A stretch of DNA of 64,000 bases from an uncultured Chloroflexia bacterium (GTDB lineage: Bacteria; Chloroflexota; Limnocylindria; Limnocylindrales; CSP1-4): positions 56,943 to 120,942 of the forward strand of contig CAVYQR010000002.1 in assembly GCA_963770795.1 (NCBI GenBank), read 5' to 3'. The notes below the pieces were generated by a model. The model was given only the letters and a program-made list of their open reading frames with translations. It did no database searches and was not told the origin of the DNA. Position 1 is the first letter of the stretch. Every line of letters begins with the position of its first letter. Positions 1-64,000 of the stretch are shown piece after piece. The position numbers were made by a program, and so were the translations under genes.

Positions 1-175
1 TGCGATCCGCTGCGGCGATGACTGGCAGTCCCAGGTCGGCGCGACGGGGCGCCGCTCCACGCAGAGCTGCTCGCGACACGAGTCCCATCTGCCTCAGGGC
101 AGATCACTAGGCGGCCCCGGGACACGTCGCTGACGTTCCGTTCGCCGGCGCCTGCCTGCACCGCGCGTCCTGGGC

Positions 176-943
176 CTACGGCAGCGCGCGGATCATGCCC
201 CCGTCCACCGGCACGATCGCCCCGGTCACGAACGACGCAGCCGGCGAGAGCAGGAACGCCCCAACCCGGCCGATCTCCGCCACGTCCCCGTAGCGTCCGA
301 GCGGGATCGTCGCCTGACTTCGTCGGGCGATCTCCTCGGGCGTGATGCCGGCCTCCTCCGCCCGCTTGCCGTCCAGGAACGCGATCCGTTCCGTGGCGAT
401 CCGCCCCGGAGCCACGCCGTTGATGCGGATCGGGGCAATCTCGGCGGTGAGCGTCTTGACGAGACCCGCGAGCCCCGGGCGCAGGACATTGGACGTGGTC
501 AGGCCCGGGATCGGCTGCCGGACGGAGGACGACAGCACGATGAGGATCGCCGGGTCCACGCCCGCCCGGAGGTGCGGCAGGGAGGCCCGGATCAGGCGGA
601 GCGTGGACTGGAGCGTCCCCGCGATCGCGGCCTCCCACTCCGCCTCGCCCAGGGTCTCGAACGTGCCGCCGGGAGGGCCCCCGGTGTTGACGACCACGAG
701 GTCCAGCCCTCCGAGCGCAGCCACAGCCTCCTCGACGGCGTCACGCGGGCCATCGGGCGACGCGAGATCCGCGACAACACCCACGCCACCCAGGCGGACC
801 GCCTCGGCCTCGAGCCTCGCCTTCGTCCGCCCCACGAGCGCCACGCGTGCGCCCTCGCCGGCGAGGGCAGTGGCGATCCCGCCGCCGATCCCCGATCCCC
901 CGCCGCCGACGAGTGCCCGCCGGCCGGTCAATCCCAGGTCCAT
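176..943 (-). CDS. short-chain dehydrogenase/reductase (3-oxoacyl-ACP reductase-like)
   Basis: N-terminal Rossmann motif ALVGGGGSGIGGG followed by an SDR catalytic region; 255 aa, typical size. Confidence 0.85.
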   Translation of the reverse strand: MDLGLTGRRALVGGGGSGIGGGIATALAGEGARVALVGRTKARLEAEAVRLGGVGVVADLASPDGPRDAVEEAVAALGGLDLVVVNTGGPPGGTFETLGEAEWEAAIAGTLQSTLRLIRASLPHLRAGVDPAILIVLSSSVRQPIPGLTTSNVLRPGLAGLVKTLTAEIAPIRINGVAPGRIATERIAFLDGKRAEEAGITPEEIARRSQATIPLGRYGDVAEIGRVGAFLLSPAASFVTGAIVPVDGGMIRALP

Positions 944-986
944 GGCTGCCTCCGGTCTATGAAACGATCAGCGTACCGGGCGCCCA

Positions 987-2252
987 CTACACGAGGTACC
1001 GCAGGTACAGGTACACCGTCGAGATCGCCAGCGAAGCGGCGACCACCCCGATCCCGTACCGGAAGAACTGGAAGAACGTGATCGGGTGGCCATCCCGAGC
1101 GGCCACGTTGGACACGACGATGTTCGCCGACGCTCCTACGATCGTCAGGTTACCGCCCAGGCATGCCCCAAGAGCCAGCGCCCACCACATGGGCTCCGCC
1201 GGAAGGCCCGTCGCCGCCAGCTGCTGGACGACCGGGATCGCCGTGGCGGTATACGGGATGTTGTCCACGATCGCCGAGACAGCGGCGGAGAACCAGAGAA
1301 TCCCGATCGTGGCGGCCGGGAGATTGCCGCCGGTCGCGTTCGCAACCGCATCTGCGATCCCGCCCACGATCCCCACCCGGACGATCGCCTCCACCATGAT
1401 GAACAGCCCGACGAAGAAGAACAGCGTGTTCCACTCGACCTCGCTCAGGGCCTCGTGCGGCTCCAGGCGACCGAGCAGCATCACCACCGTCGCGCCCAGC
1501 AGGGCGATCGTGGCGGCCTCCAGGTGCAGGGCCGAGTGGAACACGAAGGCGACCATCGTCGCGCCCAGGACGATCAGGATCCGGTTCATCAGAGGGCGGT
1601 CCAGGATCGCGGCCGACGGATCGACCAGGGCCAGGCGGTCCAGGCGGTCGGCGTCATCGTCCATGTGATACCGGAAGGTCAGCCGCATGATCCCCAGGAA
1701 CACGACGAAGATGATCACGACCACGGGGAACAGGTTGGCCAGGAAGTCGGCGAAGCTCAGGCCCGCCGCGGAGCCGATCATGATGTTGGGCGGATCGCCG
1801 ATCAGGGTCGCCGTCCCGCCGATGTTCGAGGCGAAGATCTCGCTGATCAGGTATGGGAACGGATTGACCCGGAGCGTGCGCGTGATCGCGAGCGTGACCG
1901 GCGTCAGCAGGACGACCGTCGTCACGTTGTCAAGCATGGCCGAGAGCACGGCCGTCAGGATCGAGAGGAGGATCAGGAGGCGGAACGGCTCGCCTTTCGA
2001 GAGGTGGATCGCGTAGCCCGCGACGTACTCGAAGAAGCCGGTCTTGCGGAGTGCTCCCGCCATGACCATCATCCCCGCCAGAAGGAAGATGACGTTGAAG
2101 TCGATGGCGGCGAAGGCCTCGCCCTGCTCGAGGATCCCGAGCACGATGACCAGCATCCCGCCGAACAGGGCGACCAGTGTCCGGTCGACACGCTCGGTCG
2201 CAATCAGGAGGTAGGCGACGAGGAAGATACCGCCGGCGATGTAGACGTCCAC
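987..2252 (-). CDS. ArsB/NhaD/citrate-transporter superfamily permease
   Basis: Polytopic membrane protein with the duplicated permease architecture. The ORF track extends to 2468, but the upstream 70 aa are Arg/Ser-rich junk. A GTG start at 2252 sits 1 nt from the NhaA stop, so the start is uncertain. Confidence 0.6.
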   Translation of the reverse strand: MDVYIAGGIFLVAYLLIATERVDRTLVALFGGMLVIVLGILEQGEAFAAIDFNVIFLLAGMMVMAGALRKTGFFEYVAGYAIHLSKGEPFRLLILLSILTAVLSAMLDNVTTVVLLTPVTLAITRTLRVNPFPYLISEIFASNIGGTATLIGDPPNIMIGSAAGLSFADFLANLFPVVVIIFVVFLGIMRLTFRYHMDDDADRLDRLALVDPSAAILDRPLMNRILIVLGATMVAFVFHSALHLEAATIALLGATVVMLLGRLEPHEALSEVEWNTLFFFVGLFIMVEAIVRVGIVGGIADAVANATGGNLPAATIGILWFSAAVSAIVDNIPYTATAIPVVQQLAATGLPAEPMWWALALGACLGGNLTIVGASANIVVSNVAARDGHPITFFQFFRYGIGVVAASLAISTVYLYLRYLV

Positions 2253-2253
2253 G

Positions 2254-3585
2254 TCAGGTCGGGTCGGGTGCGGCGATCCGCCGGTTGGCGAGGACAAGCA
2301 CGGCGAGGCCCCCGGCGCCCGCGACCGCGGACGCCACGAGGATCCCCAGCTTGGCCGCCTCCAGCATCTCCCCCTCCGGGAAGGCCAGCTCGGAGACGAA
2401 GAGCGACATCGTGAACCCGATCCCGCCCAGCCACGCCGCACCGTACATGTGCCCCCAGCCGACGCCATGCGGCAGCGATGCGATCCCCGATCGCACGACG
2501 AGCCAGGCGGCGGCGATGATGCCGAGCTGCTTGCCCACCACGAGGCCCATCACGATGCCGATGACCAGCGGCTGGGACAGGGCGGAGCCGATGTCCGACG
2601 GGATCCGCACGCCGGCATTGGCGAACGCGAAGAGCGGCACGATGATGAAGATGACGAATGGCTCCAGGGCATGCTCCAGGCGCAGCATCGGGGCCTGGGC
2701 ATGGTGCGTGATGTCCTCGAGCTCCCAGAGCGCCGCGTGTCGCTCCTTGATGTCCGCGTCGCTCCGGAACCGTGCCGAGATCTCTCGGAGCTGGTCACCG
2801 GCCCGCTCCACGTACGAGGGGCCGTCGAGCCGCGTTCGCGCGGGGATCGTGAGCGCCAGCAACACGCCGGCGATCGTCGCATGGGCGCCCGACGCGGAGA
2901 CGGCGAGCCAGAGCAGCACGCCGGGGATCGCATAGGCTGCCAGGCGGCGGACGCCCAGGAAGTTCATCACCATCAACAGGGCGATCAGGCCGCCCGCCGC
3001 GGCGGCGGCGCCCAGGTCGAGCCGGTCCGTGTAGAACAGCGCGATGACCACCACGGCCAGCAGGTCGTCCACGATCGCAAGAGCCGTGAGGAAGATCCGC
3101 AGCCCCAGCGGCGCCACGCCACGCAGCAGCGCAAGGACCCCGAGCGCGAACGCGATGTCGGTGGCCATCGGCACGCCCCAGCCACGCGTCGCGGGTGAAT
3201 CCAGCCCGACCACAAGGATGAAGATCAGCGCCGGGATAACGGCGCCCCCCACGGCGGCCACGGCCGGCAGGGCCGCGCCGCGCACCGAATCGAGCTCGCC
3301 GACCAGTACCTCGCGCTTGATCTCGAGGCCGATGACCAGGAAGAAGATCGCCATCAGGGCGTCGTTGACCCAGAAGTGCAGGTCATGGGTGAGGTCGAAC
3401 CCGGCGAGGCTGATCCCGAGCTCGGTGTGCCACAGGGCCTCGTATGAGGCGGCCCAGGGGGAGTTGACCCAGACAAGGGCAACGATGGTGGCGAGCATGA
3501 GCAGCACGCCGCCCGATGCGCTGCCGTCCGTGAACGCCCGCAGCGGCGCCAGGATCCTGTCGATGGGCGGAGATTCCTGTGTCAT
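2254..3585 (-). CDS. nhaA: Na+/H+ antiporter NhaA
   Basis: N-terminus DRILAPLRAFTDGSASGGVLLMLATIVALVWVNSPW and the rest of the protein match the NhaA family; start taken at ATG 3585 (MTQESPP). Confidence 0.85.
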   Translation of the reverse strand: MTQESPPIDRILAPLRAFTDGSASGGVLLMLATIVALVWVNSPWAASYEALWHTELGISLAGFDLTHDLHFWVNDALMAIFFLVIGLEIKREVLVGELDSVRGAALPAVAAVGGAVIPALIFILVVGLDSPATRGWGVPMATDIAFALGVLALLRGVAPLGLRIFLTALAIVDDLLAVVVIALFYTDRLDLGAAAAAGGLIALLMVMNFLGVRRLAAYAIPGVLLWLAVSASGAHATIAGVLLALTIPARTRLDGPSYVERAGDQLREISARFRSDADIKERHAALWELEDITHHAQAPMLRLEHALEPFVIFIIVPLFAFANAGVRIPSDIGSALSQPLVIGIVMGLVVGKQLGIIAAAWLVVRSGIASLPHGVGWGHMYGAAWLGGIGFTMSLFVSELAFPEGEMLEAAKLGILVASAVAGAGGLAVLVLANRRIAAPDPT

Positions 3586-3904
3586 CGCGCCATGATCGCC
3601 GATGCGGGCGCTCCGTGAGACGTCACGAGCGATGCGCCTCGACGAACCGAGGGGGCCTGACGGGGTTCTGGACTGCGGGCGCCGACGGATGGCCCGCAGC
3701 CCGCTACCCAAACGCAACCGGGTCGTCGCCGCCGCGGTGTCGTTGCGGACGCGCGGTCCGACGCACGATCCACCTCTCGGCGAGGGAGCCGTCCCGACCC
3801 GGTGCGTCCAGAGGATCCGATAGCGGTCCGTCCGCCCCTCCGGACTTCACAGGCCTCTCGTCCGACTCGCCTGCCGGACCAGCCCCGAACGGAAGGACTC
3901 CAAC

Positions 3905-4123
3905 ATGGCCTACCCCGCCTACAACACCGACGGGCTCATCGGCTCCGAGGAAGGTGCCAGCAGCCCCGTGACCTGTTCGTCCTGCGGTTGTCGCCTGGAG
4001 CATGCCGCCGACCTCAACGGGTGGCTCCACTTCGCACCGATGGCCGGCCGCGACGCCCGCGGCTGTCGCGTCGCCTGCGCCGACCTGGTGCACGACGCCC
4101 GGGGACACGCCCTCTCCGGCTAG
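3905..4123 (+). CDS. small Cys-rich hypothetical protein (72 aa)
   Basis: Intergenic ORF with high GC3 and a GGAAGGA RBS 8 nt upstream; CxxCxC...CxxxC pattern. Confidence 0.4.
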   Translation: MAYPAYNTDGLIGSEEGASSPVTCSSCGCRLEHAADLNGWLHFAPMAGRDARGCRVACADLVHDARGHALSG

Positions 4124-4200
4124 TGGCGCTGGAACGGCGACTCCCCAACCATACCGACGCGACCCCGGGCCAGCCCCCGGGGTCGTTTCGATTCCACCAC

Positions 4201-4926
4201 TCAGGCGGCCTCGTCGGCCTCGATCCGGTACCCGACGGAGCGGACGGCGACGATGCGCGGACCGCCGACGGCCTCCAGCTTTGATCGCAGGCGCGCGAGG
4301 TGCGGCTTGAGCCACAGCAGGTCGGGATCCGGCTCAGCGGGCCAGCCGGCGCGGGCCAGGCGATGGTGGGCCACGAGGTCGCCCCCGGATCGGACGAGCG
4401 CCTCCAGCAGGCGGAACTCCGTGGGCGTGAGGCTCAGGGCGATCGCCCCGACGCGTGCCTCGTGGCGTGCGGGCTCCAGCGTGAGCGAGCCGGCCGTCAG
4501 GACGGCATGCGCACCCTCTCCGCTCCCCCCGCCCCGGCCGGTCCCGGCCAGGTCAACGCGGCGCATGACAGCGGAGATCCGGGCGAGCAGCTCCTGCTTG
4601 CCGAAGGGCTTGACCAGGTAGTCGTCCGCGCCGATGCCCAGCGCCTTGACCTTGGCGGCCTCGGCGCTCTCGCCGGATACCACGAGCACCGGGACGTTCC
4701 CCGATGCGCGCAACTGGCCGATGACGGTGAACCCGTCCGGACCCGGCATCGCCAGGTCCAGCAGGACGAGATCCGGCCGCTCCTCCCGGAACCGCTTGAC
4801 GGCGGTCAGTCCGTCGTAGGCGGTGATGACCTGGTGGCCCTCGGTGCCGACCAGGGCGGTGATGGCGCCGACCATCGCGGGGTCGTCGTCCACGACCAGG
4901 ATCCGGAGGGGTCGTGTCCCAAGCAT
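4201..4926 (-). CDS. OmpR-family two-component response regulator
   Basis: Receiver domain (ILVVDDDPAMV...LLDLAMPGPDG) plus a C-terminal winged-helix (LTPTEFRLLEAL...VRSVGYRI); start at ATG 4926 (MLGTRPLRILVVDDD). Confidence 0.85.
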   Translation of the reverse strand: MLGTRPLRILVVDDDPAMVGAITALVGTEGHQVITAYDGLTAVKRFREERPDLVLLDLAMPGPDGFTVIGQLRASGNVPVLVVSGESAEAAKVKALGIGADDYLVKPFGKQELLARISAVMRRVDLAGTGRGGGSGEGAHAVLTAGSLTLEPARHEARVGAIALSLTPTEFRLLEALVRSGGDLVAHHRLARAGWPAEPDPDLLWLKPHLARLRSKLEAVGGPRIVAVRSVGYRIEADEAA

Positions 4927-5074
4927 CTCGTCCTGCCTCTCTCTTGCGGTCACAAGCGTAGACGTCATCGCTATCTTCGTTGGTTGCGGTGAGGTACCGG
5001 GACGGTGCCCTTGCAGTCGAACCGTAACCCGAGGCGGCTGGCGATGCGTGGGCCGACGCTCCATCATCTCCCGC

Positions 5075-8000
5075 ATGGCTCCCAGCGTCCCGCGTGCCAG
5101 ACGTTCCTCGCCGCCCGGCGATCACCTGCCCGCAGCATCCCGGCGCGAGGTGGAGAACCGGTTTGCCGCCGTCGCCGCGGAGCCACCCGGTCCCGGCCTG
5201 GGCCGGGCCCGGGATCCCGTCGCCCACGAGGTCCGCCTCCTGAGGGCGCTTCTCGGGCAGGTGATCGCGGAGCAGGGCGGTCCGGAGCTGTTCGCTCTCG
5301 TCGAGCGGATCCGCCGCCGCACCATCACGCTCCGCCGCGGTGAGTTCGGGACGCTCCCGGAGCCGGACCTGGAGCGCCAGCGCCTGACAACGGAGATCGC
5401 GGCCCTGGACGTTGGGCGGGCGGCCGAGGTGGTCAAGGCATTCACCCTCTACTTCCAGCTGATCAACCTCGCCGAGGAGCGCGATCGCATTCGCACCCTG
5501 CGCACACATGCCCGGCGAGCGCACGGTGACGCGATCGACGGCTCGATCGGCGAGGCCGTCGGCCTGCTTGCCGCGACCCGCGACGCCGCCGGAGTGGAGG
5601 CCATCCTGGACCGCGTCGTCGTCCACTCCGTGCTCACGGCCCACCCCACCGAGGCGCGGCGTCGGACGCTCCTGGTGGCCCTGCGACGGATCCGTCGGTT
5701 GCTGGATGGGCTCGATGCTCCGCTCACGACACCGGACGAGGACGCTGACCTGCGGCGCCGGATCCGCGAGGAGATCTCCCTGCTCTGGCACACGGGCGAC
5801 CTGCGCGCCGTGGCCCCGACGCCGCTGGACGAGGTGCGGTCGGCGCTGGTGATCTTCGATGAGACGCTGTTCACCGTCGTGCCCCGCTTCCAGCGGGCCG
5901 TCGACCGCGCGCTGGATGCCGCGACCGGCGGCGGCCGGGGGTCCGGCGGGCCGGCCGGCACAGCTCCGGTGCCCGTGTACGCCGGCGACTCCGGCAGGAC
6001 GGGGACGCGGCCCGTGGCGACCCCCGCGCTTCTCCGGTTCGGCTCGTGGATCGGCGCAGACCGGGACGGGCACCCGGGGGTGACCTCGGACGTCACCCTC
6101 CACGCGGCGCGGCTCCAGGCCGAGCACCTGTTCCGTGGCTACGAGGCGGTGGCCTCTCGCCTGATGCAGACGATCGCCGCGCGGGTCCCGCCAGAGCGGA
6201 TCGACCGGGCTCTCGGGAGCCGGCTGGCGCGGGATGCGGAGGAGCTGCCCGAGACGATGCGCCAGCTGCGGCGCCGTTTCCCCGAGGAGCCGTACCGCCA
6301 GCGGCTGGGCGCCATCGCGGAGCGGCTGAGGCGCACCCGGGCGGCACTCACCGGCCAGGCCGCCCCGCGGAGCGGCGGTTATGCCGATGCCGGCGCGCTC
6401 GACCGGGAGCTCGTGGAGGTCCAGGACGCGCTGGCCGCCGATGGGCTGGCACGGGTGGCACACGGCCAGCTCGCCGACCTGCGCTGGCAGCTCGCCACGT
6501 ACGGGTTCCACCTCGCGTCGCTGGAGGTCCGTCAGCACGCGGGCGTCCACCGGGCGGCCCTCAAGGCGTTGCGCACGGGCGCGGGGCCGGACACGGAGGT
6601 CTCGGCGGGCGTTTCGGTGGGCGAGGTGCTGGCCACGTTCCGGTCCATCGCCCGCCTCCAGGGGCGCCACGGGGTGGCGGCCTGCCACCGGTACGTGATC
6701 TCGTTCACCACGTCCCCGGACGACGTTGCCGACGTGCTGGAGCTCGCGCGCCGCGCATCGGAGCCGGAGCCGTTCGGGTCGCCGGCGGCGGCCCTGGCCG
6801 ATCTGCCGCCGTCGCTGCCCGTGCTGGACGTGGTGCCGCTGCTGGAGTCCGCGGATGCGCTGGCGGGGGCGGCGGGGCTCCTGGACGCACTCCTCTCGGA
6901 TCCCGCCTACCGCACCCACGTCCGGGAACGCGGGGATGCCCAGGAGGTCATGCTCGGCTACTCGGACTCATCGAAGGAGAGTGGGTTCCTCGCCGCCAAC
7001 TGGCTCCTGTACCAGGCCCAGGAGGCGCTGGTCGCAACCGCGCGGCGACACGGGATCGCGCTCACCCTGTTCCATGGGCGGGGCGGCGCCATCGGGCGGG
7101 GCGGCGGTCCCGCGAACCGGGCGATCCTGGCGCAGGCTGCGGGCTCCGTGGACGGCCGCCTCAAGTTCACCGAGCAGGGCGAGGTCATCGCGGCGCACTA
7201 CGCGGACCTGACGATCGCGCAGCGCCACCTTGAGCAGGTGACGTCGGCCGCACTGCTTGCCTCCACGCCCGAGCACGAGGCGGAGGTTGCCGGCGCCTCC
7301 GCGGCCGGGGCAGGCGCGATGGCGGAGCTGGCGGCGATCTCCCGGACGGCATACCGGGCGCTCGTGGAGCGACCGGCATTCGGCTCCTTCTTCCGCGCCG
7401 CCACGCCCATCGACCTCATCGCCGGGCTGGGGCTTGGATCGCGGCCCTCCTCGCGGGCCTCCTCGCGGGCCTCCTCGCGGGCCGGCGCCGGGCAGGCGGC
7501 CGGGGGGGTGGCGGCCGGGGCTGCCTCGGCTTCCCCGCGGTGGGGTGCCGCTGTGGCGGCCGATCCGACCCTGCGCGGCGAGGAGATCGCCTCGCTCCGT
7601 GCGATCCCGTGGGTGTTCGCGTGGTCGCAGGCTCGCGCGAACCTGCCCGGCTGGTACGGCCTGGGAACGGCTCTGGAGGCAGTCACCGCGCGAGGCGGCC
7701 GGGCGGTGGTCGACCACCTGGCAGATCTCTACCGGGGCTGGCCGTTCTTCGCGTCCGTCCTGGACAACGCCGAGCTCTCGCTGGCGAAGGCGGACCTCGG
7801 CACGTTCCGGCAGTACGCGGACCTCGCCTCGGGCACGGAGGCGGCGGCGATCCGGGGCATGATCGAGGCGGAGCACGCGCGCTCGGTCCGGGTGCTGCTC
7901 CTGGTCACCGGGCGGGACCGGCTGCTCGCGGGTGATGCGGCCCTTGCCCGCTCCATCGAGTTGCGCAACCCGTACATCGACGCGTTGTCGGCCGTCCAGG

Positions 8001-8119
8001 TGGAGCTGCTCGGCCGGCTCCGGGATCCATCGCTCGACGCGCGCAGCGCGGCTGCCACCAGGGCCGTCATCGGTGCGACCATCAACGGGATCGCCGCAGG
8101 CCTCCAGAACACCGGCTAG
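5075..8119 (+). CDS. ppc: phosphoenolpyruvate carboxylase
   Basis: Hallmark PEPC motifs: VISFTTSPDDV, GYSDSSKESGF, FHGRGGAIGRGGGP, IPWVFAWSQ, and a C-terminal INGIAAGLQNTG. Start at ATG 5075 (MAPSVP), 1014 aa. Confidence 0.92.
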   Translation: MAPSVPRARRSSPPGDHLPAASRREVENRFAAVAAEPPGPGLGRARDPVAHEVRLLRALLGQVIAEQGGPELFALVERIRRRTITLRRGEFGTLPEPDLERQRLTTEIAALDVGRAAEVVKAFTLYFQLINLAEERDRIRTLRTHARRAHGDAIDGSIGEAVGLLAATRDAAGVEAILDRVVVHSVLTAHPTEARRRTLLVALRRIRRLLDGLDAPLTTPDEDADLRRRIREEISLLWHTGDLRAVAPTPLDEVRSALVIFDETLFTVVPRFQRAVDRALDAATGGGRGSGGPAGTAPVPVYAGDSGRTGTRPVATPALLRFGSWIGADRDGHPGVTSDVTLHAARLQAEHLFRGYEAVASRLMQTIAARVPPERIDRALGSRLARDAEELPETMRQLRRRFPEEPYRQRLGAIAERLRRTRAALTGQAAPRSGGYADAGALDRELVEVQDALAADGLARVAHGQLADLRWQLATYGFHLASLEVRQHAGVHRAALKALRTGAGPDTEVSAGVSVGEVLATFRSIARLQGRHGVAACHRYVISFTTSPDDVADVLELARRASEPEPFGSPAAALADLPPSLPVLDVVPLLESADALAGAAGLLDALLSDPAYRTHVRERGDAQEVMLGYSDSSKESGFLAANWLLYQAQEALVATARRHGIALTLFHGRGGAIGRGGGPANRAILAQAAGSVDGRLKFTEQGEVIAAHYADLTIAQRHLEQVTSAALLASTPEHEAEVAGASAAGAGAMAELAAISRTAYRALVERPAFGSFFRAATPIDLIAGLGLGSRPSSRASSRASSRAGAGQAAGGVAAGAASASPRWGAAVAADPTLRGEEIASLRAIPWVFAWSQARANLPGWYGLGTALEAVTARGGRAVVDHLADLYRGWPFFASVLDNAELSLAKADLGTFRQYADLASGTEAAAIRGMIEAEHARSVRVLLLVTGRDRLLAGDAALARSIELRNPYIDALSAVQVELLGRLRDPSLDARSAAATRAVIGATINGIAAGLQNTG
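7441..7490 (+). repeat. in-frame 12-bp x3 microsatellite inside ppc (encodes SSRASSRASSRA)
   Basis: gcctcctcgcgg repeated three times in a loop region of PEPC. Confidence 0.7.
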
Positions 8120-8134
8120 CGCGGCGGCGAGAAG

Positions 8135-9269
8135 TTGCTGGAGGACACGATGCGCGAGGTCAACGCGGCGGTCATCGAGCGGGCCGGCGTACCGGTCTCC
8201 ATCGAGACGCTGTCACTCGCGGACCCTGGCCCGGGCGAGGTCCTGGTGCGCATGAGCTCCGCCGGCGTCTGCCACTCCGACCTCCACGTGCGCGACGGAC
8301 ACTGGAAGCGTCCGGGGCCTATCGTCATGGGTCACGAGGGCGCTGCCGTCGTCGAGGCCGTCGGTCCGGGGGTCGATGCGTCCATCGTCGGGCGGTCCGC
8401 CGCGCTGTCCTGGTATGCCCCGTGTCTGCGGTGTCGCGAGTGCCAGCGCGGCCGCCAGTGGCTCTGCTCCGGCTCCCCGTCCCTCCGCCACGCACAGGCC
8501 GACGGCACCACGCGCCTGTCCCGGCCCGACGGCACGCCCGTCCTCGCCTACCTGTCGATCGGAACGATGGCGTCCGCGCAGGTGGTGCCCGCGACGGCGG
8601 TCGTGCCGATGCCCGACGGGGTCTCCCCCGAGGTCGCGGCCCTCATCGGCTGCGGCGTCTCGACCGGCGTCGGGGCGGTGGTGAAGACGGCCGAGGTCCC
8701 GGCCGGCGCCACGGTGGCGGTCATCGGGCTCGGCGGCGTCGGGCTCTCGTGCGTGATGGGCGCGGCGCTTGCTGGCGCGTCCAGGATCATCGCGGCGGAC
8801 GTCAGCCCGGCGAAGATCGACCTCGCCGGCGACCTGGGCGCGACGCACCGGATCCGCGCTGATCCGGCCAACCCCGCCGCCACCGTGGACGCGATCCGTG
8901 CCGCGGCGGGGCACGGCGGTCCGGACTTCGTGTTCGAGGCCATCGGGCTGCCGGCGACCATCTCCCAGGCGATCGCCGCGCTGCCCCCGGGTGGGACCGC
9001 CGTGCTGGTGGGCCTCACGCGGTTCGGGCAGGACGCGTCGTTCGAGGCGTTCCCGTTCGTGGACGGCGGGCGGCGGATCCTGGGCTCCAACTACGGGTCC
9101 GCGGTGGCCGCAATCGACTTCCCGAAGTACGCGGAGGCCTACCTGGCCGGACGCCTGCCGATCGACCGGCTGATCGACCGCCGCCTCCCGCTGGAGCGAC
9201 CTGGAGGACGCGTTCGACCGGCTGCGCTCCGGCCGCGCGACGCGCCAGATGGTGATGTTCGGGGAGTAG
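8135..9269 (+). CDS. Zn-dependent alcohol dehydrogenase (MDR family), frameshifted near the 3' end
   Basis: GVCHSDLHV...GHEGAAVVEAVG zinc-ADH motifs and a GLGGVGLS NAD-binding motif. The canonical C-terminus LEDLEDAFDRLRSGRATRQMVMFGE* is in the +1 frame from about 9193 and stops at 9269; the ORF track reads through to 9517. Confidence 0.75.
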
Positions 9270-9275
9270 CGGCGC
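9228..9275. repeat. direct repeat copy A (3' terminus of adh)
   Basis: gcgccagatggtgatgttc...gtagcggcg, shared at about 33/36 positions with 10262..10312. Confidence 0.6.
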
Positions 9276-9304
9276 GCTGGGCCAGGGTCCGGCGGCACCA
9301 GGTC

Positions 9305-9405
9305 CTGCCACCTACCAGCGAGGCTGGTGCTAGTCGGCACTGGGAGGCGGAACTCCTGCCACCTACCAGCGGGGCTGGTGCTAGTCGGCACTGGGACGTC
9401 CATCC
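9305..9405. repeat. 51-bp tandem repeat x2 with internal palindromes
   Basis: ctgccacctaccagcg(a/g)ggctggtgctagtcggcactggga occurs twice; each copy has the hairpin ACCAGCgagGCTGGT. A further ACCAGcctgaCTGGT palindrome lies at about 9500. Confidence 0.75.
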
Positions 9406-10175
9406 GGCCGAGATCGGCTCGCGGGCATGGGTTCGTCATGCTCACGGCCGGCCGGACGAGCAACGCGCACCCGCCTCGACCCGACGGGACCTTGCCGACC
9501 ACCAGCCTGACTGGTAGCTGTCAGGAAGAGCAGGAGACCGGCCCCCACTCCCGGCTTCCGGAGCCATGCCCGCGCCGCCCATCCGCGGACCGGGTACGTC
9601 CTGCCGAACACGCCGTCGTGGCGCTCGATCCGGCGGCGAGCCGTGCGCGTGTCGGTGATCGCCAGCAGGGGACATGTTGCGACGGAGCTCCAGCCGAACC
9701 GCTGTCGCGCAATCCGTGCCGCGAGCCGGACCTTGGCATCGTGGCGACGGAGCGTCTCCTCAACCGAGACGACCTCGGTCTTGACCTCCACCACGAGCAG
9801 GATCCGCGCGTCCGGGTGGAAGGCCAGCAGATCGATCGAGCCCCGCTCCCCGTACTCCGAGTAAGTCACCTCTGCGGCGGTCAGCCAACCTTCGGCGTTG
9901 AGGATCGACGCGATGGTCGCGACCACGGCGGCGTGACCCTCGTCGCGCATACGATCCAGTTCCGCGCCGCGCCACCGTACGGTGACCACGATCTCTGCTC
10001 CGAGCGCGGAGGCGATCCCTCGAGCCGTCTCCAGCGAGAGCCGTCCGAGCCCGCCCGTCTCCAGAAGAGACACCAGTTGCTGGCTGACCTTCGCCCGTTC
10101 GGCAACATCGGCCTGGCGCAGCCCCAACCGGCGGCGAATGACCCCCACGAGCCGGCCGATCGCGACGTCGTCCAT
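9381..10175 (-). CDS. XRE-family HTH protein fused to a PD-(D/E)xK nuclease-like domain
   Basis: N-terminal HTH (LRQADVAERAKVSQQLVSLLETG) and a central IDLLAFHPDARILLVVEVK motif typical of PD-(D/E)xK; first ATG at 10175. Confidence 0.55.
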   Translation of the reverse strand: MDDVAIGRLVGVIRRRLGLRQADVAERAKVSQQLVSLLETGGLGRLSLETARGIASALGAEIVVTVRWRGAELDRMRDEGHAAVVATIASILNAEGWLTAAEVTYSEYGERGSIDLLAFHPDARILLVVEVKTEVVSVEETLRRHDAKVRLAARIARQRFGWSSVATCPLLAITDTRTARRRIERHDGVFGRTYPVRGWAARAWLRKPGVGAGLLLFLTATSQAGGRQGPVGSRRVRVARPAGREHDEPMPASRSRPDGRPSAD

Positions 10176-10261
10176 CGGGCAAGCATGCCGGGGCACGCTT
10201 ATCCGGGACTTGCGCGGTCCCCGACCAACGCCACCCGCCTACCGGTCCCCCGGCGCCACCG

Positions 10262-10312
10262 GCACCAACCGGCCGCCACCCGCGCGCCAGATGGTGATGT
10301 TCTAGGGGTAGC
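10262..10312. repeat. direct repeat copy B (duplicated adh 3' terminus, encodes ...RQMVMF*)
   Basis: Near-identical to 9228..9275; the two copies bracket about 1 kb. Confidence 0.6.
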
Positions 10313-10350
10313 GGCGAACCCGGCCCGGCGCGCCAGCGCACCATAGAGCG

Positions 10351-12309
10351 CTACGGGACGGTGACCGTCTCCACGGCCAGGACGCCCCGGTCGTCCCCGA
10401 TCGCATCCAGCACGACGTGGTACGTGAGCCCCGACGCCAGGCATCCCACGCTCACGTTCCCGGCCGGCAACGCGCCGGAGGCCTCCAGGACGCCGTCGAG
10501 GGTCATCGTCCCGTCCGGGGTCACGCCCTCGACGGCCGGGAACGCGCGGATCGCCACCGACTCCGCGTCGATCCCCGCCAGCGCATAGGTCACCTCGACC
10601 CGGTGGCAGACGGCCGGCGGCAGGGGCGTGACTCCCAGGTCCAGGCAGAAGCCCATGCCGCCGTAATCCGCGGTCTCGAGGCACGACGCACCCCCGAGGT
10701 CTCCCAGCCGGATCATCGGTTGCGCGAAGGCGCCCTCGGCCAGGTGCAGGTACGGCGAGAGGCCGGTCCCCAGCTTGAACACCGGCGAGGCAGCCTGCGA
10801 CAGCGCCACGTCGAACTGCTCGACGCCGCTCCCCGTCGTGAACGAGCCGATCTCGCTCTCGCCCGCGAACAGCCCGCCACCCGCCACCGCCCGGAACTGG
10901 TATGCCGTGTCTGCCTTCACGTCCAGCCGGGCCAGCAGGACCGTCTTCCCGAACAGCGAGATCGACGACATCGACGACGCGGACCCTACGACCTGCGGGC
11001 CACCGCCAGCCTTCCAGAAGTGGACGTCTGCCGGGGCGGGCGGATCGACCGTGAAGCCGACCATCACCACGTTGGCCCGGTCGGAATCCACGAACAGGAT
11101 CTCGACGTCGGGGCCGACAGCCAAGCGGAGCGGAGGTATGGCGGCTCGCTCGAAGATGGCCTCCAGGCCGGTCGGGCACCCTGGCGGCCTGGGCGGGAAC
11201 AGGCAGAAATCGAAGACGGGCACCAGCTCAAACCCGCCGGAGCCGGCATCGGAGGCGGGCGGATCGGCCGCCGGCAGCGTGACAGTCAAGTCGCCGGGCT
11301 CGATCACCAGGATCGGCGCGTCGGGCGGGATGGCAGTGGACGGCGACTCGCCGGAGGCGGATGGGCCGGGCCCAGCGCCGGAACCCGAGCTGTCGCCCGG
11401 GCCCGACGGGATCGGCAGCACGTCCGGACCCACCACGTCGGGGGCTACGCCGCCGGGCGGGAACGCCCACATCGCCGCAACGCGGCCGCCACCGAAGGAA
11501 CCGGCAAACGCATCGATGACCGACGCCGGCCACCAGTCGCCCTCGTACCCGGACTGTGGACGGCCGAGCGGGTCGATGACGTAGTAGGCCTCCGGGATGC
11601 CGCGCTTGGCGTTGCCCGGGTAGTATCCGTCCAGGTAGATCGCGTGGCCGCCCGTGAAGTCCTTCTGGAGCCGCAGGGCGCGGGGAACCTTCGAGTAGTC
11701 GCCCTGGACCGCGGCGCCGTACCCGGCACCCAGCAGCGACTTGAGCTGGTCGGGGCGGATCAGGCCGCTCGGGTAGTGGATGCCGTACCCACGCCAGAGC
11801 GCGATCGAAAGGTCGCCGAGTCCCGTCCCGCCGTCCTGGTCGTCCTGGAGGGTGCGAAGCACCGATCCCGTGGTAACCACGCCGGAACCCAATCGGACCA
11901 GCATTGCCCCGGACGCGAGCGTGCAGTTGGCGCCCTGGAATGGGCCGCCGTCGAACTGGGTGATCGGGGCGATCCGCGGGAAGCCGGACGGGTTGACGAA
12001 GGTGACCGGCTCTCCGCCGAGCAGCGCGGCCGAGGCGGCCAGGAGGTCCTCCGGCGAGAGTGTTGCGAGCGGCTGCGGCTCGCCGCCCGGCTCCTCGTTG
12101 AAGGCGAGAACAGCCCCGGGCACGGCGGGCATATCCGGGCCCGCCGGGGTGTCAGCACCGGTCATGGAGAACTCGGGTGCAAGCCCGGCGGTGGACTCGG
12201 GCGTGCGGTCGGCCATGGCGGCCACGACGACCGAGGCGACGATGGCGCCGATCACGGCCGCCACGCCGAACACGAGGAGCCTTGGAATGAGGCGGGCGAG
12301 GAGGCTCAT
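10351..12309 (-). CDS. secreted/membrane-anchored hypothetical protein (652 aa), possible Cys-peptidase-like domain
   Basis: N-terminal TM/signal anchor; conserved Cys (GANCTLASGAMLV) and His (GGHAIYLDGYY) spaced like a papain-type dyad; no confident family assignment. Confidence 0.5.
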   Translation of the reverse strand: MSLLARLIPRLLVFGVAAVIGAIVASVVVAAMADRTPESTAGLAPEFSMTGADTPAGPDMPAVPGAVLAFNEEPGGEPQPLATLSPEDLLAASAALLGGEPVTFVNPSGFPRIAPITQFDGGPFQGANCTLASGAMLVRLGSGVVTTGSVLRTLQDDQDGGTGLGDLSIALWRGYGIHYPSGLIRPDQLKSLLGAGYGAAVQGDYSKVPRALRLQKDFTGGHAIYLDGYYPGNAKRGIPEAYYVIDPLGRPQSGYEGDWWPASVIDAFAGSFGGGRVAAMWAFPPGGVAPDVVGPDVLPIPSGPGDSSGSGAGPGPSASGESPSTAIPPDAPILVIEPGDLTVTLPAADPPASDAGSGGFELVPVFDFCLFPPRPPGCPTGLEAIFERAAIPPLRLAVGPDVEILFVDSDRANVVMVGFTVDPPAPADVHFWKAGGGPQVVGSASSMSSISLFGKTVLLARLDVKADTAYQFRAVAGGGLFAGESEIGSFTTGSGVEQFDVALSQAASPVFKLGTGLSPYLHLAEGAFAQPMIRLGDLGGASCLETADYGGMGFCLDLGVTPLPPAVCHRVEVTYALAGIDAESVAIRAFPAVEGVTPDGTMTLDGVLEASGALPAGNVSVGCLASGLTYHVVLDAIGDDRGVLAVETVTVP

Positions 12310-12345
12310 GTGATGCAGGTCGTGGTGCCAAGCAGGGCGCTCATG

Positions 12346-13905
12346 TCATCGGCAGGCCATGGTGTACGTGCCAGTTGAGCTCGTCGTGGTCCCGCTGTAC
12401 TTGTCCGAAGTCACGGCGTAGACCGTCAGCCTGCCGGAGTAGAACACGCTTCCATCGAACGGCGCGGTCGTGCCCTGGTAGTAGTTGCCCTTGGTGACAT
12501 TCGCCGTCATCTTGCCGGAGATTGGGCCGGCGCTGGTCCTGGGGTTGGAGAGCGTCCAGTGGAAGACCACCGTGAGGCCATGCTCGGGCTGGTCGCGGTC
12601 CTGCGTCCAGGCTTCGATCGTGATGACAGCCGACGGGGTGCACGAGTAGATCGTGCCCGCGGGGCGGACCACCTCGAAGGCGGCCTCCGAGTCGCAGCGT
12701 CGGATGGTGATGGAGGAGGTCTTCGTCTGTCTCGCCTTGTCCTTGGTGTCGATCGCCTTGATGTACCAGCTCAGCGCGTCCGTCGGCGGCGTCGCGATCG
12801 TGATCTTGTCGCCGAGCGTGTCGAGGTTCGCGTACCACTTCCCGGCCGTCGTGTTGTCCATCGGCTTGGATGACCAAGTCGACGTGCCCGGAGGGCGGTA
12901 GAACAGCGTGACCGACTTGACGCCGTCGGTGTCCTTGACGGCGGCCGTGATGTTCGTGGCTGTCGTGCACGACCCGACACCCAGCGGATCCCACCACAGT
13001 GACGATCCAGAGGAGGACGACACCGACGTGATCGTCGGGCCGGTGTTGGCGCAGACCGCGACCGTGATCGAGTTTGAGCCGCTGGTCGGGATCCGCTTGG
13101 TGGCGCCCGCCGTGTCGGTGGCGACGGCGTAGAAGGCAAGCTTGCCGGCCTTGGTGATCTCGTCCGCCTTCGTGTCGAGCGTCACCTGCCAGGTCCCGCT
13201 CGTCGCCGTGCCGGCGGCCAGGCTCATCGCCGCCTGCACAAACTTCGCGGCCCCGGGCTCGCGCCAGAGCAGCGTGACGGTCTCGAGGCCCGAGGCGTCC
13301 GTCGCCTTGACCTTGAACGTCACCTTCTTGACGGCGTTCGGGCAGTAGGCGTCCGTGTCGTAGCTGATCTTCTTGGTCGAAACCGTCAGCGCGCTGAGCG
13401 ACGGCTTCGCATTGGGCGTCGGGCTCGGCGTCGGCGTGGGCGTCGGCTCCGGCGTGGGGGCCGGCGACGGCGAGAGGTTCAGGATCGCCGTCAGCGGTAC
13501 GGCGGGCGGCACGTCCGGCGGCCCGGCCGCAACCACCGCGGCGCAGGTTGCGATCGGCAGCGAGACCACCTCGCCCTTGACCGACAGCGGAGACGCCTGG
13601 ACCCAGGCCTCCGTCCGCCCAGGCAGCGGGTAGTGGATCCGGAGCCACGTCCCGTCCTCGGTCCGCCCGGTGGCCAGGAGCTTCTGGCCGCCCGTGATGG
13701 TCAGCAGCGCAGGTCCCTGGTCCGGACAGGGGTAGACGGCGAGCTCCCCCGAGGTGGTGGCCGGCTGGCCGGATGAACCACCCGATGCGATGACCGCCCC
13801 GCCCAGCCCGCCGACGACCAGGCCGCTCGCGACCACGACGGCCGCCGCCTGAGGGCCACCGAGGTTCGCCACACCGCGCATGAGGGCCGCGCCGATCGCG
13901 CTCAC
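12346..13905 (-). CDS. secreted protein with Pro/Thr linker and repeated Ig-like beta-sandwich modules (519 aa)
   Basis: N-terminal hydrophobic segment, a PTPEPTPTPTPSPTP linker, and repeated modules of about 100 aa rich in Thr/Lys; GC is locally lower than background. Confidence 0.55.
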   Translation of the reverse strand: MSAIGAALMRGVANLGGPQAAAVVVASGLVVGGLGGAVIASGGSSGQPATTSGELAVYPCPDQGPALLTITGGQKLLATGRTEDGTWLRIHYPLPGRTEAWVQASPLSVKGEVVSLPIATCAAVVAAGPPDVPPAVPLTAILNLSPSPAPTPEPTPTPTPSPTPNAKPSLSALTVSTKKISYDTDAYCPNAVKKVTFKVKATDASGLETVTLLWREPGAAKFVQAAMSLAAGTATSGTWQVTLDTKADEITKAGKLAFYAVATDTAGATKRIPTSGSNSITVAVCANTGPTITSVSSSSGSSLWWDPLGVGSCTTATNITAAVKDTDGVKSVTLFYRPPGTSTWSSKPMDNTTAGKWYANLDTLGDKITIATPPTDALSWYIKAIDTKDKARQTKTSSITIRRCDSEAAFEVVRPAGTIYSCTPSAVITIEAWTQDRDQPEHGLTVVFHWTLSNPRTSAGPISGKMTANVTKGNYYQGTTAPFDGSVFYSGRLTVYAVTSDKYSGTTTSSTGTYTMACR

Positions 13906-13977
13906 GTTCCCTTCTCCCGAACGGGACGTCCTGTCTGCTCTACGCCGGCGGAAGATAGCGGGCCTGACACGAGCCGG

Positions 13978-15135
13978 TCATCCGCCAATTGTCCCTATTA
14001 CGCTGATCTCGCTGATGGCCGCGTCATCGAACGGAGTTCCCGCGACCGATGTCTTGACCGACCGATAGACGGAGACGATCGTGATCCTGAGCCGGGTTGC
14101 GCCGGGGTTCTCGCCCAGGCTGATCCGCTGGGCCTTCGCGGTGTCCTTGAGCGTAACCGCGATCGCCTCGCCGCCGTTGACGGAGATCTGGACCTTCTTG
14201 GGCCGGAGGTTGCCCTTGTAGAGCGCGGTCGAGGCACCGTAGCCGTTGTTGATCACGACGGCCTCGACGCGGGCGGTGTCGAACGACACCTCGATCCATT
14301 GGCCCTTCTCGGTCCTGGCGCCCTCCTGCCAGCACGTCTTGACGTCCCCGTCGATGGCCTTGTCCGGCTGGAACTTCGCCCGGTCGCCCACGACGGAGGA
14401 CGCGGCCGCGCCCGTCAACACCAGCGCGGCCCCTTCGACCTTCGCCGACGGCGCGCCGGTGGACGGCTCCGCGGACGTGACGGGGGTGTCGGTGGACTCA
14501 GGCCCGGACGACGAGCCGGCGCTCGCGGCGGGGCTGGGCGCCTCGGACGCCCCGGTGGCGGGTCCGGGACTCTTGAGCAGCACGCTGGCGGCCACGACCA
14601 GGGCCCCGGCCACGAGCCCCAGCAGCACCATCACGATCAACCAGCCGGCGATCCCCCGCGAGCTGCCTCCCTCGGGCTCCGTGCGTGCCGCAGTGACGCC
14701 CGCCACCGGCACCGCCCTTGGCTTCGCCTTGGCGGCGACCGCAGCAGCGATCTGCTCCTTCGATACCTCCGTCACGCGGGCGGCTTCCGCGAGACGCGCG
14801 CCACAGGACTGGCAGAACGTGCGGGTCCCGGCGTTCGCGATACCGCACGCGGGACACCGGAGCAGGGGTCCGGTCTCGACCACCGGGGGGACGGCCGGGG
14901 TTTCGGCGGGAGTGACGAGCGCGGAGAGCCCCTCGTCGTCGCCTGGCGGGCGGATGCGCGCGCCTGTGGGGGCGGCAGGCGTGGCCGTGACATCGACGGG
15001 CAGTGCGACGGCATCGATGACTTCGGCAGCTTCACCCTCCCACTCCAGGAAGACTCCGCACGAGCCGCAGAACTGGTCGCTGCCCTCGTTCGCGAAGCCG
15101 CACCGGCGGCAGGTCAGACCGGCCCCGTCGGTCAT
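13978..15135 (-). CDS. double zinc-ribbon / TM / discoidin-like membrane protein (paralogue of 41254..43506)
   Basis: CRRCG...FCGSCGVFLEW and CPACG...FCQSCG ribbons, a TM helix (IAGWLIVMVLLGLVAGALVVAA), and a C-terminal DGDVKTCW...ISEISVIG domain alignable to the C-terminus of the 750-aa protein. Confidence 0.7.
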   Translation of the reverse strand: MTDGAGLTCRRCGFANEGSDQFCGSCGVFLEWEGEAAEVIDAVALPVDVTATPAAPTGARIRPPGDDEGLSALVTPAETPAVPPVVETGPLLRCPACGIANAGTRTFCQSCGARLAEAARVTEVSKEQIAAAVAAKAKPRAVPVAGVTAARTEPEGGSSRGIAGWLIVMVLLGLVAGALVVAASVLLKSPGPATGASEAPSPAASAGSSSGPESTDTPVTSAEPSTGAPSAKVEGAALVLTGAAASSVVGDRAKFQPDKAIDGDVKTCWQEGARTEKGQWIEVSFDTARVEAVVINNGYGASTALYKGNLRPKKVQISVNGGEAIAVTLKDTAKAQRISLGENPGATRLRITIVSVYRSVKTSVAGTPFDDAAISEISVIGTIGG

Positions 15136-15142
15136 GTCTGCC

Positions 15143-17275
15143 TCATCCCCGGATCATCAGGACGAGCGGAAGGTCAAGAAGGCTCCGCAGCATATCGAAG
15201 CTGGGCGGGGCCATCGACGATTCCGTCACCAACAGTGGCGCCGCGATGGGCGGGAAGGGCGGCCCGCTTGCCGGCTCGGCGAGGAGGTCACGCATGCCGA
15301 GCAGGTCGTTGTGGAAGACCAGGACCTGCCGGCTGAACGCGCCCTGCTCATCGGCCGTGACCACCGGCAGGTCCTCCGTGATCCCGCGGCTCCAGCGCAG
15401 CCGGACCTGTGCCCCGGGCGGGAAGCCGCGCCCCGTGGCGATGACCACCAGCCCGGGCCGCGCCACCTCCGGGCTCAGCTCCAGGAGGGCGAGCGAGCCA
15501 CCCCCGGTGAGGCGCGCCGTGCGCGGTGAGCCCGTGTAGTTGTCGGCCACCTCGAGGGTAGCGGCCCTGGCGCCCGGCTCCTTGGGCGTGAACACGATGG
15601 TGATCGTGCACGCCTCGGCACGGTACAGGATCCTCTTCGCGCAGCCGTCCGACGCAATGGAGTAGTCGCCCTTCGCGGAACCTGCGAGGGTCGCCCCGGA
15701 GACCGATAGCGCGCCCCAGCCGGAGTTCGTGAGGACGGCGGCGCCCGGCACCGGGCTCGTCCCAAGCGCGCCCGTGCCGAACTCCACGACCGCGGGGTTG
15801 AGCATGGGCACTGGCGGGAGGTCCCGGATGAACACGTCCACTTGCTTGTTCCCGTCACCGGCGACAAGCGTCGGCGCGTCCGAGAAGAAGGCGATGTAGC
15901 GCCCGTTACCGGCGACAACGGAGCCCTGGCTCCTCGCCCCCGACGGTCCGCCGGCCGTGTCCACGGACACCATCGCTGTCTCGCCCGCGGTCATGTCTCG
16001 GATGTATATCTCGGAGGTCCGGAGCGCGACGGCCGCATAGCGGACCGCCGGGGTGGCACCCAGGGAGGCGGTGCCCACCAGATCCTTCGCCAGCGCGGAG
16101 AACGCGACCATCCGGCCATCACGCGAGATCGAGGCCTGGCCGCTCCCGCTCGCGGGTGCGGCGCCCGACGCATCCATGGAGACGAGCGCCGTCAGGCCGG
16201 TTTGCCGGTCGCGGCGGTAGACCTGCCACGGGCCCGGCGCGAAGGCCACATCGACGAGGTTGCCGGCCGTCGACTCGAACGCGACGTACCGGCCGTCGGC
16301 GGAGATCGCTGGCGCCTCCGAGGGACCGTTGGCGGGCGCCCCTCGGGTCCCGGAGTCGAGTCCGCTGCTGATCCGCTCGGTCGTGCTGGCGGTGATGTCA
16401 CGCAGGTAGACCTGGTCACCGGCGCCCGTGTCCTCGTTCACCAGGCTGGAACCGGCATCGGAGGTGAAGGCCACCTTGGTGCCGTCGGAGGAGATCGACG
16501 GCTGGCGGCTCGTACCCGACGGGGTTCCACCCTCGAACCCTGCGCTGACCAGGATCGAGGTGCCGCTGTTGCGGTCGAAACGGAAGACATCGGCCAACCG
16601 GTTGCCGTCGTTCGCGACGATCTCGGCGTCTTCCGACGTGTACGCGACGTACCGACCGTCGGCCGAGACAGACGGCTCCCGGCTCCAGGTCGCCGTTCGC
16701 CTGCCCTGGCGCGAGGCAATCTCGGTCTGGCCCGTATCCCGATCCCACACCAGGACCACGGACCGGGCGACGGCAACGCTGGATGGAGCGAGGTAGGTGA
16801 AGGCGACCACCTTGCCGTCCGCGGAGACGGCGGGTTCGGCCACCAGGCCGCTGGGCGGCACCTGCGCCCCTCCTGGGAGCGGCAGCCGCAGCGTGGTGCC
16901 CTTGGACCGGTCCCGGACGAAGACGTCCACCGCCCCGTTCGTGTCGCCGGCGACGAGGTCGGCGGCCCCCGACACGAACGCCACGTACCGCCCGTTGCTG
17001 CTGATGGACGGCGAGCTCGAGCCGCCACCCGCGAACCCGCCGCCGAACCTCTGCGAGACGAGCGTGGTCTTGCCCGGCGGCTGTGGCAGGGCCGCCTTGA
17101 CCGGTGCCTGGCTGGGCGCGAATGGGCCGGCCGCACCGGCAGCGGGACCGGCCGCGGATCCCGTGGCCAGGAGCGCCAGGACCAGGCCGGCGGCCCCGAC
17201 CCTCGGGCCTGCGCGCCTCAGGGCCGCAGGTATCCGGAGTAGAAGACGGCGGGGGTGCACGGGCTGCTCGTGCAT
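15143..17275 (-). CDS. secreted PD40/TolB-like beta-propeller repeat protein (710 aa)
   Basis: More than 8 repeats of S.SADGRYVAF.S.A.LV..D.N...DVF.RD. N-terminal signal-like segment; the start may be the internal GTG near 17197, which would avoid overlap with the upstream gene. Confidence 0.7.
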   Translation of the reverse strand: MHEQPVHPRRLLLRIPAALRRAGPRVGAAGLVLALLATGSAAGPAAGAAGPFAPSQAPVKAALPQPPGKTTLVSQRFGGGFAGGGSSSPSISSNGRYVAFVSGAADLVAGDTNGAVDVFVRDRSKGTTLRLPLPGGAQVPPSGLVAEPAVSADGKVVAFTYLAPSSVAVARSVVLVWDRDTGQTEIASRQGRRTATWSREPSVSADGRYVAYTSEDAEIVANDGNRLADVFRFDRNSGTSILVSAGFEGGTPSGTSRQPSISSDGTKVAFTSDAGSSLVNEDTGAGDQVYLRDITASTTERISSGLDSGTRGAPANGPSEAPAISADGRYVAFESTAGNLVDVAFAPGPWQVYRRDRQTGLTALVSMDASGAAPASGSGQASISRDGRMVAFSALAKDLVGTASLGATPAVRYAAVALRTSEIYIRDMTAGETAMVSVDTAGGPSGARSQGSVVAGNGRYIAFFSDAPTLVAGDGNKQVDVFIRDLPPVPMLNPAVVEFGTGALGTSPVPGAAVLTNSGWGALSVSGATLAGSAKGDYSIASDGCAKRILYRAEACTITIVFTPKEPGARAATLEVADNYTGSPRTARLTGGGSLALLELSPEVARPGLVVIATGRGFPPGAQVRLRWSRGITEDLPVVTADEQGAFSRQVLVFHNDLLGMRDLLAEPASGPPFPPIAAPLLVTESSMAPPSFDMLRSLLDLPLVLMIRG

Positions 17276-18483
17276 GACAGCGAGAGGTTGAGGCTCTGGC
17301 CGTCCTGGAGCACGATCGGCGTCACGAAATGGAGGTCGTAGTCGCGGAAGTTCTCGAGGTTCAGCTGGATCAGCGGCGTGGTGTCACGCAGCACGACCAC
17401 CGCGCCCTTGGTCGCGTTCGGGTTCGAGAACACCAGGTCCGTGATGAACAGGGTGCCCGCGACCGGCACGGTGGTGTGCGTCTCATCCAGCTGACCATCC
17501 ACAGGGTTGCCGAGGCCCGGGATCAGGACACCCGGCGTGGGCGGTGCGGTGGGCGGCGGTTCGGGCGTCGCGACCTCCCCGGGCGCGAGCGTGGGCGCGA
17601 GGGTGGGCTCTGGAGTTGGTGGAGGCGCGGCGGCGCCGCCAGCTGCCGGCATGGTGGGAAGGCCGGCGTTGCCGAGCGCCGCGTTGACGTCGTCCCGGAG
17701 CGAGGCGATGGGTGACGCGACGGCCTCGCCGACGGCGGTCTCGATCGTCGGCCGCAAGACGAATGCCCAAAGGACCACGGCAGCGATGACCGCAATCAGC
17801 ACCGCCGCCACGAGACGCCCGAACCACGGCGGAAGCACCGCCTCCTGGAGCATGGTGCCGTCGAGGGTCAGCGGCAGCCGGCCCTCCGGCGTGACGAGGA
17901 CCTGGAACGATCGCGCCTTCGGCTGGCCCCGCCAGAACCGCTTCGCCGGCCTGACCCGGATCTTGGCGAACCCGGCCATCCCGGGATCGACCACCACGCC
18001 CGGCGGCTTGATGTCAAAGGCGAGCAGGAGATCGGGATCAGCTCCGTCAACCTGGGCATTGAGGCGCACGTTGCCCCGGTTGTCGAGCGCTAGCTCGTGG
18101 TCGCCGCCCCGCGAGCCCCGTGACGTGCGCGGGACCAGGTCGGCGTACGGCTCGACGAACGCGCCGACCTCGATCGACCCCTCCTCGACGGTCGAGCCCG
18201 CCGGGTCCTCTCGGGAGCGGGCCCGCAGCCCGAAGGTCGTGGTTCCGGCGGGAGTGGTGGCGGCGCGCGGTGGTCGAAAGACGATCCGGGAGGCACTCTC
18301 GGCACCAGGGAAGAGCGAGATCGTCGGCGGGTCGATGGTCGCCCAGACCGCAGCATCACCGACCACGTCGAGCGTGAACTCGTCGACCACGGTGCCGGTG
18401 TTGCGTACGCGGAACTCGACGCCGGCCTCGGCGCCGGGTTCGACCGCGACGGAAGACGTAAGGAGCGTGACGGATGCGCCCAC
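17218..18483 (-). CDS. membrane protein with two N-terminal beta-sandwich-like domains, a TM helix and a Pro-rich extracytoplasmic tail (421 aa)
   Basis: Hydropathy shows a single TM (LVAAVLIAVIAAVVLWAFVL); PTPEPTLAPTLAP linker. Confidence 0.5.
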   Translation of the reverse strand: MGASVTLLTSSVAVEPGAEAGVEFRVRNTGTVVDEFTLDVVGDAAVWATIDPPTISLFPGAESASRIVFRPPRAATTPAGTTTFGLRARSREDPAGSTVEEGSIEVGAFVEPYADLVPRTSRGSRGGDHELALDNRGNVRLNAQVDGADPDLLLAFDIKPPGVVVDPGMAGFAKIRVRPAKRFWRGQPKARSFQVLVTPEGRLPLTLDGTMLQEAVLPPWFGRLVAAVLIAVIAAVVLWAFVLRPTIETAVGEAVASPIASLRDDVNAALGNAGLPTMPAAGGAAAPPPTPEPTLAPTLAPGEVATPEPPPTAPPTPGVLIPGLGNPVDGQLDETHTTVPVAGTLFITDLVFSNPNATKGAVVVLRDTTPLIQLNLENFRDYDLHFVTPIVLQDGQSLNLSLSCTSSPCTPAVFYSGYLRP

Positions 18484-18676
18484 GGGCGGAGTCTAGCGGT
18501 CATGGAGAGGACCGATAGGGCCGACTGGCCGGCCCGTCGGTGCCGCATATCCCCGTCCGCTGCTGCCCGTTGAGCCCACGTTGCGCGCACGTAAAGGGTC
18601 GTGCCCCATGATCCGGGCAGGATTTGTGGCGGCTCGAACGTCCCTCAGCCGCCGAGCTGGTGGAGGGTCCGCATCG

Positions 18677-19324
18677 ATGGTCGCCGAACCGATCCCCCTC
18701 AATGCCGCGGTTCCCGTGATGGTCGTTGCGGCGGATCCGTTGTCGCGCGCTGGCATCGTCAGCCAACTTCGCACGGGGCGCGGGTTCACCATCGTGTCGG
18801 AGGATGACCCGTCGCCGGATGCCGTCGCGCTCGTCGTCGCCGACGAGGTGGATCCGGCAACGGCCGCGGAGATCCGGGGGCTGCGCGGCCGCGGGGTGGG
18901 GCGCGTCATCGCGCTCGTCGCGCGGGTGGACGACAAGAGCCTGATCGTCGCCGCCGAGGCGGGGGTCACCGGAGTAGTCCGCCGCTCGGAAGCGACAGCG
19001 AGCAACCTGACGGCGGCCATCAGGGCGGCGGCGGCCGGCGAGGGCACGCTCCCGCCCGACCTGCTCGGCCGACTCCTGCGTCAGGTCGGCCACCTCCAGC
19101 GCCAGGTGCTGTCGCCGCGAGGGCTGACGTTCGCTGGCCTCACGGAGCGTGAGCTTGAAGTGCTCCGCCTCCTGGCCGACGGCATGGACACGGCCGAGGT
19201 GGGCCAGCGGCTGTTCTACAGCGATCGGACGGTCAAGAACATCATCCACGACGTGACGTCGCGGCTGGAGCTGCGCAACCGGACGCACGCGGTGGCGTAC
19301 GCGATCCGCGAGGGACTCATCTAG
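18677..19324 (+). CDS. LuxR/NarL-family transcriptional regulator
   Basis: C-terminal GerE/LuxR HTH (LTEREEVLRLLADGMDTAEVGQRLFYSDRTVKNIIHDV) and an N-terminal receiver-like domain; start assumed at MVAEPIP. Confidence 0.75.
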   Translation: MVAEPIPLNAAVPVMVVAADPLSRAGIVSQLRTGRGFTIVSEDDPSPDAVALVVADEVDPATAAEIRGLRGRGVGRVIALVARVDDKSLIVAAEAGVTGVVRRSEATASNLTAAIRAAAAGEGTLPPDLLGRLLRQVGHLQRQVLSPRGLTFAGLTERELEVLRLLADGMDTAEVGQRLFYSDRTVKNIIHDVTSRLELRNRTHAVAYAIREGLI

Positions 19325-19365
19325 CCTGTCCCCGCCGGCACGCGACGTCGACGGATGGCCGCCGC

Positions 19366-22300
19366 TCAGCGCCTGAGGGCCAAGCGCCGCAGCTCCGCCT
19401 CGTGGGTGGCGATCAGCTCCTGGAACATCCGGTAGTTCCGGAGCAGCGCCTCGTCTCTCCACTCCGCCACGGCCGCCTCCGGCTTCTTGACGAGCACTGC
19501 CTTCTCCGGATCATGGATGCGCACGGTCGCCTTCTGGTAGCCCTCGGGCAGGTCCTTGTACCCCCGGCCCTCGGGGGCGCCACCCCTGGCGGTGGCAGAC
19601 CGATCCGCCCGGTAGACGAGCGACGACCAGTTCTCGAGGAACGGCAGCCGGTGGTCCGAGATGCCCGCCTCGCGCAGCGCGACGCACGCCCTGTTGATGT
19701 ACTTGAACGCCTCGTAGCCGCGCATGGCTTCCTCGGGCTTGCCCTTGGCCCCATGGACCTCCTTGGCCAGGAAGGCCAGCTGGTCCTCCACGTTCTGGTA
19801 CTGGCGCCGCGCGTTCTCCGCCCCCTTGGCCCGCTCGCCACCGACGATCGCCCGGAAGGTCCCGGGGCCCACGTATGCGTCGTCCGAGAGGGAGTTGGCG
19901 ACCATCTGCTTGCGGGTGACCTCGATCGCGAGCCGGGCTCGCTCGCGGGGGTCGGTCGCCGCGCGTAGCTTCGCCACGACAGCGTCGGCCTCCAGCAGCA
20001 GCCTGTCGTGGAGCGCCTTGCGGGGCTCGCCTCCCATGCTGGCCAGGTCGCGGACACGAGCCCGGTCGGCGGTGGGCAGGTGCTCCATCAGGGGCGCCCA
20101 TCCGTCGGGTGGCGTGTAACGCAGGCGGCGAGAGAGGGCCAGCAGCTCGGTTTCGCGCACGATCGACGCCTCGACCCTCGCCCGCTCCCGCGCGGGCAGC
20201 TCCCTGGTCGGGGACTCGTAGGTGGTCAGCCGGGTGCCCTCGACGAGGAGCGCCATCCGGTAGTGATCGCGCCAGCCCGGATGGTTGGCGTCCAGCCAGC
20301 CCCGGATCCGAAGGAGGTCCGCGCCCGCGCGGTCGCCGCCCACCTGGAGGTCCACATCACTGCCCGCCTCGGTGCTGGCGGTCCCCTTCTCCTCGACCGG
20401 GAAGCGTGCCTTGAGCGCCTCGGTGAACCGCTGCCGGTGGGCCACGAGCTCCTTCACCATACGACTGCGCAGCCCATCCGAGAGGCCGTCGCCCACGCCC
20501 CGGCCTTGCTGGAGATCGGCGATCAGGACCTCCCACTTCCCTCCACGGGCCAGCAGCTTGCGGATGGCGGCCTCGCTGAGGAGCGGCCTGGCCGTGGCGC
20601 CAGGCGCCATGCCACCTTCCGCCGTGGCACCCCGCAGCAGGCCCGCGATCTCGCCGGCCGGCAGGGCGCGTGATGAGCCCTTGGCCCCACTCTTGGCCGC
20701 CCTGCCCTTGTCCACCTTGCCCGGCGCCGCGGTGTCGGGAGCCGTTCCGGGGGCCTGTCCTTCGCCCAGGCCGTTGGACGTGGGCCCGTCCTGTTGGGGC
20801 GTTCCGGCCGCTCGGCGCCGCGCCCGCTCCGCCTCCGCTCCCTTACCCAGCGGACGCAGCAGCAGGTCCATCGCGGCACCCTCGGTCGCCTGCTTGGCAA
20901 CCAGGTCCGCGAACTCCTCGAGGCTCTTGGGCATCTGCTGGCCGTTGGCGATCGCGTTGAGCACGACACCCGCTGGCGCGGTGTAGAACGAGGACAGGCT
21001 CGACCCGGCCGCGCTGATCGCCGCCTCCGACATCTCCTTGCCCACGGCCGTCGTGAGGCGAGCCCCAACCCGCGCGGTGATGGCTGCGACGAACTTTCCC
21101 TGGGCCACCCCGCCGAGCATCGAGAGCAGGCCCTCGACCCCCGCCCGCCCCGCGATCGACAGGGCGTCCATCGACTTGCGCTGGCCGAACCCGATCTCGG
21201 ACACCTGCTGGGCGGTCTCCTGGGTCGCCACGTAGGCGCTCGTGGCCGCGGCGCTCGCGACGGCGCCGTACCCGCCCGTGAGGACCCCGACAGAGATCGT
21301 GCCGGCCGTCTTCGCCCGTTCCAGCCACTTGACGACCGTGCCCGCTCCGCCGATCGCCTTGCGCTCGTAGCGGGCCAGCTCCCCGCCGACCGTCAACGCG
21401 TTCCCACGCGCGATCCCGTACGTCGCCGCGGCAAGCTCCACCTTGCCCTCGCGAAGCATCTTGTCCGCCCGGTCCAGCTGGCCCTGGGGGGCCTCCCACA
21501 GGCGGATCGACGGGTACGGCGCCTGCAGCTGGCGCAGCCGCTCCGCGACGGACCCCTTCTCCGGGTGCTTCTCCGCGTCGCGGATCGTCTGGTAGTACTC
21601 CCATGGACCGGCGGCGCCTGCGGCCTCGGCCACCTTGCGGATGTACTTGTGCTCCTTGTTCCGCTTGCTGAGGTCCTCGTGACCGGCCCGGACCTCGATG
21701 ATCTGCATCTGGAGGTCCCACATCGCGTCGCGAAGCGCCCGGACGTGCGGCCCGTTGGACACCTGCTCGCGGTACTCGGTCGCGTAGTCCTGGGTCCGCA
21801 GGATGCTTGCGAGCGTGATCAGGCCGCCGTCGCTGGGAACGTACTCGTTGCCAACGTAGTAGTCGATGCTGGGACCGTTGATGTCCTGGATCCGCACCTG
21901 CGTGGGCTGGGCAAGGAGCTTCCCCTTGACCCAAGTCCGGAACCGGGTCTCGGCCTCAACGTTCCAGGTCGGCGGCTCGTCGAGGCTGCGGGCGAGCAGG
22001 GAAGCCGTCGGGATCTCGACCTGCACCGGACCCTTCTGTTCCGGCTGCATCTTGCCCGCAATCCCTTCGAGCTCCCGCCGAGCGTCGCCGAAGCCCATCG
22101 GATCCAGGTTGTAGCGGTTCTGCCAGGACGCGTAGGTCGCCTCGTGCCGCCGCCGCACCTCCTCGTTGGAAGCCTGGACGTCGAGGTGCTTCTGGAGCTG
22201 CTCGACCTGCTCCGGTGCCAGAACGCCCAGCAACGCCGGCGCCTGGGCCTTGATCAGCGCGTAGACGTCGGGACCGCCGGCACCCTTCGGACGATGCGTC

Positions 22301-22551
22301 CTGCCCGCTCCACCGCCTGCCGCCGCCCGCTGGCGCTGGACGGCCTGCGCGACGGCCTCGTTGCCGGCCAGTCCCTGGAGCGCGAGCGCGCCCTGACCGT
22401 CGAGCTGTCCTTCGATCGAGGCGCCCGCTGACGGGCCACCGGCACCGGCGTGGGTCCCCTTGTGCGCGCCTCCGGAAGGTCGCCCCGAGGATCGGGAGGG
22501 TTGGCGCGACGCGCGCATCCGTTCGGGCATGGCACCTGTCCTGCTGCGCAC
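19366..22551 (-). CDS. large hypothetical protein (1061 aa), candidate eCIS cargo/effector with an N-terminal LQGLAGNEAV motif
   Basis: Last gene of the minus-strand eCIS accessory operon, 3 nt after the DUF4157 gene; N-terminal motif shared with the two upstream genes. Confidence 0.6.
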   Translation of the reverse strand: MRSRTGAMPERMRASRQPSRSSGRPSGGAHKGTHAGAGGPSAGASIEGQLDGQGALALQGLAGNEAVAQAVQRQRAAAGGGAGRTHRPKGAGGPDVYALIKAQAPALLGVLAPEQVEQLQKHLDVQASNEEVRRRHEATYASWQNRYNLDPMGFGDARRELEGIAGKMQPEQKGPVQVEIPTASLLARSLDEPPTWNVEAETRFRTWVKGKLLAQPTQVRIQDINGPSIDYYVGNEYVPSDGGLITLASILRTQDYATEYREQVSNGPHVRALRDAMWDLQMQIIEVRAGHEDLSKRNKEHKYIRKVAEAAGAAGPWEYYQTIRDAEKHPEKGSVAERLRQLQAPYPSIRLWEAPQGQLDRADKMLREGKVELAAATYGIARGNALTVGGELARYERKAIGGAGTVVKWLERAKTAGTISVGVLTGGYGAVASAAATSAYVATQETAQQVSEIGFGQRKSMDALSIAGRAGVEGLLSMLGGVAQGKFVAAITARVGARLTTAVGKEMSEAAISAAGSSLSSFYTAPAGVVLNAIANGQQMPKSLEEFADLVAKQATEGAAMDLLLRPLGKGAEAERARRRAAGTPQQDGPTSNGLGEGQAPGTAPDTAAPGKVDKGRAAKSGAKGSSRALPAGEIAGLLRGATAEGGMAPGATARPLLSEAAIRKLLARGGKWEVLIADLQQGRGVGDGLSDGLRSRMVKELVAHRQRFTEALKARFPVEEKGTASTEAGSDVDLQVGGDRAGADLLRIRGWLDANHPGWRDHYRMALLVEGTRLTTYESPTRELPARERARVEASIVRETELLALSRRLRYTPPDGWAPLMEHLPTADRARVRDLASMGGEPRKALHDRLLLEADAVVAKLRAATDPRERARLAIEVTRKQMVANSLSDDAYVGPGTFRAIVGGERAKGAENARRQYQNVEDQLAFLAKEVHGAKGKPEEAMRGYEAFKYINRACVALREAGISDHRLPFLENWSSLVYRADRSATARGGAPEGRGYKDLPEGYQKATVRIHDPEKAVLVKKPEAAVAEWRDEALLRNYRMFQELIATHEAELRRLALRR

Positions 22552-22554
22552 GCC

Positions 22555-23406
22555 TCAGCGCGCGGTCAAGGCCTGGGCCTCTTCCTCCTCTTCCTCTTCC
22601 TCCTGGCGCTGGACGAAGTCGGCCTGGGCCTCCTCTTCCTCTTCGTCTTCCTCCTGGCGCTGGACGAAGTCGGCCTGGGCCTCCTCTTCGTCTTCCTCCT
22701 GGCGCTGGACGAAGTCGGCCTGGGCCTCCTCTTCCTCCTCTTCCTCCTCCGGCACGGCTTCGCGCTGGACGAAGTCGGCCTGGGCTGTTCGGGACCCGGG
22801 GGTCGCGGCCATGGCAGAGGTCGCGTTCAATTCCGCCGCACGCTCGAAATCGTCGCCCGGATCGGATAGCCGGATCCCGCCTCCGGTCGCGGTACCCGCG
22901 ACCGGGCCGCTGCGCTGCTGGACGACGTGCGTCAGCTCGTGGGCGAGCGTCTTCTTGCCGTCCGACGAGTCCGGATTCCAGCGCTCGGATCGGAACACGA
23001 CGTCCTGCCCAACGGTGTACGCGTGGGCGTTGACTGCCTGGGCGGACTGGCTGGCCTGGGAGTCTGTGTGGACGCGGACATCTCCGAAGTCCGAGCCGAG
23101 GCGCCCCTCCATCTCGCGCCGCAGGCCCGGGTCGAGCGGACGGCCCCCGCCCTTGCCTACGACATCGAGCACCGGCGAGCGCTCCGCGGGCTCGTCCTCC
23201 TCGCGCTGGGCGGCCTGACGGGCGATGAGCTCGCGGACGGAGGTGTTGCCGGCAACGCGTTGAAGTTCGAGCATGACATCGGGGGTGATGGTCGCCCCGG
23301 CCTCCGGGGCCTGGGTTGCCGAGCGCGCCACAGCGGGCGTCGCCTCGGATCGTATCGGCGTCGGCGTCGGGCGAGACTCAAGGGGCAGGTCATCGTGCGT
23401 TTGCAT
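22555..23406 (-). CDS. DUF4157 (eCIS-associated HExxH metallopeptidase-like) protein with a C-terminal acidic repeat
   Basis: Core [25 protein letters not shown]...[36 protein letters not shown] plus an N-terminal [12 protein letters not shown]; start at ATG 23406 with a GAGGTG RBS. Confidence 0.85.
22575..22790. repeat. about 50-bp tandem repeats encoding (E)[10 protein letters not shown] x4
   Basis: Visible as repeating ctcctcttcctc...ctggcgctggacgaagtcggcctgggc units. Confidence 0.8.
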
Positions 23407-23552
23407 GCGCGCACCTCGGGCGACGAAAGCCTCGCCACAGCCTGACGGTCGAGGCGGTGCCACGCAAGGCTGTGAGGGGCACCGGGGGGGCGGACGGGGG
23501 TGCCCGTTCGGGCAAGGACGATGCTTCGAGCCGCGGGGAGGCCATTTCGCCC

Positions 23553-26500
23553 CTACGGTGGCGGGGTGGAGTCGGGCACGCTGGCCGGCGCTCTCGAACC
23601 CTTTGCTGGCGTCTTCGCCGGCGGGGCCGAAGGGGTTGCCAATGCCATCCGCTCGAGGTTCCCGATGAGCGCCGCCATTGCCTCCCGTATCGCCGCGGAC
23701 GAGCGGCTGAGCTTGGCCTGGGCGCGCACGAGGAACTGGATCTTCGCGAGATCTATGGCCCTGCCAGATAGCCCAGCCTGCTTCGACAACGTTGCGAGGA
23801 CGGTCGGCGCCTGCGCCGTGAACTCGTTGAGCACGCCGCTGACCTCAGCGCGGAGAGCCTCCGCGTCGGTGGCCAGCCGCTCCAGTGTCGACCTCGAGGC
23901 CGTGCCCTTTGCCTCCATGAGCAGCGTGTCGCAGCGCTTCGCTAGGCCGTTCCAGATGGCCTCGTCAGGCACCTTCACCCCAAGTTCGGTCATGAGGGTG
24001 CGGAAGCGACTACCGTACTTTGCGACGCCCTTGATCGCCTCCACGACCTCGGCCGTGCCCACGAATCCCGTCCTCAGGAGGGTGTTGGCCTCGCCATAGA
24101 GTTTGGGCAGCTGGTCCAGGAGCGCCGTATACACCTGCTCCGGGAGCAGCTTGGCACCCGAGGCGGAGAGGCCCTCCTTGAGCGAAACCAGCATCGCGGT
24201 CGCGCCACCCGAGAAATAGCCACCGCCCTCGGTCGCGTTGATCAGGCCCTGCGTGTCTCCGATCCTCTCGGCAAGCGACTTCTGGGCGGCCTTGTCCCCG
24301 CTCTTCATCGCCGCCTCGAGCGAGACGTGCATGTCGTCGATGTTCTTGTACAAGGCCGCTATGTCCGCCGCGCCGAGCTCCTTGAAGGCGACCTTGTCGA
24401 CCTTGAGCGACTCCATCATGGACGAGAGTGCCTTCACGAGGTCCTTGTTGCCGGCCTTCTCCGCGTCGTGAAGCATGCGGGCGAAGATCGTGCCCTCGGC
24501 GACCTTCTCGGCTCGGCTGGCAATCGTGGATCGCAGGGCTGCATCCAGCTGGTCGTACAGGTGGAGCCGCCGAGGATCTGTGAAGAAATCGGCCAGGACC
24601 AGGAACCTGAGCCTGTCCGGGGTCGTGCGCAACCGCCCTGCCACGAACGAGCGGAGCGCGTTTCGGTTCTCAGCGGCATGGGGACCGAGCAGGCTGACGT
24701 CGAAGTCGTTGGTGAACTGGCCCTTGCTGCCGGTCCGCTTTACGGCGGCGCGGCCCGCCTCGTCCACGCCGCCGGGCAGGGTCTTCACGAACGCCTCGAT
24801 ATCGGCGAGGATCCCGTCCCGCCAGGCCAGCATCGCCTTGCCGGCATCCGATTTGTTGCCCAGGACGACGCTGAGCTTGGACCAGCCGCCATTGCGTTCG
24901 AGCAGGTTCTTCGGGCCCAGCCGCTCGACCCCCAACAGGGCGATCTGCTGCCCCTTCGTCGCGTCGGCGGTGATCTCCGCCTCCAGGTTGCCGGAGCGCT
25001 TGATGAGCTCGCCCGGCGTCATCGCACCAAGCTCCTTCTCGACCGAGATGAATGCCTTGAGGCGCTCGGCGTAGGGCGAGTCCTTGCCGATGATCTCGAG
25101 AAGCTCCGCCGGGCTCTTCTTGGCCTGGCGGCTGACCTGATCGATCCCGAGTTCGGCGATGGCCTTCTCGATCGTTGCCTTGCTGCCTGTTGGGGCCTCC
25201 TTGGCGGACACCTTGGCCAAGCTCTCGAGCCCTGCAAGCGCCGACCGGTTCGCCGAGCGACCAGCCGTCATCGCCTCGCGGACGATCCCGCCCGAGGCGG
25301 CCCGGATAAGCGGTTTGACCGAGGTCAGAACGTCGACCGCGACCAGGAGAGTGTTGAGCACGGCCTCGAACATCGCCATGTCGGCCTGACCGGACGTGAC
25401 CAGCGGGTCGAGCCCAGCCGGCGATGCCTTCGCTGCCGCGCTGATCGTGAGGGCCTTGTCCCACGACGCCGCGGCCTGACCTAGGCCGATGCCCACGCCG
25501 GCACCGATCAGCGCGGCAGACGCGGTACCCATCGTGACGAACGACGCGACGATGAACAGCGCCGCTGCGGCGGTGGACAGGCCCATCGTGACCCAGAACT
25601 CGCGATCGTCATGCAGCTGGACGAGCTCGTCGGCGAGCGACTTGGCGACGGGCTTGCTCCAATCGATCCCCGATGGCTTTGCACCACCGGAGAAGAGGAT
25701 GTCGTGGATCGGCTTGAGCTCGTAGGCGAGCGAGCCGGCGACCTTGGGCCGCGCGCTGGCGATGCCGTCCCGGACGGACGCGAGCTGTCCGACGACCATC
25801 GCCTTGGCCGCCTTCGGGTCGTCCCCCGCCATGACATCGAGGTTCGCAGCGCCGCTGCCGGTCACCACGCCCACGGCCGGGTACGCGATGGTGAGGCCCT
25901 CCATGAACGCCTGGAGCGCTTCCCACTCGGCCCTGATGTCGTCCCACGACTTGATGGTCGGGAGGTCCGTCCCGGGCGGGAACGCGCCCTCCTCGGGCCG
26001 CCGTTCGGCTTCGCTCGGCGGCGCGCTCAGGTCGAACTGGACGCGGACGTAGGGCTCCCAGATGCCGCCGGGCAGCGACTCGCCCGGTTCCGGCGCAGGG
26101 TTCTCGTTCTTGCGCAGTCCGACGACCTCGTGGCCGAGCTCGCCCTGGGCTTTGCGTGCATCCTTCATGAGGCGTGCGGCGCCCTGCAGCTCGGCAAGGC
26201 GCTTTTCTGGCGTCGGACTCGCCACGGCCCCCCCGCCGGCGGCGGGCCCGGGCGGCGCCGCCCCCGCCGCACCTGGCTCGCCCCCCCCAAGCCGCGCCAG
26301 CTCGTCCCTGCAGTAGGTGTCGTTGCTGTCCAGGTTGCCGCGAGCCAGCGACCGCACGTCGACGAGGAACTTGTCGGCGATCGCCTTGGCCGCGCCCAGC
26401 TTGTACAGCTCCGCGCCATTCTTGAGCGACGCCTCCCAGCGCGAGGCGTTGGCCTCGGCGACCTTGATCATGCCGTCGCCGAAGCTGCCCCAGATCGCCT

Positions 26501-26939
26501 CGAGGGCGTACTCGTCCAGGGGGCCGGTCCAGCCGCCGTTCAAGGCATCGATGAACCGCATCTTCTGCGCGTAGGTGGGTTTGCCCCAGTCGCTGATCGC
26601 CTTGATGTCGCCCTTGTCGAGCGTCTCGGCCGCGCGCCTGACCTTGTCCTCCTCGCTCGAGACCGGGTGGAGCTCCCAATCCATCGGCCTCCGCTGCAGA
26701 ACCACCGCCGGGCGGGCGCTCGCCCGGGACGGCAGGATGCCCGTAACCGCCCGGTTGCCCGCCTTGCGCTGGAGGTTTCGAAGGACCTTGCGGTCGGGTC
26801 CAGCGTGACCCGACAGCGACGGTGCCGTCCGCGAGCCCGGAGGTGACACGCTCTCGGACTCCGGCGAGACGGAGGTGGCGCGGCCCGCAGCAACCTCTTC
26901 CTCCGCGACCGGGCCCACTCGGCTCGCACGGTCCGCCAT
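23553..26939 (-). CDS. large hypothetical protein (1128 aa), candidate eCIS cargo/effector with an N-terminal [13 protein letters not shown] motif
   Basis: Starts 1 nt downstream of the AAA ATPase gene; helical, Ala/Lys-rich, with an internal hydrophobic segment ([26 protein letters not shown]). Confidence 0.65.
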
Positions 26940-26940
26940 G

Positions 26941-29106
26941 TCAGGGCTCCAGCAGCCCGAGCCAGTCGCCGAACTCCTCGACGTGCGTCATCCGGCCGAG
27001 CTTCTGGTACTCGCGCTCGGTGCCGCGCACGAGATCCAGCATCGTGACGGGCCGGTCTTCGGCGATCGCGTAGAAGGCGGCGGCGACGCAGATGTTCCGG
27101 ATGTTGCCGCCGGACAGCTTGAACGCGGTCGCCAGGAACTCGAGGTCAACCTCGTCGGCGCGCGGCACGGCGGGCGGCAGGTGGAGGTCCCACAGCCGCA
27201 GCCGGTCGGCCTCCTCCGGCAGGGCGAAGTCCACGATCACGTCGAGCCGGCGCAGGAACGCCTCGTCGAGGTTCGCACGCAGGTTGGTGGTCAGAACGGC
27301 CAGACCGTCGAAGCGCTCCATCCGCTGGAGCAGGTAGGCGATCTCGACGTTCGCGTAGCGGTCTCGAGCGTCCTTCACCTCGGACCGCTTGCCGAAGATG
27401 GCGTCGGCCTCGTCGAACAGCAGGACGCCGTTCACGCGGTCGGCCTCGTTGAAGATCCGGTCGAGGTTCTTCTCTGTCTCGCCGATGTACTTGTCCACCA
27501 CTGTGGCGAGGTCGATCAGGTAGAGGTCAAGCCCGAGATCGGCGGCGACGACCTCCGCGGACAGCGTCTTGCCGGTGCCGCTATCGCCGGCGAACAGGGC
27601 CGTGACGCCCGTGCCCCGAGCCGAGCCACCGCCCATCCCCCACTCTCTGACCCGCTCCCGGTGCCTCGCGCGGCTGGTCAGCTCGCGCAGCGGCCCGATC
27701 GTCTCGGCCGGCAGCACCAGGTCATCCCAGCCAGCCTGGGCCTCGATCCGGCGCGCCAGCCGTTCCAACCCGCCGGCGTTCTGGGCTCGCGCGCCCGCCC
27801 GCAGGTCCTCGGGCTCGATGGACCGCGCCTCCGCCACGGCGCGGCGCTTCGCCGCCACGGCCGCCCGCCGGACCTGGATCGGATCGAGCCGGAACCCGGC
27901 AGTCAGGCCTGCGGGATCCAGGGAGTCGACGACGCCGGCCGCGGCCCCGTCGTATTCGTCGTCGCCGCCGCCGGCCGCCAGAGCCGCGTGCCAGGTGGCG
28001 CGCCGGGCGTCAACCGCGTACAGCGGCGCGTCCAGGATCACGGGCACCTCCCGCGACCAGGCCGGGTCCCAGCCCCGGAGGCCGAGCAGCACGACCGGGC
28101 AACGGGCTTCGGCGAAGGCACGGATCGCCGCGGGGCCGCGCTCAGCCAGCACCTCGATGGGCCCGGCCACGATCGCCGCGCCGCGAAGGACTGCCTCGCG
28201 GACACAGGCGGCGCCAAGCTCGACGGCATCGTCGCCGGCCGTGATCCGCGAGAGGTCCACCGGCAGGACGCCGAGACCCGCGGAACCGACGGCGGCCGTC
28301 GCCCAGGAACGGCCCGCCGTGCCTGCGCGGTCGCGGACGTATGCCAACCGCGTGCCGGACCGCAGCGCCGTCGTCAGCGTGGGTCCGCCGATGGCATCGG
28401 GCGAGGGCTCCGGGTCGCTCGCAGACATGAGCGCCTCGACGCGGGGCTCCGGCCGGTCGTCACCGAGCAGGTGCGCGGTGACCCGGTCCGGGACCCGGAG
28501 AGCCCTGGTGAGGAACGGGCGATCGGGATCGTCGATGAGGATCAACCCACCGCTGACCAGGTGCGAGGTCGGGGCAAGCCGGTGCCGCTCGGTGCGCAGA
28601 CCATCCCCGCCCCGCGTCAGCTCCAGGGCCAGACCGGCACTCGCCCGCCGGCGCGAGACATCGTCGTGGAGGTAGGCATACAGGCGCTCGAACCGGGGAT
28701 CCAGGTCGGGCGCCAGGGCGACGAGCAGGACCTCCAGGTCCATCTCGTCGAGCTCGAAAGCGCCGGCCAGTCGCCTGAGGCGCAGGTCGGCGCCGGCGGC
28801 CTCCGCAGCATCGGCCCGTGCCTCGACCCTGGCGATCGCTGCGTCCAGGCCCGGGCCCGTCCCGGGTTCGATCCGGGGTGGCTGGTCGAACAGGGCATCC
28901 ACCTGGGCCTCGGTGATGTACAGGCCCCGGAACCGGTCGCCCGGGTCCGGATCAGTCGCGCGCCGGCGGTCCACGGCGGCGCGGACGCGCGCCTCGACCA
29001 CGACCAGGCGCCCGAAGAGGTAGACCAGCGACGGGTCCGGGCGACCGGCATCCGCGGGCGCGGCGGGCGCTGAGTCCGGCTCCTCCCGGGACGCGCGGGT
29101 GGTCAT
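26941..29106 (-). CDS. eCIS AAA+ ATPase (Afp15/Pvc15-like)
   Basis: Walker A (GDSGTGKTLSAEV), Walker B (LLFDEADAIF), and a second-region DKYIGETEKNL; 721 aa with an N-terminal extension as in Afp15. Confidence 0.85.
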   Translation of the reverse strand: MTTRASREEPDSAPAAPADAGRPDPSLVYLFGRLVVVEARVRAAVDRRRATDPDPGDRFRGLYITEAQVDALFDQPPRIEPGTGPGLDAAIARVEARADAAEAAGADLRLRRLAGAFELDEMDLEVLLVALAPDLDPRFERLYAYLHDDVSRRRASAGLALELTRGGDGLRTERHRLAPTSHLVSGGLILIDDPDRPFLTRALRVPDRVTAHLLGDDRPEPRVEALMSASDPEPSPDAIGGPTLTTALRSGTRLAYVRDRAGTAGRSWATAAVGSAGLGVLPVDLSRITAGDDAVELGAACVREAVLRGAAIVAGPIEVLAERGPAAIRAFAEARCPVVLLGLRGWDPAWSREVPVILDAPLYAVDARRATWHAALAAGGGDDEYDGAAAGVVDSLDPAGLTAGFRLDPIQVRRAAVAAKRRAVAEARSIEPEDLRAGARAQNAGGLERLARRIEAQAGWDDLVLPAETIGPLRELTSRARHRERVREWGMGGGSARGTGVTALFAGDSGTGKTLSAEVVAADLGLDLYLIDLATVVDKYIGETEKNLDRIFNEADRVNGVLLFDEADAIFGKRSEVKDARDRYANVEIAYLLQRMERFDGLAVLTTNLRANLDEAFLRRLDVIVDFALPEEADRLRLWDLHLPPAVPRADEVDLEFLATAFKLSGGNIRNICVAAAFYAIAEDRPVTMLDLVRGTEREYQKLGRMTHVEEFGDWLGLLEP

Positions 29107-29109
29107 GGC

Positions 29110-29994
29110 TCAGGGTCGCGGGACGCCGCGGACGCGCACGACCCGGCCACTACCCAGGCCGGCGAGCTCGGCCGAGACTTCGTCCTCGACGGCTCCCGGG
29201 GCGGTGCCCGTTGCGGCGCTCGCGGCGGCGCCCTCGCCCTTCCTGCGGTCCGCTCCCCTTCCCTTCCTGGTCTCGTGCGTGCCGGTCGACACGGCCGCCA
29301 CCCCCGTCGATCCTGCGCGGACCAGCTCGGATTGGAGCGCGTCGTCGCCGGGACCGAGCACGCGGCTCGCCGCGCGGCCGCGACGCGCACCGCCACGGAG
29401 GCGCCGTTCTGCATCGATCCCGGGGCCACCGAACCCGAGGGTCGGTCCCTCCATCACCGGGGCCGCGACCGGCCACGACCAGGAGGCGTCCAGGGTGCTG
29501 TCGCGACGAGGTCGAGCGACGGCTTCAGCTCCCCGCCCATCGCCGACCACACGTCGGCGATCGAGCGGTCGGGTCCGACCGGCAGGCCGACGCTCAGGAT
29601 GATCGGGTACGGACGACGACGCCAGCGAGCCGGAGAGGAGCTCCGCCGGGATCGTCTCGTTCCGGACGAACGTGGCGAGGCAGGCTGAGAGCAGGCGGTG
29701 CTCGTCCTCGGGGCGCTGCGTCCACGCGGTGACGAGGTAGGAGAGGCGGAACCGCCGCGGGGGCATGCGTCGCTCGCCGGCGACGCGCGACGCCTCGTCG
29801 CGCATCAGCTGGGGCACGATCTGGCGCCGCGAGGTGTCCTCGCGGATGTCGTACAGGTAGATGTCGACCGTCGGGGCGTTGCGGCGCGCAACCCATTCCC
29901 TGGTGGGCGCGTCGAACAGGACTTCCACGCGCGACCCGTTGAGCGCATCGCGGCGGACGAGAGCCTCGATCGCCTCGTCGACCTCCTGGATCAT
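29110..29994 (-). CDS. DUF4255 (Afp16/Pvc16-like tail terminator/cap) protein
   Basis: MIQEVDEAIEALVRRDALNGSRVEVLFDAPTREW...DIYLYDIRED matches the DUF4255 N-terminus; start at ATG 29994; C-terminal third is low-complexity. Confidence 0.7.
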   Translation of the reverse strand: MIQEVDEAIEALVRRDALNGSRVEVLFDAPTREWVARRNAPTVDIYLYDIREDTSRRQIVPQLMRDEASRVAGERRMPPRRFRLSYLVTAWTQRPEDEHRLLSACLATFVRNETIPAELLSGSLASSSVPDHPERRPAGRTRPLDRRRVVGDGRGAEAVARPRRDSTLDASWSWPVAAPVMEGPTLGFGGPGIDAERRLRGGARRGRAASRVLGPGDDALQSELVRAGSTGVAAVSTGTHETRKGRGADRRKGEGAAASAATGTAPGAVEDEVSAELAGLGSGRVVRVRGVPRP

Positions 29995-30176
29995 CGCCGC
30001 AAGTGTCCCGCCCGACCGCGTCACGGTCCCCCGGCCCCGGGGCATCCGTTCGGGCGGTCGCCGTTGCCCGATCGGGTGATCGCACCCGCCCGACCGCCCG
30101 CGCGGGCGGTCCTTGTTCGCGTGCCGTGCGGGTGGGAGCCTCGGCATGTCCGGTCATCGTACGGAAGGGGCGTCAT
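29995..30176. promoter_or_regulatory. divergent intergenic promoter region between the eCIS cap/ATPase/cargo operon and the sheath-led structural operon
   Basis: 182-bp gap between the divergent starts; promoters not identified by motif. Confidence 0.4.
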
Positions 30177-31694
30177 ATGCCGAGCTACCTGTCACCCGGC
30201 GTCTACGTCGAGGAGGTGCCGTCCGGCTCTCGACCGATCGAGGGTGTCGGGACCGCCGTCGCGGCGTTCGTCGGCCTCGCGGCGAAGGGCCCGTTCAACG
30301 AGCCACGGCTGCTCACCAACTGGGGGCAGTTCACCTCGACGTTCGGCGACTTCATGGAGGGTTCCTACCTCGCCCATGCGGTCTATGGATACTTCCTGAA
30401 TGGCGGCGGGTCCTGCTACCTGGTGCGCGTCGGTGCCGACGGAGCCCAGCCGGTCGCACGGGTGGAGCTGCCGAGCGCCGCCGATGCCGCGAAGCCCGCC
30501 TTCCGCGTCACGGCGCAAGAGCCCGGCGCGGCGGGCAACGACCTGAGCGTCGATATCGCCGAACCCAGCGACGCCGGCGAAGGGGTCTTCAAGCTCGTCG
30601 TGAAGCAGGGCGGCAAGACCGCGGAGACCTTCGACAACGTGACCGTCGGCCGCGGCAAGCAGAACGTGTCGACGGTCGTCAAGGCGCAATCGAAGCTCAT
30701 CACCATCGAGGAGGTGGGCTCACTGGCCGCCCCGGCAACCGCGTCCGCGGCCGCGCTCAGCGGCGGCAGCGCGAGTGTCCCCGCCCGCGTGACGCCCGAC
30801 GACTATGTCGGGAACTCGGCGGATCGGACCGGCTTCGCCGGCCTGGAAGCCGTGGACGAGGTCACGATGCTCGCCGTGCCCGACCTGATGGCCGTGTACG
30901 AGCAGGGGATCATCGACCTCGAGGGCGTCCTCGCCGTCCAGCTCGCGATGATCGCCCACTGCGAGCTGATGGGCGACCGCGTCGCCATCCTCGACGCGCC
31001 TCCAGGCCTCAACTCGCAGCAGGTCAAGGAGTGGCGGGTCGACAAGGCCGGCTACGACAGCAAGTACGCGGCCCTCTACTGGCCCTGGATCAAGGTGTTC
31101 GATCCATTGTCCGGCCAGGCGAAGTTCGTCCCGCCCGGGGGGCACATGGCCGGCGTCTGGGCCCGGAACGACGACACCCGCGGGGTCCACAAGGCCCCGG
31201 CCAACGAGGTCGTCCGCGGCGCCATCGCCCTCGAGCTCCAGGTGACCAAGGGCGAGCACGACGCGCTCAATCCGAATGGGATCAATGTCATCCGTTCCTT
31301 CCCCGGCCGCGGGATCCGCGTGTGGGGCGCCCGGACGCTCTCGTCCGATCCCGCCTGGCGCTACCTCAACGTCCGGCGCCTGTTCAACTACGTCGAGGAG
31401 TCGATCCTCGAGGGGACCCAGTGGGTCGTCTTCGAGCCGAACGACATGGCCCTCTGGGAGCGCGTGAAGCGGACCGTCGGCTCATTCCTGCTCGGGGTCT
31501 GGCGGGACGGTGCGTTGTTCGGGGCCACCCCGGACGCGGCGTTCTACGTCAAGTGCGACGCAGAGACCAACCCGCCGGACGTCATCGACCGCGGGCAGCT
31601 CGTCGTCGAGGTGGGAATTGCCCCGGTGAAGCCCGCCGAGTTCGTCATCTTCCGCATCGCCCAGTTCTCGGGCGGCGCGGGCGTCAGCGAATAA
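30177..31694 (+). CDS. contractile tail sheath protein (eCIS sheath)
   Basis: N-terminus MPSYLSPGVYVEEVPSGSRPIEGVGTAVAAFVGLAAKGP is the canonical sheath signature; 505 aa. Confidence 0.9.
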   Translation: MPSYLSPGVYVEEVPSGSRPIEGVGTAVAAFVGLAAKGPFNEPRLLTNWGQFTSTFGDFMEGSYLAHAVYGYFLNGGGSCYLVRVGADGAQPVARVELPSAADAAKPAFRVTAQEPGAAGNDLSVDIAEPSDAGEGVFKLVVKQGGKTAETFDNVTVGRGKQNVSTVVKAQSKLITIEEVGSLAAPATASAAALSGGSASVPARVTPDDYVGNSADRTGFAGLEAVDEVTMLAVPDLMAVYEQGIIDLEGVLAVQLAMIAHCELMGDRVAILDAPPGLNSQQVKEWRVDKAGYDSKYAALYWPWIKVFDPLSGQAKFVPPGGHMAGVWARNDDTRGVHKAPANEVVRGAIALELQVTKGEHDALNPNGINVIRSFPGRGIRVWGARTLSSDPAWRYLNVRRLFNYVEESILEGTQWVVFEPNDMALWERVKRTVGSFLLGVWRDGALFGATPDAAFYVKCDAETNPPDVIDRGQLVVEVGIAPVKPAEFVIFRIAQFSGGAGVSE

Positions 31695-31706
31695 GGAGCC
31701 GCCTGA

Positions 31707-32165
31707 ATGCCTTTCGGACTGCCGAGCCTGCCCAACGACGCGATCGCGTCGTACCACTTCTCCGTCGAGGTCGACAGCCTGGAGATCGCCCAGTTCTCGG
31801 AGCTCTCCGGGATCACGAGCGAGATCGACGTCATCGAGCTCAAGGAGAACATGCGCGACGGGAAGCCGGTCATCAAGAAGCTCCCGGGCGCGCGCAAGCC
31901 GCCGACCATCACCCTCAAGCGCGCGAAGAGCGCATCGATGGACCTTTGGAACTGGCACGCCGCGATGCGCGACGGCGACGTCGCCGGCGCCCGCAAGAAC
32001 GGCTCCGTCGTCCTCTACGACTACACCTTCGGGGAAGTGGCCCGCTACAACTTCCTCAACGGATGGGTGTCCAAGATCACGATGGGTGCGGCCAAGGCCG
32101 GGGCCAACGAGGTCCTGACCGAGGAGGTGACAATCGTGTGCGAAGAGCTCGTCCGGGTGAAGTGA
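31707..32165 (+). CDS. tail tube protein (T4 gp19 / Afp1-like)
   Basis: 152 aa; YHFSVEVDSLEIAQFSELSGITSEIDVIELKEN...KKLPGARKPPTITLKRA pattern. Confidence 0.85.
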   Translation: MPFGLPSLPNDAIASYHFSVEVDSLEIAQFSELSGITSEIDVIELKENMRDGKPVIKKLPGARKPPTITLKRAKSASMDLWNWHAAMRDGDVAGARKNGSVVLYDYTFGEVARYNFLNGWVSKITMGAAKAGANEVLTEEVTIVCEELVRVK

Positions 32166-32166
32166 C

Positions 32167-32589
32167 GTGATGGCCGGCGCCGAGGCTCCTGCCGCCCGGG
32201 TCGGGCGGCAGGATCCCGCGCTGCGGACGGAATTCCCGTTCGTCCTGCCGCGCGGTTACGTCGACGATGCGGGGGTTGTTCACCGCGACGGCGTCATGCG
32301 CCTGGCAACGGCGCGCGACGAGATCCTCCCCCAGCGCGACCCGCGCGTTCGCGAGAACGAGGCCTACCTGACGGTCCTCCTGCTGGCCCGGGTCGTGATG
32401 CGGATCGGCACGGTGTCACCGGTCACGACCGGGACGATCGAGGGCCTGTTCGCGTCCGATCTCGCGTTCCTCCAGGACCTCTACCGGCGGGTGAACGCCG
32501 AGGGCCACAGCCAGGCCGCCGTGACCTGCCCGGCGTGCAAGCACGAGTTCATGGTGGACCTGGCGGGTGATTCCCCGGGGGAATCGTGA
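32167..32589 (+). CDS. tail-assembly-chaperone-like protein (G-like ORF)
   Basis: 140 aa with good GC3, positioned between the tube and tape-measure-like genes; ends 10 nt after a CCCGGGG heptamer. Confidence 0.55.
   Translation: MMAGAEAPAARVGRQDPALRTEFPFVLPRGYVDDAGVVHRDGVMRLATARDEILPQRDPRVRENEAYLTVLLLARVVMRIGTVSPVTTGTIEGLFASDLAFLQDLYRRVNAEGHSQAAVTCPACKHEFMVDLAGDSPGES
32574..32580 (+). promoter_or_regulatory. candidate -1 programmed ribosomal frameshift site CCCGGGG (XXXYYYZ)
   Basis: Heptamer in the X_XXY_YYZ phase of the upstream ORF. The -1 frame opens at 32571 (after a TGA at 32568) and continues to 32741. Confidence 0.45.
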
Positions 32590-32741
32590 CGTACCCGACC
32601 GATCGCCTCTTCGAGGAGGTCGCGTACGTCGCCTACCACCTTCACTGGTCGTTCGAAGAGCTCCTCGACCTGGAGCATCCGGTCCGACGCCGGTTCGTCG
32701 AGGAGATCGACCGGTTGAACCGGCGTTCCGAGGAGGGTTAG
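32586..32741 (+). CDS. GT-like extension ORF (52 aa, -1 frame, overlaps the upstream stop as GTGA)
   Basis: VTYPTDRLFEEVAYVAYHLHWSFEELLDLEHPVRRRFVEEIDRLNRRSEEG; high GC3; not in the ORF track because it is short. Confidence 0.5.
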   Translation: MTYPTDRLFEEVAYVAYHLHWSFEELLDLEHPVRRRFVEEIDRLNRRSEEG

Positions 32742-32747
32742 ACGCGG

Positions 32748-34830
32748 ATGAATCTCGGGTCGCTGGTCCGGCGGCTCGTACCGGGCGCGCGCCCGTCCCG
32801 TGCCGGCGAGCAATCGGGTCCCGTCGGCACGGGTGTGCCGGGCGGGGATGCGTCCCTGCCTGGCCCGATCACGGCCGGCGAGTGGAGGTCTCTGCCGCCG
32901 ATCCAGAGAACGGTGGGCGCCATGCCGCTGATCGCACCCGGCGCACCATTCAAGGCCGGCCTCGCAGCGGCACGGCCCGCGCCTTTCGCGCTCGCGCCCC
33001 TCGGCCACGAGCGGCGCCTCGAGGCGCCGGCCGGGCTCGCGATCGGGATCGCGACCCCGGTGCAGCGTGCCCCGGCCGAGCCCCTCCCCACCTCCGTTCG
33101 CCGGCGGGGAGGGGCTGGCCACGGGCCGGGCACCGCGACAACCGGGGCCATCCACTGGCCGGACGCAGATACCGGGGAACCTGCCGCCGAGGGCCCGGCC
33201 GAGGCCAAGGGCGGCGAGGCACCCGCCGGCACATCGGTGAGACCGCACCCCGTCGAGGGACCGTCGCTCGTCTCAGGCCCATCGACGGCGACACCGCCGA
33301 CGGGGCTCGTCGGGATGGCCGCCGTGGCGCGATCCTTCTGCCGTCGCACAGCGGAGCGCCGAGGGCCTCGACTCGTCGGCCGGGAGCGCGCCGGTCGCGC
33401 TCGGCCCGCCCGTCGCGCTCCCGGCCGGGCTGGCGCCGTCCAACGCTGCGGAGGCATCAGTCGGGACGGCCGGCGCGCCCACGGCGCCGCTCGCCGGGTC
33501 TGGGCCGCCGCTGGTGGCGCGGCGCGTGCGGCTCGGCCCGCCCGTGCGCTCGCTGGGCTCCGCCGGGCCGGTCGTGGCCCATCCCCCGGGGAGTTCCGCC
33601 TCACAGGGCCAGCCGACCGTCGCCCGCGCTCCGGGCTCCCCGCCCGCGCCGGGCTCCCCGCCCGAGCGTGAGGCGGCTGCTGCAGGGGAACCGGTCGCCC
33701 CTGGCGAGGCTGCGGCCGTGCCGGTCACCGCGCCCCCGGGGGCTCCGCCCTCCCTTCAGGCCCTTTCAGCCGGATCTGGTGCCGTCCAGCCCGACGCCAC
33801 CGAGCCGGCGCCACTCGGAGCCCGAGGGGCGGCCGCGTCCGCCCTGGGTCCCCCCGTGGTCCTCCGGACCGCCGGCCCGGCGCGCCGCCCGAGCGCACCG
33901 CTTGTCGGCGGCCTGCGGCCGTCCGCCCACCTGGGCCACCCGGGAGTCATCCCGCGGTCCTCCGCGCCGGAGCCGGACGCGGCCCGGGCCGACGAGATCG
34001 GCAGCCCGTCCGCCGCGCTGGCCGCCCTCGCACGTGTCGACCCCTTCGGTGGCCCGTTCGGTGACACAGCGCCCGGCCCTGGCACCGGGTTCATCGCGCC
34101 CGGGGAGCCACCCTGGTCCGCCCCCTTCGCCGGTCGACCTGCCGGGTTCGCGCCGCAGTCCCAGCCCGGGTTCGCGTCGCAGTCCCAGCCCGGCGCCGGG
34201 TTCTCTGCGATGCCGGCGGTATCCCGGTCCCTTGGCGCAGGGGACGACGCCCAGGCGGACGACGGGCCCGGCCTCACCTGGACGAACCCGTGGGCCCCGC
34301 GAGGCGCCTCCGAGACCGCCGAGCGGCCGGGCTCCGGACCGTCACCACGAACGACGGATGTGGGCCTGAGGTCCGCGCAGCCCATCGTGTCTCGCGCGCC
34401 GTCCGGCCCGTTCGTGCCGAGGCCCCGGGGGCTCCGTGTCGCACCGGCGATCCAGCGCCGCGTGACCCAATCGGGCAGCCAGTCCGAGGACGCGCAGGCC
34501 GAGCGTGCCCCCGCGTCGGAGCCGCTCGACGGCTGGGGGACCGGACGGAACGCGCCAGCGGTCGCGCGCCTGGCGGACACGGCCGCCCCGCCGGTCAACC
34601 TGGCGCCGCTGCAGCGGGCCGAGGACGCGACCTCCGTGGCTCCCACCGCGGGCGCGGATCCCGCCTCGGGCGTGGCCGGCGGGACATCCGGGGCGCCCGG
34701 CAGTCCCGCGGCCGAGAAGGAGCTCGACGACCTCGCCCGACGGCTGTACGACCGGATTGGCCTGCGCCTGCGCCGCGAGCTGCTCGTCGAGCGCGAGCGG
34801 TCCGGTGCGCTCGTTGACCGGGGGTTCTGA
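32748..34830 (+). CDS. Pro/Ala-rich tape-measure-like protein (frame break between 33241 and 33671)
   Basis: Frame 0 (32748..33671) and frame 1 (open 33241..34830) both show a coding GC3 pattern. The C-terminus ELDDLARRLYDRIGLRLRRELLVERERSG is well formed. Position after the chaperone pair matches a phage tape measure. Confidence 0.4.
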
Positions 34831-34875
34831 GATGGGCAACACGCTGGTGCCCGGCGCGTGCGAGGGGACAGCCAG

Positions 34876-35304
34876 ATGACCGACACGGCGCTTGGCCTGC
34901 GCTTCCACGTCACGATCGACGGCAAGGACAGCCTCGGCGACTGGACGAAATGCGAGGGCCTGACCGTCGAGTACGACGTGTACGAGTACAAGGAGGGCGG
35001 GCTGAACGCGTACGTCCATCGCCTGCCGGGCCGGGCCAAGTACCAGAACCTCAAGCTCACACGGCCGGTGACCAAGGCCACCGCCGACGTCCTGGCGTGG
35101 TTGTCGAAGGTGAAGCCCGATGTGGAGCGGACGACTGCCAAGGTTGCCGTGCTCGACGAGGCCGGCACCGAGATCGCCGCCTGGACCTTCTACCAGGTCT
35201 ATCCGCTGCGTTGGACGGGGCCCACGCTCGACGTCGGCCAGAACCAGGTCGCCACCGAGACGCTCGAGCTGTGTCACGCGGGCTTCCTGAGCATGGCCGG
35301 GTGA
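34876..35304 (+). CDS. second tube-like protein (gp19 family / Afp5-like)
   Basis: LRFHVTIDGKDSLGDWTKCEGLTVEYDVYEYKEGGLNAYVHRLPGRAKYQNLKLTRP is the tube-family signature. Confidence 0.8.
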   Translation: MTDTALGLRFHVTIDGKDSLGDWTKCEGLTVEYDVYEYKEGGLNAYVHRLPGRAKYQNLKLTRPVTKATADVLAWLSKVKPDVERTTAKVAVLDEAGTEIAAWTFYQVYPLRWTGPTLDVGQNQVATETLELCHAGFLSMAG

Positions 35305-35308
35305 CGCG

Positions 35309-35992
35309 ATGAGCGACCAGTACGTCTTCGCCGCACTCCGGGTCGTCGAGGGAACCGTCTCCGGCGACACGGAGCTGTACTTCGACTTCAACCCAGGCGA
35401 GTACTCGGTCGACAAGAGCTCCACCTGGACGCGCCCCCAGATGAAGGGCGGCAAGCAGACCGGCAAACCGGAGTTCCAGGGGGCAAACGCCCAGATCGTC
35501 AAGATGGAGATCCTGTTCGACCAGTACGTCTCCGGGCCGGACGTTGCCAAATCGGTCAACACGCTGCTGGAGTGGATCAAGCCAACCGACGACTCGGTCA
35601 AGAAGAAGAAGCCCCAACCGCCGATCGTCATGTTCGAGTGGGGGCCAAACCCCGCCCTGACCTCGTTCCGCGCCTACGTGAAGTCCGTCGCGTCCAAGTT
35701 CATCCTGTTCAACAGCGACGGCACGCCGCTGCGGGCGACGGCGACCGTAACGCTGGAAGAGGTCCCGATCCCGGCCCCCAAACAGAACCCCACCTCGGGC
35801 GCCATTCACGGCCGGCGCACCCACCTGGTCGCCGAGGGCGACACGCTGGCCTCGATCGCCTGGGCCGAATACGAGGATCCGACGCTGTGGCGTGGGATCG
35901 CTGCCTTCAACGAGATCGACGATCCGCTGCGGGTGCAGCCGGGCCGGTCGATCCTGATCCCCACCGCCGACGAAGCGCGGCGCAGGTCCTGA
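35309..35992 (+). CDS. tube-initiator / baseplate protein with a C-terminal LysM domain (Afp7 / P2 gpX-like)
   Basis: C-terminal LysM (HLVAEGDTLASIAWAEYEDPTLWRGIAAFNEIDDPLRVQPGRSILIP); N-terminal tube-like fold region. Confidence 0.8.
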   Translation: MSDQYVFAALRVVEGTVSGDTELYFDFNPGEYSVDKSSTWTRPQMKGGKQTGKPEFQGANAQIVKMEILFDQYVSGPDVAKSVNTLLEWIKPTDDSVKKKKPQPPIVMFEWGPNPALTSFRAYVKSVASKFILFNSDGTPLRATATVTLEEVPIPAPKQNPTSGAIHGRRTHLVAEGDTLASIAWAEYEDPTLWRGIAAFNEIDDPLRVQPGRSILIPTADEARRRS

Positions 35993-35998
35993 TCCGCG

Positions 35999-37711
35999 AT
36001 GGCCACGTTCGCGCAGCAGACCACGGTCGAGATCGACGGCACGCCACTCGACGCGGCCCTGGAGCCGCTCGTGGAGCAAGTGGTCGTGGAGGACTACCTC
36101 CACCAGCCGGACATGGTCACCATCACGTTCCGGGACATCGAGCGCACGGTCGTGGCGGACGCCCGCATCCGGATCGGGTCGAAGCTCAAGGTCTCCGCGA
36201 GCTCGGTCGGCGGCCAGGCGCCCGAGGTGCTGGCGCTGGTGGAGGTCACCGCGCTGGAAGCCGAATACACGGCCGCGGGCTCGCGCGCGGTCGTCCGAGC
36301 CTACGACCCTTCGCACCGTTTCCATCGCGGCCGTCGGACGCAGACGTACGTGGGCATGAAGGACTCCGACATCGCCCGCGAGGTCGCCCAGCGAATCGGG
36401 GTCGAGGTGGGCACCGTGGAGGACTCCGGCCCGGTGCTGCCCCACGTGTCCCAGGCCAACGAGACCGATTGGGCATTCCTCGAGCGCCGGGGCCGCGAGA
36501 TCGGGTTCGAGGTCGCCGTCAACGAAGGGAAGTTCTCGTTCCGCAAACCGACCGATGCGGCCGCAGCACCCGGTGACGGCGACTACGACTCGACCGATCC
36601 GCTGAAGCTCGTGTTCGGGCAGGACCTCCTCGAGTTCCACCCGCGCATCAGCTCGGCCGAGCAGGTCGGCGAGGTGATCGTCAGAGGCTGGGACATGAAT
36701 GGGAAGCAGGCCGTGGTCGGTCGGTCTCCGGCCTCCGCCGCCTCGGCCACATTGAGCACCGGCCCGGCCCAGCTCGCGAAGACGTTCGGCGATCCGACGT
36801 ATACGTGCGTCGATCGCCCCGTCGCAACGCAGGCCGGCGTGGACGCCACCGCCAGGGCCCTGTCGGAGCGGATCGGCAGCGCGTTCGCCGAGGCGACGGG
36901 TGTGGCCCGCGGCAACCCGAAGCTGAAGGCCGGAACGGCGGTCAACGTGAGCGTCGTGGCCGACGAGTTCGCCGGCAAGTACGTGATCACGACCTCACGC
37001 CACGTGTTCGATCAGGACGGCTACCGCACGCGGTTCATCGTGTCAGGCCGCCTCGACCGGTCACTGCTCGGGCTGGCGACCGCCGGCGCCGACGGCCGGT
37101 CGCAGGAGTCCCGGATCAACGGGGTGACCGTCGCCCTGGTCACCAACAACACCGATCCGGACGGCCTTGGGCGGGTGAAGCTCACGTTCCCGTGGCTGGG
37201 CGACGGCTACGAGTCGGACTGGGCGCGCCTGGTGCAGCTGGGGGCCGGCCCGGACTCCGGGGCGGTCTGGCTGCCCGAGGTCAGCGACGAGGTGCTCGTC
37301 GCCTTCGAGCAGGGGGACGTGAGCCGGCCGTACGTCGTCGGAGGGCTGTGGAACGGCAGGGACAAGCCGCCCCTGGGTGAAGCACTGACCGACAACGGGA
37401 GGGTGAAGCGCCGCGGCTTCGTGTCCCGGCAAGGCCATCGTGTGGTGCTTCTCGACGGCGATGACGACTCCGGGATCGCCCTGCTCAGCGCCGACTCCAA
37501 GCTGCGGATCTCCCTCAACCAGACGAAGACCGAGATCCATGTGACGTCCGACGGGACGATCGTCATCGAGTCGACCGGCGACCTCAGCCTGAAATCCTCC
37601 GCCAACGTCAGCGTCGAGGCATCGGGGAACCTGACGCTCAAGGGCGGCGGCATGGTCAAGATCCAGGGCGCATCCGTCGACATCGACGGCTCGCCCATCA
37701 CGTTGAACTAG
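35999..37711 (+). CDS. VgrG / phage late-control gene D (gpD) spike-hub protein (Afp8-like)
   Basis: 570 aa; gp27/gp5-like order with the conserved PYVVGGLWNGRDKPP region and a C-terminal beta-helix-like repeat. Confidence 0.85.
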   Translation: MATFAQQTTVEIDGTPLDAALEPLVEQVVVEDYLHQPDMVTITFRDIERTVVADARIRIGSKLKVSASSVGGQAPEVLALVEVTALEAEYTAAGSRAVVRAYDPSHRFHRGRRTQTYVGMKDSDIAREVAQRIGVEVGTVEDSGPVLPHVSQANETDWAFLERRGREIGFEVAVNEGKFSFRKPTDAAAAPGDGDYDSTDPLKLVFGQDLLEFHPRISSAEQVGEVIVRGWDMNGKQAVVGRSPASAASATLSTGPAQLAKTFGDPTYTCVDRPVATQAGVDATARALSERIGSAFAEATGVARGNPKLKAGTAVNVSVVADEFAGKYVITTSRHVFDQDGYRTRFIVSGRLDRSLLGLATAGADGRSQESRINGVTVALVTNNTDPDGLGRVKLTFPWLGDGYESDWARLVQLGAGPDSGAVWLPEVSDEVLVAFEQGDVSRPYVVGGLWNGRDKPPLGEALTDNGRVKRRGFVSRQGHRVVLLDGDDDSGIALLSADSKLRISLNQTKTEIHVTSDGTIVIESTGDLSLKSSANVSVEASGNLTLKGGGMVKIQGASVDIDGSPITLN

Positions 37712-37720
37712 GGGTTTGGG

Positions 37721-38107
37721 ATGGGAGCGCCGGCGATCGTCATGGGCGACAGGATCACGGGGATGTGCGCGATCCACCAGATCCCCAACCCGGCCAGCGG
37801 CGTGCCGCAGCCAGGTCCGCCGATGCCGTTCAGCGCGCCGATCACCATGAGCACCGTCCCGAGCGTGATGATCGGCGGCAAGCCGGCCGCCGTGGCGGGA
37901 AGCCAGGGCCCCAACACGCCGCCGCACGTGGGGCTGCACCCGGCGGACCCGTACCTGGCGCCTCCCATGCAGATCGGCAAGATCGTGTCCGGCAGCGCGA
38001 CGGTGCTCATCGGCGGCCAGCCGGCGGCGTCCGCCTCATCGCCGTGCACCTGCTGCGCGACCCCGGGGACCCTCGTGCCGACCGTCACCACCGTGCTCAT
38101 CGGATAG
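37721..38107 (+). CDS. PAAR-domain spike tip protein
   Basis: 128 aa directly after VgrG; SVMIGGKPAAVAGS and ATVLIGGQPAA PAAR-like motifs. Confidence 0.65.
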   Translation: MGAPAIVMGDRITGMCAIHQIPNPASGVPQPGPPMPFSAPITMSTVPSVMIGGKPAAVAGSQGPNTPPHVGLHPADPYLAPPMQIGKIVSGSATVLIGGQPAASASSPCTCCATPGTLVPTVTTVLIG

Positions 38108-38117
38108 GAGGGGAACC

Positions 38118-38516
38118 GTGAGCCAGGAATTCATCGGGCAGGGTTGGGCCTTCCCGGTCACCACGGACGCGACAGGGGGCATCCGCCTCGTGTCCCGGGA
38201 GGCCGAGATCGAGCAGAGCATCCGCCTGATTCTCTCAACGGCGCCCGGGGAGCGCCCGATGCGGCCCGAGTTCGGGTGCGCCATCCATGACTACGTGTTC
38301 GATCCGGCGGACGGCCGCACCGCGGCCCGGATGTCGTTCGCTGTTCGCGAGGCGCTTCGTCGCTGGGAGCCGCGGATCGACGTCATCGACGTGCGTGTCG
38401 ACCGTCACCCGGACGCGGACGACGCGCTCCTGCTGGACATCCGCTACACGACGTCCGACACCAACGACCCGCGCAATCTCGTGTTCCCGTTCTACGTCAT
38501 CCCCGGCGAAGGCTGA
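38118..38516 (+). CDS. baseplate wedge protein gp25/GPW family (Afp9-like)
   Basis: GQGWAFPVTTDATGGIRLVSREAEIEQSIRLILSTAPGERPMRPEFGCAIHDYVFDP is the GPW/gp25 signature; GTG start with a GGAGGGGAA RBS. Confidence 0.85.
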   Translation: MSQEFIGQGWAFPVTTDATGGIRLVSREAEIEQSIRLILSTAPGERPMRPEFGCAIHDYVFDPADGRTAARMSFAVREALRRWEPRIDVIDVRVDRHPDADDALLLDIRYTTSDTNDPRNLVFPFYVIPGEG

Positions 38517-38548
38517 GCCTCGACCACCAACCCAGGAGCGCAGCCCTG

Positions 38549-40501
38549 ATGGTGTTGCCCGTCCCGAACCTCGACGACAGGCGCTTCCAGGATCTCGTCG
38601 ACGACGCCAAGCGCCTCATTGCGCGCCGCTCGCCGGAGTGGACTGACCACAACGTATCCGACCCGGGCGTGACGCTCATCGAGCTGTTCGCATGGATGAC
38701 GGACCAGCTCATCTACCGGCTCAACCGGGTCCCGGACCGGCAGTACGTCGCCTTCCTCGACCTCCTCGGGGTCAAGCTGTTTCCGCCCACCGCGGCGCGG
38801 ACGAGCGTCACCTTCTGGCTCTCCGCCCCCCAGGCGGATACGGTCAAGATTGCGCTGGGCACCCAGATCGCCACGGTCCGGACGGAGACCGAGGAAGCGA
38901 TCGTGTTCGAGACAGTCGACGAGCTGGCGATCGTTCGGGCGTCGCTGCTGAGAGTCGGCTCTCAGATCGACGGCCGCACGATGCGTGATCACGGCGAGGC
39001 ACTCCAGAAGCGAACTCGCTTCTACTGTTTCGACGAGGTGCCGAAGCCAGGCGATGCGCTCTACATCGGGCTCACAGAGGCAGTTCCGTCGTGCGCCGTC
39101 ACCCTGCGGTTCACCTGCGACATCGAGGGCGTCGGGGTGGATCCGGAGCGCCCACCCCTCGCGTGGGAGGCGTGGGATGGCGACGAATGGGTGGCATGCG
39201 AGTTGGAGCGTGACGAGACCGGCGGCATCAACAGGGACGGCGACGTCGTCATCCACGTGCCGGACAGCCACGTGGCGTCCGTGATCGACAAGCAGCGGGC
39301 AGGATGGCTGCGGGCTCGGGTCATCGAACCAGTGGCAGACCTGCCGCGCTACAGCGCGTCCCCCTCGATCGGCGGCCTCACCGCCTTCGCGATCGGCGGC
39401 AACGTCGACGCGGTGCATGCCGCGCTGATCGACGTTGACGACCTCGGCGTGAGCGAGGGGATCCCGGGACAGAGGTTCGAGCTCCGGAGGCGTCCGATCG
39501 TTCCAGGCGACGCAGACCCGGTGCTCGAAGTGGCCGATGAGGGCGAGGAATGGGTCGAGTGGACCCTCGTCGACGACTTCTCCATGTCCGGGGAGGAGGA
39601 CCTGCACTTCACCATCGACGCCGTCGCGGGACAGCTCGCCCTGGGTCCGGCCGTCCGCCTGGCCGATGGCGCGTTGGTGCGCTACGGGGCGACGCCGCAG
39701 AAGGGCGCCCGGCTTCGCCTACGCGGCTACCGGACGGGTGGCGGCGTGCGCGGGAACGTGGCCGGTCGCGCCATCTCCGTCCTTCGGTCGTCCATCCCGT
39801 ACGTGGCACGGGTCGAGAACCGGCGGCCGGCGGTGGGCGGCGTTGACGGAGAGGACCTGGAGAACGCCAAGGTCCGGGGACCGATGCTGCTCCGGACCCG
39901 CGGCCGAGCGGTGACGACCGATGACTTCGAGCACCTGGCACGGAGCGCGGCACCCGAGGTCGCCCGAGTGAAAGCGGTGACCGCGGGCGAAGGAAGCGAT
40001 CCGGGGTCGGTCCGGGTCCTGGTTGTGCCCGCCGCAGCGCCGAGTGGGGGCATGCGCCTGCAGTTCGCGCAGCTGGCTCCGTCGGAGGCAACGCTCCAGC
40101 GGATCACGGACCGCCTCGAGGAGACACGGGTGATCGGGACGCGGGTCGTCATCGAGCCCCCCGTCTACCGCGGCGTCACCGTCGTGGCGCGCGTACGGGC
40201 GCGGCCCCGCGCCAAGCCCACCCGCCTCCAGGCAGACGCGCTCGACACCCTGTACGCGTACCTGGACCCGATCAGCGGTGGACCGGACGGGACGGGGTGG
40301 CCGTTCGGACGCCCGGTCACCGCCGGTGAGCTGAACGCCGTGCTCCAGCGCCTGGGCGGCGCCGAGCTGGTCGAAGACCTCCGGATCTTCGGCGCGGACC
40401 CGGTCACCGGCCAGCGCGGCCAGCAGACCGCGCGCCTGGAGCTCGAACCCACCGCTCTGGTCTTCAGCTACGAGCACCAGGTCCTGGTGGAGGGATCCTG
40501 A
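38549..40501 (+). CDS. baseplate J / gp6-like protein (Afp11-like)
   Basis: N-terminus NLDDRRFQDLVDDAKRLIARRSPEWTDHNVSDPGVTLIELFAWMTDQLIYRLNRVPD matches the Baseplate_J family; 650 aa. Confidence 0.85.
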   Translation: MVLPVPNLDDRRFQDLVDDAKRLIARRSPEWTDHNVSDPGVTLIELFAWMTDQLIYRLNRVPDRQYVAFLDLLGVKLFPPTAARTSVTFWLSAPQADTVKIALGTQIATVRTETEEAIVFETVDELAIVRASLLRVGSQIDGRTMRDHGEALQKRTRFYCFDEVPKPGDALYIGLTEAVPSCAVTLRFTCDIEGVGVDPERPPLAWEAWDGDEWVACELERDETGGINRDGDVVIHVPDSHVASVIDKQRAGWLRARVIEPVADLPRYSASPSIGGLTAFAIGGNVDAVHAALIDVDDLGVSEGIPGQRFELRRRPIVPGDADPVLEVADEGEEWVEWTLVDDFSMSGEEDLHFTIDAVAGQLALGPAVRLADGALVRYGATPQKGARLRLRGYRTGGGVRGNVAGRAISVLRSSIPYVARVENRRPAVGGVDGEDLENAKVRGPMLLRTRGRAVTTDDFEHLARSAAPEVARVKAVTAGEGSDPGSVRVLVVPAAAPSGGMRLQFAQLAPSEATLQRITDRLEETRVIGTRVVIEPPVYRGVTVVARVRARPRAKPTRLQADALDTLYAYLDPISGGPDGTGWPFGRPVTAGELNAVLQRLGGAELVEDLRIFGADPVTGQRGQQTARLELEPTALVFSYEHQVLVEGS

Positions 40502-41124
40502 TGCGCGGCCTGGTTGCCGACCTGCCCAACCCGCACCCCCTCGGCCGCCGGCTCCCGGCTGTCTACCAGGAGGAGGATCCGTTCACGATGCGCCTCACCG
40601 AGGCGCTCGACGACGTTCTTGCTCCAATCCTGTGCACGCTCGACAACCTGCCGGCCTACTTCGATCCGCGCCTGACGCCCGACGACTTCCTGGGCTGGTT
40701 GGCCGGCTGGGTCGCGTTCGATCTCGATGAGACCTGGGACGCTTCACGGCGCCGGGCGGCCGTCGTTCAGGCCGTTGATCTCCTCCGTCGCCGGGGAACG
40801 GCCTCGGGGCTCGTGGACGAGATTCGGCTGGTGACGGGGGCAGAGGTTGAAGTCGTGGAGAATGGCGGGACCGCGTGGTCGCTCGACGCGATGAGCCCGA
40901 TAGTGGGCACGCCGGAGCCAACGCTGCTGGTCCGGATCACCGCCGCCGACCCGGCCTCGATCGACGCCGATCACGTTGACCGCGTGGTTGTGGCCGCCAA
41001 GCCTGCCCACGTCCCGCATCGGATCGAGATCGTCAGCGTGTCGCCTGGGCGCAAGTCAAAGCCCAAGGCGACTGAGGGCCAGCCCGCGGGTGGCGACGAG
41101 ATGCCCGCCGGCTCTGGTGGCTGA
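40501..41124 (+). CDS. phage tail protein I-like baseplate protein (P2 gpI / Afp12-like)
   Basis: LPAVYQEEDPFTMRL...LDNLPAYFDPRLTPDDFLGWLAGWVAF matches the P2 gpI family; translationally coupled to the upstream gene. Confidence 0.75.
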   Translation: MRGLVADLPNPHPLGRRLPAVYQEEDPFTMRLTEALDDVLAPILCTLDNLPAYFDPRLTPDDFLGWLAGWVAFDLDETWDASRRRAAVVQAVDLLRRRGTASGLVDEIRLVTGAEVEVVENGGTAWSLDAMSPIVGTPEPTLLVRITAADPASIDADHVDRVVVAAKPAHVPHRIEIVSVSPGRKSKPKATEGQPAGGDEMPAGSGG

Positions 41125-41253
41125 CCTGCTCTTGGGGTTGCTGTGCGCGGGTCAGCCTGACCACGCCCCGCGAGGGCCGCGACTGGAGCCACGAGATGGC
41201 CGGTCCCGCGGCTATGCTGCGGATGTCCACGTGGGCTTCGGGGAGCAGCTCGA

Positions 41254-43506
41254 GTGATTGTCTGCGGCAACTGCGGCGCAAAGAACCAGGAGTCGGACGC
41301 CTTCTGCGGGGAGTGCGGCAAGTTCCTCGAGTGGGTCGGCAAGCGCACGGACGAGGCCCCAGCCCTCCGGGAACCGGAGGTTGCCGCGGCGGCGGCAGAG
41401 GCGCAGCGCAGGCAGGACGAGGTTGCCGCGGCGGCAGCGGCGCAGGCGGCAGCGGCGGCAGAGGCGGCGGCAGAGGCGCAGCGCAGGCAGGACGAGGTTG
41501 CCGCGGCGGCGGCAGAGGCGCAGGCGGCGGCAGAGGCGGCGGCGGCAGAGGCGGCAGAGGCGGCGGCGGCAGAGGCGGCGGCGGCAGAGGCGGCGGCGGC
41601 AGAGGCGGCAGAGGCGGCAGAGGCGGCGGCGGCAGAGGCGGCGGCGGCAGAGGCGGCCGAGGCGGCCGAGGCGCAGCGCAGGCAGGACGAGGTTGCCGCG
41701 GCGGCAGCGGCGCAGCGCAGGCAGGACGAGGTTGCCGCGGCGGCGGCAGAGGCGCAGCGCAGGCAGGACGAGGTTGCCGCGGCGGCGGCAGAGGCGCAGC
41801 GCAGGCAGGACGAGGTTGCCGCGGCGGCGGCAGAGGCGCAGCGCAGGCAGGACGAGGTTGCCGCGGCGGCGGCAGAGGCGGCGGAGGCGCAGCGCAGGCA
41901 GGACGAGGTTGCCGCGGCGGCAGCGGCGCAGGCGGCGGAGGCGCAGCGCAGGCAGGACGAGGTTGCCGCGGCGGCGGCAGAGGCGCAGGCGGCGGAGGCG
42001 CAGCGCAGGCAGGACGAGGTTGCCGCGGCGGCGGCAGAGGCGCAGGCGGCGGCAGAGGCGGCGGCGGCAGAGGCGGCAGAGGCGGCGGCGGCAGAGGCGG
42101 CCGAGGCGGCGGCGGCCGCGGCGGCCGAGGCGCAGCGCAGGCAGGACGAGGTTGCCGCGGCGGCAGCGGCGCAGCGCAGGCAGGACGAGGTTGCCGCGGC
42201 GGCAGCGGCGCAGCGCAGGCAGGACGAGGTTGCCGCGGCGGCAGCGGCGCAGCGCAGGCAGGACGAGGTTGCCGCGGCGGCAGCGGCGGCAGAGGCGGCG
42301 GCGGCTGAGGCGGCCGAGGCGCAGCGCAACGTTCCTCGTGCCCGCCGCGGCGGACCGTCGAGGCCGGCGGCGATCACGATCGCCGCCGCGCCCGCGTCAG
42401 ACGCGACGACGGCCGATGACCAGGAGGCCCCGGCGATCACGCCCTCGATACCACGCCCCGATGACGACGGACCATCGGCTGGTGGGCCTGCCGCCCAGCC
42501 AGAAGCTATCCAGCCGGTCGGGCATCCGCCGGGCGAACCACCCGTCGACGCGCTGCCAGCCGTCCGGCCGACGGCTGTCGCGCCCCGGGCGGCAGCATCA
42601 GGCTCCACCCAGCCACCGGCCCGTACCCCCGTTGCAGAGCCCGACCAGCCTGTCGCACGCCAGCCCACTGCAGATCGGCCGACCGAGGCCAGGCCACGGG
42701 CCGCGGCCACCCCCGAGCGCCGTGTCCCTCGGCCGGGTGATCGGCTCTGCGTGGCTTGCGGCGAGGCAAACGACCCGGCGCGCAAGTTCTGCAGGCGGTG
42801 CGGCGCCGACCTCCTTGAGGCCCGGGTCGTCGCGGCGGCACCACTACCTTGGTGGAAGCGGTTGTTCCGGCGGAAGCCCAAGCAGTACGCAGCCGGCGAA
42901 CGGACGAGAACCATGCAGCCCGGCAAGACCGGGCGAAGGAGCACGGGCATGGGCCGAATCCGGCTGAGGCAGGTGGTCGAGTGGGTCCTGGGTCTCCTCG
43001 TCCTCCTTGGCATCATCGGGTACCTCGCCGTGCCCGGCATGCAGCAGATCATCAACCGGGCCGTGTCAAGCGGGGTCGATTCGATCCAGCGCACGGTGAA
43101 CCCGCGCCTGGAGCCCGTCCGACCGGCCCGGGCCGTGGCGTCGGACGAGATCGAAGACCACCCGGGCGCGAACCTGTTCGACAAGTACGCGAACACGGAC
43201 TGGCGTGCCTCCTCCGCGCAACCCGCCGTTACCGCGACATTCGACGAGACCTTTGATCTCGGCGCGCTGATCGTCTACTCGGGAGCCGCCGAGAACTTCA
43301 CCGAGACCAGGCGACCCGCGAAGATCCAGCTCACATTCCCCGACGGTTCGTCGACTGTGCTTGACCTCAAGGACGACAACGCCAAACAGACGATTACGGT
43401 CGAGAAGTCGGGAATCGACGAGTTCGAGCTGACGATCGTCGAGACCTACGGCCCGGCGGACCGCCCCGTCACGATTTCCGAGATAGAGGTCTTTGCGCGT
43501 CGATAG
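41254..43506 (+). CDS. CisA-like bitopic membrane protein: double zinc-ribbon, Ala/Glu/Gln repeat, TM, discoidin-like C-terminal domain
   Basis: CGNCG...FCGECGKFLEW and CVACG...FCRRCG ribbons; TM (VVEWVLGLLVLLGIIGYLAV); C-terminal domain homologous to 13978..15135; occupies the position where Afp-type loci encode the tail fibre. Confidence 0.7.
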   Translation: MIVCGNCGAKNQESDAFCGECGKFLEWVGKRTDEAPALREPEVAAAAAEAQRRQDEVAAAAAAQAAAAAEAAAEAQRRQDEVAAAAAEAQAAAEAAAAEAAEAAAAEAAAAEAAAAEAAEAAEAAAAEAAAAEAAEAAEAQRRQDEVAAAAAAQRRQDEVAAAAAEAQRRQDEVAAAAAEAQRRQDEVAAAAAEAQRRQDEVAAAAAEAAEAQRRQDEVAAAAAAQAAEAQRRQDEVAAAAAEAQAAEAQRRQDEVAAAAAEAQAAAEAAAAEAAEAAAAEAAEAAAAAAAEAQRRQDEVAAAAAAQRRQDEVAAAAAAQRRQDEVAAAAAAQRRQDEVAAAAAAAEAAAAEAAEAQRNVPRARRGGPSRPAAITIAAAPASDATTADDQEAPAITPSIPRPDDDGPSAGGPAAQPEAIQPVGHPPGEPPVDALPAVRPTAVAPRAAASGSTQPPARTPVAEPDQPVARQPTADRPTEARPRAAATPERRVPRPGDRLCVACGEANDPARKFCRRCGADLLEARVVAAAPLPWWKRLFRRKPKQYAAGERTRTMQPGKTGRRSTGMGRIRLRQVVEWVLGLLVLLGIIGYLAVPGMQQIINRAVSSGVDSIQRTVNPRLEPVRPARAVASDEIEDHPGANLFDKYANTDWRASSAQPAVTATFDETFDLGALIVYSGAAENFTETRRPAKIQLTFPDGSSTVLDLKDDNAKQTITVEKSGIDEFELTIVETYGPADRPVTISEIEVFARR
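41401..42330 (+). repeat. about 930 bp of 42-bp tandem repeats encoding EAQRRQDEVAAAAA and EAAAA variants
   Basis: gcgcagcgcaggcaggacgaggttgccgcggcggcggcagag repeated more than 15 times with Ala-run spacers. Confidence 0.9.
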
Positions 43507-43549
43507 CGGTTCGACGGCGTTCGACGCGTCCCTGGCATCGACACAGTGC

Positions 43550-46500
43550 TCAGGTTGCCACGGGCGGCGCAGGTGGCACGGACACGCCAAGGCCCGCGAG
43601 CACGGCAGCGTATTCGCGACGGTCACGGCTCGCTGCCCCGGTATCGCCTGCACGTTCTCGCGCGACGATCAGGAGCCTCCACAGCGGGTCGTGGAACCGA
43701 TCCAGCGCCAAGCCGGCGTGGCACGCATGCACGGCCCCGGCCAGATCCCCGACAGCCAGCAAGCCCGCCGCGAGCGCCACCGACGCTTCGATGGCCCCGA
43801 AGCGCACCTGCTCCCGGCGCCCGACCACCCATTCGGCCGGGCCGTCCTCGGGCAGCACGTCTCCCGGATACAACGCGAGCGCCGCCCTGAATGCCTCGAT
43901 CGCGGGCGCTCTCCGCTCCTCCAGCGACCGCGCCTCCGCCAGCGCCTGTTCGAACCGACGCACGTCCACGGCACCCGAAGGCACCACGAGCCGGTAGACC
44001 TCGCCCTGTCGCTCGATCACGCTGGTTGCATCGAGAGGGGCGACCGCGGCGAGTTGACCGCGCAGCGCGGAGATCGCGACCTGCAGGCTGCGTGCGCCCG
44101 TCGGGCCGTCGGCCTCCGGCCAGAGAGCCTCCTGCAGAACCTCGCGATGGACTGGGTCCGGCGCGTGCAGCGCCAGCAGGCGAAGCAGCGCCCGCGCGCG
44201 CGGCTTGACGCCTGTCAGGTCCAGGGGTTGCCCATCCACCGACGCCCGAAAACCTCCCAGAACGCCCACCTCGAGGCCCGTCCACCGACCGTTGGACGTG
44301 CCCGCCGGCGAGGCGGGCGACGCGACGATCGCGGCGCGCGCGGCGGGCAGCGCGAGACCTGTCTCCTCCCCCATGCCATCGGCCAGGATCGCGTACTCTG
44401 CCGCCCGATCGGGGTCCGCGAGCTCCAGCGCGCGGTAGGCGAGATGCCGCGCACCCGCCACACCGGTGAGGCGCCCGAACGCCTCGGCAGCCAAGGCTGC
44501 GTCACGTGAGCCTTCGAGACCGCTCTCAGCCTGGACGAGGGCGCCGAGCGCCCGTGCCCAGGCCTCCAGGGCGCCCGCGCCGACACTCCGGAACTGCGTG
44601 GCGGCGGTCGCTGCGTCCGTCAGCGGGCGCACCGGGTCCTCGATACCAGCCCCGGGCCGGCCTGCCGTCCTGACCCACGCGCGCACAAGGGCACCTAGCC
44701 CGACAGTCCACGGGTCGCCGTCGCACACGCCCACCGGCCCGGGCTCGCTCCCCTCCTGGTCGTCTGTCGGTACACCTGGGTCGGTCAGTTGCTGGGCGAC
44801 GCCCCGCCCGAGGTCCATCAGCCACGGCACTCCGGCGCGCTCGGCGTCCTCGATTGCTGCCGCAAGGCTCTCGGACACCTCAGGGTCGGCACGAAGCAGA
44901 TCCGCAATCGCGGCCCCGAGGCGTGCAGCTGCAGCAAGCGAGGGCTCGAGCCGTCCCTCGTGTGCAACCTGCCGGAGCGCGCGCGACGCCTCCCGGACCG
45001 AGCCCGAGGCGAGGAGCAGCAGGCCACGCACGAGCAGACCGACTGCGTCATCGAGCCCGGTAGCTTCGCGGGCCGCGGCCCGAGGGTCGCGTGCGAGGCC
45101 CGTCCTGAGGGGACCGGTCCAGTGCGCCGGCAGAATCGCCGCTGGATCTATCCAGGCGGAGAGGATCGCACGCTCACGGCGGCAGGCAGCGGACGACTCG
45201 GTTCCGCCAAGACCGGCGGCCGCGTTCGAATAGGACTCGATAGCCGCGGCCCACCTCCCCTCCGCCCTCGCACGGCGTGCCGTCGCGAGGGCAAGCCACG
45301 GGTCGTGCCGCACGAGTGCCGGTGGCAGTGCCTCAAGCCATGCCGTCCCGCCGTTCGCGAGGCGTTCCCCGCCGCCCGCGAGGAGCCGGTCGACCGCTAC
45401 CCAGTCCTCAGCTCGACACCACGCGATCAGCGCCTCCGCCAGCGCCCCGTCCGCCTCAAGCAGTGCGGCAGCTCGTGCGTAGCGCCGTCGAGCCTCGACC
45501 TCGCCAACCTGCACCACCAGGATCCGGTCCAGGTTTGACCTCAAGACCTCGTGGTACCGGTACACGTCGTCCTCATCCTCGTCCTCGACCGGCATGGTGA
45601 AGACGCTGCGGCGCGCCAGCTCGTCGAGCAGAAGGGAGCTCCCGGTCGTCCCGCGCAACCGGTCGCAAAGGCTGCCGGACAGGCGGCCCAGCACACACGT
45701 CTCCAGCAGGAACTCGCGAAGAGGATCGGGTAGCTCGGCCAGCACGTTCTGGGCCAGGTACTCCCGCAGCATTCGCCCGCGGACGTCGCCCGCGGTCAGG
45801 ACCCGCCTGCGCTCTTCGACCGACCGTCCGCGCGTCGCGAGGTGGAACAACTGGAGGCCGGCCGCCCAGCCCTCCATCCGCCTCGCCAGCGCCGCCAGGT
45901 CGGCGGGAGGCACGGGGTCGTGGTACACGTTGCGGAAGAGCTGCTCGACCTCCCACGATCGGAAGCGGAGATCGTCCTGCCCGAGCTCCAGGAGATCACC
46001 CGAGACACGGAGGCGCGGAAGGTTGATGGACGGCGGCACCCTGGAAGCAACGATCACCGCCAACCACGCGGGCGCGTAGTCGACCAGCCGCCCAAGCGCG
46101 ACCTCCGCCGGCGTCCCCTCAAGCGCGTGACCGTCATCGATCACGAGGAGGGCGGCCTCTCCGGGATGGCTCTCCAGGGCCCTGGCAACGTCGTCGATGC
46201 TCGACCAGCCGCCCGGAATGCCCGGCAACGTGGACCGGAGCGCCGCCTCGAGGTGGCGCACGAACGAATCCTCGTCTGCGTCCCAGGTCTCTGCCCGATA
46301 CCAGGCCACGGGGGCGCCACAGGTTGCGGCGAACCGCGCGACGAGCGTTGTCTTGCCAGAGCCGGCGGGTGCCACCACGAGCGTGAGGCGCTTGCCAAAG
46401 GCCTCGGCCAGGCGGGCCTCCAGGCGCTCGCGGGGCAGCGCGTCCGGGACGGGGGCGCGGACCTTCGCGGGCACCACGAGGGGCACCCGCGGCCCTACCT

Positions 46501-46684
46501 CGGACGCACCGGCCCCTGCCGATCCCCGCTTGGAGCGCTCTCGCCCGTCGCGCAATAGAGGTCTCCCTCGCCGCTCATCGCTCTCCGACGCCGGTGGGAT
46601 CCGTATCGTCCCACCATTGACGGTCGCGGTCCAGCGTCGGTCTCGGGCGCGGACGGCATTCTTCGGACCGCAGCGGCGAGGCAA
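43550..46684 (-). CDS. large ATPase-wHTH-BTAD transcriptional regulator (MalT/SARP-like hybrid)
   Basis: N-terminal P-loop (VVAPAGSGKTTL); C-terminal OmpR-type winged helix (GFRASVDGQPLDL...VYRLVV) and a BTAD region (...DPLWRLLIVARERAGDTGAASRDRREYAAVLA); precise start uncertain. Confidence 0.7.
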   Translation of the reverse strand: MPRRCGPKNAVRARDRRWTATVNGGTIRIPPASESDERRGRPLLRDGRERSKRGSAGAGASEVGPRVPLVVPAKVRAPVPDALPRERLEARLAEAFGKRLTLVVAPAGSGKTTLVARFAATCGAPVAWYRAETWDADEDSFVRHLEAALRSTLPGIPGGWSSIDDVARALESHPGEAALLVIDDGHALEGTPAEVALGRLVDYAPAWLAVIVASRVPPSINLPRLRVSGDLLELGQDDLRFRSWEVEQLFRNVYHDPVPPADLAALARRMEGWAAGLQLFHLATRGRSVEERRRVLTAGDVRGRMLREYLAQNVLAELPDPLREFLLETCVLGRLSGSLCDRLRGTTGSSLLLDELARRSVFTMPVEDEDEDDVYRYHEVLRSNLDRILVVQVGEVEARRRYARAAALLEADGALAEALIAWCRAEDWVAVDRLLAGGGERLANGGTAWLEALPPALVRHDPWLALATARRARAEGRWAAAIESYSNAAAGLGGTESSAACRRERAILSAWIDPAAILPAHWTGPLRTGLARDPRAAAREATGLDDAVGLLVRGLLLLASGSVREASRALRQVAHEGRLEPSLAAAARLGAAIADLLRADPEVSESLAAAIEDAERAGVPWLMDLGRGVAQQLTDPGVPTDDQEGSEPGPVGVCDGDPWTVGLGALVRAWVRTAGRPGAGIEDPVRPLTDAATAATQFRSVGAGALEAWARALGALVQAESGLEGSRDAALAAEAFGRLTGVAGARHLAYRALELADPDRAAEYAILADGMGEETGLALPAARAAIVASPASPAGTSNGRWTGLEVGVLGGFRASVDGQPLDLTGVKPRARALLRLLALHAPDPVHREVLQEALWPEADGPTGARSLQVAISALRGQLAAVAPLDATSVIERQGEVYRLVVPSGAVDVRRFEQALAEARSLEERRAPAIEAFRAALALYPGDVLPEDGPAEWVVGRREQVRFGAIEASVALAAGLLAVGDLAGAVHACHAGLALDRFHDPLWRLLIVARERAGDTGAASRDRREYAAVLAGLGVSVPPAPPVAT

Positions 46685-46815
46685 TGGTCCCGGCCCGGAG
46701 CGGGAATGACAAAGGACCGGTCAGGCGTCCGGAACGGCAGAACGGCCCCCTCTGGTGAGGAAGCCGTTCTGGGCCAGGTGCGTGGGAGGCCGGGCGCGGG
46801 ACGCCCGGCAGCGGG

Positions 46816-49629
<2,814 letters not shown>

Positions 49630-49914
49630 CGTGGTGGGGCTCCTTGGCTGGCGGACCCATGTGCGCCGTGGCGGCGCGGCCCGCTGATTGACCTCTGAGG
49701 GATCCAATGAATTGTACGCCGAGCGCCGGGATGGGCCGGGTTGCACAGGGGTTGCGTTCGCATGGGCCTCTGTGCTCATGCGAACGGGCCGTTCGGTTCA
49801 CCGCCGGGGGCCGAGCGGGGCTGGTCGGGTCCGGGGCTCCCTCCCGGTGCACGGCTCGAGGTCGCGATCCCGGTGGGGCCGGGATCGCGGGGGCGGCACG
49901 GCGGTACACTTTCG

Positions 49915-50781
49915 ATGGCCGTCAACCGGAAGACCGCGGCCGTCCGCGACCCTCATGCAGGAGCCGATCCCGTGAGCCAGCCCGACCAGGACACCCGCGT
50001 CATCGAGCAGGACGCCGAGACGTACAACGCGACGCTCCTCACCCGCGAGGACATCGGTCCCGACCTCGGCTACTTCCGGGTCAAGCTGGACGGCCCGCCC
50101 GTGCCCTTCGAGCCGGGCCAGTACATGACGATCGGCGTCGTTGCCGACGGCAAGATGCTGCAGCGGCCGTACTCGGTCGCGTCGGCACCGGCGGTCTCGG
50201 GGACTGACGGCTACGAGTTCTTCGTCCGCCACGTGCCCATCGTCCGTTTCACGACCGCCCTGTGGCGGCTCCCCGTCGGCCAGCGGATGCGCATGATCGG
50301 CCCCAAGGGCAAGTTCATGCTCGAACCGGACGACAGCCGGACCCACCTGTACGTGTCCACCGGCACCGGCATCGCCCCGTTCATCTCCATGGTCCGCGAG
50401 ACCATGGCCCACGGGAAGCCGCGCAAGACGGTGATGCTCAACGGGGTCTCGTTCTCGGACGAGCTGGGCTACCGCCGGGAGCTGGAGGCGTGGGAGCAGG
50501 ATCCCGCGTACCGGCTCACGTACGTGCCCACGGTCTCACGACCCAACGACCCGCGGAATGCGGGCTGGGCTGGCAGGGTCGGGCGGGCCGAGCAGGTCAT
50601 CACGGACACGTGCAAGGACCTTGGGCTCAAGCCCGACCGGACCGTGGTCTACATCTGCGGCAACCCGGAGATGATCCTCAACGTGGAGCGGGTCCTGATG
50701 GACCGCGGATTCCCGGAGTTCCACGTGAAGAAGGAGCTCTACTGGCCGAAGGGGAAGGCACCGGCGCCCGCCGCCGGCTGA
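49915..50781 (+). CDS. ferredoxin-NADP+ reductase-like flavoenzyme
   Basis: FAD-binding RPYSVAS; NAD(P)-binding GTGIAPFISM and ICGNPEM motifs; start at ATG 49915. Confidence 0.8.
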   Translation: MAVNRKTAAVRDPHAGADPVSQPDQDTRVIEQDAETYNATLLTREDIGPDLGYFRVKLDGPPVPFEPGQYMTIGVVADGKMLQRPYSVASAPAVSGTDGYEFFVRHVPIVRFTTALWRLPVGQRMRMIGPKGKFMLEPDDSRTHLYVSTGTGIAPFISMVRETMAHGKPRKTVMLNGVSFSDELGYRRELEAWEQDPAYRLTYVPTVSRPNDPRNAGWAGRVGRAEQVITDTCKDLGLKPDRTVVYICGNPEMILNVERVLMDRGFPEFHVKKELYWPKGKAPAPAAG

Positions 50782-50821
50782 TCCCGGCGGACCGCAGCGA
50801 TTCCGGCGAGGCGCCCTCGCC

Positions 50822-50895
50822 CGCGCCTCGCGCCCGCGCCTCGCGCCCGCGCCTCGCGCCCGCGCCTCGCGCCCGCGCTGCGCGCCTCGCGCCCG
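50822..50895. repeat. 13-bp tandem repeat cgcctcgcgcccg (x4 perfect plus one after a 5-bp break)
   Basis: Intergenic, immediately downstream of the FNR-like gene. Confidence 0.85.
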
Positions 50896-51070
50896 GGAAA
50901 TCCCCAAATGGCGTCCTGGTTGGCAGTCGCAAGCGATGCGTCGTCAGATGTCGCCGCCAGTACGCAAATGACGGAGAGCGGGGACCATCTCACGCTCGCG
51001 ACCCTCCCAGGGTCCCGCCGGCGGCTTGGCGAATGCTCTGCTGGTTGGCAATTGGGGATTTCCCGATCGG
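50891..51070. repeat. inverted repeat pair GGGAAATCCCCAA / TTGGGGATTTCCC with a flanking CTGGTTGGCA direct repeat
   Basis: Arms at about 50893-50909 and about 51050-51066, roughly 140 bp apart, in the intergenic region. Confidence 0.5.
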
Positions 51071-51201
51071 CGCAACCACCGAGGCCGCTACTGCGCGCAC
51101 CACGCCGTAGCCCCGCCCCTCCAGGCTTGAACCCGTGCGCGCCTGGTCGGAGCGTGCGCGCCTGGTCGGAGCGGGCCCCGCGTCACCCCCCGAACGTGGG
51201 A

Positions 51202-51975
51202 TCAGATCCGGCCGAGCAGCTCCGTCTTCTTGGCCTCGTACTCCTCGGGCGTGATCGCGCCAGAGTCGCGGAGTTGGGCAAGGGACGCCAGGGTCCTCGT
51301 GATGTCGTCGGCCGTCTGCCCGGGCGCCGCGGCCGGAGCTGCCGAAGCGGGCACGGACGCCTGGGCCGGGGCGGCCGGAGGCGCCGGCACGGGTGCCGCG
51401 GCGCGGATCGGCGGCGTCGTGCCCGTCCGCGGCGTGTTGATCATGACCAAGCGCTCGGTCTTCGCGTCCATCAGCGCCGTCTTGAACCCGATCGGGTCGC
51501 GCAGCGCCCGCAGGTCCTCGATGCCTGCCTCCGAGGCCGTCATGAACACCAGGTCGCCGAAGCCGAGCATCCGGCCCAGCCAGGGGATCGTGATCTGGGC
51601 ATCCGTGATGTTCTCGAGCGAGCTGTCCGAGGATTGCTTGTTGATGACGCCCTTGACGTGCATCACGCGAACATCCGTCAGGACGTACTCCTGCGTCTGC
51701 CACTGGACGACCGACCACACGAACCCGACGATCGCGATGAGGATCGCGGCGAAGGTCACCAGGTCGACGATCGTGTTCAGCACGCCGATGACGCTATCGA
51801 TGACCGAAGTGCCGTCCGATCGCAGCACGAAGTAGCTGATCACGAAGCCGGCGATGCCGACGATCAGGGCGATCGCCACCCACTTGCCGGCGATGAGGAA
51901 CGGGAAGACCCAGTGCTGGCGCTCCCGGCGCATGATCCTCTCGCCACCTGCCAGCAGCCGATCCGCGTACGCCAT
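51202..51975 (-). CDS. membrane protein with a bacterial PH (YdbT-like) domain and a C-terminal SHOCT domain
   Basis: Two TM helices then a bPH-like region; C-terminus DDITRTLASLAQLRDSGAITPEEYEAKKTELLGRI matches SHOCT. Confidence 0.7.
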   Translation of the reverse strand: MAYADRLLAGGERIMRRERQHWVFPFLIAGKWVAIALIVGIAGFVISYFVLRSDGTSVIDSVIGVLNTIVDLVTFAAILIAIVGFVWSVVQWQTQEYVLTDVRVMHVKGVINKQSSDSSLENITDAQITIPWLGRMLGFGDLVFMTASEAGIEDLRALRDPIGFKTALMDAKTERLVMINTPRTGTTPPIRAAAPVPAPPAAPAQASVPASAAPAAAPGQTADDITRTLASLAQLRDSGAITPEEYEAKKTELLGRI

Positions 51976-52284
51976 GTCCGTTGACCTCCCTCAGTCGCGG
52001 CTCGCACCTGCATGCCGGATTTGCTGCATCCCTGTTGGCCTCCACCCGGTGCTGGTGGCGCACGTGAGATGCTCGCACGGCAGGCCACCGCTTGCACGTT
52101 CCCGGCGCGTCCGGCGGGAAACGGCTCCGACCGGCCCGCAGGGGTACCCTTGCAGCAGCGTTCGGCGCCGGTCGGCCCGCACCCGTCATGACCTTCGGAC
52201 CCTGTGGCGGGGCCATGGGCAGGTAACGCGGGCGCAACCATGTAGGCGACGATCCGGCGGTCACGACATACCAGCGAGGTTCCA

Positions 52285-53142
52285 TTGCATCCTGTCGTCG
52301 AGCGAGAACAGCTCTCCCCGAACGTCGTCCGCCTCGTCGTCGAGGCTCCCCGGATCGCGAAGGTCCGACGTCCCGGCCAGTTCGTCATCGTGCGCACGGG
52401 GCCTGGCGGCGAGCGAATCCCGCTGACGATCGCCGACAACGATGTCGAGGCAGGAACCATCACGCTGATGATCCAGGCCGTCGGCGTCAGCACCACCGAG
52501 CTCACCAACCTGCAGGTCGGTGACGCCATCCAGGATGTCGCCGGCCCACTGGGCCAGGAGACGGATCTGATCAAGAGCGGGCACGCGATCTGCGTGGGCG
52601 GAGGCGTGGGCACCGCCGTGATCCTGCCGATCGCCCGCGAGCTCGCGCGGCGGGGCGTCCACGTGACCAGCGTCATCGGCGGCCGCTCGAAGGAGTGGGT
52701 CATCCTGGAGCCGGAGCTCCGGGCCGCGGGCGATGTGGTCGTCTGCACCGACGACGGCAGCTACGGGCGCCACGGCTTCGTCACCCAGGCCCTCAAGGAC
52801 CTGCTGGACGCGGGCGGCGTGGATGCTGTCTACGCCGTCGGCCCCGTGCCGATGATGCGCGCCGTGTCCGAGATGACGCAGCCCTACGACGTGGAGACCA
52901 CCGTGTCGCTCAACGCGATCATGGTGGACGGCACCGGGATGTGCGGCGGGTGCCGCGTGACCATCGCCGGTGAGACCAAGTACGCCTGCGTTGACGGCCC
53001 CGAGTTCGATGCCCACAAGGTGAACTTCCAGGAGCTGGCGGACCGCCTGACCACGTATCGCTCCTTCGAGCAGGCCGCCCTCCAGCGCCAGGCGGACGAC
53101 GCGGCGAAGGGGGCCTGCGCGACCACAGAGGTGAAGGCATGA
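52285..53142 (+). CDS. NfnA/SudB-like electron-transfer subunit (PyrK-type FAD/NAD-binding, 2Fe-2S)
   Basis: 285 aa with a C-terminal Cys cluster (MCGGCRVTIAGETKYACVDGPEF); TTG start with a GCGAGG RBS. Confidence 0.75.
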   Translation: MHPVVEREQLSPNVVRLVVEAPRIAKVRRPGQFVIVRTGPGGERIPLTIADNDVEAGTITLMIQAVGVSTTELTNLQVGDAIQDVAGPLGQETDLIKSGHAICVGGGVGTAVILPIARELARRGVHVTSVIGGRSKEWVILEPELRAAGDVVVCTDDGSYGRHGFVTQALKDLLDAGGVDAVYAVGPVPMMRAVSEMTQPYDVETTVSLNAIMVDGTGMCGGCRVTIAGETKYACVDGPEFDAHKVNFQELADRLTTYRSFEQAALQRQADDAAKGACATTEVKA

Positions 53143-54653
53143 CCGAGCCCGCGTCCCCGGGACCGGCGGAAGGGTCTGTCGACGCTCCCGCCAAGCCCGC
53201 GCTCAGCAACAAGGAGCGAATGAGCATCGGCCGGGTGTCCATGCCCGAGCAGGAAGGCGAGGTCCGCGCCCAGAACTTCGGCGAGGTCAACCTGGGCCTT
53301 ACCTACGAGTTGGCGATGCTGGAGGCCGAGCGCTGCATCCAGTGCCCGAAGCCGTTCTGCGTGGACGGCTGCCCGGTCCGCGTGGACATCCCGCGCTTCA
53401 TCAAGTTCCTCCGCGATGGCGACCTCCCGTCCGCGGCGGAGAGCCTCCTCGGCGACAACGCCCTCCCCTGCGTGACCGGGCGTGTCTGCCCGCAGGAGAT
53501 CCAGTGCGAGGGCGTCTGCATCCGGACCAAGAAGGGCGACTCGGTCGCCATCGGCTACCTCGAGCGGTTCGTCGCCGACTGGGCCCAGCAGAACCCCGAC
53601 GCCCTGCCGAAGTTGCACCCGACCCAGACCGGCAAGCGGGTGGGCATCGTCGGGTCCGGCCCGGCCGGCCTCACCGCCGCCGGCGAGCTGGCCCACAAGG
53701 GCCACGACGTCACGGTCTTCGAAGCGTTCCACGCGCCGGGCGGCGTCCTCATCTACGGCATCCCGGAGTTCCGGCTGCCGAAGGACATCGTCCAGGCCGA
53801 GGTGGACCGGCTGGTGTCCGAGGGCGTGAAGCTGGAGCTCGACGCGATCATCGGCCGCACCTACACGGTTCCCGAGCTTCGTGAGGAGTTCGACGCGCTC
53901 TTCCTGGCCGTGGGCGCGGGCCTCCCGGTGTTCATGAACGTCCCGGGCGAGAACTACAAGGGCGTCTACTCGGCCAACGAATACCTGACCCGCGTAAACC
54001 TGATGGGCGCCTGGAACCCGGACTCCAAGACCCCGATCCTCCATGGCCAGAGGGTCGTGGTGGTCGGCGGCGGCAACGTGGCGATGGACGCGGTCAGGAC
54101 CGCCAAGCGCCTGGGCGCCGCCGAGGCGACCATCGTCTATCGCCGCTCCGCGGACGAGCTCCCGGCCCGCAAGGAGGAGGTCCACCACGCGATCGACGAG
54201 GGCGTGGTGTTCAACTTCCTCACCGCCCCGACCGAGGTCCTCGCGGACGAGAACCGCTGGGTCACGGGAATCAAGTGCATCAAGATGGAGTTGGGCGAGC
54301 CGGACAAGAGCGGACGCCGACGCCCCATCAAGATCGAGGGCTCCGAGTTCACGATCGACTGCGACCTCGTGGTCGTGGCCATCGGGACCAAGGCCAACCC
54401 GCTGCTCACGGGCAGCGCGCCGGAGCTCACCGTGAACGAGTACGGCTACCTGATGGCGGACGAGTACGGCATGACGAGCATGCCGGGCGTCTTCGCCGGC
54501 GGCGACATCGTGCGCGGGGCCGCAACCGTGATCCTCGCCATGGGCGATGGCAAGCGGTCGGCGTTCGCGATCGACTCCTGGCTGAACGGCGTCTGGCCAC
54601 CGGTCGGGGCCGACAAGGAGACGAAGGCGGAGGAGCCCGCCGCCGCCGGCTGA
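53139..54653 (+). CDS. NfnB/GltD-like NADPH-dependent oxidoreductase (glutamate-synthase-small-subunit family)
   Basis: N-terminal 2x[4Fe-4S] Cys motifs (CIQCPKPFCVDGCP, CPQEIQCEGVC) and two dinucleotide folds (VGIVGSGPAGL, VVVVGGGNVAMD); 4-nt overlap with the upstream gene. Confidence 0.8.
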   Translation: MTEPASPGPAEGSVDAPAKPALSNKERMSIGRVSMPEQEGEVRAQNFGEVNLGLTYELAMLEAERCIQCPKPFCVDGCPVRVDIPRFIKFLRDGDLPSAAESLLGDNALPCVTGRVCPQEIQCEGVCIRTKKGDSVAIGYLERFVADWAQQNPDALPKLHPTQTGKRVGIVGSGPAGLTAAGELAHKGHDVTVFEAFHAPGGVLIYGIPEFRLPKDIVQAEVDRLVSEGVKLELDAIIGRTYTVPELREEFDALFLAVGAGLPVFMNVPGENYKGVYSANEYLTRVNLMGAWNPDSKTPILHGQRVVVVGGGNVAMDAVRTAKRLGAAEATIVYRRSADELPARKEEVHHAIDEGVVFNFLTAPTEVLADENRWVTGIKCIKMELGEPDKSGRRRPIKIEGSEFTIDCDLVVVAIGTKANPLLTGSAPELTVNEYGYLMADEYGMTSMPGVFAGGDIVRGAATVILAMGDGKRSAFAIDSWLNGVWPPVGADKETKAEEPAAAG

Positions 54654-54991
54654 ACTCGATTCAGCAGAATGTGCCAATAGGCACTGCATGCAACCTCGGG
54701 GCACCCGGACCATCGGTGCCACCGGGTGCGCCCCCATGGCGTGCTCACACGGTCGGTCGTCGGCAGCCGCGTGTCAAAGGAGGCGGACCGGACGGAGTCA
54801 CTCGCACTGCCGACCAGGGCAGGCATGCTGGCCGAGCGGAGCGTGACGTCAGGCGGCGCCTCGCAGCTGTAGCCGGCCGGTGGGATTCGAGCATCGGTGA
54901 GCCGGTGCAGGCGGTCCCGCTGAACGCGGGGCACCGGGTGGCACACCGGAGCCACGCAGCAACGACGAGAGAAGAAAGGACGCAAGCCGGC

Positions 54992-56719
54992 ATGGACAAG
55001 ATCCTGCGCATCGACATGGGCGCCGAGGGCGGCCCCACGACGACCGTCGAGCCGGTCGATCAGTACGCCGGCCTGGGCGGCCGCGCCATGACCTCGATCG
55101 TGGTCAGCAAGGAAGTCGACCCTCTCTGCCATCCCCTGAGCGCTGCCAACAAGCTCGTGTTCGCTCCGGGCCTGCTCACCGGAACCGCCGCCTCGACGAG
55201 CGGCCGGATCTCGGTCGGCTGCAAGAGCCCACTCACGGGCGGCATCAAGGAGGCAAACGCCGGCGGCCAGGCAGGCCAGGCACTGGCTCGGCTCGGCTAT
55301 GCCGCGGTCATCGTCGAGGGCGCTCCCGCCGGCGACGACCTGTGGACGATCAAGATCGACCAGGGCGGCGTCTCGTTCAAGGTCGACAACAGCCTCAAGA
55401 TGACCGGGACGTACGCCACGGTCGAGAAGCTCGTGAGCGAATACGGATCCAAGGTCACCTTCATGGTCATCGGCCAGGCCGGTGAGATGAAGCTCGCCGG
55501 CGCCTCGATCGCGGCCTGCGACCGCGAGCTGCGCCCCACCCGGCACATGGGCCGCGGCGGCGTCGGTGCCGTGATGGGCTCCAAGAAGATCAAGGCGTTC
55601 ATCCTCGACGAGAGTGGCACGTCGCTGCGCCAGCCGCTGCACCCGGAGCGCTTCAAGGCCGCCGCGAAGATCTTCAACGATGGCCTCCGCAGCCACGGCG
55701 TCTCGGGGCAGGGTCTGCCCCTCTTCGGCACCAACGTCCTGACCAACATCCTCAACGAGGTCGGCGGCTACCCCACCCGCAACTTCAGCTCGGGCCAGTT
55801 CGAGGGCGCGACGAAGATCAGCGGCGAGACCCAGGCCGCGACGATGACCGAGCGTGGCGGCGAGGCCACCCACGCCTGCCACCGCGGCTGCATCATCCAG
55901 TGTTCGGGCATCTACAACGACGCCACTGGCAAGTACGTCAGCAAGCAGGCCGAATACGAGACCGTCTGGTCGCACGGCGGCCACTGCGGCATCGACGACC
56001 TCGACGTCATCCAGAAGCTCGACCGCATGGACGACGACTTCGGCCTCGACACCATCGAGACCGGCGTCGCGATCGGCGTCGCGATGGAGGGCGGCCTGCT
56101 GCCCTTCGGCGATGGCGAGGGCGCCATCCGCGTGCTCGCGGAAGTCGGCGAGGGCACCCCGCTCGGTCGGATCATCGGAAGCGGTGCCGCGGCCACGGGC
56201 CGGGCATTCGGCGTATCGCGCGTCCCGGTGGTGAAGAACCAGGCCCTGCCGGCGTACGACCCGCGTTCCGTCCAGGGCATCGGCGTCACGTATGCGACGA
56301 CCCCGATGGGCGCCGACCACACGGCCGGCTACGCGGTCACGGCGAACGTGCTCAAGGTCGGCGGGTTCATCGACCCGCTCCAGACCGAGGGCCAGGTCGA
56401 CCTGTCGCGCGCCCTCCAGATCAACACCGCCGTCATCGATTCGAGCGGGATGTGCCTGTTCGTGGCATTCCCGGTCATCGACCAGCCGGAGACGTTCACC
56501 GCCTTCGTGGAGCTCGTCAACAGCTTCTATGGCATCGAGGCGGACGTCACGGCGTTCGGCCAGCAGATCCTGTCGGCCGAGCGTGACTTCAACGCCCGCG
56601 CCGGGTTCACGGCGATCGACGATCGCCTGCCGCGCTTCTTCGAGACGGAGCCACTCGCCCCCCACAACGTCACCTTCAATGTGACGCACGAGGAGCTGGA
56701 CTCGGTCTTCAACTGGTAG
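54992..56719 (+). CDS. tungsten-type aldehyde:ferredoxin oxidoreductase (AOR family)
   Basis: N-terminus MDKILRIDMGAEGG... and the AOR_N / AFOR_C pattern including a Cys ligand region (CHRGCIIQC); 575 aa. Confidence 0.85.
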   Translation: MDKILRIDMGAEGGPTTTVEPVDQYAGLGGRAMTSIVVSKEVDPLCHPLSAANKLVFAPGLLTGTAASTSGRISVGCKSPLTGGIKEANAGGQAGQALARLGYAAVIVEGAPAGDDLWTIKIDQGGVSFKVDNSLKMTGTYATVEKLVSEYGSKVTFMVIGQAGEMKLAGASIAACDRELRPTRHMGRGGVGAVMGSKKIKAFILDESGTSLRQPLHPERFKAAAKIFNDGLRSHGVSGQGLPLFGTNVLTNILNEVGGYPTRNFSSGQFEGATKISGETQAATMTERGGEATHACHRGCIIQCSGIYNDATGKYVSKQAEYETVWSHGGHCGIDDLDVIQKLDRMDDDFGLDTIETGVAIGVAMEGGLLPFGDGEGAIRVLAEVGEGTPLGRIIGSGAAATGRAFGVSRVPVVKNQALPAYDPRSVQGIGVTYATTPMGADHTAGYAVTANVLKVGGFIDPLQTEGQVDLSRALQINTAVIDSSGMCLFVAFPVIDQPETFTAFVELVNSFYGIEADVTAFGQQILSAERDFNARAGFTAIDDRLPRFFETEPLAPHNVTFNVTHEELDSVFNW

Positions 56720-56742
56720 TCGCTGTCACCGCCAGAAGGGGG

Positions 56743-56779
56743 CGAGCCGCACCGGTCGACGGCGCGCCTCGCCCCCGCG
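56743..56779 (+). terminator. candidate GC-rich hairpin terminator after the AOR gene (GGGGGCGAG ... CTCGCCCCC)
   Basis: 9-bp stem, about 20-nt loop, no T-tract (common in high-GC genomes). Confidence 0.35.
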
Positions 56780-56811
56780 GCACGCCTGGCGTGGCCCCAA
56801 TTGGAGTGCCG

Positions 56812-58134
56812 ATGAGCGTCCCCCTGCCCGTGCTCGATCCGGCGCCGGGCCACCGGCGCAGTCACCCGTCCAAGCTGTTCGTCGAGGTCACGACGCGCTG
56901 CAATCTCCGATGTGCGATGTGCGTGAAGTACGCGCCGGGGCAGGGCCTGGTCGACGGTGACATGACCGAGGAGACGTTCGAGCGCCTCTCGCCCGCCTTT
57001 CCGCACCTTGAGTCGCTGGTGCTCAACGGCATCGGCGAGCCGCTCCTCCACCGGGGCCTCGAGGGGTTCATCGCGCGCGCCAAGGCGAGCATGCCGGCCG
57101 ATGCCTGGGTCGGCTTCCAGACCAACGGGCAGCTGATCGGCCCCCGCCGCGCGCAGGCGCTCGTGACGGCCGGCGTGGACCGGATCGCGATCTCCGCGGA
57201 CGCAGTGAGCCCCGAGAGGCTCCGCTCGATCCACGGCGGGGCCCGGCTGGCACCCATCGAGGCCGCCGCCGGACGCCTCCACGAAAGCGCCACGGCCCTC
57301 GGGCGGCGACTGACCCTGGGCCTCGAGTTCGTCGCGATGCGCGACAACCTCGACCAGCTGCCGCTCCTCGTCCGCTGGGCGGCCCGTCATCGGTTCGAGT
57401 TCATCATCGTCAGCCACCTCCTCGCCTACGACGCGTCGATGGCGGAGCACGCCGCGTTCAGCCCTGCGTCCGACCGGGCGCTGGCCGTGTACCGGACCTG
57501 GCGCGCCCGGGCAGACGCCGACGGGATAGACCTCCGTCGCTACCTCGAGTCGCGGCACCGGTTCGCGCCGCCGGAGGAGGATGGGCGCGCGATCCGGCTG
57601 GTGCAGGGGATGATCGCGGACGCCAGGGCCCGCGGCATCTCGCTCCGGATCGCGGACCTTCTGCACTTCGACGAGGCGCGCCTCGAGGCCACCGAGGCCG
57701 CCTTCGCCGAGGCCGCGTCGGTGGCCGCCGAGCTGGGCGTCGAGCTCCGGCTGCCCTCGACGGTGCCCACCCAGGTCCGCCGCTGCGAGTTCGTGGAGGA
57801 GGGGTCCGCCTTCGTGTCCTGGGACGGCGACCTCCACCCGTGCTACTTCCTGTGGCACCGGTTCGACTGCTACCTCGGCGGGGTCGCGAAGACCGTCCGT
57901 CCGAGGTCGTTCGGGAATGTCGACGACGCCGGGATCCTCGAGACCTGGAACGGGCAGCCGTGGCGGACGTTCCGGGGCGACGTCGTGCGGTATGACTTCC
58001 CGTTCTGCTACGACTGCAATCTCGCGATGTGCGACTACGTTCGGGACGGCGACTTCGAGCAGGACTGCCACCTGGTCGAGGTTCCGTGTGCCGCGTGCCT
58101 GTGGTGCACGGGACCGTTCCAGTGCCTGCGCTGA
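56812..58134 (+). CDS. radical SAM protein with a C-terminal SPASM/twitch domain
   Basis: CNLRCAMC radical-SAM cluster motif and a C-terminal Cys-rich region (CYFLWHRFDC...CYDCNLAMC...CAACLWC); start at ATG 56812 with a GGAG RBS. Confidence 0.8.
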   Translation: MSVPLPVLDPAPGHRRSHPSKLFVEVTTRCNLRCAMCVKYAPGQGLVDGDMTEETFERLSPAFPHLESLVLNGIGEPLLHRGLEGFIARAKASMPADAWVGFQTNGQLIGPRRAQALVTAGVDRIAISADAVSPERLRSIHGGARLAPIEAAAGRLHESATALGRRLTLGLEFVAMRDNLDQLPLLVRWAARHRFEFIIVSHLLAYDASMAEHAAFSPASDRALAVYRTWRARADADGIDLRRYLESRHRFAPPEEDGRAIRLVQGMIADARARGISLRIADLLHFDEARLEATEAAFAEAASVAAELGVELRLPSTVPTQVRRCEFVEEGSAFVSWDGDLHPCYFLWHRFDCYLGGVAKTVRPRSFGNVDDAGILETWNGQPWRTFRGDVVRYDFPFCYDCNLAMCDYVRDGDFEQDCHLVEVPCAACLWCTGPFQCLR

Positions 58135-58147
58135 GCGACGGCGCCGG

Positions 58148-58945
58148 TCATCCCGTGACCCCGGCATCGAGATACTCGAACCGGCGCTCGATGCAGCACG
58201 GGCAGTCCGGGCGCCGGGCCACGCTCTCGGTCTGGAGGTGGTCGTTCGCCCACACGTCGAACGCGGTGAGGCCGCGGTTGAGGTGCTCGCGGTCGCCGAC
58301 GAGGAGCTTCACGGCCTCTGTCCACTGCATCGCGGCGACGGTCACGACGCTCGACGCGAGCACGCCCGCGGTGTCGCAGGTCTCCATCGTGCCCGCCGGC
58401 TGGGGCGTTGGAAACAGGCACCGGAAGCACGCAGTTTCGCCGGGCAGAATCGTCATCGACATCCCGGTTGAGCCGACCGCGCCGCCGTAGATCCAGGGAA
58501 TGCCCGCCTTCACGCAGGCGTCGTTGAGGAGATAGCGCGTCTCGAGGTTGTCCGTGCCGTCGATCACGACGTCGGCACGGGCGACCAACGCCTCCACGTT
58601 GGCGGGGCTGACGTCGGCCATGACCGCCTCGACCTCGACTGCGGCGTTGATCCGGCCGACAGCCTGGGCCGCGGCCACCGCCTTCGGTGTCGCGGCGGCG
58701 GCGTCGGCCTCGTCGTACAGCAACTGGCGGTGCAGGTTGCTGAGCTCGACGCGATCGCGATCGACGACCACCATGTGGCCCACGCCGGAACGGGCCAGCA
58801 GGCTGATCGCCGATGAACCCAGGCCGCCGCACCCGACCACGAGGACGCGGCCCGTCGCGAGTCGCGCCTGTCCCTCGGCGCCGATGCCCCAGAACCGGGC
58901 CTGGCGCGAGTAGCGGTCCCCGGCCGCGCGAATGCTGGCTGCCAC
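58148..58945 (-). CDS. ThiF/MoeB-family E1-like adenylyltransferase
   Basis: RYSRQ...VLVVGCGGLGS nucleotide fold and a C-terminal CxxC...CxxC. Confidence 0.85.
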   Translation of the reverse strand: MAASIRAAGDRYSRQARFWGIGAEGQARLATGRVLVVGCGGLGSSAISLLARSGVGHMVVVDRDRVELSNLHRQLLYDEADAAAATPKAVAAAQAVGRINAAVEVEAVMADVSPANVEALVARADVVIDGTDNLETRYLLNDACVKAGIPWIYGGAVGSTGMSMTILPGETACFRCLFPTPQPAGTMETCDTAGVLASSVVTVAAMQWTEAVKLLVGDREHLNRGLTAFDVWANDHLQTESVARRPDCPCCIERRFEYLDAGVTG

Positions 58946-58948
58946 GGA

Positions 58949-59179
58949 TCACCCGCCGCCGATCACCGGGAAGATAGCGAGGACGCTGCCCTCCGCGGGT
59001 CGGTCGTCAAACTCGACGTTGCGGCCGTTGACCATCATCACCCCGACCTCGTAGCGCGGGATCGCCAGCTCGTCGACGATCTCGCCGACCGTCGGCGATT
59101 CCGGGTAGGCGCGCGTCTCGATGGCAAACCGGGCGCGCTGAAAGCTGGCGAACAGCTTGATCGTCAGTTGCACCGACAT
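58949..59179 (-). CDS. MoaD/ThiS-family sulfur-carrier protein (ends in GG)
   Basis: 76 aa from ATG 59179 (MSVQLTIKLF...), C-terminal VIGGG; immediately upstream of the ThiF/MoeB gene. Confidence 0.7.
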   Translation of the reverse strand: MSVQLTIKLFASFQRARFAIETRAYPESPTVGEIVDELAIPRYEVGVMMVNGRNVEFDDRPAEGSVLAIFPVIGGG

Positions 59180-59207
59180 CTGCGCGTGACCTCCGACCCG
59201 GGCGCCG

Positions 59208-59744
59208 TCAGGCGGCGACGCGAAGCAGGATCTCACGATCCCCGGCGATTTGCTCCAGACCTGGATCGGGGCCCAGGATCCTGACCGCCTCGTCATGGGC
59301 CAGCACGATCCCGCGGCGCAGGACCGATGGGCCCACGCCAGGGATGATGAGGTTGAACAGCTTCACCCGGATGGTGGGGGCCGCCCCGTCGTCGGGGCCG
59401 CCCCAGTGGCCCTCGCGCCAGCTGACCTCGGCGCGCATTGCCGCGTAGTAGCTGGACCGGCGGAGCGTGGCCCCGACGAGCCCCGGCATCGCCGCCGAGA
59501 GGGTGAGGGTGGACCCGGGATGGAGCATCGCTCGGTCGAGGTCATCGACAACCATCGCGTCCACGAACACGGTCGCGATCATGCGGCGGACGTAGTCGGG
59601 CTCGATCGCCAGGTCGACCGCGAGGAAGTCGGCCACCGAGCGCGGGCCGTTGATCGGGACGACGACGCCGCGCTGGAACAACGTGCTGAGATCGCTCCAG
59701 GGCAAGCGGTCGGCAGGAATGGTGAGGGTGACGGGATCGGTCAT
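59208..59744 (-). CDS. hypothetical protein (178 aa) co-oriented with the MoaD/MoeB pair
   Basis: Start taken at ATG 59744 (MTDPVTL). The ORF track extension would translate the upstream 15-bp repeats as a GCGPI pentapeptide repeat. Confidence 0.45.
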   Translation of the reverse strand: MTDPVTLTIPADRLPWSDLSTLFQRGVVVPINGPRSVADFLAVDLAIEPDYVRRMIATVFVDAMVVDDLDRAMLHPGSTLTLSAAMPGLVGATLRRSSYYAAMRAEVSWREGHWGGPDDGAAPTIRVKLFNLIIPGVGPSVLRRGIVLAHDEAVRILGPDPGLEQIAGDREILLRVAA

Positions 59745-59808
59745 CGCCCGTGCATCATTCGGGAGCCGCCCGCTCCGGGTCACGGGCCGGATGGACCGTC
59801 GAGGCAAG

Positions 59809-59878
59809 GATCCGATCGGGCCGCATCCGATCGGGCCGCATCTGACCGGGCCGCATCCGACCGGGCCGAGTCTGACCG
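59809..59878. repeat. 15-bp tandem repeat cYgaYcgggccgcat x4-5 upstream of the 59744 gene
   Basis: gatccgatcgggccgcat ccgatcgggccgcat ctgaccgggccgcat ccgaccgggccgag. Confidence 0.8.
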
Positions 59879-60131
59879 CGGACATGGACGGACGCGGCCG
59901 CCTCATTGGTTCCGCACGGCGACCGCGTCCCTGCCCCGGATATTCGAACCCTGGAACATGGCCCACCATGACCCGCTGGTCCCCTCCCGGTGCGGATCCA
60001 CACCGGACCGCCGTGCGGTGCACCCGGGCACCGTCAACCGGCGGCGAGCACCTCGAACAGGCGCCAGCCCACGATCACGCCCAGGACGGCGGAACCGAGC
60101 ATGATCACGTTGACGAGGAGCCGGAAACTCG

Positions 60132-60871
60132 TCATGAGCGGCTCTCCAGCTCGGCGACGATGGGCCCCTTCGCGGTCTCGAACTCCTCGACGGTGAGCAG
60201 CCCGCGGTCCCGCATGTCGCCCAGGCGCTCGAGACGATCAAGCAGCGCCTGGCTCCCCTCGGAGAACTCGAAGTCCCCTCCACCATCCCGACCGTGGCGT
60301 GGGCCCAGGGCGTATCGGTCGTGTCCCGCACGGGCTGCCCGGGACCGGGCATCACCCTCGACGCGCCGATGCCGGCCGGCCGGAAGTCGACCTGGGGGCC
60401 TGCGCGGCGAGTCGCCCGCCATCCGACGACCAGGAATACCAGTGGCGCCCAGGCCATCACCTCGAACACGACGCCCGGGACGATCCAGCCCCAGACGATC
60501 CCATCCGCCTCGGGCGGCGGATTGAACAGGCCGTAGTCCAGGAAGTTCCAGCCCAGGGTCGCGAACAGGGCGGTCCAGGCCAGCAACGGGACGGCCCCCC
60601 AGATACCGCCGATGCGGCTGCCGTACACCATCGCGATGGCGCCGAACAGGAACCCACCGAAGATCCCACCGACGAGGGCGATCGGAACGCCCTCCGGACA
60701 GGGCGGCGCGGCAACATACGTCGCCCCGTCGGCGCACTCGCCGCCGATGTCCATGACCGCGCGCATGCCCCGGAACACCAGGGTGATGCACATCGCCAGG
60801 CCGCCTACGCCGAGCGCGGCCATCAGCACGTCGCCGGTCGTCGGGTCCCTGCGCGATCCCCCGAACCGCAT
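60132..60871 (-). pseudogene. membrane protein with a C-terminal SHOCT domain, apparent frameshift
   Basis: A hydrophobic N-terminal half reads in one frame from 60871. The SHOCT-like C-terminus (GDMRDRGLLTVEEFETAKGPIVAEL) reads in another frame ending at 60132. Confidence 0.45.
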
Positions 60872-60924
60872 CTCGCCTCCCGCCCCGCTCCGGCCGACCC
60901 GGGCGGGGCCGTGTCAGCGGATCG

Positions 60925-62370
60925 CTACGGCCGGACGTCCGCCATGCGATCCAGGATCAGGCGCTTGACGCCCTCGAGCGGCACCCGCTCCTGCGTCATC
61001 GAATCGCGGTCGCGGATCGTGACCGCGCCGTCCTCCAGGGAGTCTACGTCCACCGTCACGCACCACGGCGTGCCGATCTCGTCCTGGCGCCGGTAGAGCT
61101 TGCCGATCGCGGCGGTGTCGTCGTAGACGGCCATCATGTCGCGCTTGAGATCGCGCAGGAGGCGGTGGCACATGTCCACGATCTCCGGGCGCTTCTTGAG
61201 CAGCGGCAGCACGGCCACCTTGTACGGCGCGAGGTCCGGGTGGAGCCCCAGGACGACGCGCGTCTCGCCGCGGACCTCCTCCTCCCGGTAGGCATCGATG
61301 AGGAAGGTGAACGCCGCCCGATCGGCACCGGCCGCCGTCTCGACGACCCAGGGGATGAAGTGCTCGTCCGCGGCCTGGTCGAAGTACTCGAGGTTCTCGC
61401 CGGAGGCCTTCGCGTGCGCGCCCAGGTCGAAGTCGCCGCGGTTGTGGATGCCCTCGAGCTCCTTCCAGCCGAACGGGAAGCGGTACTCGACGTCGATCGC
61501 CTTCTTCGCGTAGTGCGCCAGCTCGTCCGGGGCGTGCTCGCGGAAGCGGAGGCGCGCGGGGCTCACCCCGTAGGCCTCGTACCAGGCCATCCGCCTGGGG
61601 AGCCACTCCTCGAAGGCCTGCGCGGCGCCTTCCTCGGGACGCACGAAGTACTGCATCTCCATCTGCTCGAACTCGCGCATCCGGAACACGAAGTTGCCGG
61701 GCGAGATCTCGTTGCGGAAGGACTTGCCGATCTGCGCGATGCCGAACGGGATCTTCTTGCGCGAGCTCTGCTGGACGTTCTTGAAGTTGACGTAGGAACC
61801 CTGCGCGGTCTCCGGGCGGAAGTAGACGACCGCGGCGTCATCCTCCACCGGACCCATGTGCGAGGTGAACATCAGGTTGAACCGGCGGGGCGCCGACAGC
61901 GGCTTGCCGTCGTTGGGGCAGACCAGGCCGAGCCGGGCGGTGATCGTCTCGTCCCGCAGGTCCGTGGCGGAGAGATCCTCGGCGCCCGGCAGCTCGTCCA
62001 GGCGGTAGCGCCGGTGGCACTCGGCGCACTCGACCAGCGGGTCGCTGAAGGAGCCGACATGGCCCGACGTGACCCAGACCTGCGGGTGCATCAGGATGCC
62101 GGCGTCCAGGCCCACGATGTCGTTGCGGTCCTGGACCATCGCGCGCCACCAGGCACGCTTGACGTTGTTCTTGAGCTCCACGCCCAGGGGCCCGTAGTCC
62201 CACACGGCGTTGATGCCGCCGTAGATCTCGGACGACGGGAAGATGAAGCCGCGGCGCTTGGACAGGCTGACGATGGTCTCGAGGTTGGCGACCGCGGGCG
62301 CGACGGCGTTGGGATCGAGGGGTTCGGGCGTCACGGGGTGGGGGTCTCCGCTGCGACGCGACCGTGGCAT
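60925..62370 (-). CDS. glyQS: glycine--tRNA ligase (class II alpha2 type)
   Basis: [20 protein letters not shown]...[13 protein letters not shown] and class II motifs; exact start uncertain (possibly an internal GTG). Confidence 0.9.
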
Positions 62371-62457
62371 GGCCGCGCGGGACCTCGATCCTACCAGCCG
62401 GGAGCGGAGACCAGCCGAGAGCGGAGACCAGCCGAGAGCGGAGAGGCCCGCGGCCGT

Positions 62458-63642
62458 TCAGGCAGGCGGCAGCGCCGTCGCCAGCACGCGGAGCACGTTC
62501 TCGCCCATCACGGCACGGATCGCGGCATCGTCCAGGCCCACGTCCAGCAGCGCGTCCGTGAGGCGCACGACGTTGGCGGCATCGAACGGCACCGACACCG
62601 CTCCGTCCCAGTCCGAGCCCAGGGCGACATGGTCAACTCCCACGCGCTCAACGGCATAGGCAATCGACCGGGCGATGTCCGCGGGGTGCGGCCCGCCGCT
62701 GGCCGTGTCCCAGAACCCGATGCCCACGAGGCCGCCGGTCGCCGCGATCCCGTCGAGGTGCACGTCTGCAAGGTTCCGCGAGTTGTCGCACATGCCCCGG
62801 ACGCCGGTGTGCGAGGCCACCACCGGTCGGGTGGCGATTGCCAGCGCGTCGTCGATCGTTCTCGCGGACGAGTGCGCCACGTCCAGGATCACGCCGCGTG
62901 CCTCCATCCGGGCGACCATGTCCCGGCCCTTGTCCGTGAGCCCGTGCTGCTCGACCCCGTGGGCCGACCCGCCGAAGGCCGTGTCGAAGAAGTGAGCCGG
63001 CGAGATCATGCGGATCCCGGCGTCCGCGACGACCTCGACGTTGGCGGGGTCGTTGTCCAGCGCGTGGGCACCCTCGATCGAGAGCACGCCGGCCGTCATG
63101 GCGGGGTTCGTCGCCCGGTCAGCCAGGTAGTCTGCGAGATCTGCCTGCGACCCGAGGATGCGGAAGTCGCCGGCCGATTCCTCCGCGTACCGGTGTGCGA
63201 CGGCGGCGAGATGCAGGACCCGTGGCAGGAGACGCCGCCAGGTCGCACGAGGCCAGCGCCGCGCGAGGGCGATCGCGGTGACCTGGTCGCTCGAGTCGGT
63301 GTTGCGCTCGATGTTGATGCCCCACGGTGTCTTCACGGCCATCGAGAGCACCTGCAACGCGACCCCGCCCTCGATGAGGCGTGGCACGTCCACGTGCCCG
63401 CGGTCCCCGCGGACCAGCAGGTTCCGCCCCCAGAGGAGGCTGTCCGCGTGGAGGTCGGCCACGCGCAGCGTGGCGTGCAGCTGGCGGCCACGCTCGGAGA
63501 CGGGGGTTGCCGGCTCCGGCCCGACCGGGTTCAGCCCCCGCTCGACCCGTCCCAGGAGCGCGTCCAGGGCCGGTCGCGCAACGGCCAGGGTCCCGACGGC
63601 CACGGCCCCCGCGACCAGGGCCGCCCGGCGTTGCCCGCCCAT
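62458..63642 (-). CDS. membrane dipeptidase (peptidase family M19)
   Basis: ADLHADSLLW, a VLSIEGAHAL region, and conserved His/Asp/Glu positions. Confidence 0.8.
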   Translation of the reverse strand: MGGQRRAALVAGAVAVGTLAVARPALDALLGRVERGLNPVGPEPATPVSERGRQLHATLRVADLHADSLLWGRNLLVRGDRGHVDVPRLIEGGVALQVLSMAVKTPWGINIERNTDSSDQVTAIALARRWPRATWRRLLPRVLHLAAVAHRYAEESAGDFRILGSQADLADYLADRATNPAMTAGVLSIEGAHALDNDPANVEVVADAGIRMISPAHFFDTAFGGSAHGVEQHGLTDKGRDMVARMEARGVILDVAHSSARTIDDALAIATRPVVASHTGVRGMCDNSRNLADVHLDGIAATGGLVGIGFWDTASGGPHPADIARSIAYAVERVGVDHVALGSDWDGAVSVPFDAANVVRLTDALLDVGLDDAAIRAVMGENVLRVLATALPPA

Positions 63643-63644
63643 TG

Positions 63645-64000
63645 TCAGAAGGCCCGTCCGCGCGTCGGCCTGATCCGGATCGGGACGTTGTAGACGGTGG
63701 CCATCTCCTCGGCCGAGTTGAAGGAGGCGATGATTCGGTCGCCGTACTTGCCGAGGTAGGCAGCGTGGTCCGGGGCCTGCGGCGCCGTCTCGTCGATGCG
63801 GGCCTCGCCCTCGACGACGACGACGTCCCCACCCGTGCCGTTGTCGTTGAGGTGAAGGCTGACCCTCGGGTTGTGGGCGATGTTGACGTTCCGCTTGGCG
63901 CGCCTGTCGGAGTAGATCAACGCCTCGCCATCCTCCCAGAGGAACCAGATCGGGAACGTCTGGGGCTGGCCGTCTGGCGTCACCGTCGTGAGCCAGCCGA
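63645..64000 (-). CDS. PPOX-class (pyridoxamine 5'-phosphate oxidase-like / F420-dependent) protein, N-terminus outside the window
   Basis: FPIWFLWEDGEALIYSDRRAKRNVNIAHNPRVSLHL matches the PNPOx-like split-barrel. Confidence 0.6.
   Translation of the reverse strand, partial: GWLTTVTPDGQPQTFPIWFLWEDGEALIYSDRRAKRNVNIAHNPRVSLHLNDNGTGGDVVVVEGEARIDETAPQAPDHAAYLGKYGDRIIASFNSAEEMATVYNVPIRIRPTRGRAF

Follow-up and report, generated by a model that had tools for sequence, protein, structure and literature searches.

A probable CisA orthologue in the CIS island of a Chloroflexota-type genome

Within the 64,000-nucleotide stretch of DNA analyzed here (hereafter, the window), the gene at 41254..43506 (+ strand) is, with a probability of roughly 0.85, the orthologue of Streptomyces coelicolor CisA (SCO4242), the bitopic membrane protein without which the phage-tail-like cytoplasmic contractile injection system (CIS) of that species does not fire. 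The gene lies in a CIS-Sc-like island of a genome that is high in GC and probably from Chloroflexota (Limnocylindria-type). A preliminary description had proposed a CisA-type protein from the architecture, and comparison with CisA itself turned this likeness into real homology, with the same gene position and domain order. Judged from its sequence, the 750-aa product is a true homologue: aa 499-749 aligned to CisA aa 223-460 at 28% identity (BLASTP E 8e-17), and the family profile matched CisA with a probability of 99.9% (hhalign, E 2.3e-33). The CisA sequence was taken from the eLife supplement (residues 1-310, the AF3 input) and from the full 468-aa entry P0189, and the two were cross-checked. 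The CisA family is already known; what is new is the repeat spacer of this protein and the presence of another CisA-like gene within the island.

From the N- to the C-terminus, the product consists of zinc ribbon 1, a 313-aa repeat, a Pro/Ala linker of ~130 aa, zinc ribbon 2, a basic stretch with PWWKRLF, a single TM helix, and an F5/8-type-C/CBM32-like beta-sandwich. Pfam, hydropathy, NF047619, and AF2 bore out the earlier outline of this ORF (two ribbons, repeat, one TM helix, discoidin-like C-terminus). CisA is built in the order zinc ribbon 1, low-complexity linker, zinc ribbon 2, PWWRRLF, TM, and NADase-type discoidin domain, and the NADase_discoid domain was found in both proteins. Sco4242 has been described as having a Cys-rich putative Zn-binding domain, a single TM, and a conserved carbohydrate-binding-type C-terminus of ~150 aa (PMC10020575), a layout matched here by the four-Cys ribbon 2, the TM at aa 574-596, and NADase_discoid.

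Translation starts at a GTG codon with a Shine-Dalgarno-like GGGGAG 8-13 nt upstream, in agreement with orthologues that open with MIVCGNCG or MIVCGSCG. Three overlapping ORFs (41196..42308, 41258..42967, and 40971..43196 on the minus strand) were rejected as genes, since the GC-rich repeat leaves such frames free of stops as a side effect. Scans for promoters and terminators near the gene gave no hits.

The gene begins 130 nt past the end of the Tail_P2_I/cis12-like gene (40501-41124, +), which follows Baseplate_J and gp25 and is the last baseplate gene, so that its reported place directly behind the baseplate genes is correct. The Baseplate_J/cis11-like wedge gene lies at 38549-40501 (+), and residues 1-138 of the window Cis11 closely resemble S. 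coelicolor Cis11 in a side-by-side reading of the sequences. This location, immediately after the cis11/cis12 wedge genes of a CIS-Sc-like cluster lacking tail-fibre genes, is that of a CisA-family locus, and CisA occupies the same position. The arrangement is widespread: in 61 of 68 related loci, including those of Streptomyces (L004), Streptacidiphilus, Knoellia, Acidimicrobiia, and Dormibacterota, the end of Tail_P2_I lies 0-600 nt before ribbon 1. The comparison set comprised 68 related loci from Chloroflexota, Acidimicrobiia, Dormibacterota, and Actinomycetes. The probable Chloroflexota origin of the window is drawn from its relatives, which are mostly MAGs labelled Chloroflexia, Chloroflexota, or Limnocylindrales. 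Downstream, an AAA/winged-helix/OmpR-BTAD regulator gene (43550..46684, -) is convergent with the cisA orthologue. This MalT/BTAD-type neighbor distinguishes the locus from that of CisA, as does the host, which is not an Actinomycete as Streptomyces is. The homologues of CisA reported earlier came only from Streptomyces and other Actinomycetes, with no close homologue reported in Roseiflexus.

A spacer of perfect tandem repeats

Zinc ribbon 1 (CGNCG..FCGECGKFLEW; 41263..41334, aa 4-27), which by homology would form the cytoplasmic N-terminus, is also present in S. coelicolor CisA and shows 42-90% identity across the 68 loci (AF2 pLDDT ~88). All parts of the protein discussed here and below are encoded on the + strand. 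The ribbon is followed by the Ala/Glu/Gln/Arg repeat module (41386..42324, aa 45-357), in which TRF delimited an array at 41389..42321, a length known from a single assembly. The 313 residues consist of A (56%), E (15%), Q (11%), R (9%), D (4.5%), and V (4.5%) and no others; the net charge is about -33, and the module is predicted to be alpha-helical. If it formed one straight helix, the module would extend ~47 nm; the AF2 model instead contains helices of 120 and 191 aa (aa 40-159 and 166-356, pLDDT 80-91).

The module contains 14 identical QRRQDEV cores and two Ala/Glu-only blocks. At the DNA level, the 21 nt of the core are 100% identical in all 14 copies and absent elsewhere in the window. 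Inside the tandem runs, the cores are spaced at 39, 42, 51, 54, or 57 bp, each a multiple of 3. Exact-repeat analysis delimited 4.1 perfect 42-bp units (EAQRRQDEVAAAAA; 41709..41880) and 4.1 perfect 39-bp units (AQRRQDEVAAAAA; 42129..42288), and the tract also holds exact long-range duplicates of 84-107 bp. The array had been described as 14-residue units encoded by 42-bp repeats; perfect DNA repeats are indeed present, but the uneven spacings and the Ala/Glu-only blocks show that the units are not uniform. Because the DNA units lack synonymous divergence and their lengths are all multiples of 3, the module appears to have been recently expanded or homogenized through in-frame gain or loss of units, in line with the recent expansion or contraction suggested earlier. 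In the closest relative (L007), the units are diverged versions of the window's repeat unit (AEAQRKADEVAAAA).

The size or perfection of the repeat could alternatively have been produced by assembly (collapse, expansion, or consensus smoothing), the true spacer being shorter or more degenerate. Orthologues in long-read MAGs (L002, L003, and others) carry frameshifts inside the repeats, and the short-read contig of the closest database relative (L001) stops within its A/E tract. Since none of the three forward frames is interrupted by a stop within the tract, an open frame alone is no proof. We nevertheless consider an artefact unlikely, since ribbons 1 and 2 lie in one frame with no stop over 1.5 kb, orthologue spacers are of comparable length (12 intact A/E-type spacers among them), and the heterogeneity of the array (39-57-bp spacings, two A/E blocks) is unlike a collapsed consensus.

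Spacer variation across related loci

The distance between the two ribbons was compared across the 68 loci. It ranged from 133 to 718 aa (orthologue median 468 aa), and the spacers were A/E/R/Q-helical, Pro/Glu-rich, or Pro/Ala-rich. Given this range, the 495 aa of the window protein are typical in length. Long spacers are the norm of the clade and not an insertion peculiar to this gene; the predicted variability in length holds when tested between species. What is unusual in the window spacer is the perfection of its repeats, not its length. The best metagenome relative found in a scan for close relatives is 56% identical. Database entries for these orthologues are mostly truncated, because assemblies and gene callers break within the spacer.

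A role as a ruler tied to particle length was also considered, with the stretch from DUF6760 to the second tube gene taken as a proxy for tape-measure or particle length. Spacer length was uncorrelated with this proxy (rho -0.05, p 0.76, n = 42), therefore a simple particle-size ruler is not supported.

Directly after the repeat module lies a short conserved motif (PRARRGGPSRPAAITI; 42334..42381), and 17 of 46 intact orthologues carry a [RK]RGGPS[RK]-like motif in the corresponding position, behind A/E-type and P/E-type spacers alike. The ARRGGPSR motif of the window protein is a difference from CisA. A Pro/Ala-rich linker follows (42382..42747, roughly aa 377-498), predicted to be disordered from its composition and an AF2 pLDDT of 30-40; in the AF2 model, disorder covers aa 357-487. 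In total, the inter-ribbon arm is 495 aa here versus about 217 aa in CisA; where CisA has Pro/Ala/Gly/Thr disorder, the window protein has an acidic 313-aa module of perfect tandem repeats, predicted to be helical. The cytoplasmic arm of CisA has been described as "largely unstructured" (PMC12237407), therefore the Streptomyces protein clearly functions with no need of a rigid helical module. The N-terminal ribbon and spacer variability are unmentioned in the CisA papers (PMC12237407, PMC10066040, PMC10020575), and the word "zinc" is absent from the eLife text on CisA (PMC12237407).

Predicted membrane anchor and C-terminal domain

Zinc ribbon 2 (CVACGEANDPARKFCRRCGADL; 42748..42813, aa 499-520) was identified by Pfam and by alignment to CisA, with its four Cys invariant among 58 homologues. 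Zn_Ribbon_1/DZR matches cover aa 4-23 and aa 497-520, and AF2 modelled both ribbons at a pLDDT of about 90. Ribbon 2 is followed by the PWWKRLF motif and a Lys/Arg-rich juxtamembrane stretch (42847..42969, aa 532-572), which align with APWWRRLF of CisA (together, PWW[RK]RLF); W533, R536, and F538 are each at least 90% conserved among homologues. The single TM helix (42973..43041, aa 574-596) is the sole hydropathy peak of its kind (Kyte-Doolittle 2.29) and is helical in both AF2 models. Six K/R residues lie in the 20 aa before it versus two after, a positive-inside count from which an N-in/C-out orientation is predicted; this agrees with the position of the zinc ribbons on the N side of the TM. 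The same orientation has been established for CisA by PhoA-LacZ (PMC12237407).

By homology, the C-terminal NADase-type discoidin/CBM32-like beta-sandwich (43108..43503, aa 619-750) would be extracytoplasmic. It scored 58.9 bits against NCBIfam NF047619 NADase_discoid (cut-off 38) and matched Pfam PF25302 weakly (E 1e-3; 19.7 versus a cut-off of 27). The AF2 model of the domain is confident (pLDDT >95, about 97), and Foldseek retrieved APC10/DOC, CBM32, and F5/8-type-C PDB structures (E about 5e-8). The D..TxW motif pointed out in the preliminary description stands up well, with D643, T648, and W650 invariant or nearly so in 58 homologues. On the strength of the above-threshold profile match and the modelled beta-sandwich, we assign the protein to the NF047619/PF25302 discoidin-domain proteins. 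Fold and profile are shared with the SPN NADase translocation domain, F5/8 type C, and CBM32 families (PF25302, NF047619, PF00754); the window protein differs from the SPN NADase translocation domain in having no attached NADase or toxin moiety. The C-terminal domain of CisA was likened to periplasmic substrate-binding domains in the eLife paper (PMC12237407). This was not reproduced here, where profile and fold evidence indicated a discoidin/CBM32-type domain, an assignment that fits the "sugar-binding" wording of the 2023 papers (PMC10066040, PMC10020575).

Such a domain would also suit an extracellular CIS in which the protein serves as tail fibre or receptor-binding protein, with ribbon 2 on the baseplate and the C-terminal domain on the target-cell surface. 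The gene lies behind the wedge genes, in the place of a fibre gene, and a fibre role was proposed for Sco4242 by Vladimirov et al. 2023, whose mass spectrometry of purified particles picked up the protein (PMC10020575). However, a strong predicted TM with a basic cytoplasmic face separates the supposed baseplate-binding and glycan-binding parts, and Pfam detected no trimeric fibre or collagen-like domains. In Streptomyces, CisA is membrane-bound with its C-terminus outside and is absent from the cryo-EM structure of the purified extended particle, and CIS-Sc shows no fibres (PMC12237407). Fibres of the Afp13/Pvc13 type are soluble trimers with fibre/adenovirus-knob-like domains and no TM, and the comparison was rejected: the window protein has no fibre domains (Pfam), one strong TM, and monomeric CBM-type folds. 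A fibre role is therefore improbable, more so than the assembly artefact.

A sister-family protein at the other end of the island

The window encodes a further CisA-like protein at 13978..15135 (-; 385 aa), which had been singled out as a full-length paralogue with the same two ribbons, TM, and C-terminal domain and no repeat. Pfam, hydropathy, and NF047619 recovered this architecture, in which both the long spacer and the PWW motif are missing. Pairwise BLASTP between the two proteins aligned only the two ribbons, therefore a profile was needed to show paralogy of the C-terminal domains. The profile of 58 homologues aligned the protein from ribbon 2 through the C-terminal domain (E 2.6e-16), which provides statistical support for the paralogy, and the stretches RPKKVQISV and LKDTAKAQRISL, previously matched by eye, both fall inside this alignment. 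Against NF047619 the protein scored 100 bits versus 59 for the cisA product, whereas on a CisA-type profile it reached 54 bits versus 98 bits for true CisA. The CisA-type profile scores place it in a distinct sister family and a separate orthologous group, rather than as a spare or second CisA; superfamily and architecture are shared, and only in this sense does the term paralogue apply. The linker between its ribbons is 64 aa without PWWRRLF, versus 495 aa with PWWKRLF in the cisA product. Its family is named "NADase-type glycan-binding domain-containing protein" by NCBI. Look-ups by exact sequence returned no record for the 750-aa cisA product or for P0068, a protein 100% identical to the 13978..15135 product.

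The two genes lie in the same 36-kb CIS island, one after the baseplate genes and the other within a PD40/PapD-like module at the opposite end. This conserved five-gene envelope module (10351..18483, -) encodes a 421-aa PapD/Cep192_D3-like protein with a central TM, a 710-aa PD40 propeller, the 13978..15135 product, and proteins of 519 and 652 aa with N-terminal TM anchors. The gene order is kept in L087, L088, and L089, beside GerE and the AAA/eCIS_core arm.

Proposed function and comparison with other systems

In S. coelicolor lacking cisA, CIS particles stay extended and CIS-dependent cell death no longer occurs; the contact between CisA and Cis11 is an AlphaFold prediction (PMC12237407). 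By homology, the N-terminal 570 aa of the window protein would be cytoplasmic and the beta-sandwich would face the cell wall. The cytoplasmic arm would bring the baseplate of the CIS to the membrane, Cis11 being the predicted partner of CisA in Streptomyces, and sheath contraction would follow. We further suggest that the 313-aa module may act as an extended, membrane-repelled tether, on which free-floating CIS particles would encounter ribbon 1 and the ARRGGPSR motif. More speculatively, the stretch between the zinc ribbons may be an evolvable spacer, extended and strongly acidic (A/E/Q/R-helical or PEPEPV-type, 133-718 aa), the length of which is tuned by in-frame repeat gain or loss and sets the distance from the membrane for capture and triggering of a free CIS particle. 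As part of the same tentative proposal, docking in this clade may have two components, CisA and the CisA-like protein of the PD40/PapD-like module.

Least probable is that the protein is a transmembrane envelope-stress sensor of anti-sigma-like build that controls the island through the AAA/BTAD regulator without docking particles: in 61 of 79 loci the convergent MalT/BTAD-type gene follows within 2.5 kb, the double zinc ribbons recall N-terminal regions found in signalling proteins (weak matches to the Ser/Thr phosphatase PRK14559), and a glycan-binding-type extracellular domain would suit sensing, but Streptomyces loci (L004) have no such regulator beside cisA, Pfam detected no anti-sigma or kinase-associated domain in the protein, and cisA-deletion cells of S. 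coelicolor still assemble normal particles, contraction being the defect (PMC12237407).

If the protein acts as CisA does, it belongs with other dedicated membrane components that couple a contractile baseplate to a membrane, such as the TssJLM complex of the T6SS and the thylakoid-anchored CIS of Anabaena, which, as cited in PMC10020575, has a TM helix in a baseplate-attached fibre-like protein. No sequence relationship of the window protein to TssJLM or the Anabaena anchor was detected. Those anchors are stable parts of the particle, which CisA is not. Single-pass membrane proteins with long Ala/Glu/Lys-rich helical or Pro/Glu-rich spacers include TolA (domain II) and TonB (Pro/Glu-Pro/Lys). 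The two spacer types of the CisA orthologues (A/E/R/Q and PEPEPV) mirror this pair, a comparison that implies no homology; the TolA and TonB spacers span the periplasm, whereas the spacer described here would sit between two zinc ribbons in the cytoplasm.

No factor other than CisA is known so far to link a cytoplasmic CIS to the membrane, and this locus with its 68 relatives extends the family well past Actinomycetes. The "unstructured" arm is bounded by two conserved zinc ribbons and forms the quickly evolving portion of the protein, in which at least three compositional solutions occur. A few conserved cytoplasmic elements stand out as candidate baseplate-binding sites, namely the two ribbons, the ARRGGPSR motif, and PWWRRLF.

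Genomic context and domain structure

The target ORF (41254..43506, +) encodes a 750-aa protein from a GTG start, with a Shine-Dalgarno-like GGGGAG 8–13 nt 5' of this codon, and its codon GC pattern is typical of the window (70.8% GC). As proposed in the preliminary description, it directly follows the last baseplate gene, starting 130 nt past Tail_P2_I (40501–41124). Upstream of Tail_P2_I lie genes for Baseplate_J, gp25, VgrG, a LysM-tube protein, two gp19-type tube proteins, DUF6760, and sheath, and a divergent arm of the CIS cluster encodes Pvc16, an AAA ATPase, and eCIS_core. This arm also contains two proteins without a Pfam match (19366–22551, −, 1061 aa; 23553–26939, −, 1128 aa), which are possible candidate cargo or effectors. 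ADH/PEPcase and PPDK flank the island (~10351..46684) at opposite sides, and a large AAA/winged-helix/OmpR-BTAD (MalT/SARP-like) regulator gene (43550–46684, −) lies downstream of the target gene and convergent with it.

Pfam searches located zinc ribbons at aa 4–23 and aa 497–520 and a weak NADase_transloc/F5-8-type-C match at aa 635–745; the protein scored 58.9 bits against NCBIfam NF047619 (NADase_discoid), above the cut-off of 38. The sole strong hydrophobic segment (aa 574–596) has six Lys/Arg in the preceding 20 residues and two following, so that the positive-inside rule would put the N-terminus inside and the C-terminus outside. An AF2 model of aa 490–750 (58 homologues as input) showed pLDDT >95 across the C-terminal beta-sandwich, and Foldseek matched this domain to APC10/DOC, CBM32, F5/8-type-C, and lectinolysin lectin domains in the PDB (E ~5e-8). 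In the full-length AF2 model, the TM helix was present, ribbon 1, ribbon 2, and the C-terminal domain had pLDDT values of ~88, ~90, and ~97, respectively, and helices at aa 40–159 and 166–356 (pLDDT 80–91) preceded a disordered stretch (357–487). Together, these data bear out the ORF, two ribbons, TM segment, and discoidin-like beta-sandwich initially read from the DNA, including a D..TxW motif that corresponds to D643, T648, and W650, all invariant or nearly so. Three long ORFs overlapping the repeat (41196–42308, +; 41258–42967, +; 40971–43196, −) were rejected as genes; their translations are low-complexity strings, rich in Gly/Arg or in Ala/Ser/Cys, and they are by-products of the GC-rich repeat that happen to lack stops.

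Relationship to CisA

Using aa 490–750 as the query, we found 67 homologues, which included proteins of MAGs labelled Solirubrobacterales and Limnocylindrales and the Streptomyces protein P0067 (NCBI name, "NADase-type glycan-binding domain-containing protein"). The homologue genes examined adjoin the 3' side of Tail_P2_I in CIS clusters (e.g., related loci L002, L003, L006, and Streptomyces L004). In S. coelicolor, the gene for the membrane protein CisA (SCO4242) lies directly downstream of baseplate genes, and both contraction and cell death need this protein (PMC12237407). A Cys-rich putative Zn domain precedes its TM segment (PMC10020575), and its C-terminal domain is described as sugar-binding (PMC10066040).

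For comparison, we used CisA residues 1–310, which the eLife supplement contains as an AF3 input, and the full protein, P0189. CisA begins with a zinc ribbon (CAECG..FCDACGAVLSW), followed by a ~190-aa Pro/Ala/Gly/Thr linker, ribbon 2, APWWRRLF, a basic stretch, and the TM segment. The target aligned with CisA from ribbon 2 through the C-terminus (E 8e-17), and profile comparison gave an hhalign probability of 99.9%, from which we infer that the target is a CisA orthologue. The juxtamembrane motif PWW[RK]R[LI]F of Streptomyces CisA (aa 256–262; 42847–42870 in the window) is common to the Chloroflexota orthologues. The resemblance to CisA, previously proposed from architecture, is thus one of homology, and both the observation and its interpretation were essentially right. 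The target is a non-actinomycete addition to a published, already known family.

A scan of species-representative genomes identified 80 related loci, mostly in Chloroflexota/Limnocylindrales MAGs and also in Acidimicrobiia, Dormibacterota, Kribbella, Streptacidiphilus, and Knoellia. Synteny is strong: at 61 of 68 loci, the end of Tail_P2_I precedes ribbon 1 by 0–600 nt. The order is Baseplate_J, cisA, Tail_P2_I in L064, L068, and L082 (Kribbella and an Actinomycetota MAG), and Tail_P2_I is ~6 kb from cisA in L071 and L072 (Acidimicrobiaceae). The convergent regulator is found downstream of cisA in 61/79 related loci and is absent at the Streptomyces and Kribbella loci.

Repeat tract and spacer variation

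TRF placed the repeat array at 41389..42321, its length being that in one assembly. The encoded region (aa 45–357) uses only six amino acids (Ala 56%) and contains 14 QRRQDEV cores, whose 21-nt DNA is identical in every copy and was not found elsewhere in the window. Core-to-core spacing inside the tandem runs is 39, 42, 51, 54, or 57 bp. The 42-bp repeat reported earlier exists as a perfect run of 4.1 units (41709–41880), but the array is not uniform: it also includes 4.1 perfect 39-bp units (42129–42288), and two Ala/Glu-only blocks set the runs apart. Exact duplicates of 84–107 bp, ~460–520 bp apart, indicate that a larger segment was duplicated too. All spacings are multiples of three and units show no synonymous divergence, which marks recent in-frame expansion or homogenisation, in agreement with the first reading of these repeats.

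The suggested variability in spacer length holds across related loci, where the ribbon-to-ribbon distance ranges from 133–718 aa (median 468; window 495). Of the related loci (excluding the window), 46 are non-redundant and keep the reading frame intact; 11 of these have A/E/R/Q-rich spacers, as does the window, 15 have Pro/Glu-rich spacers (PEPEPV...), and 20 have Pro/Ala-rich spacers that are usually shorter and near-neutral in charge. The A/E and P/E types are strongly acidic (net charge about −34 in the window, down to −159 in P/E types). Behind both, [RK]RGGPS[RK] occurs 3' of the repeat module in 17/46 intact orthologues. In the window, [PK]ARRGGPSR...T[IF] (42334–42381) directly follows the module; this candidate interaction site has counterparts in L007, L010, L025, L027, L036 (where it is duplicated), and others.

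The spacer of L007, the closest relative (68% identity in the C-terminal part), contains diverged copies of the window's unit (AEAQRKADEVAAAA); therefore, the module is ancestral to the window/L007 sub-clade, and the sole peculiarity of the window's module is the perfection of its units. Many orthologue gene calls in databases are shortened to 260–400 aa by contig ends or frameshifts inside the spacer, as in L001 (1–146), where a short-read contig ends within the A/E tract, and in the long-read MAGs L002 (8344–10819) and L003 (8619–10882), which have frameshifts within repeat spacers. As a result, ribbon 1 and the spacer are usually missing from database entries.

A second CisA-like protein in a conserved module

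The protein at 13978..15135 (−), initially described as a full-length paralogue, does have two ribbons, a TM segment, and NADase_discoid (100 bits), and profile scores place it in a sister family of CisA. With the CisA-type profile, scores were 97.8 bits for CisA itself and 54 bits for the paralogue; with the paralogue-family profile, they were 57.6 bits for the target and 39.2 bits for CisA. The paralogue family lacks PWW[RK]R[LI]F, and the genomes that encode its members also encode CisA.

In three independent genomes (L087, L088, and L089), paralogue orthologues lie within a fixed five-gene module that adjoins a GerE regulator and, in L087 and L089, is directly next to the AAA/eCIS_core arm. 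The window has this envelope module in the same order beside GerE at the far island end (18483 down to 10351, −): a 421-aa protein with a weak PapD/Cep192_D3-like Pfam match (window and L087) and a central TM segment in the window, a PD40 propeller protein, the paralogue, and proteins of ~520 aa (295 aa in L087) and ~650 aa with N-terminal TM anchors. The 421-aa protein has the same architecture as Sco4256-type effectors, described as a PapD-like N-domain plus TM. Hence, both island ends encode a CisA-like bitopic protein.

Proposed role of the target

The homology and synteny of the target, the order of its domains, and its predicted folds are results of this analysis. By analogy with S. coelicolor, its N-terminal arm would be cytoplasmic and its discoidin domain wall-facing, and it would bring the CIS baseplate to the membrane, permitting firing. 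A ruler role for the spacer in particle length is unsupported, because spacer length showed no correlation with the tape-measure region. The acidic helical module could span up to ~47 nm as one helix, or ~18 + 29 nm if split into the two helices of the AF2 model. We tentatively suggest that the spacer may act as an extended, membrane-repelled tether that would make ribbon 1 and the ARRGGPSR motif accessible to free particles. Modest new details for the CisA family are the spacer between the two zinc ribbons, which is variable and built from repeats, and a second CisA-like module.
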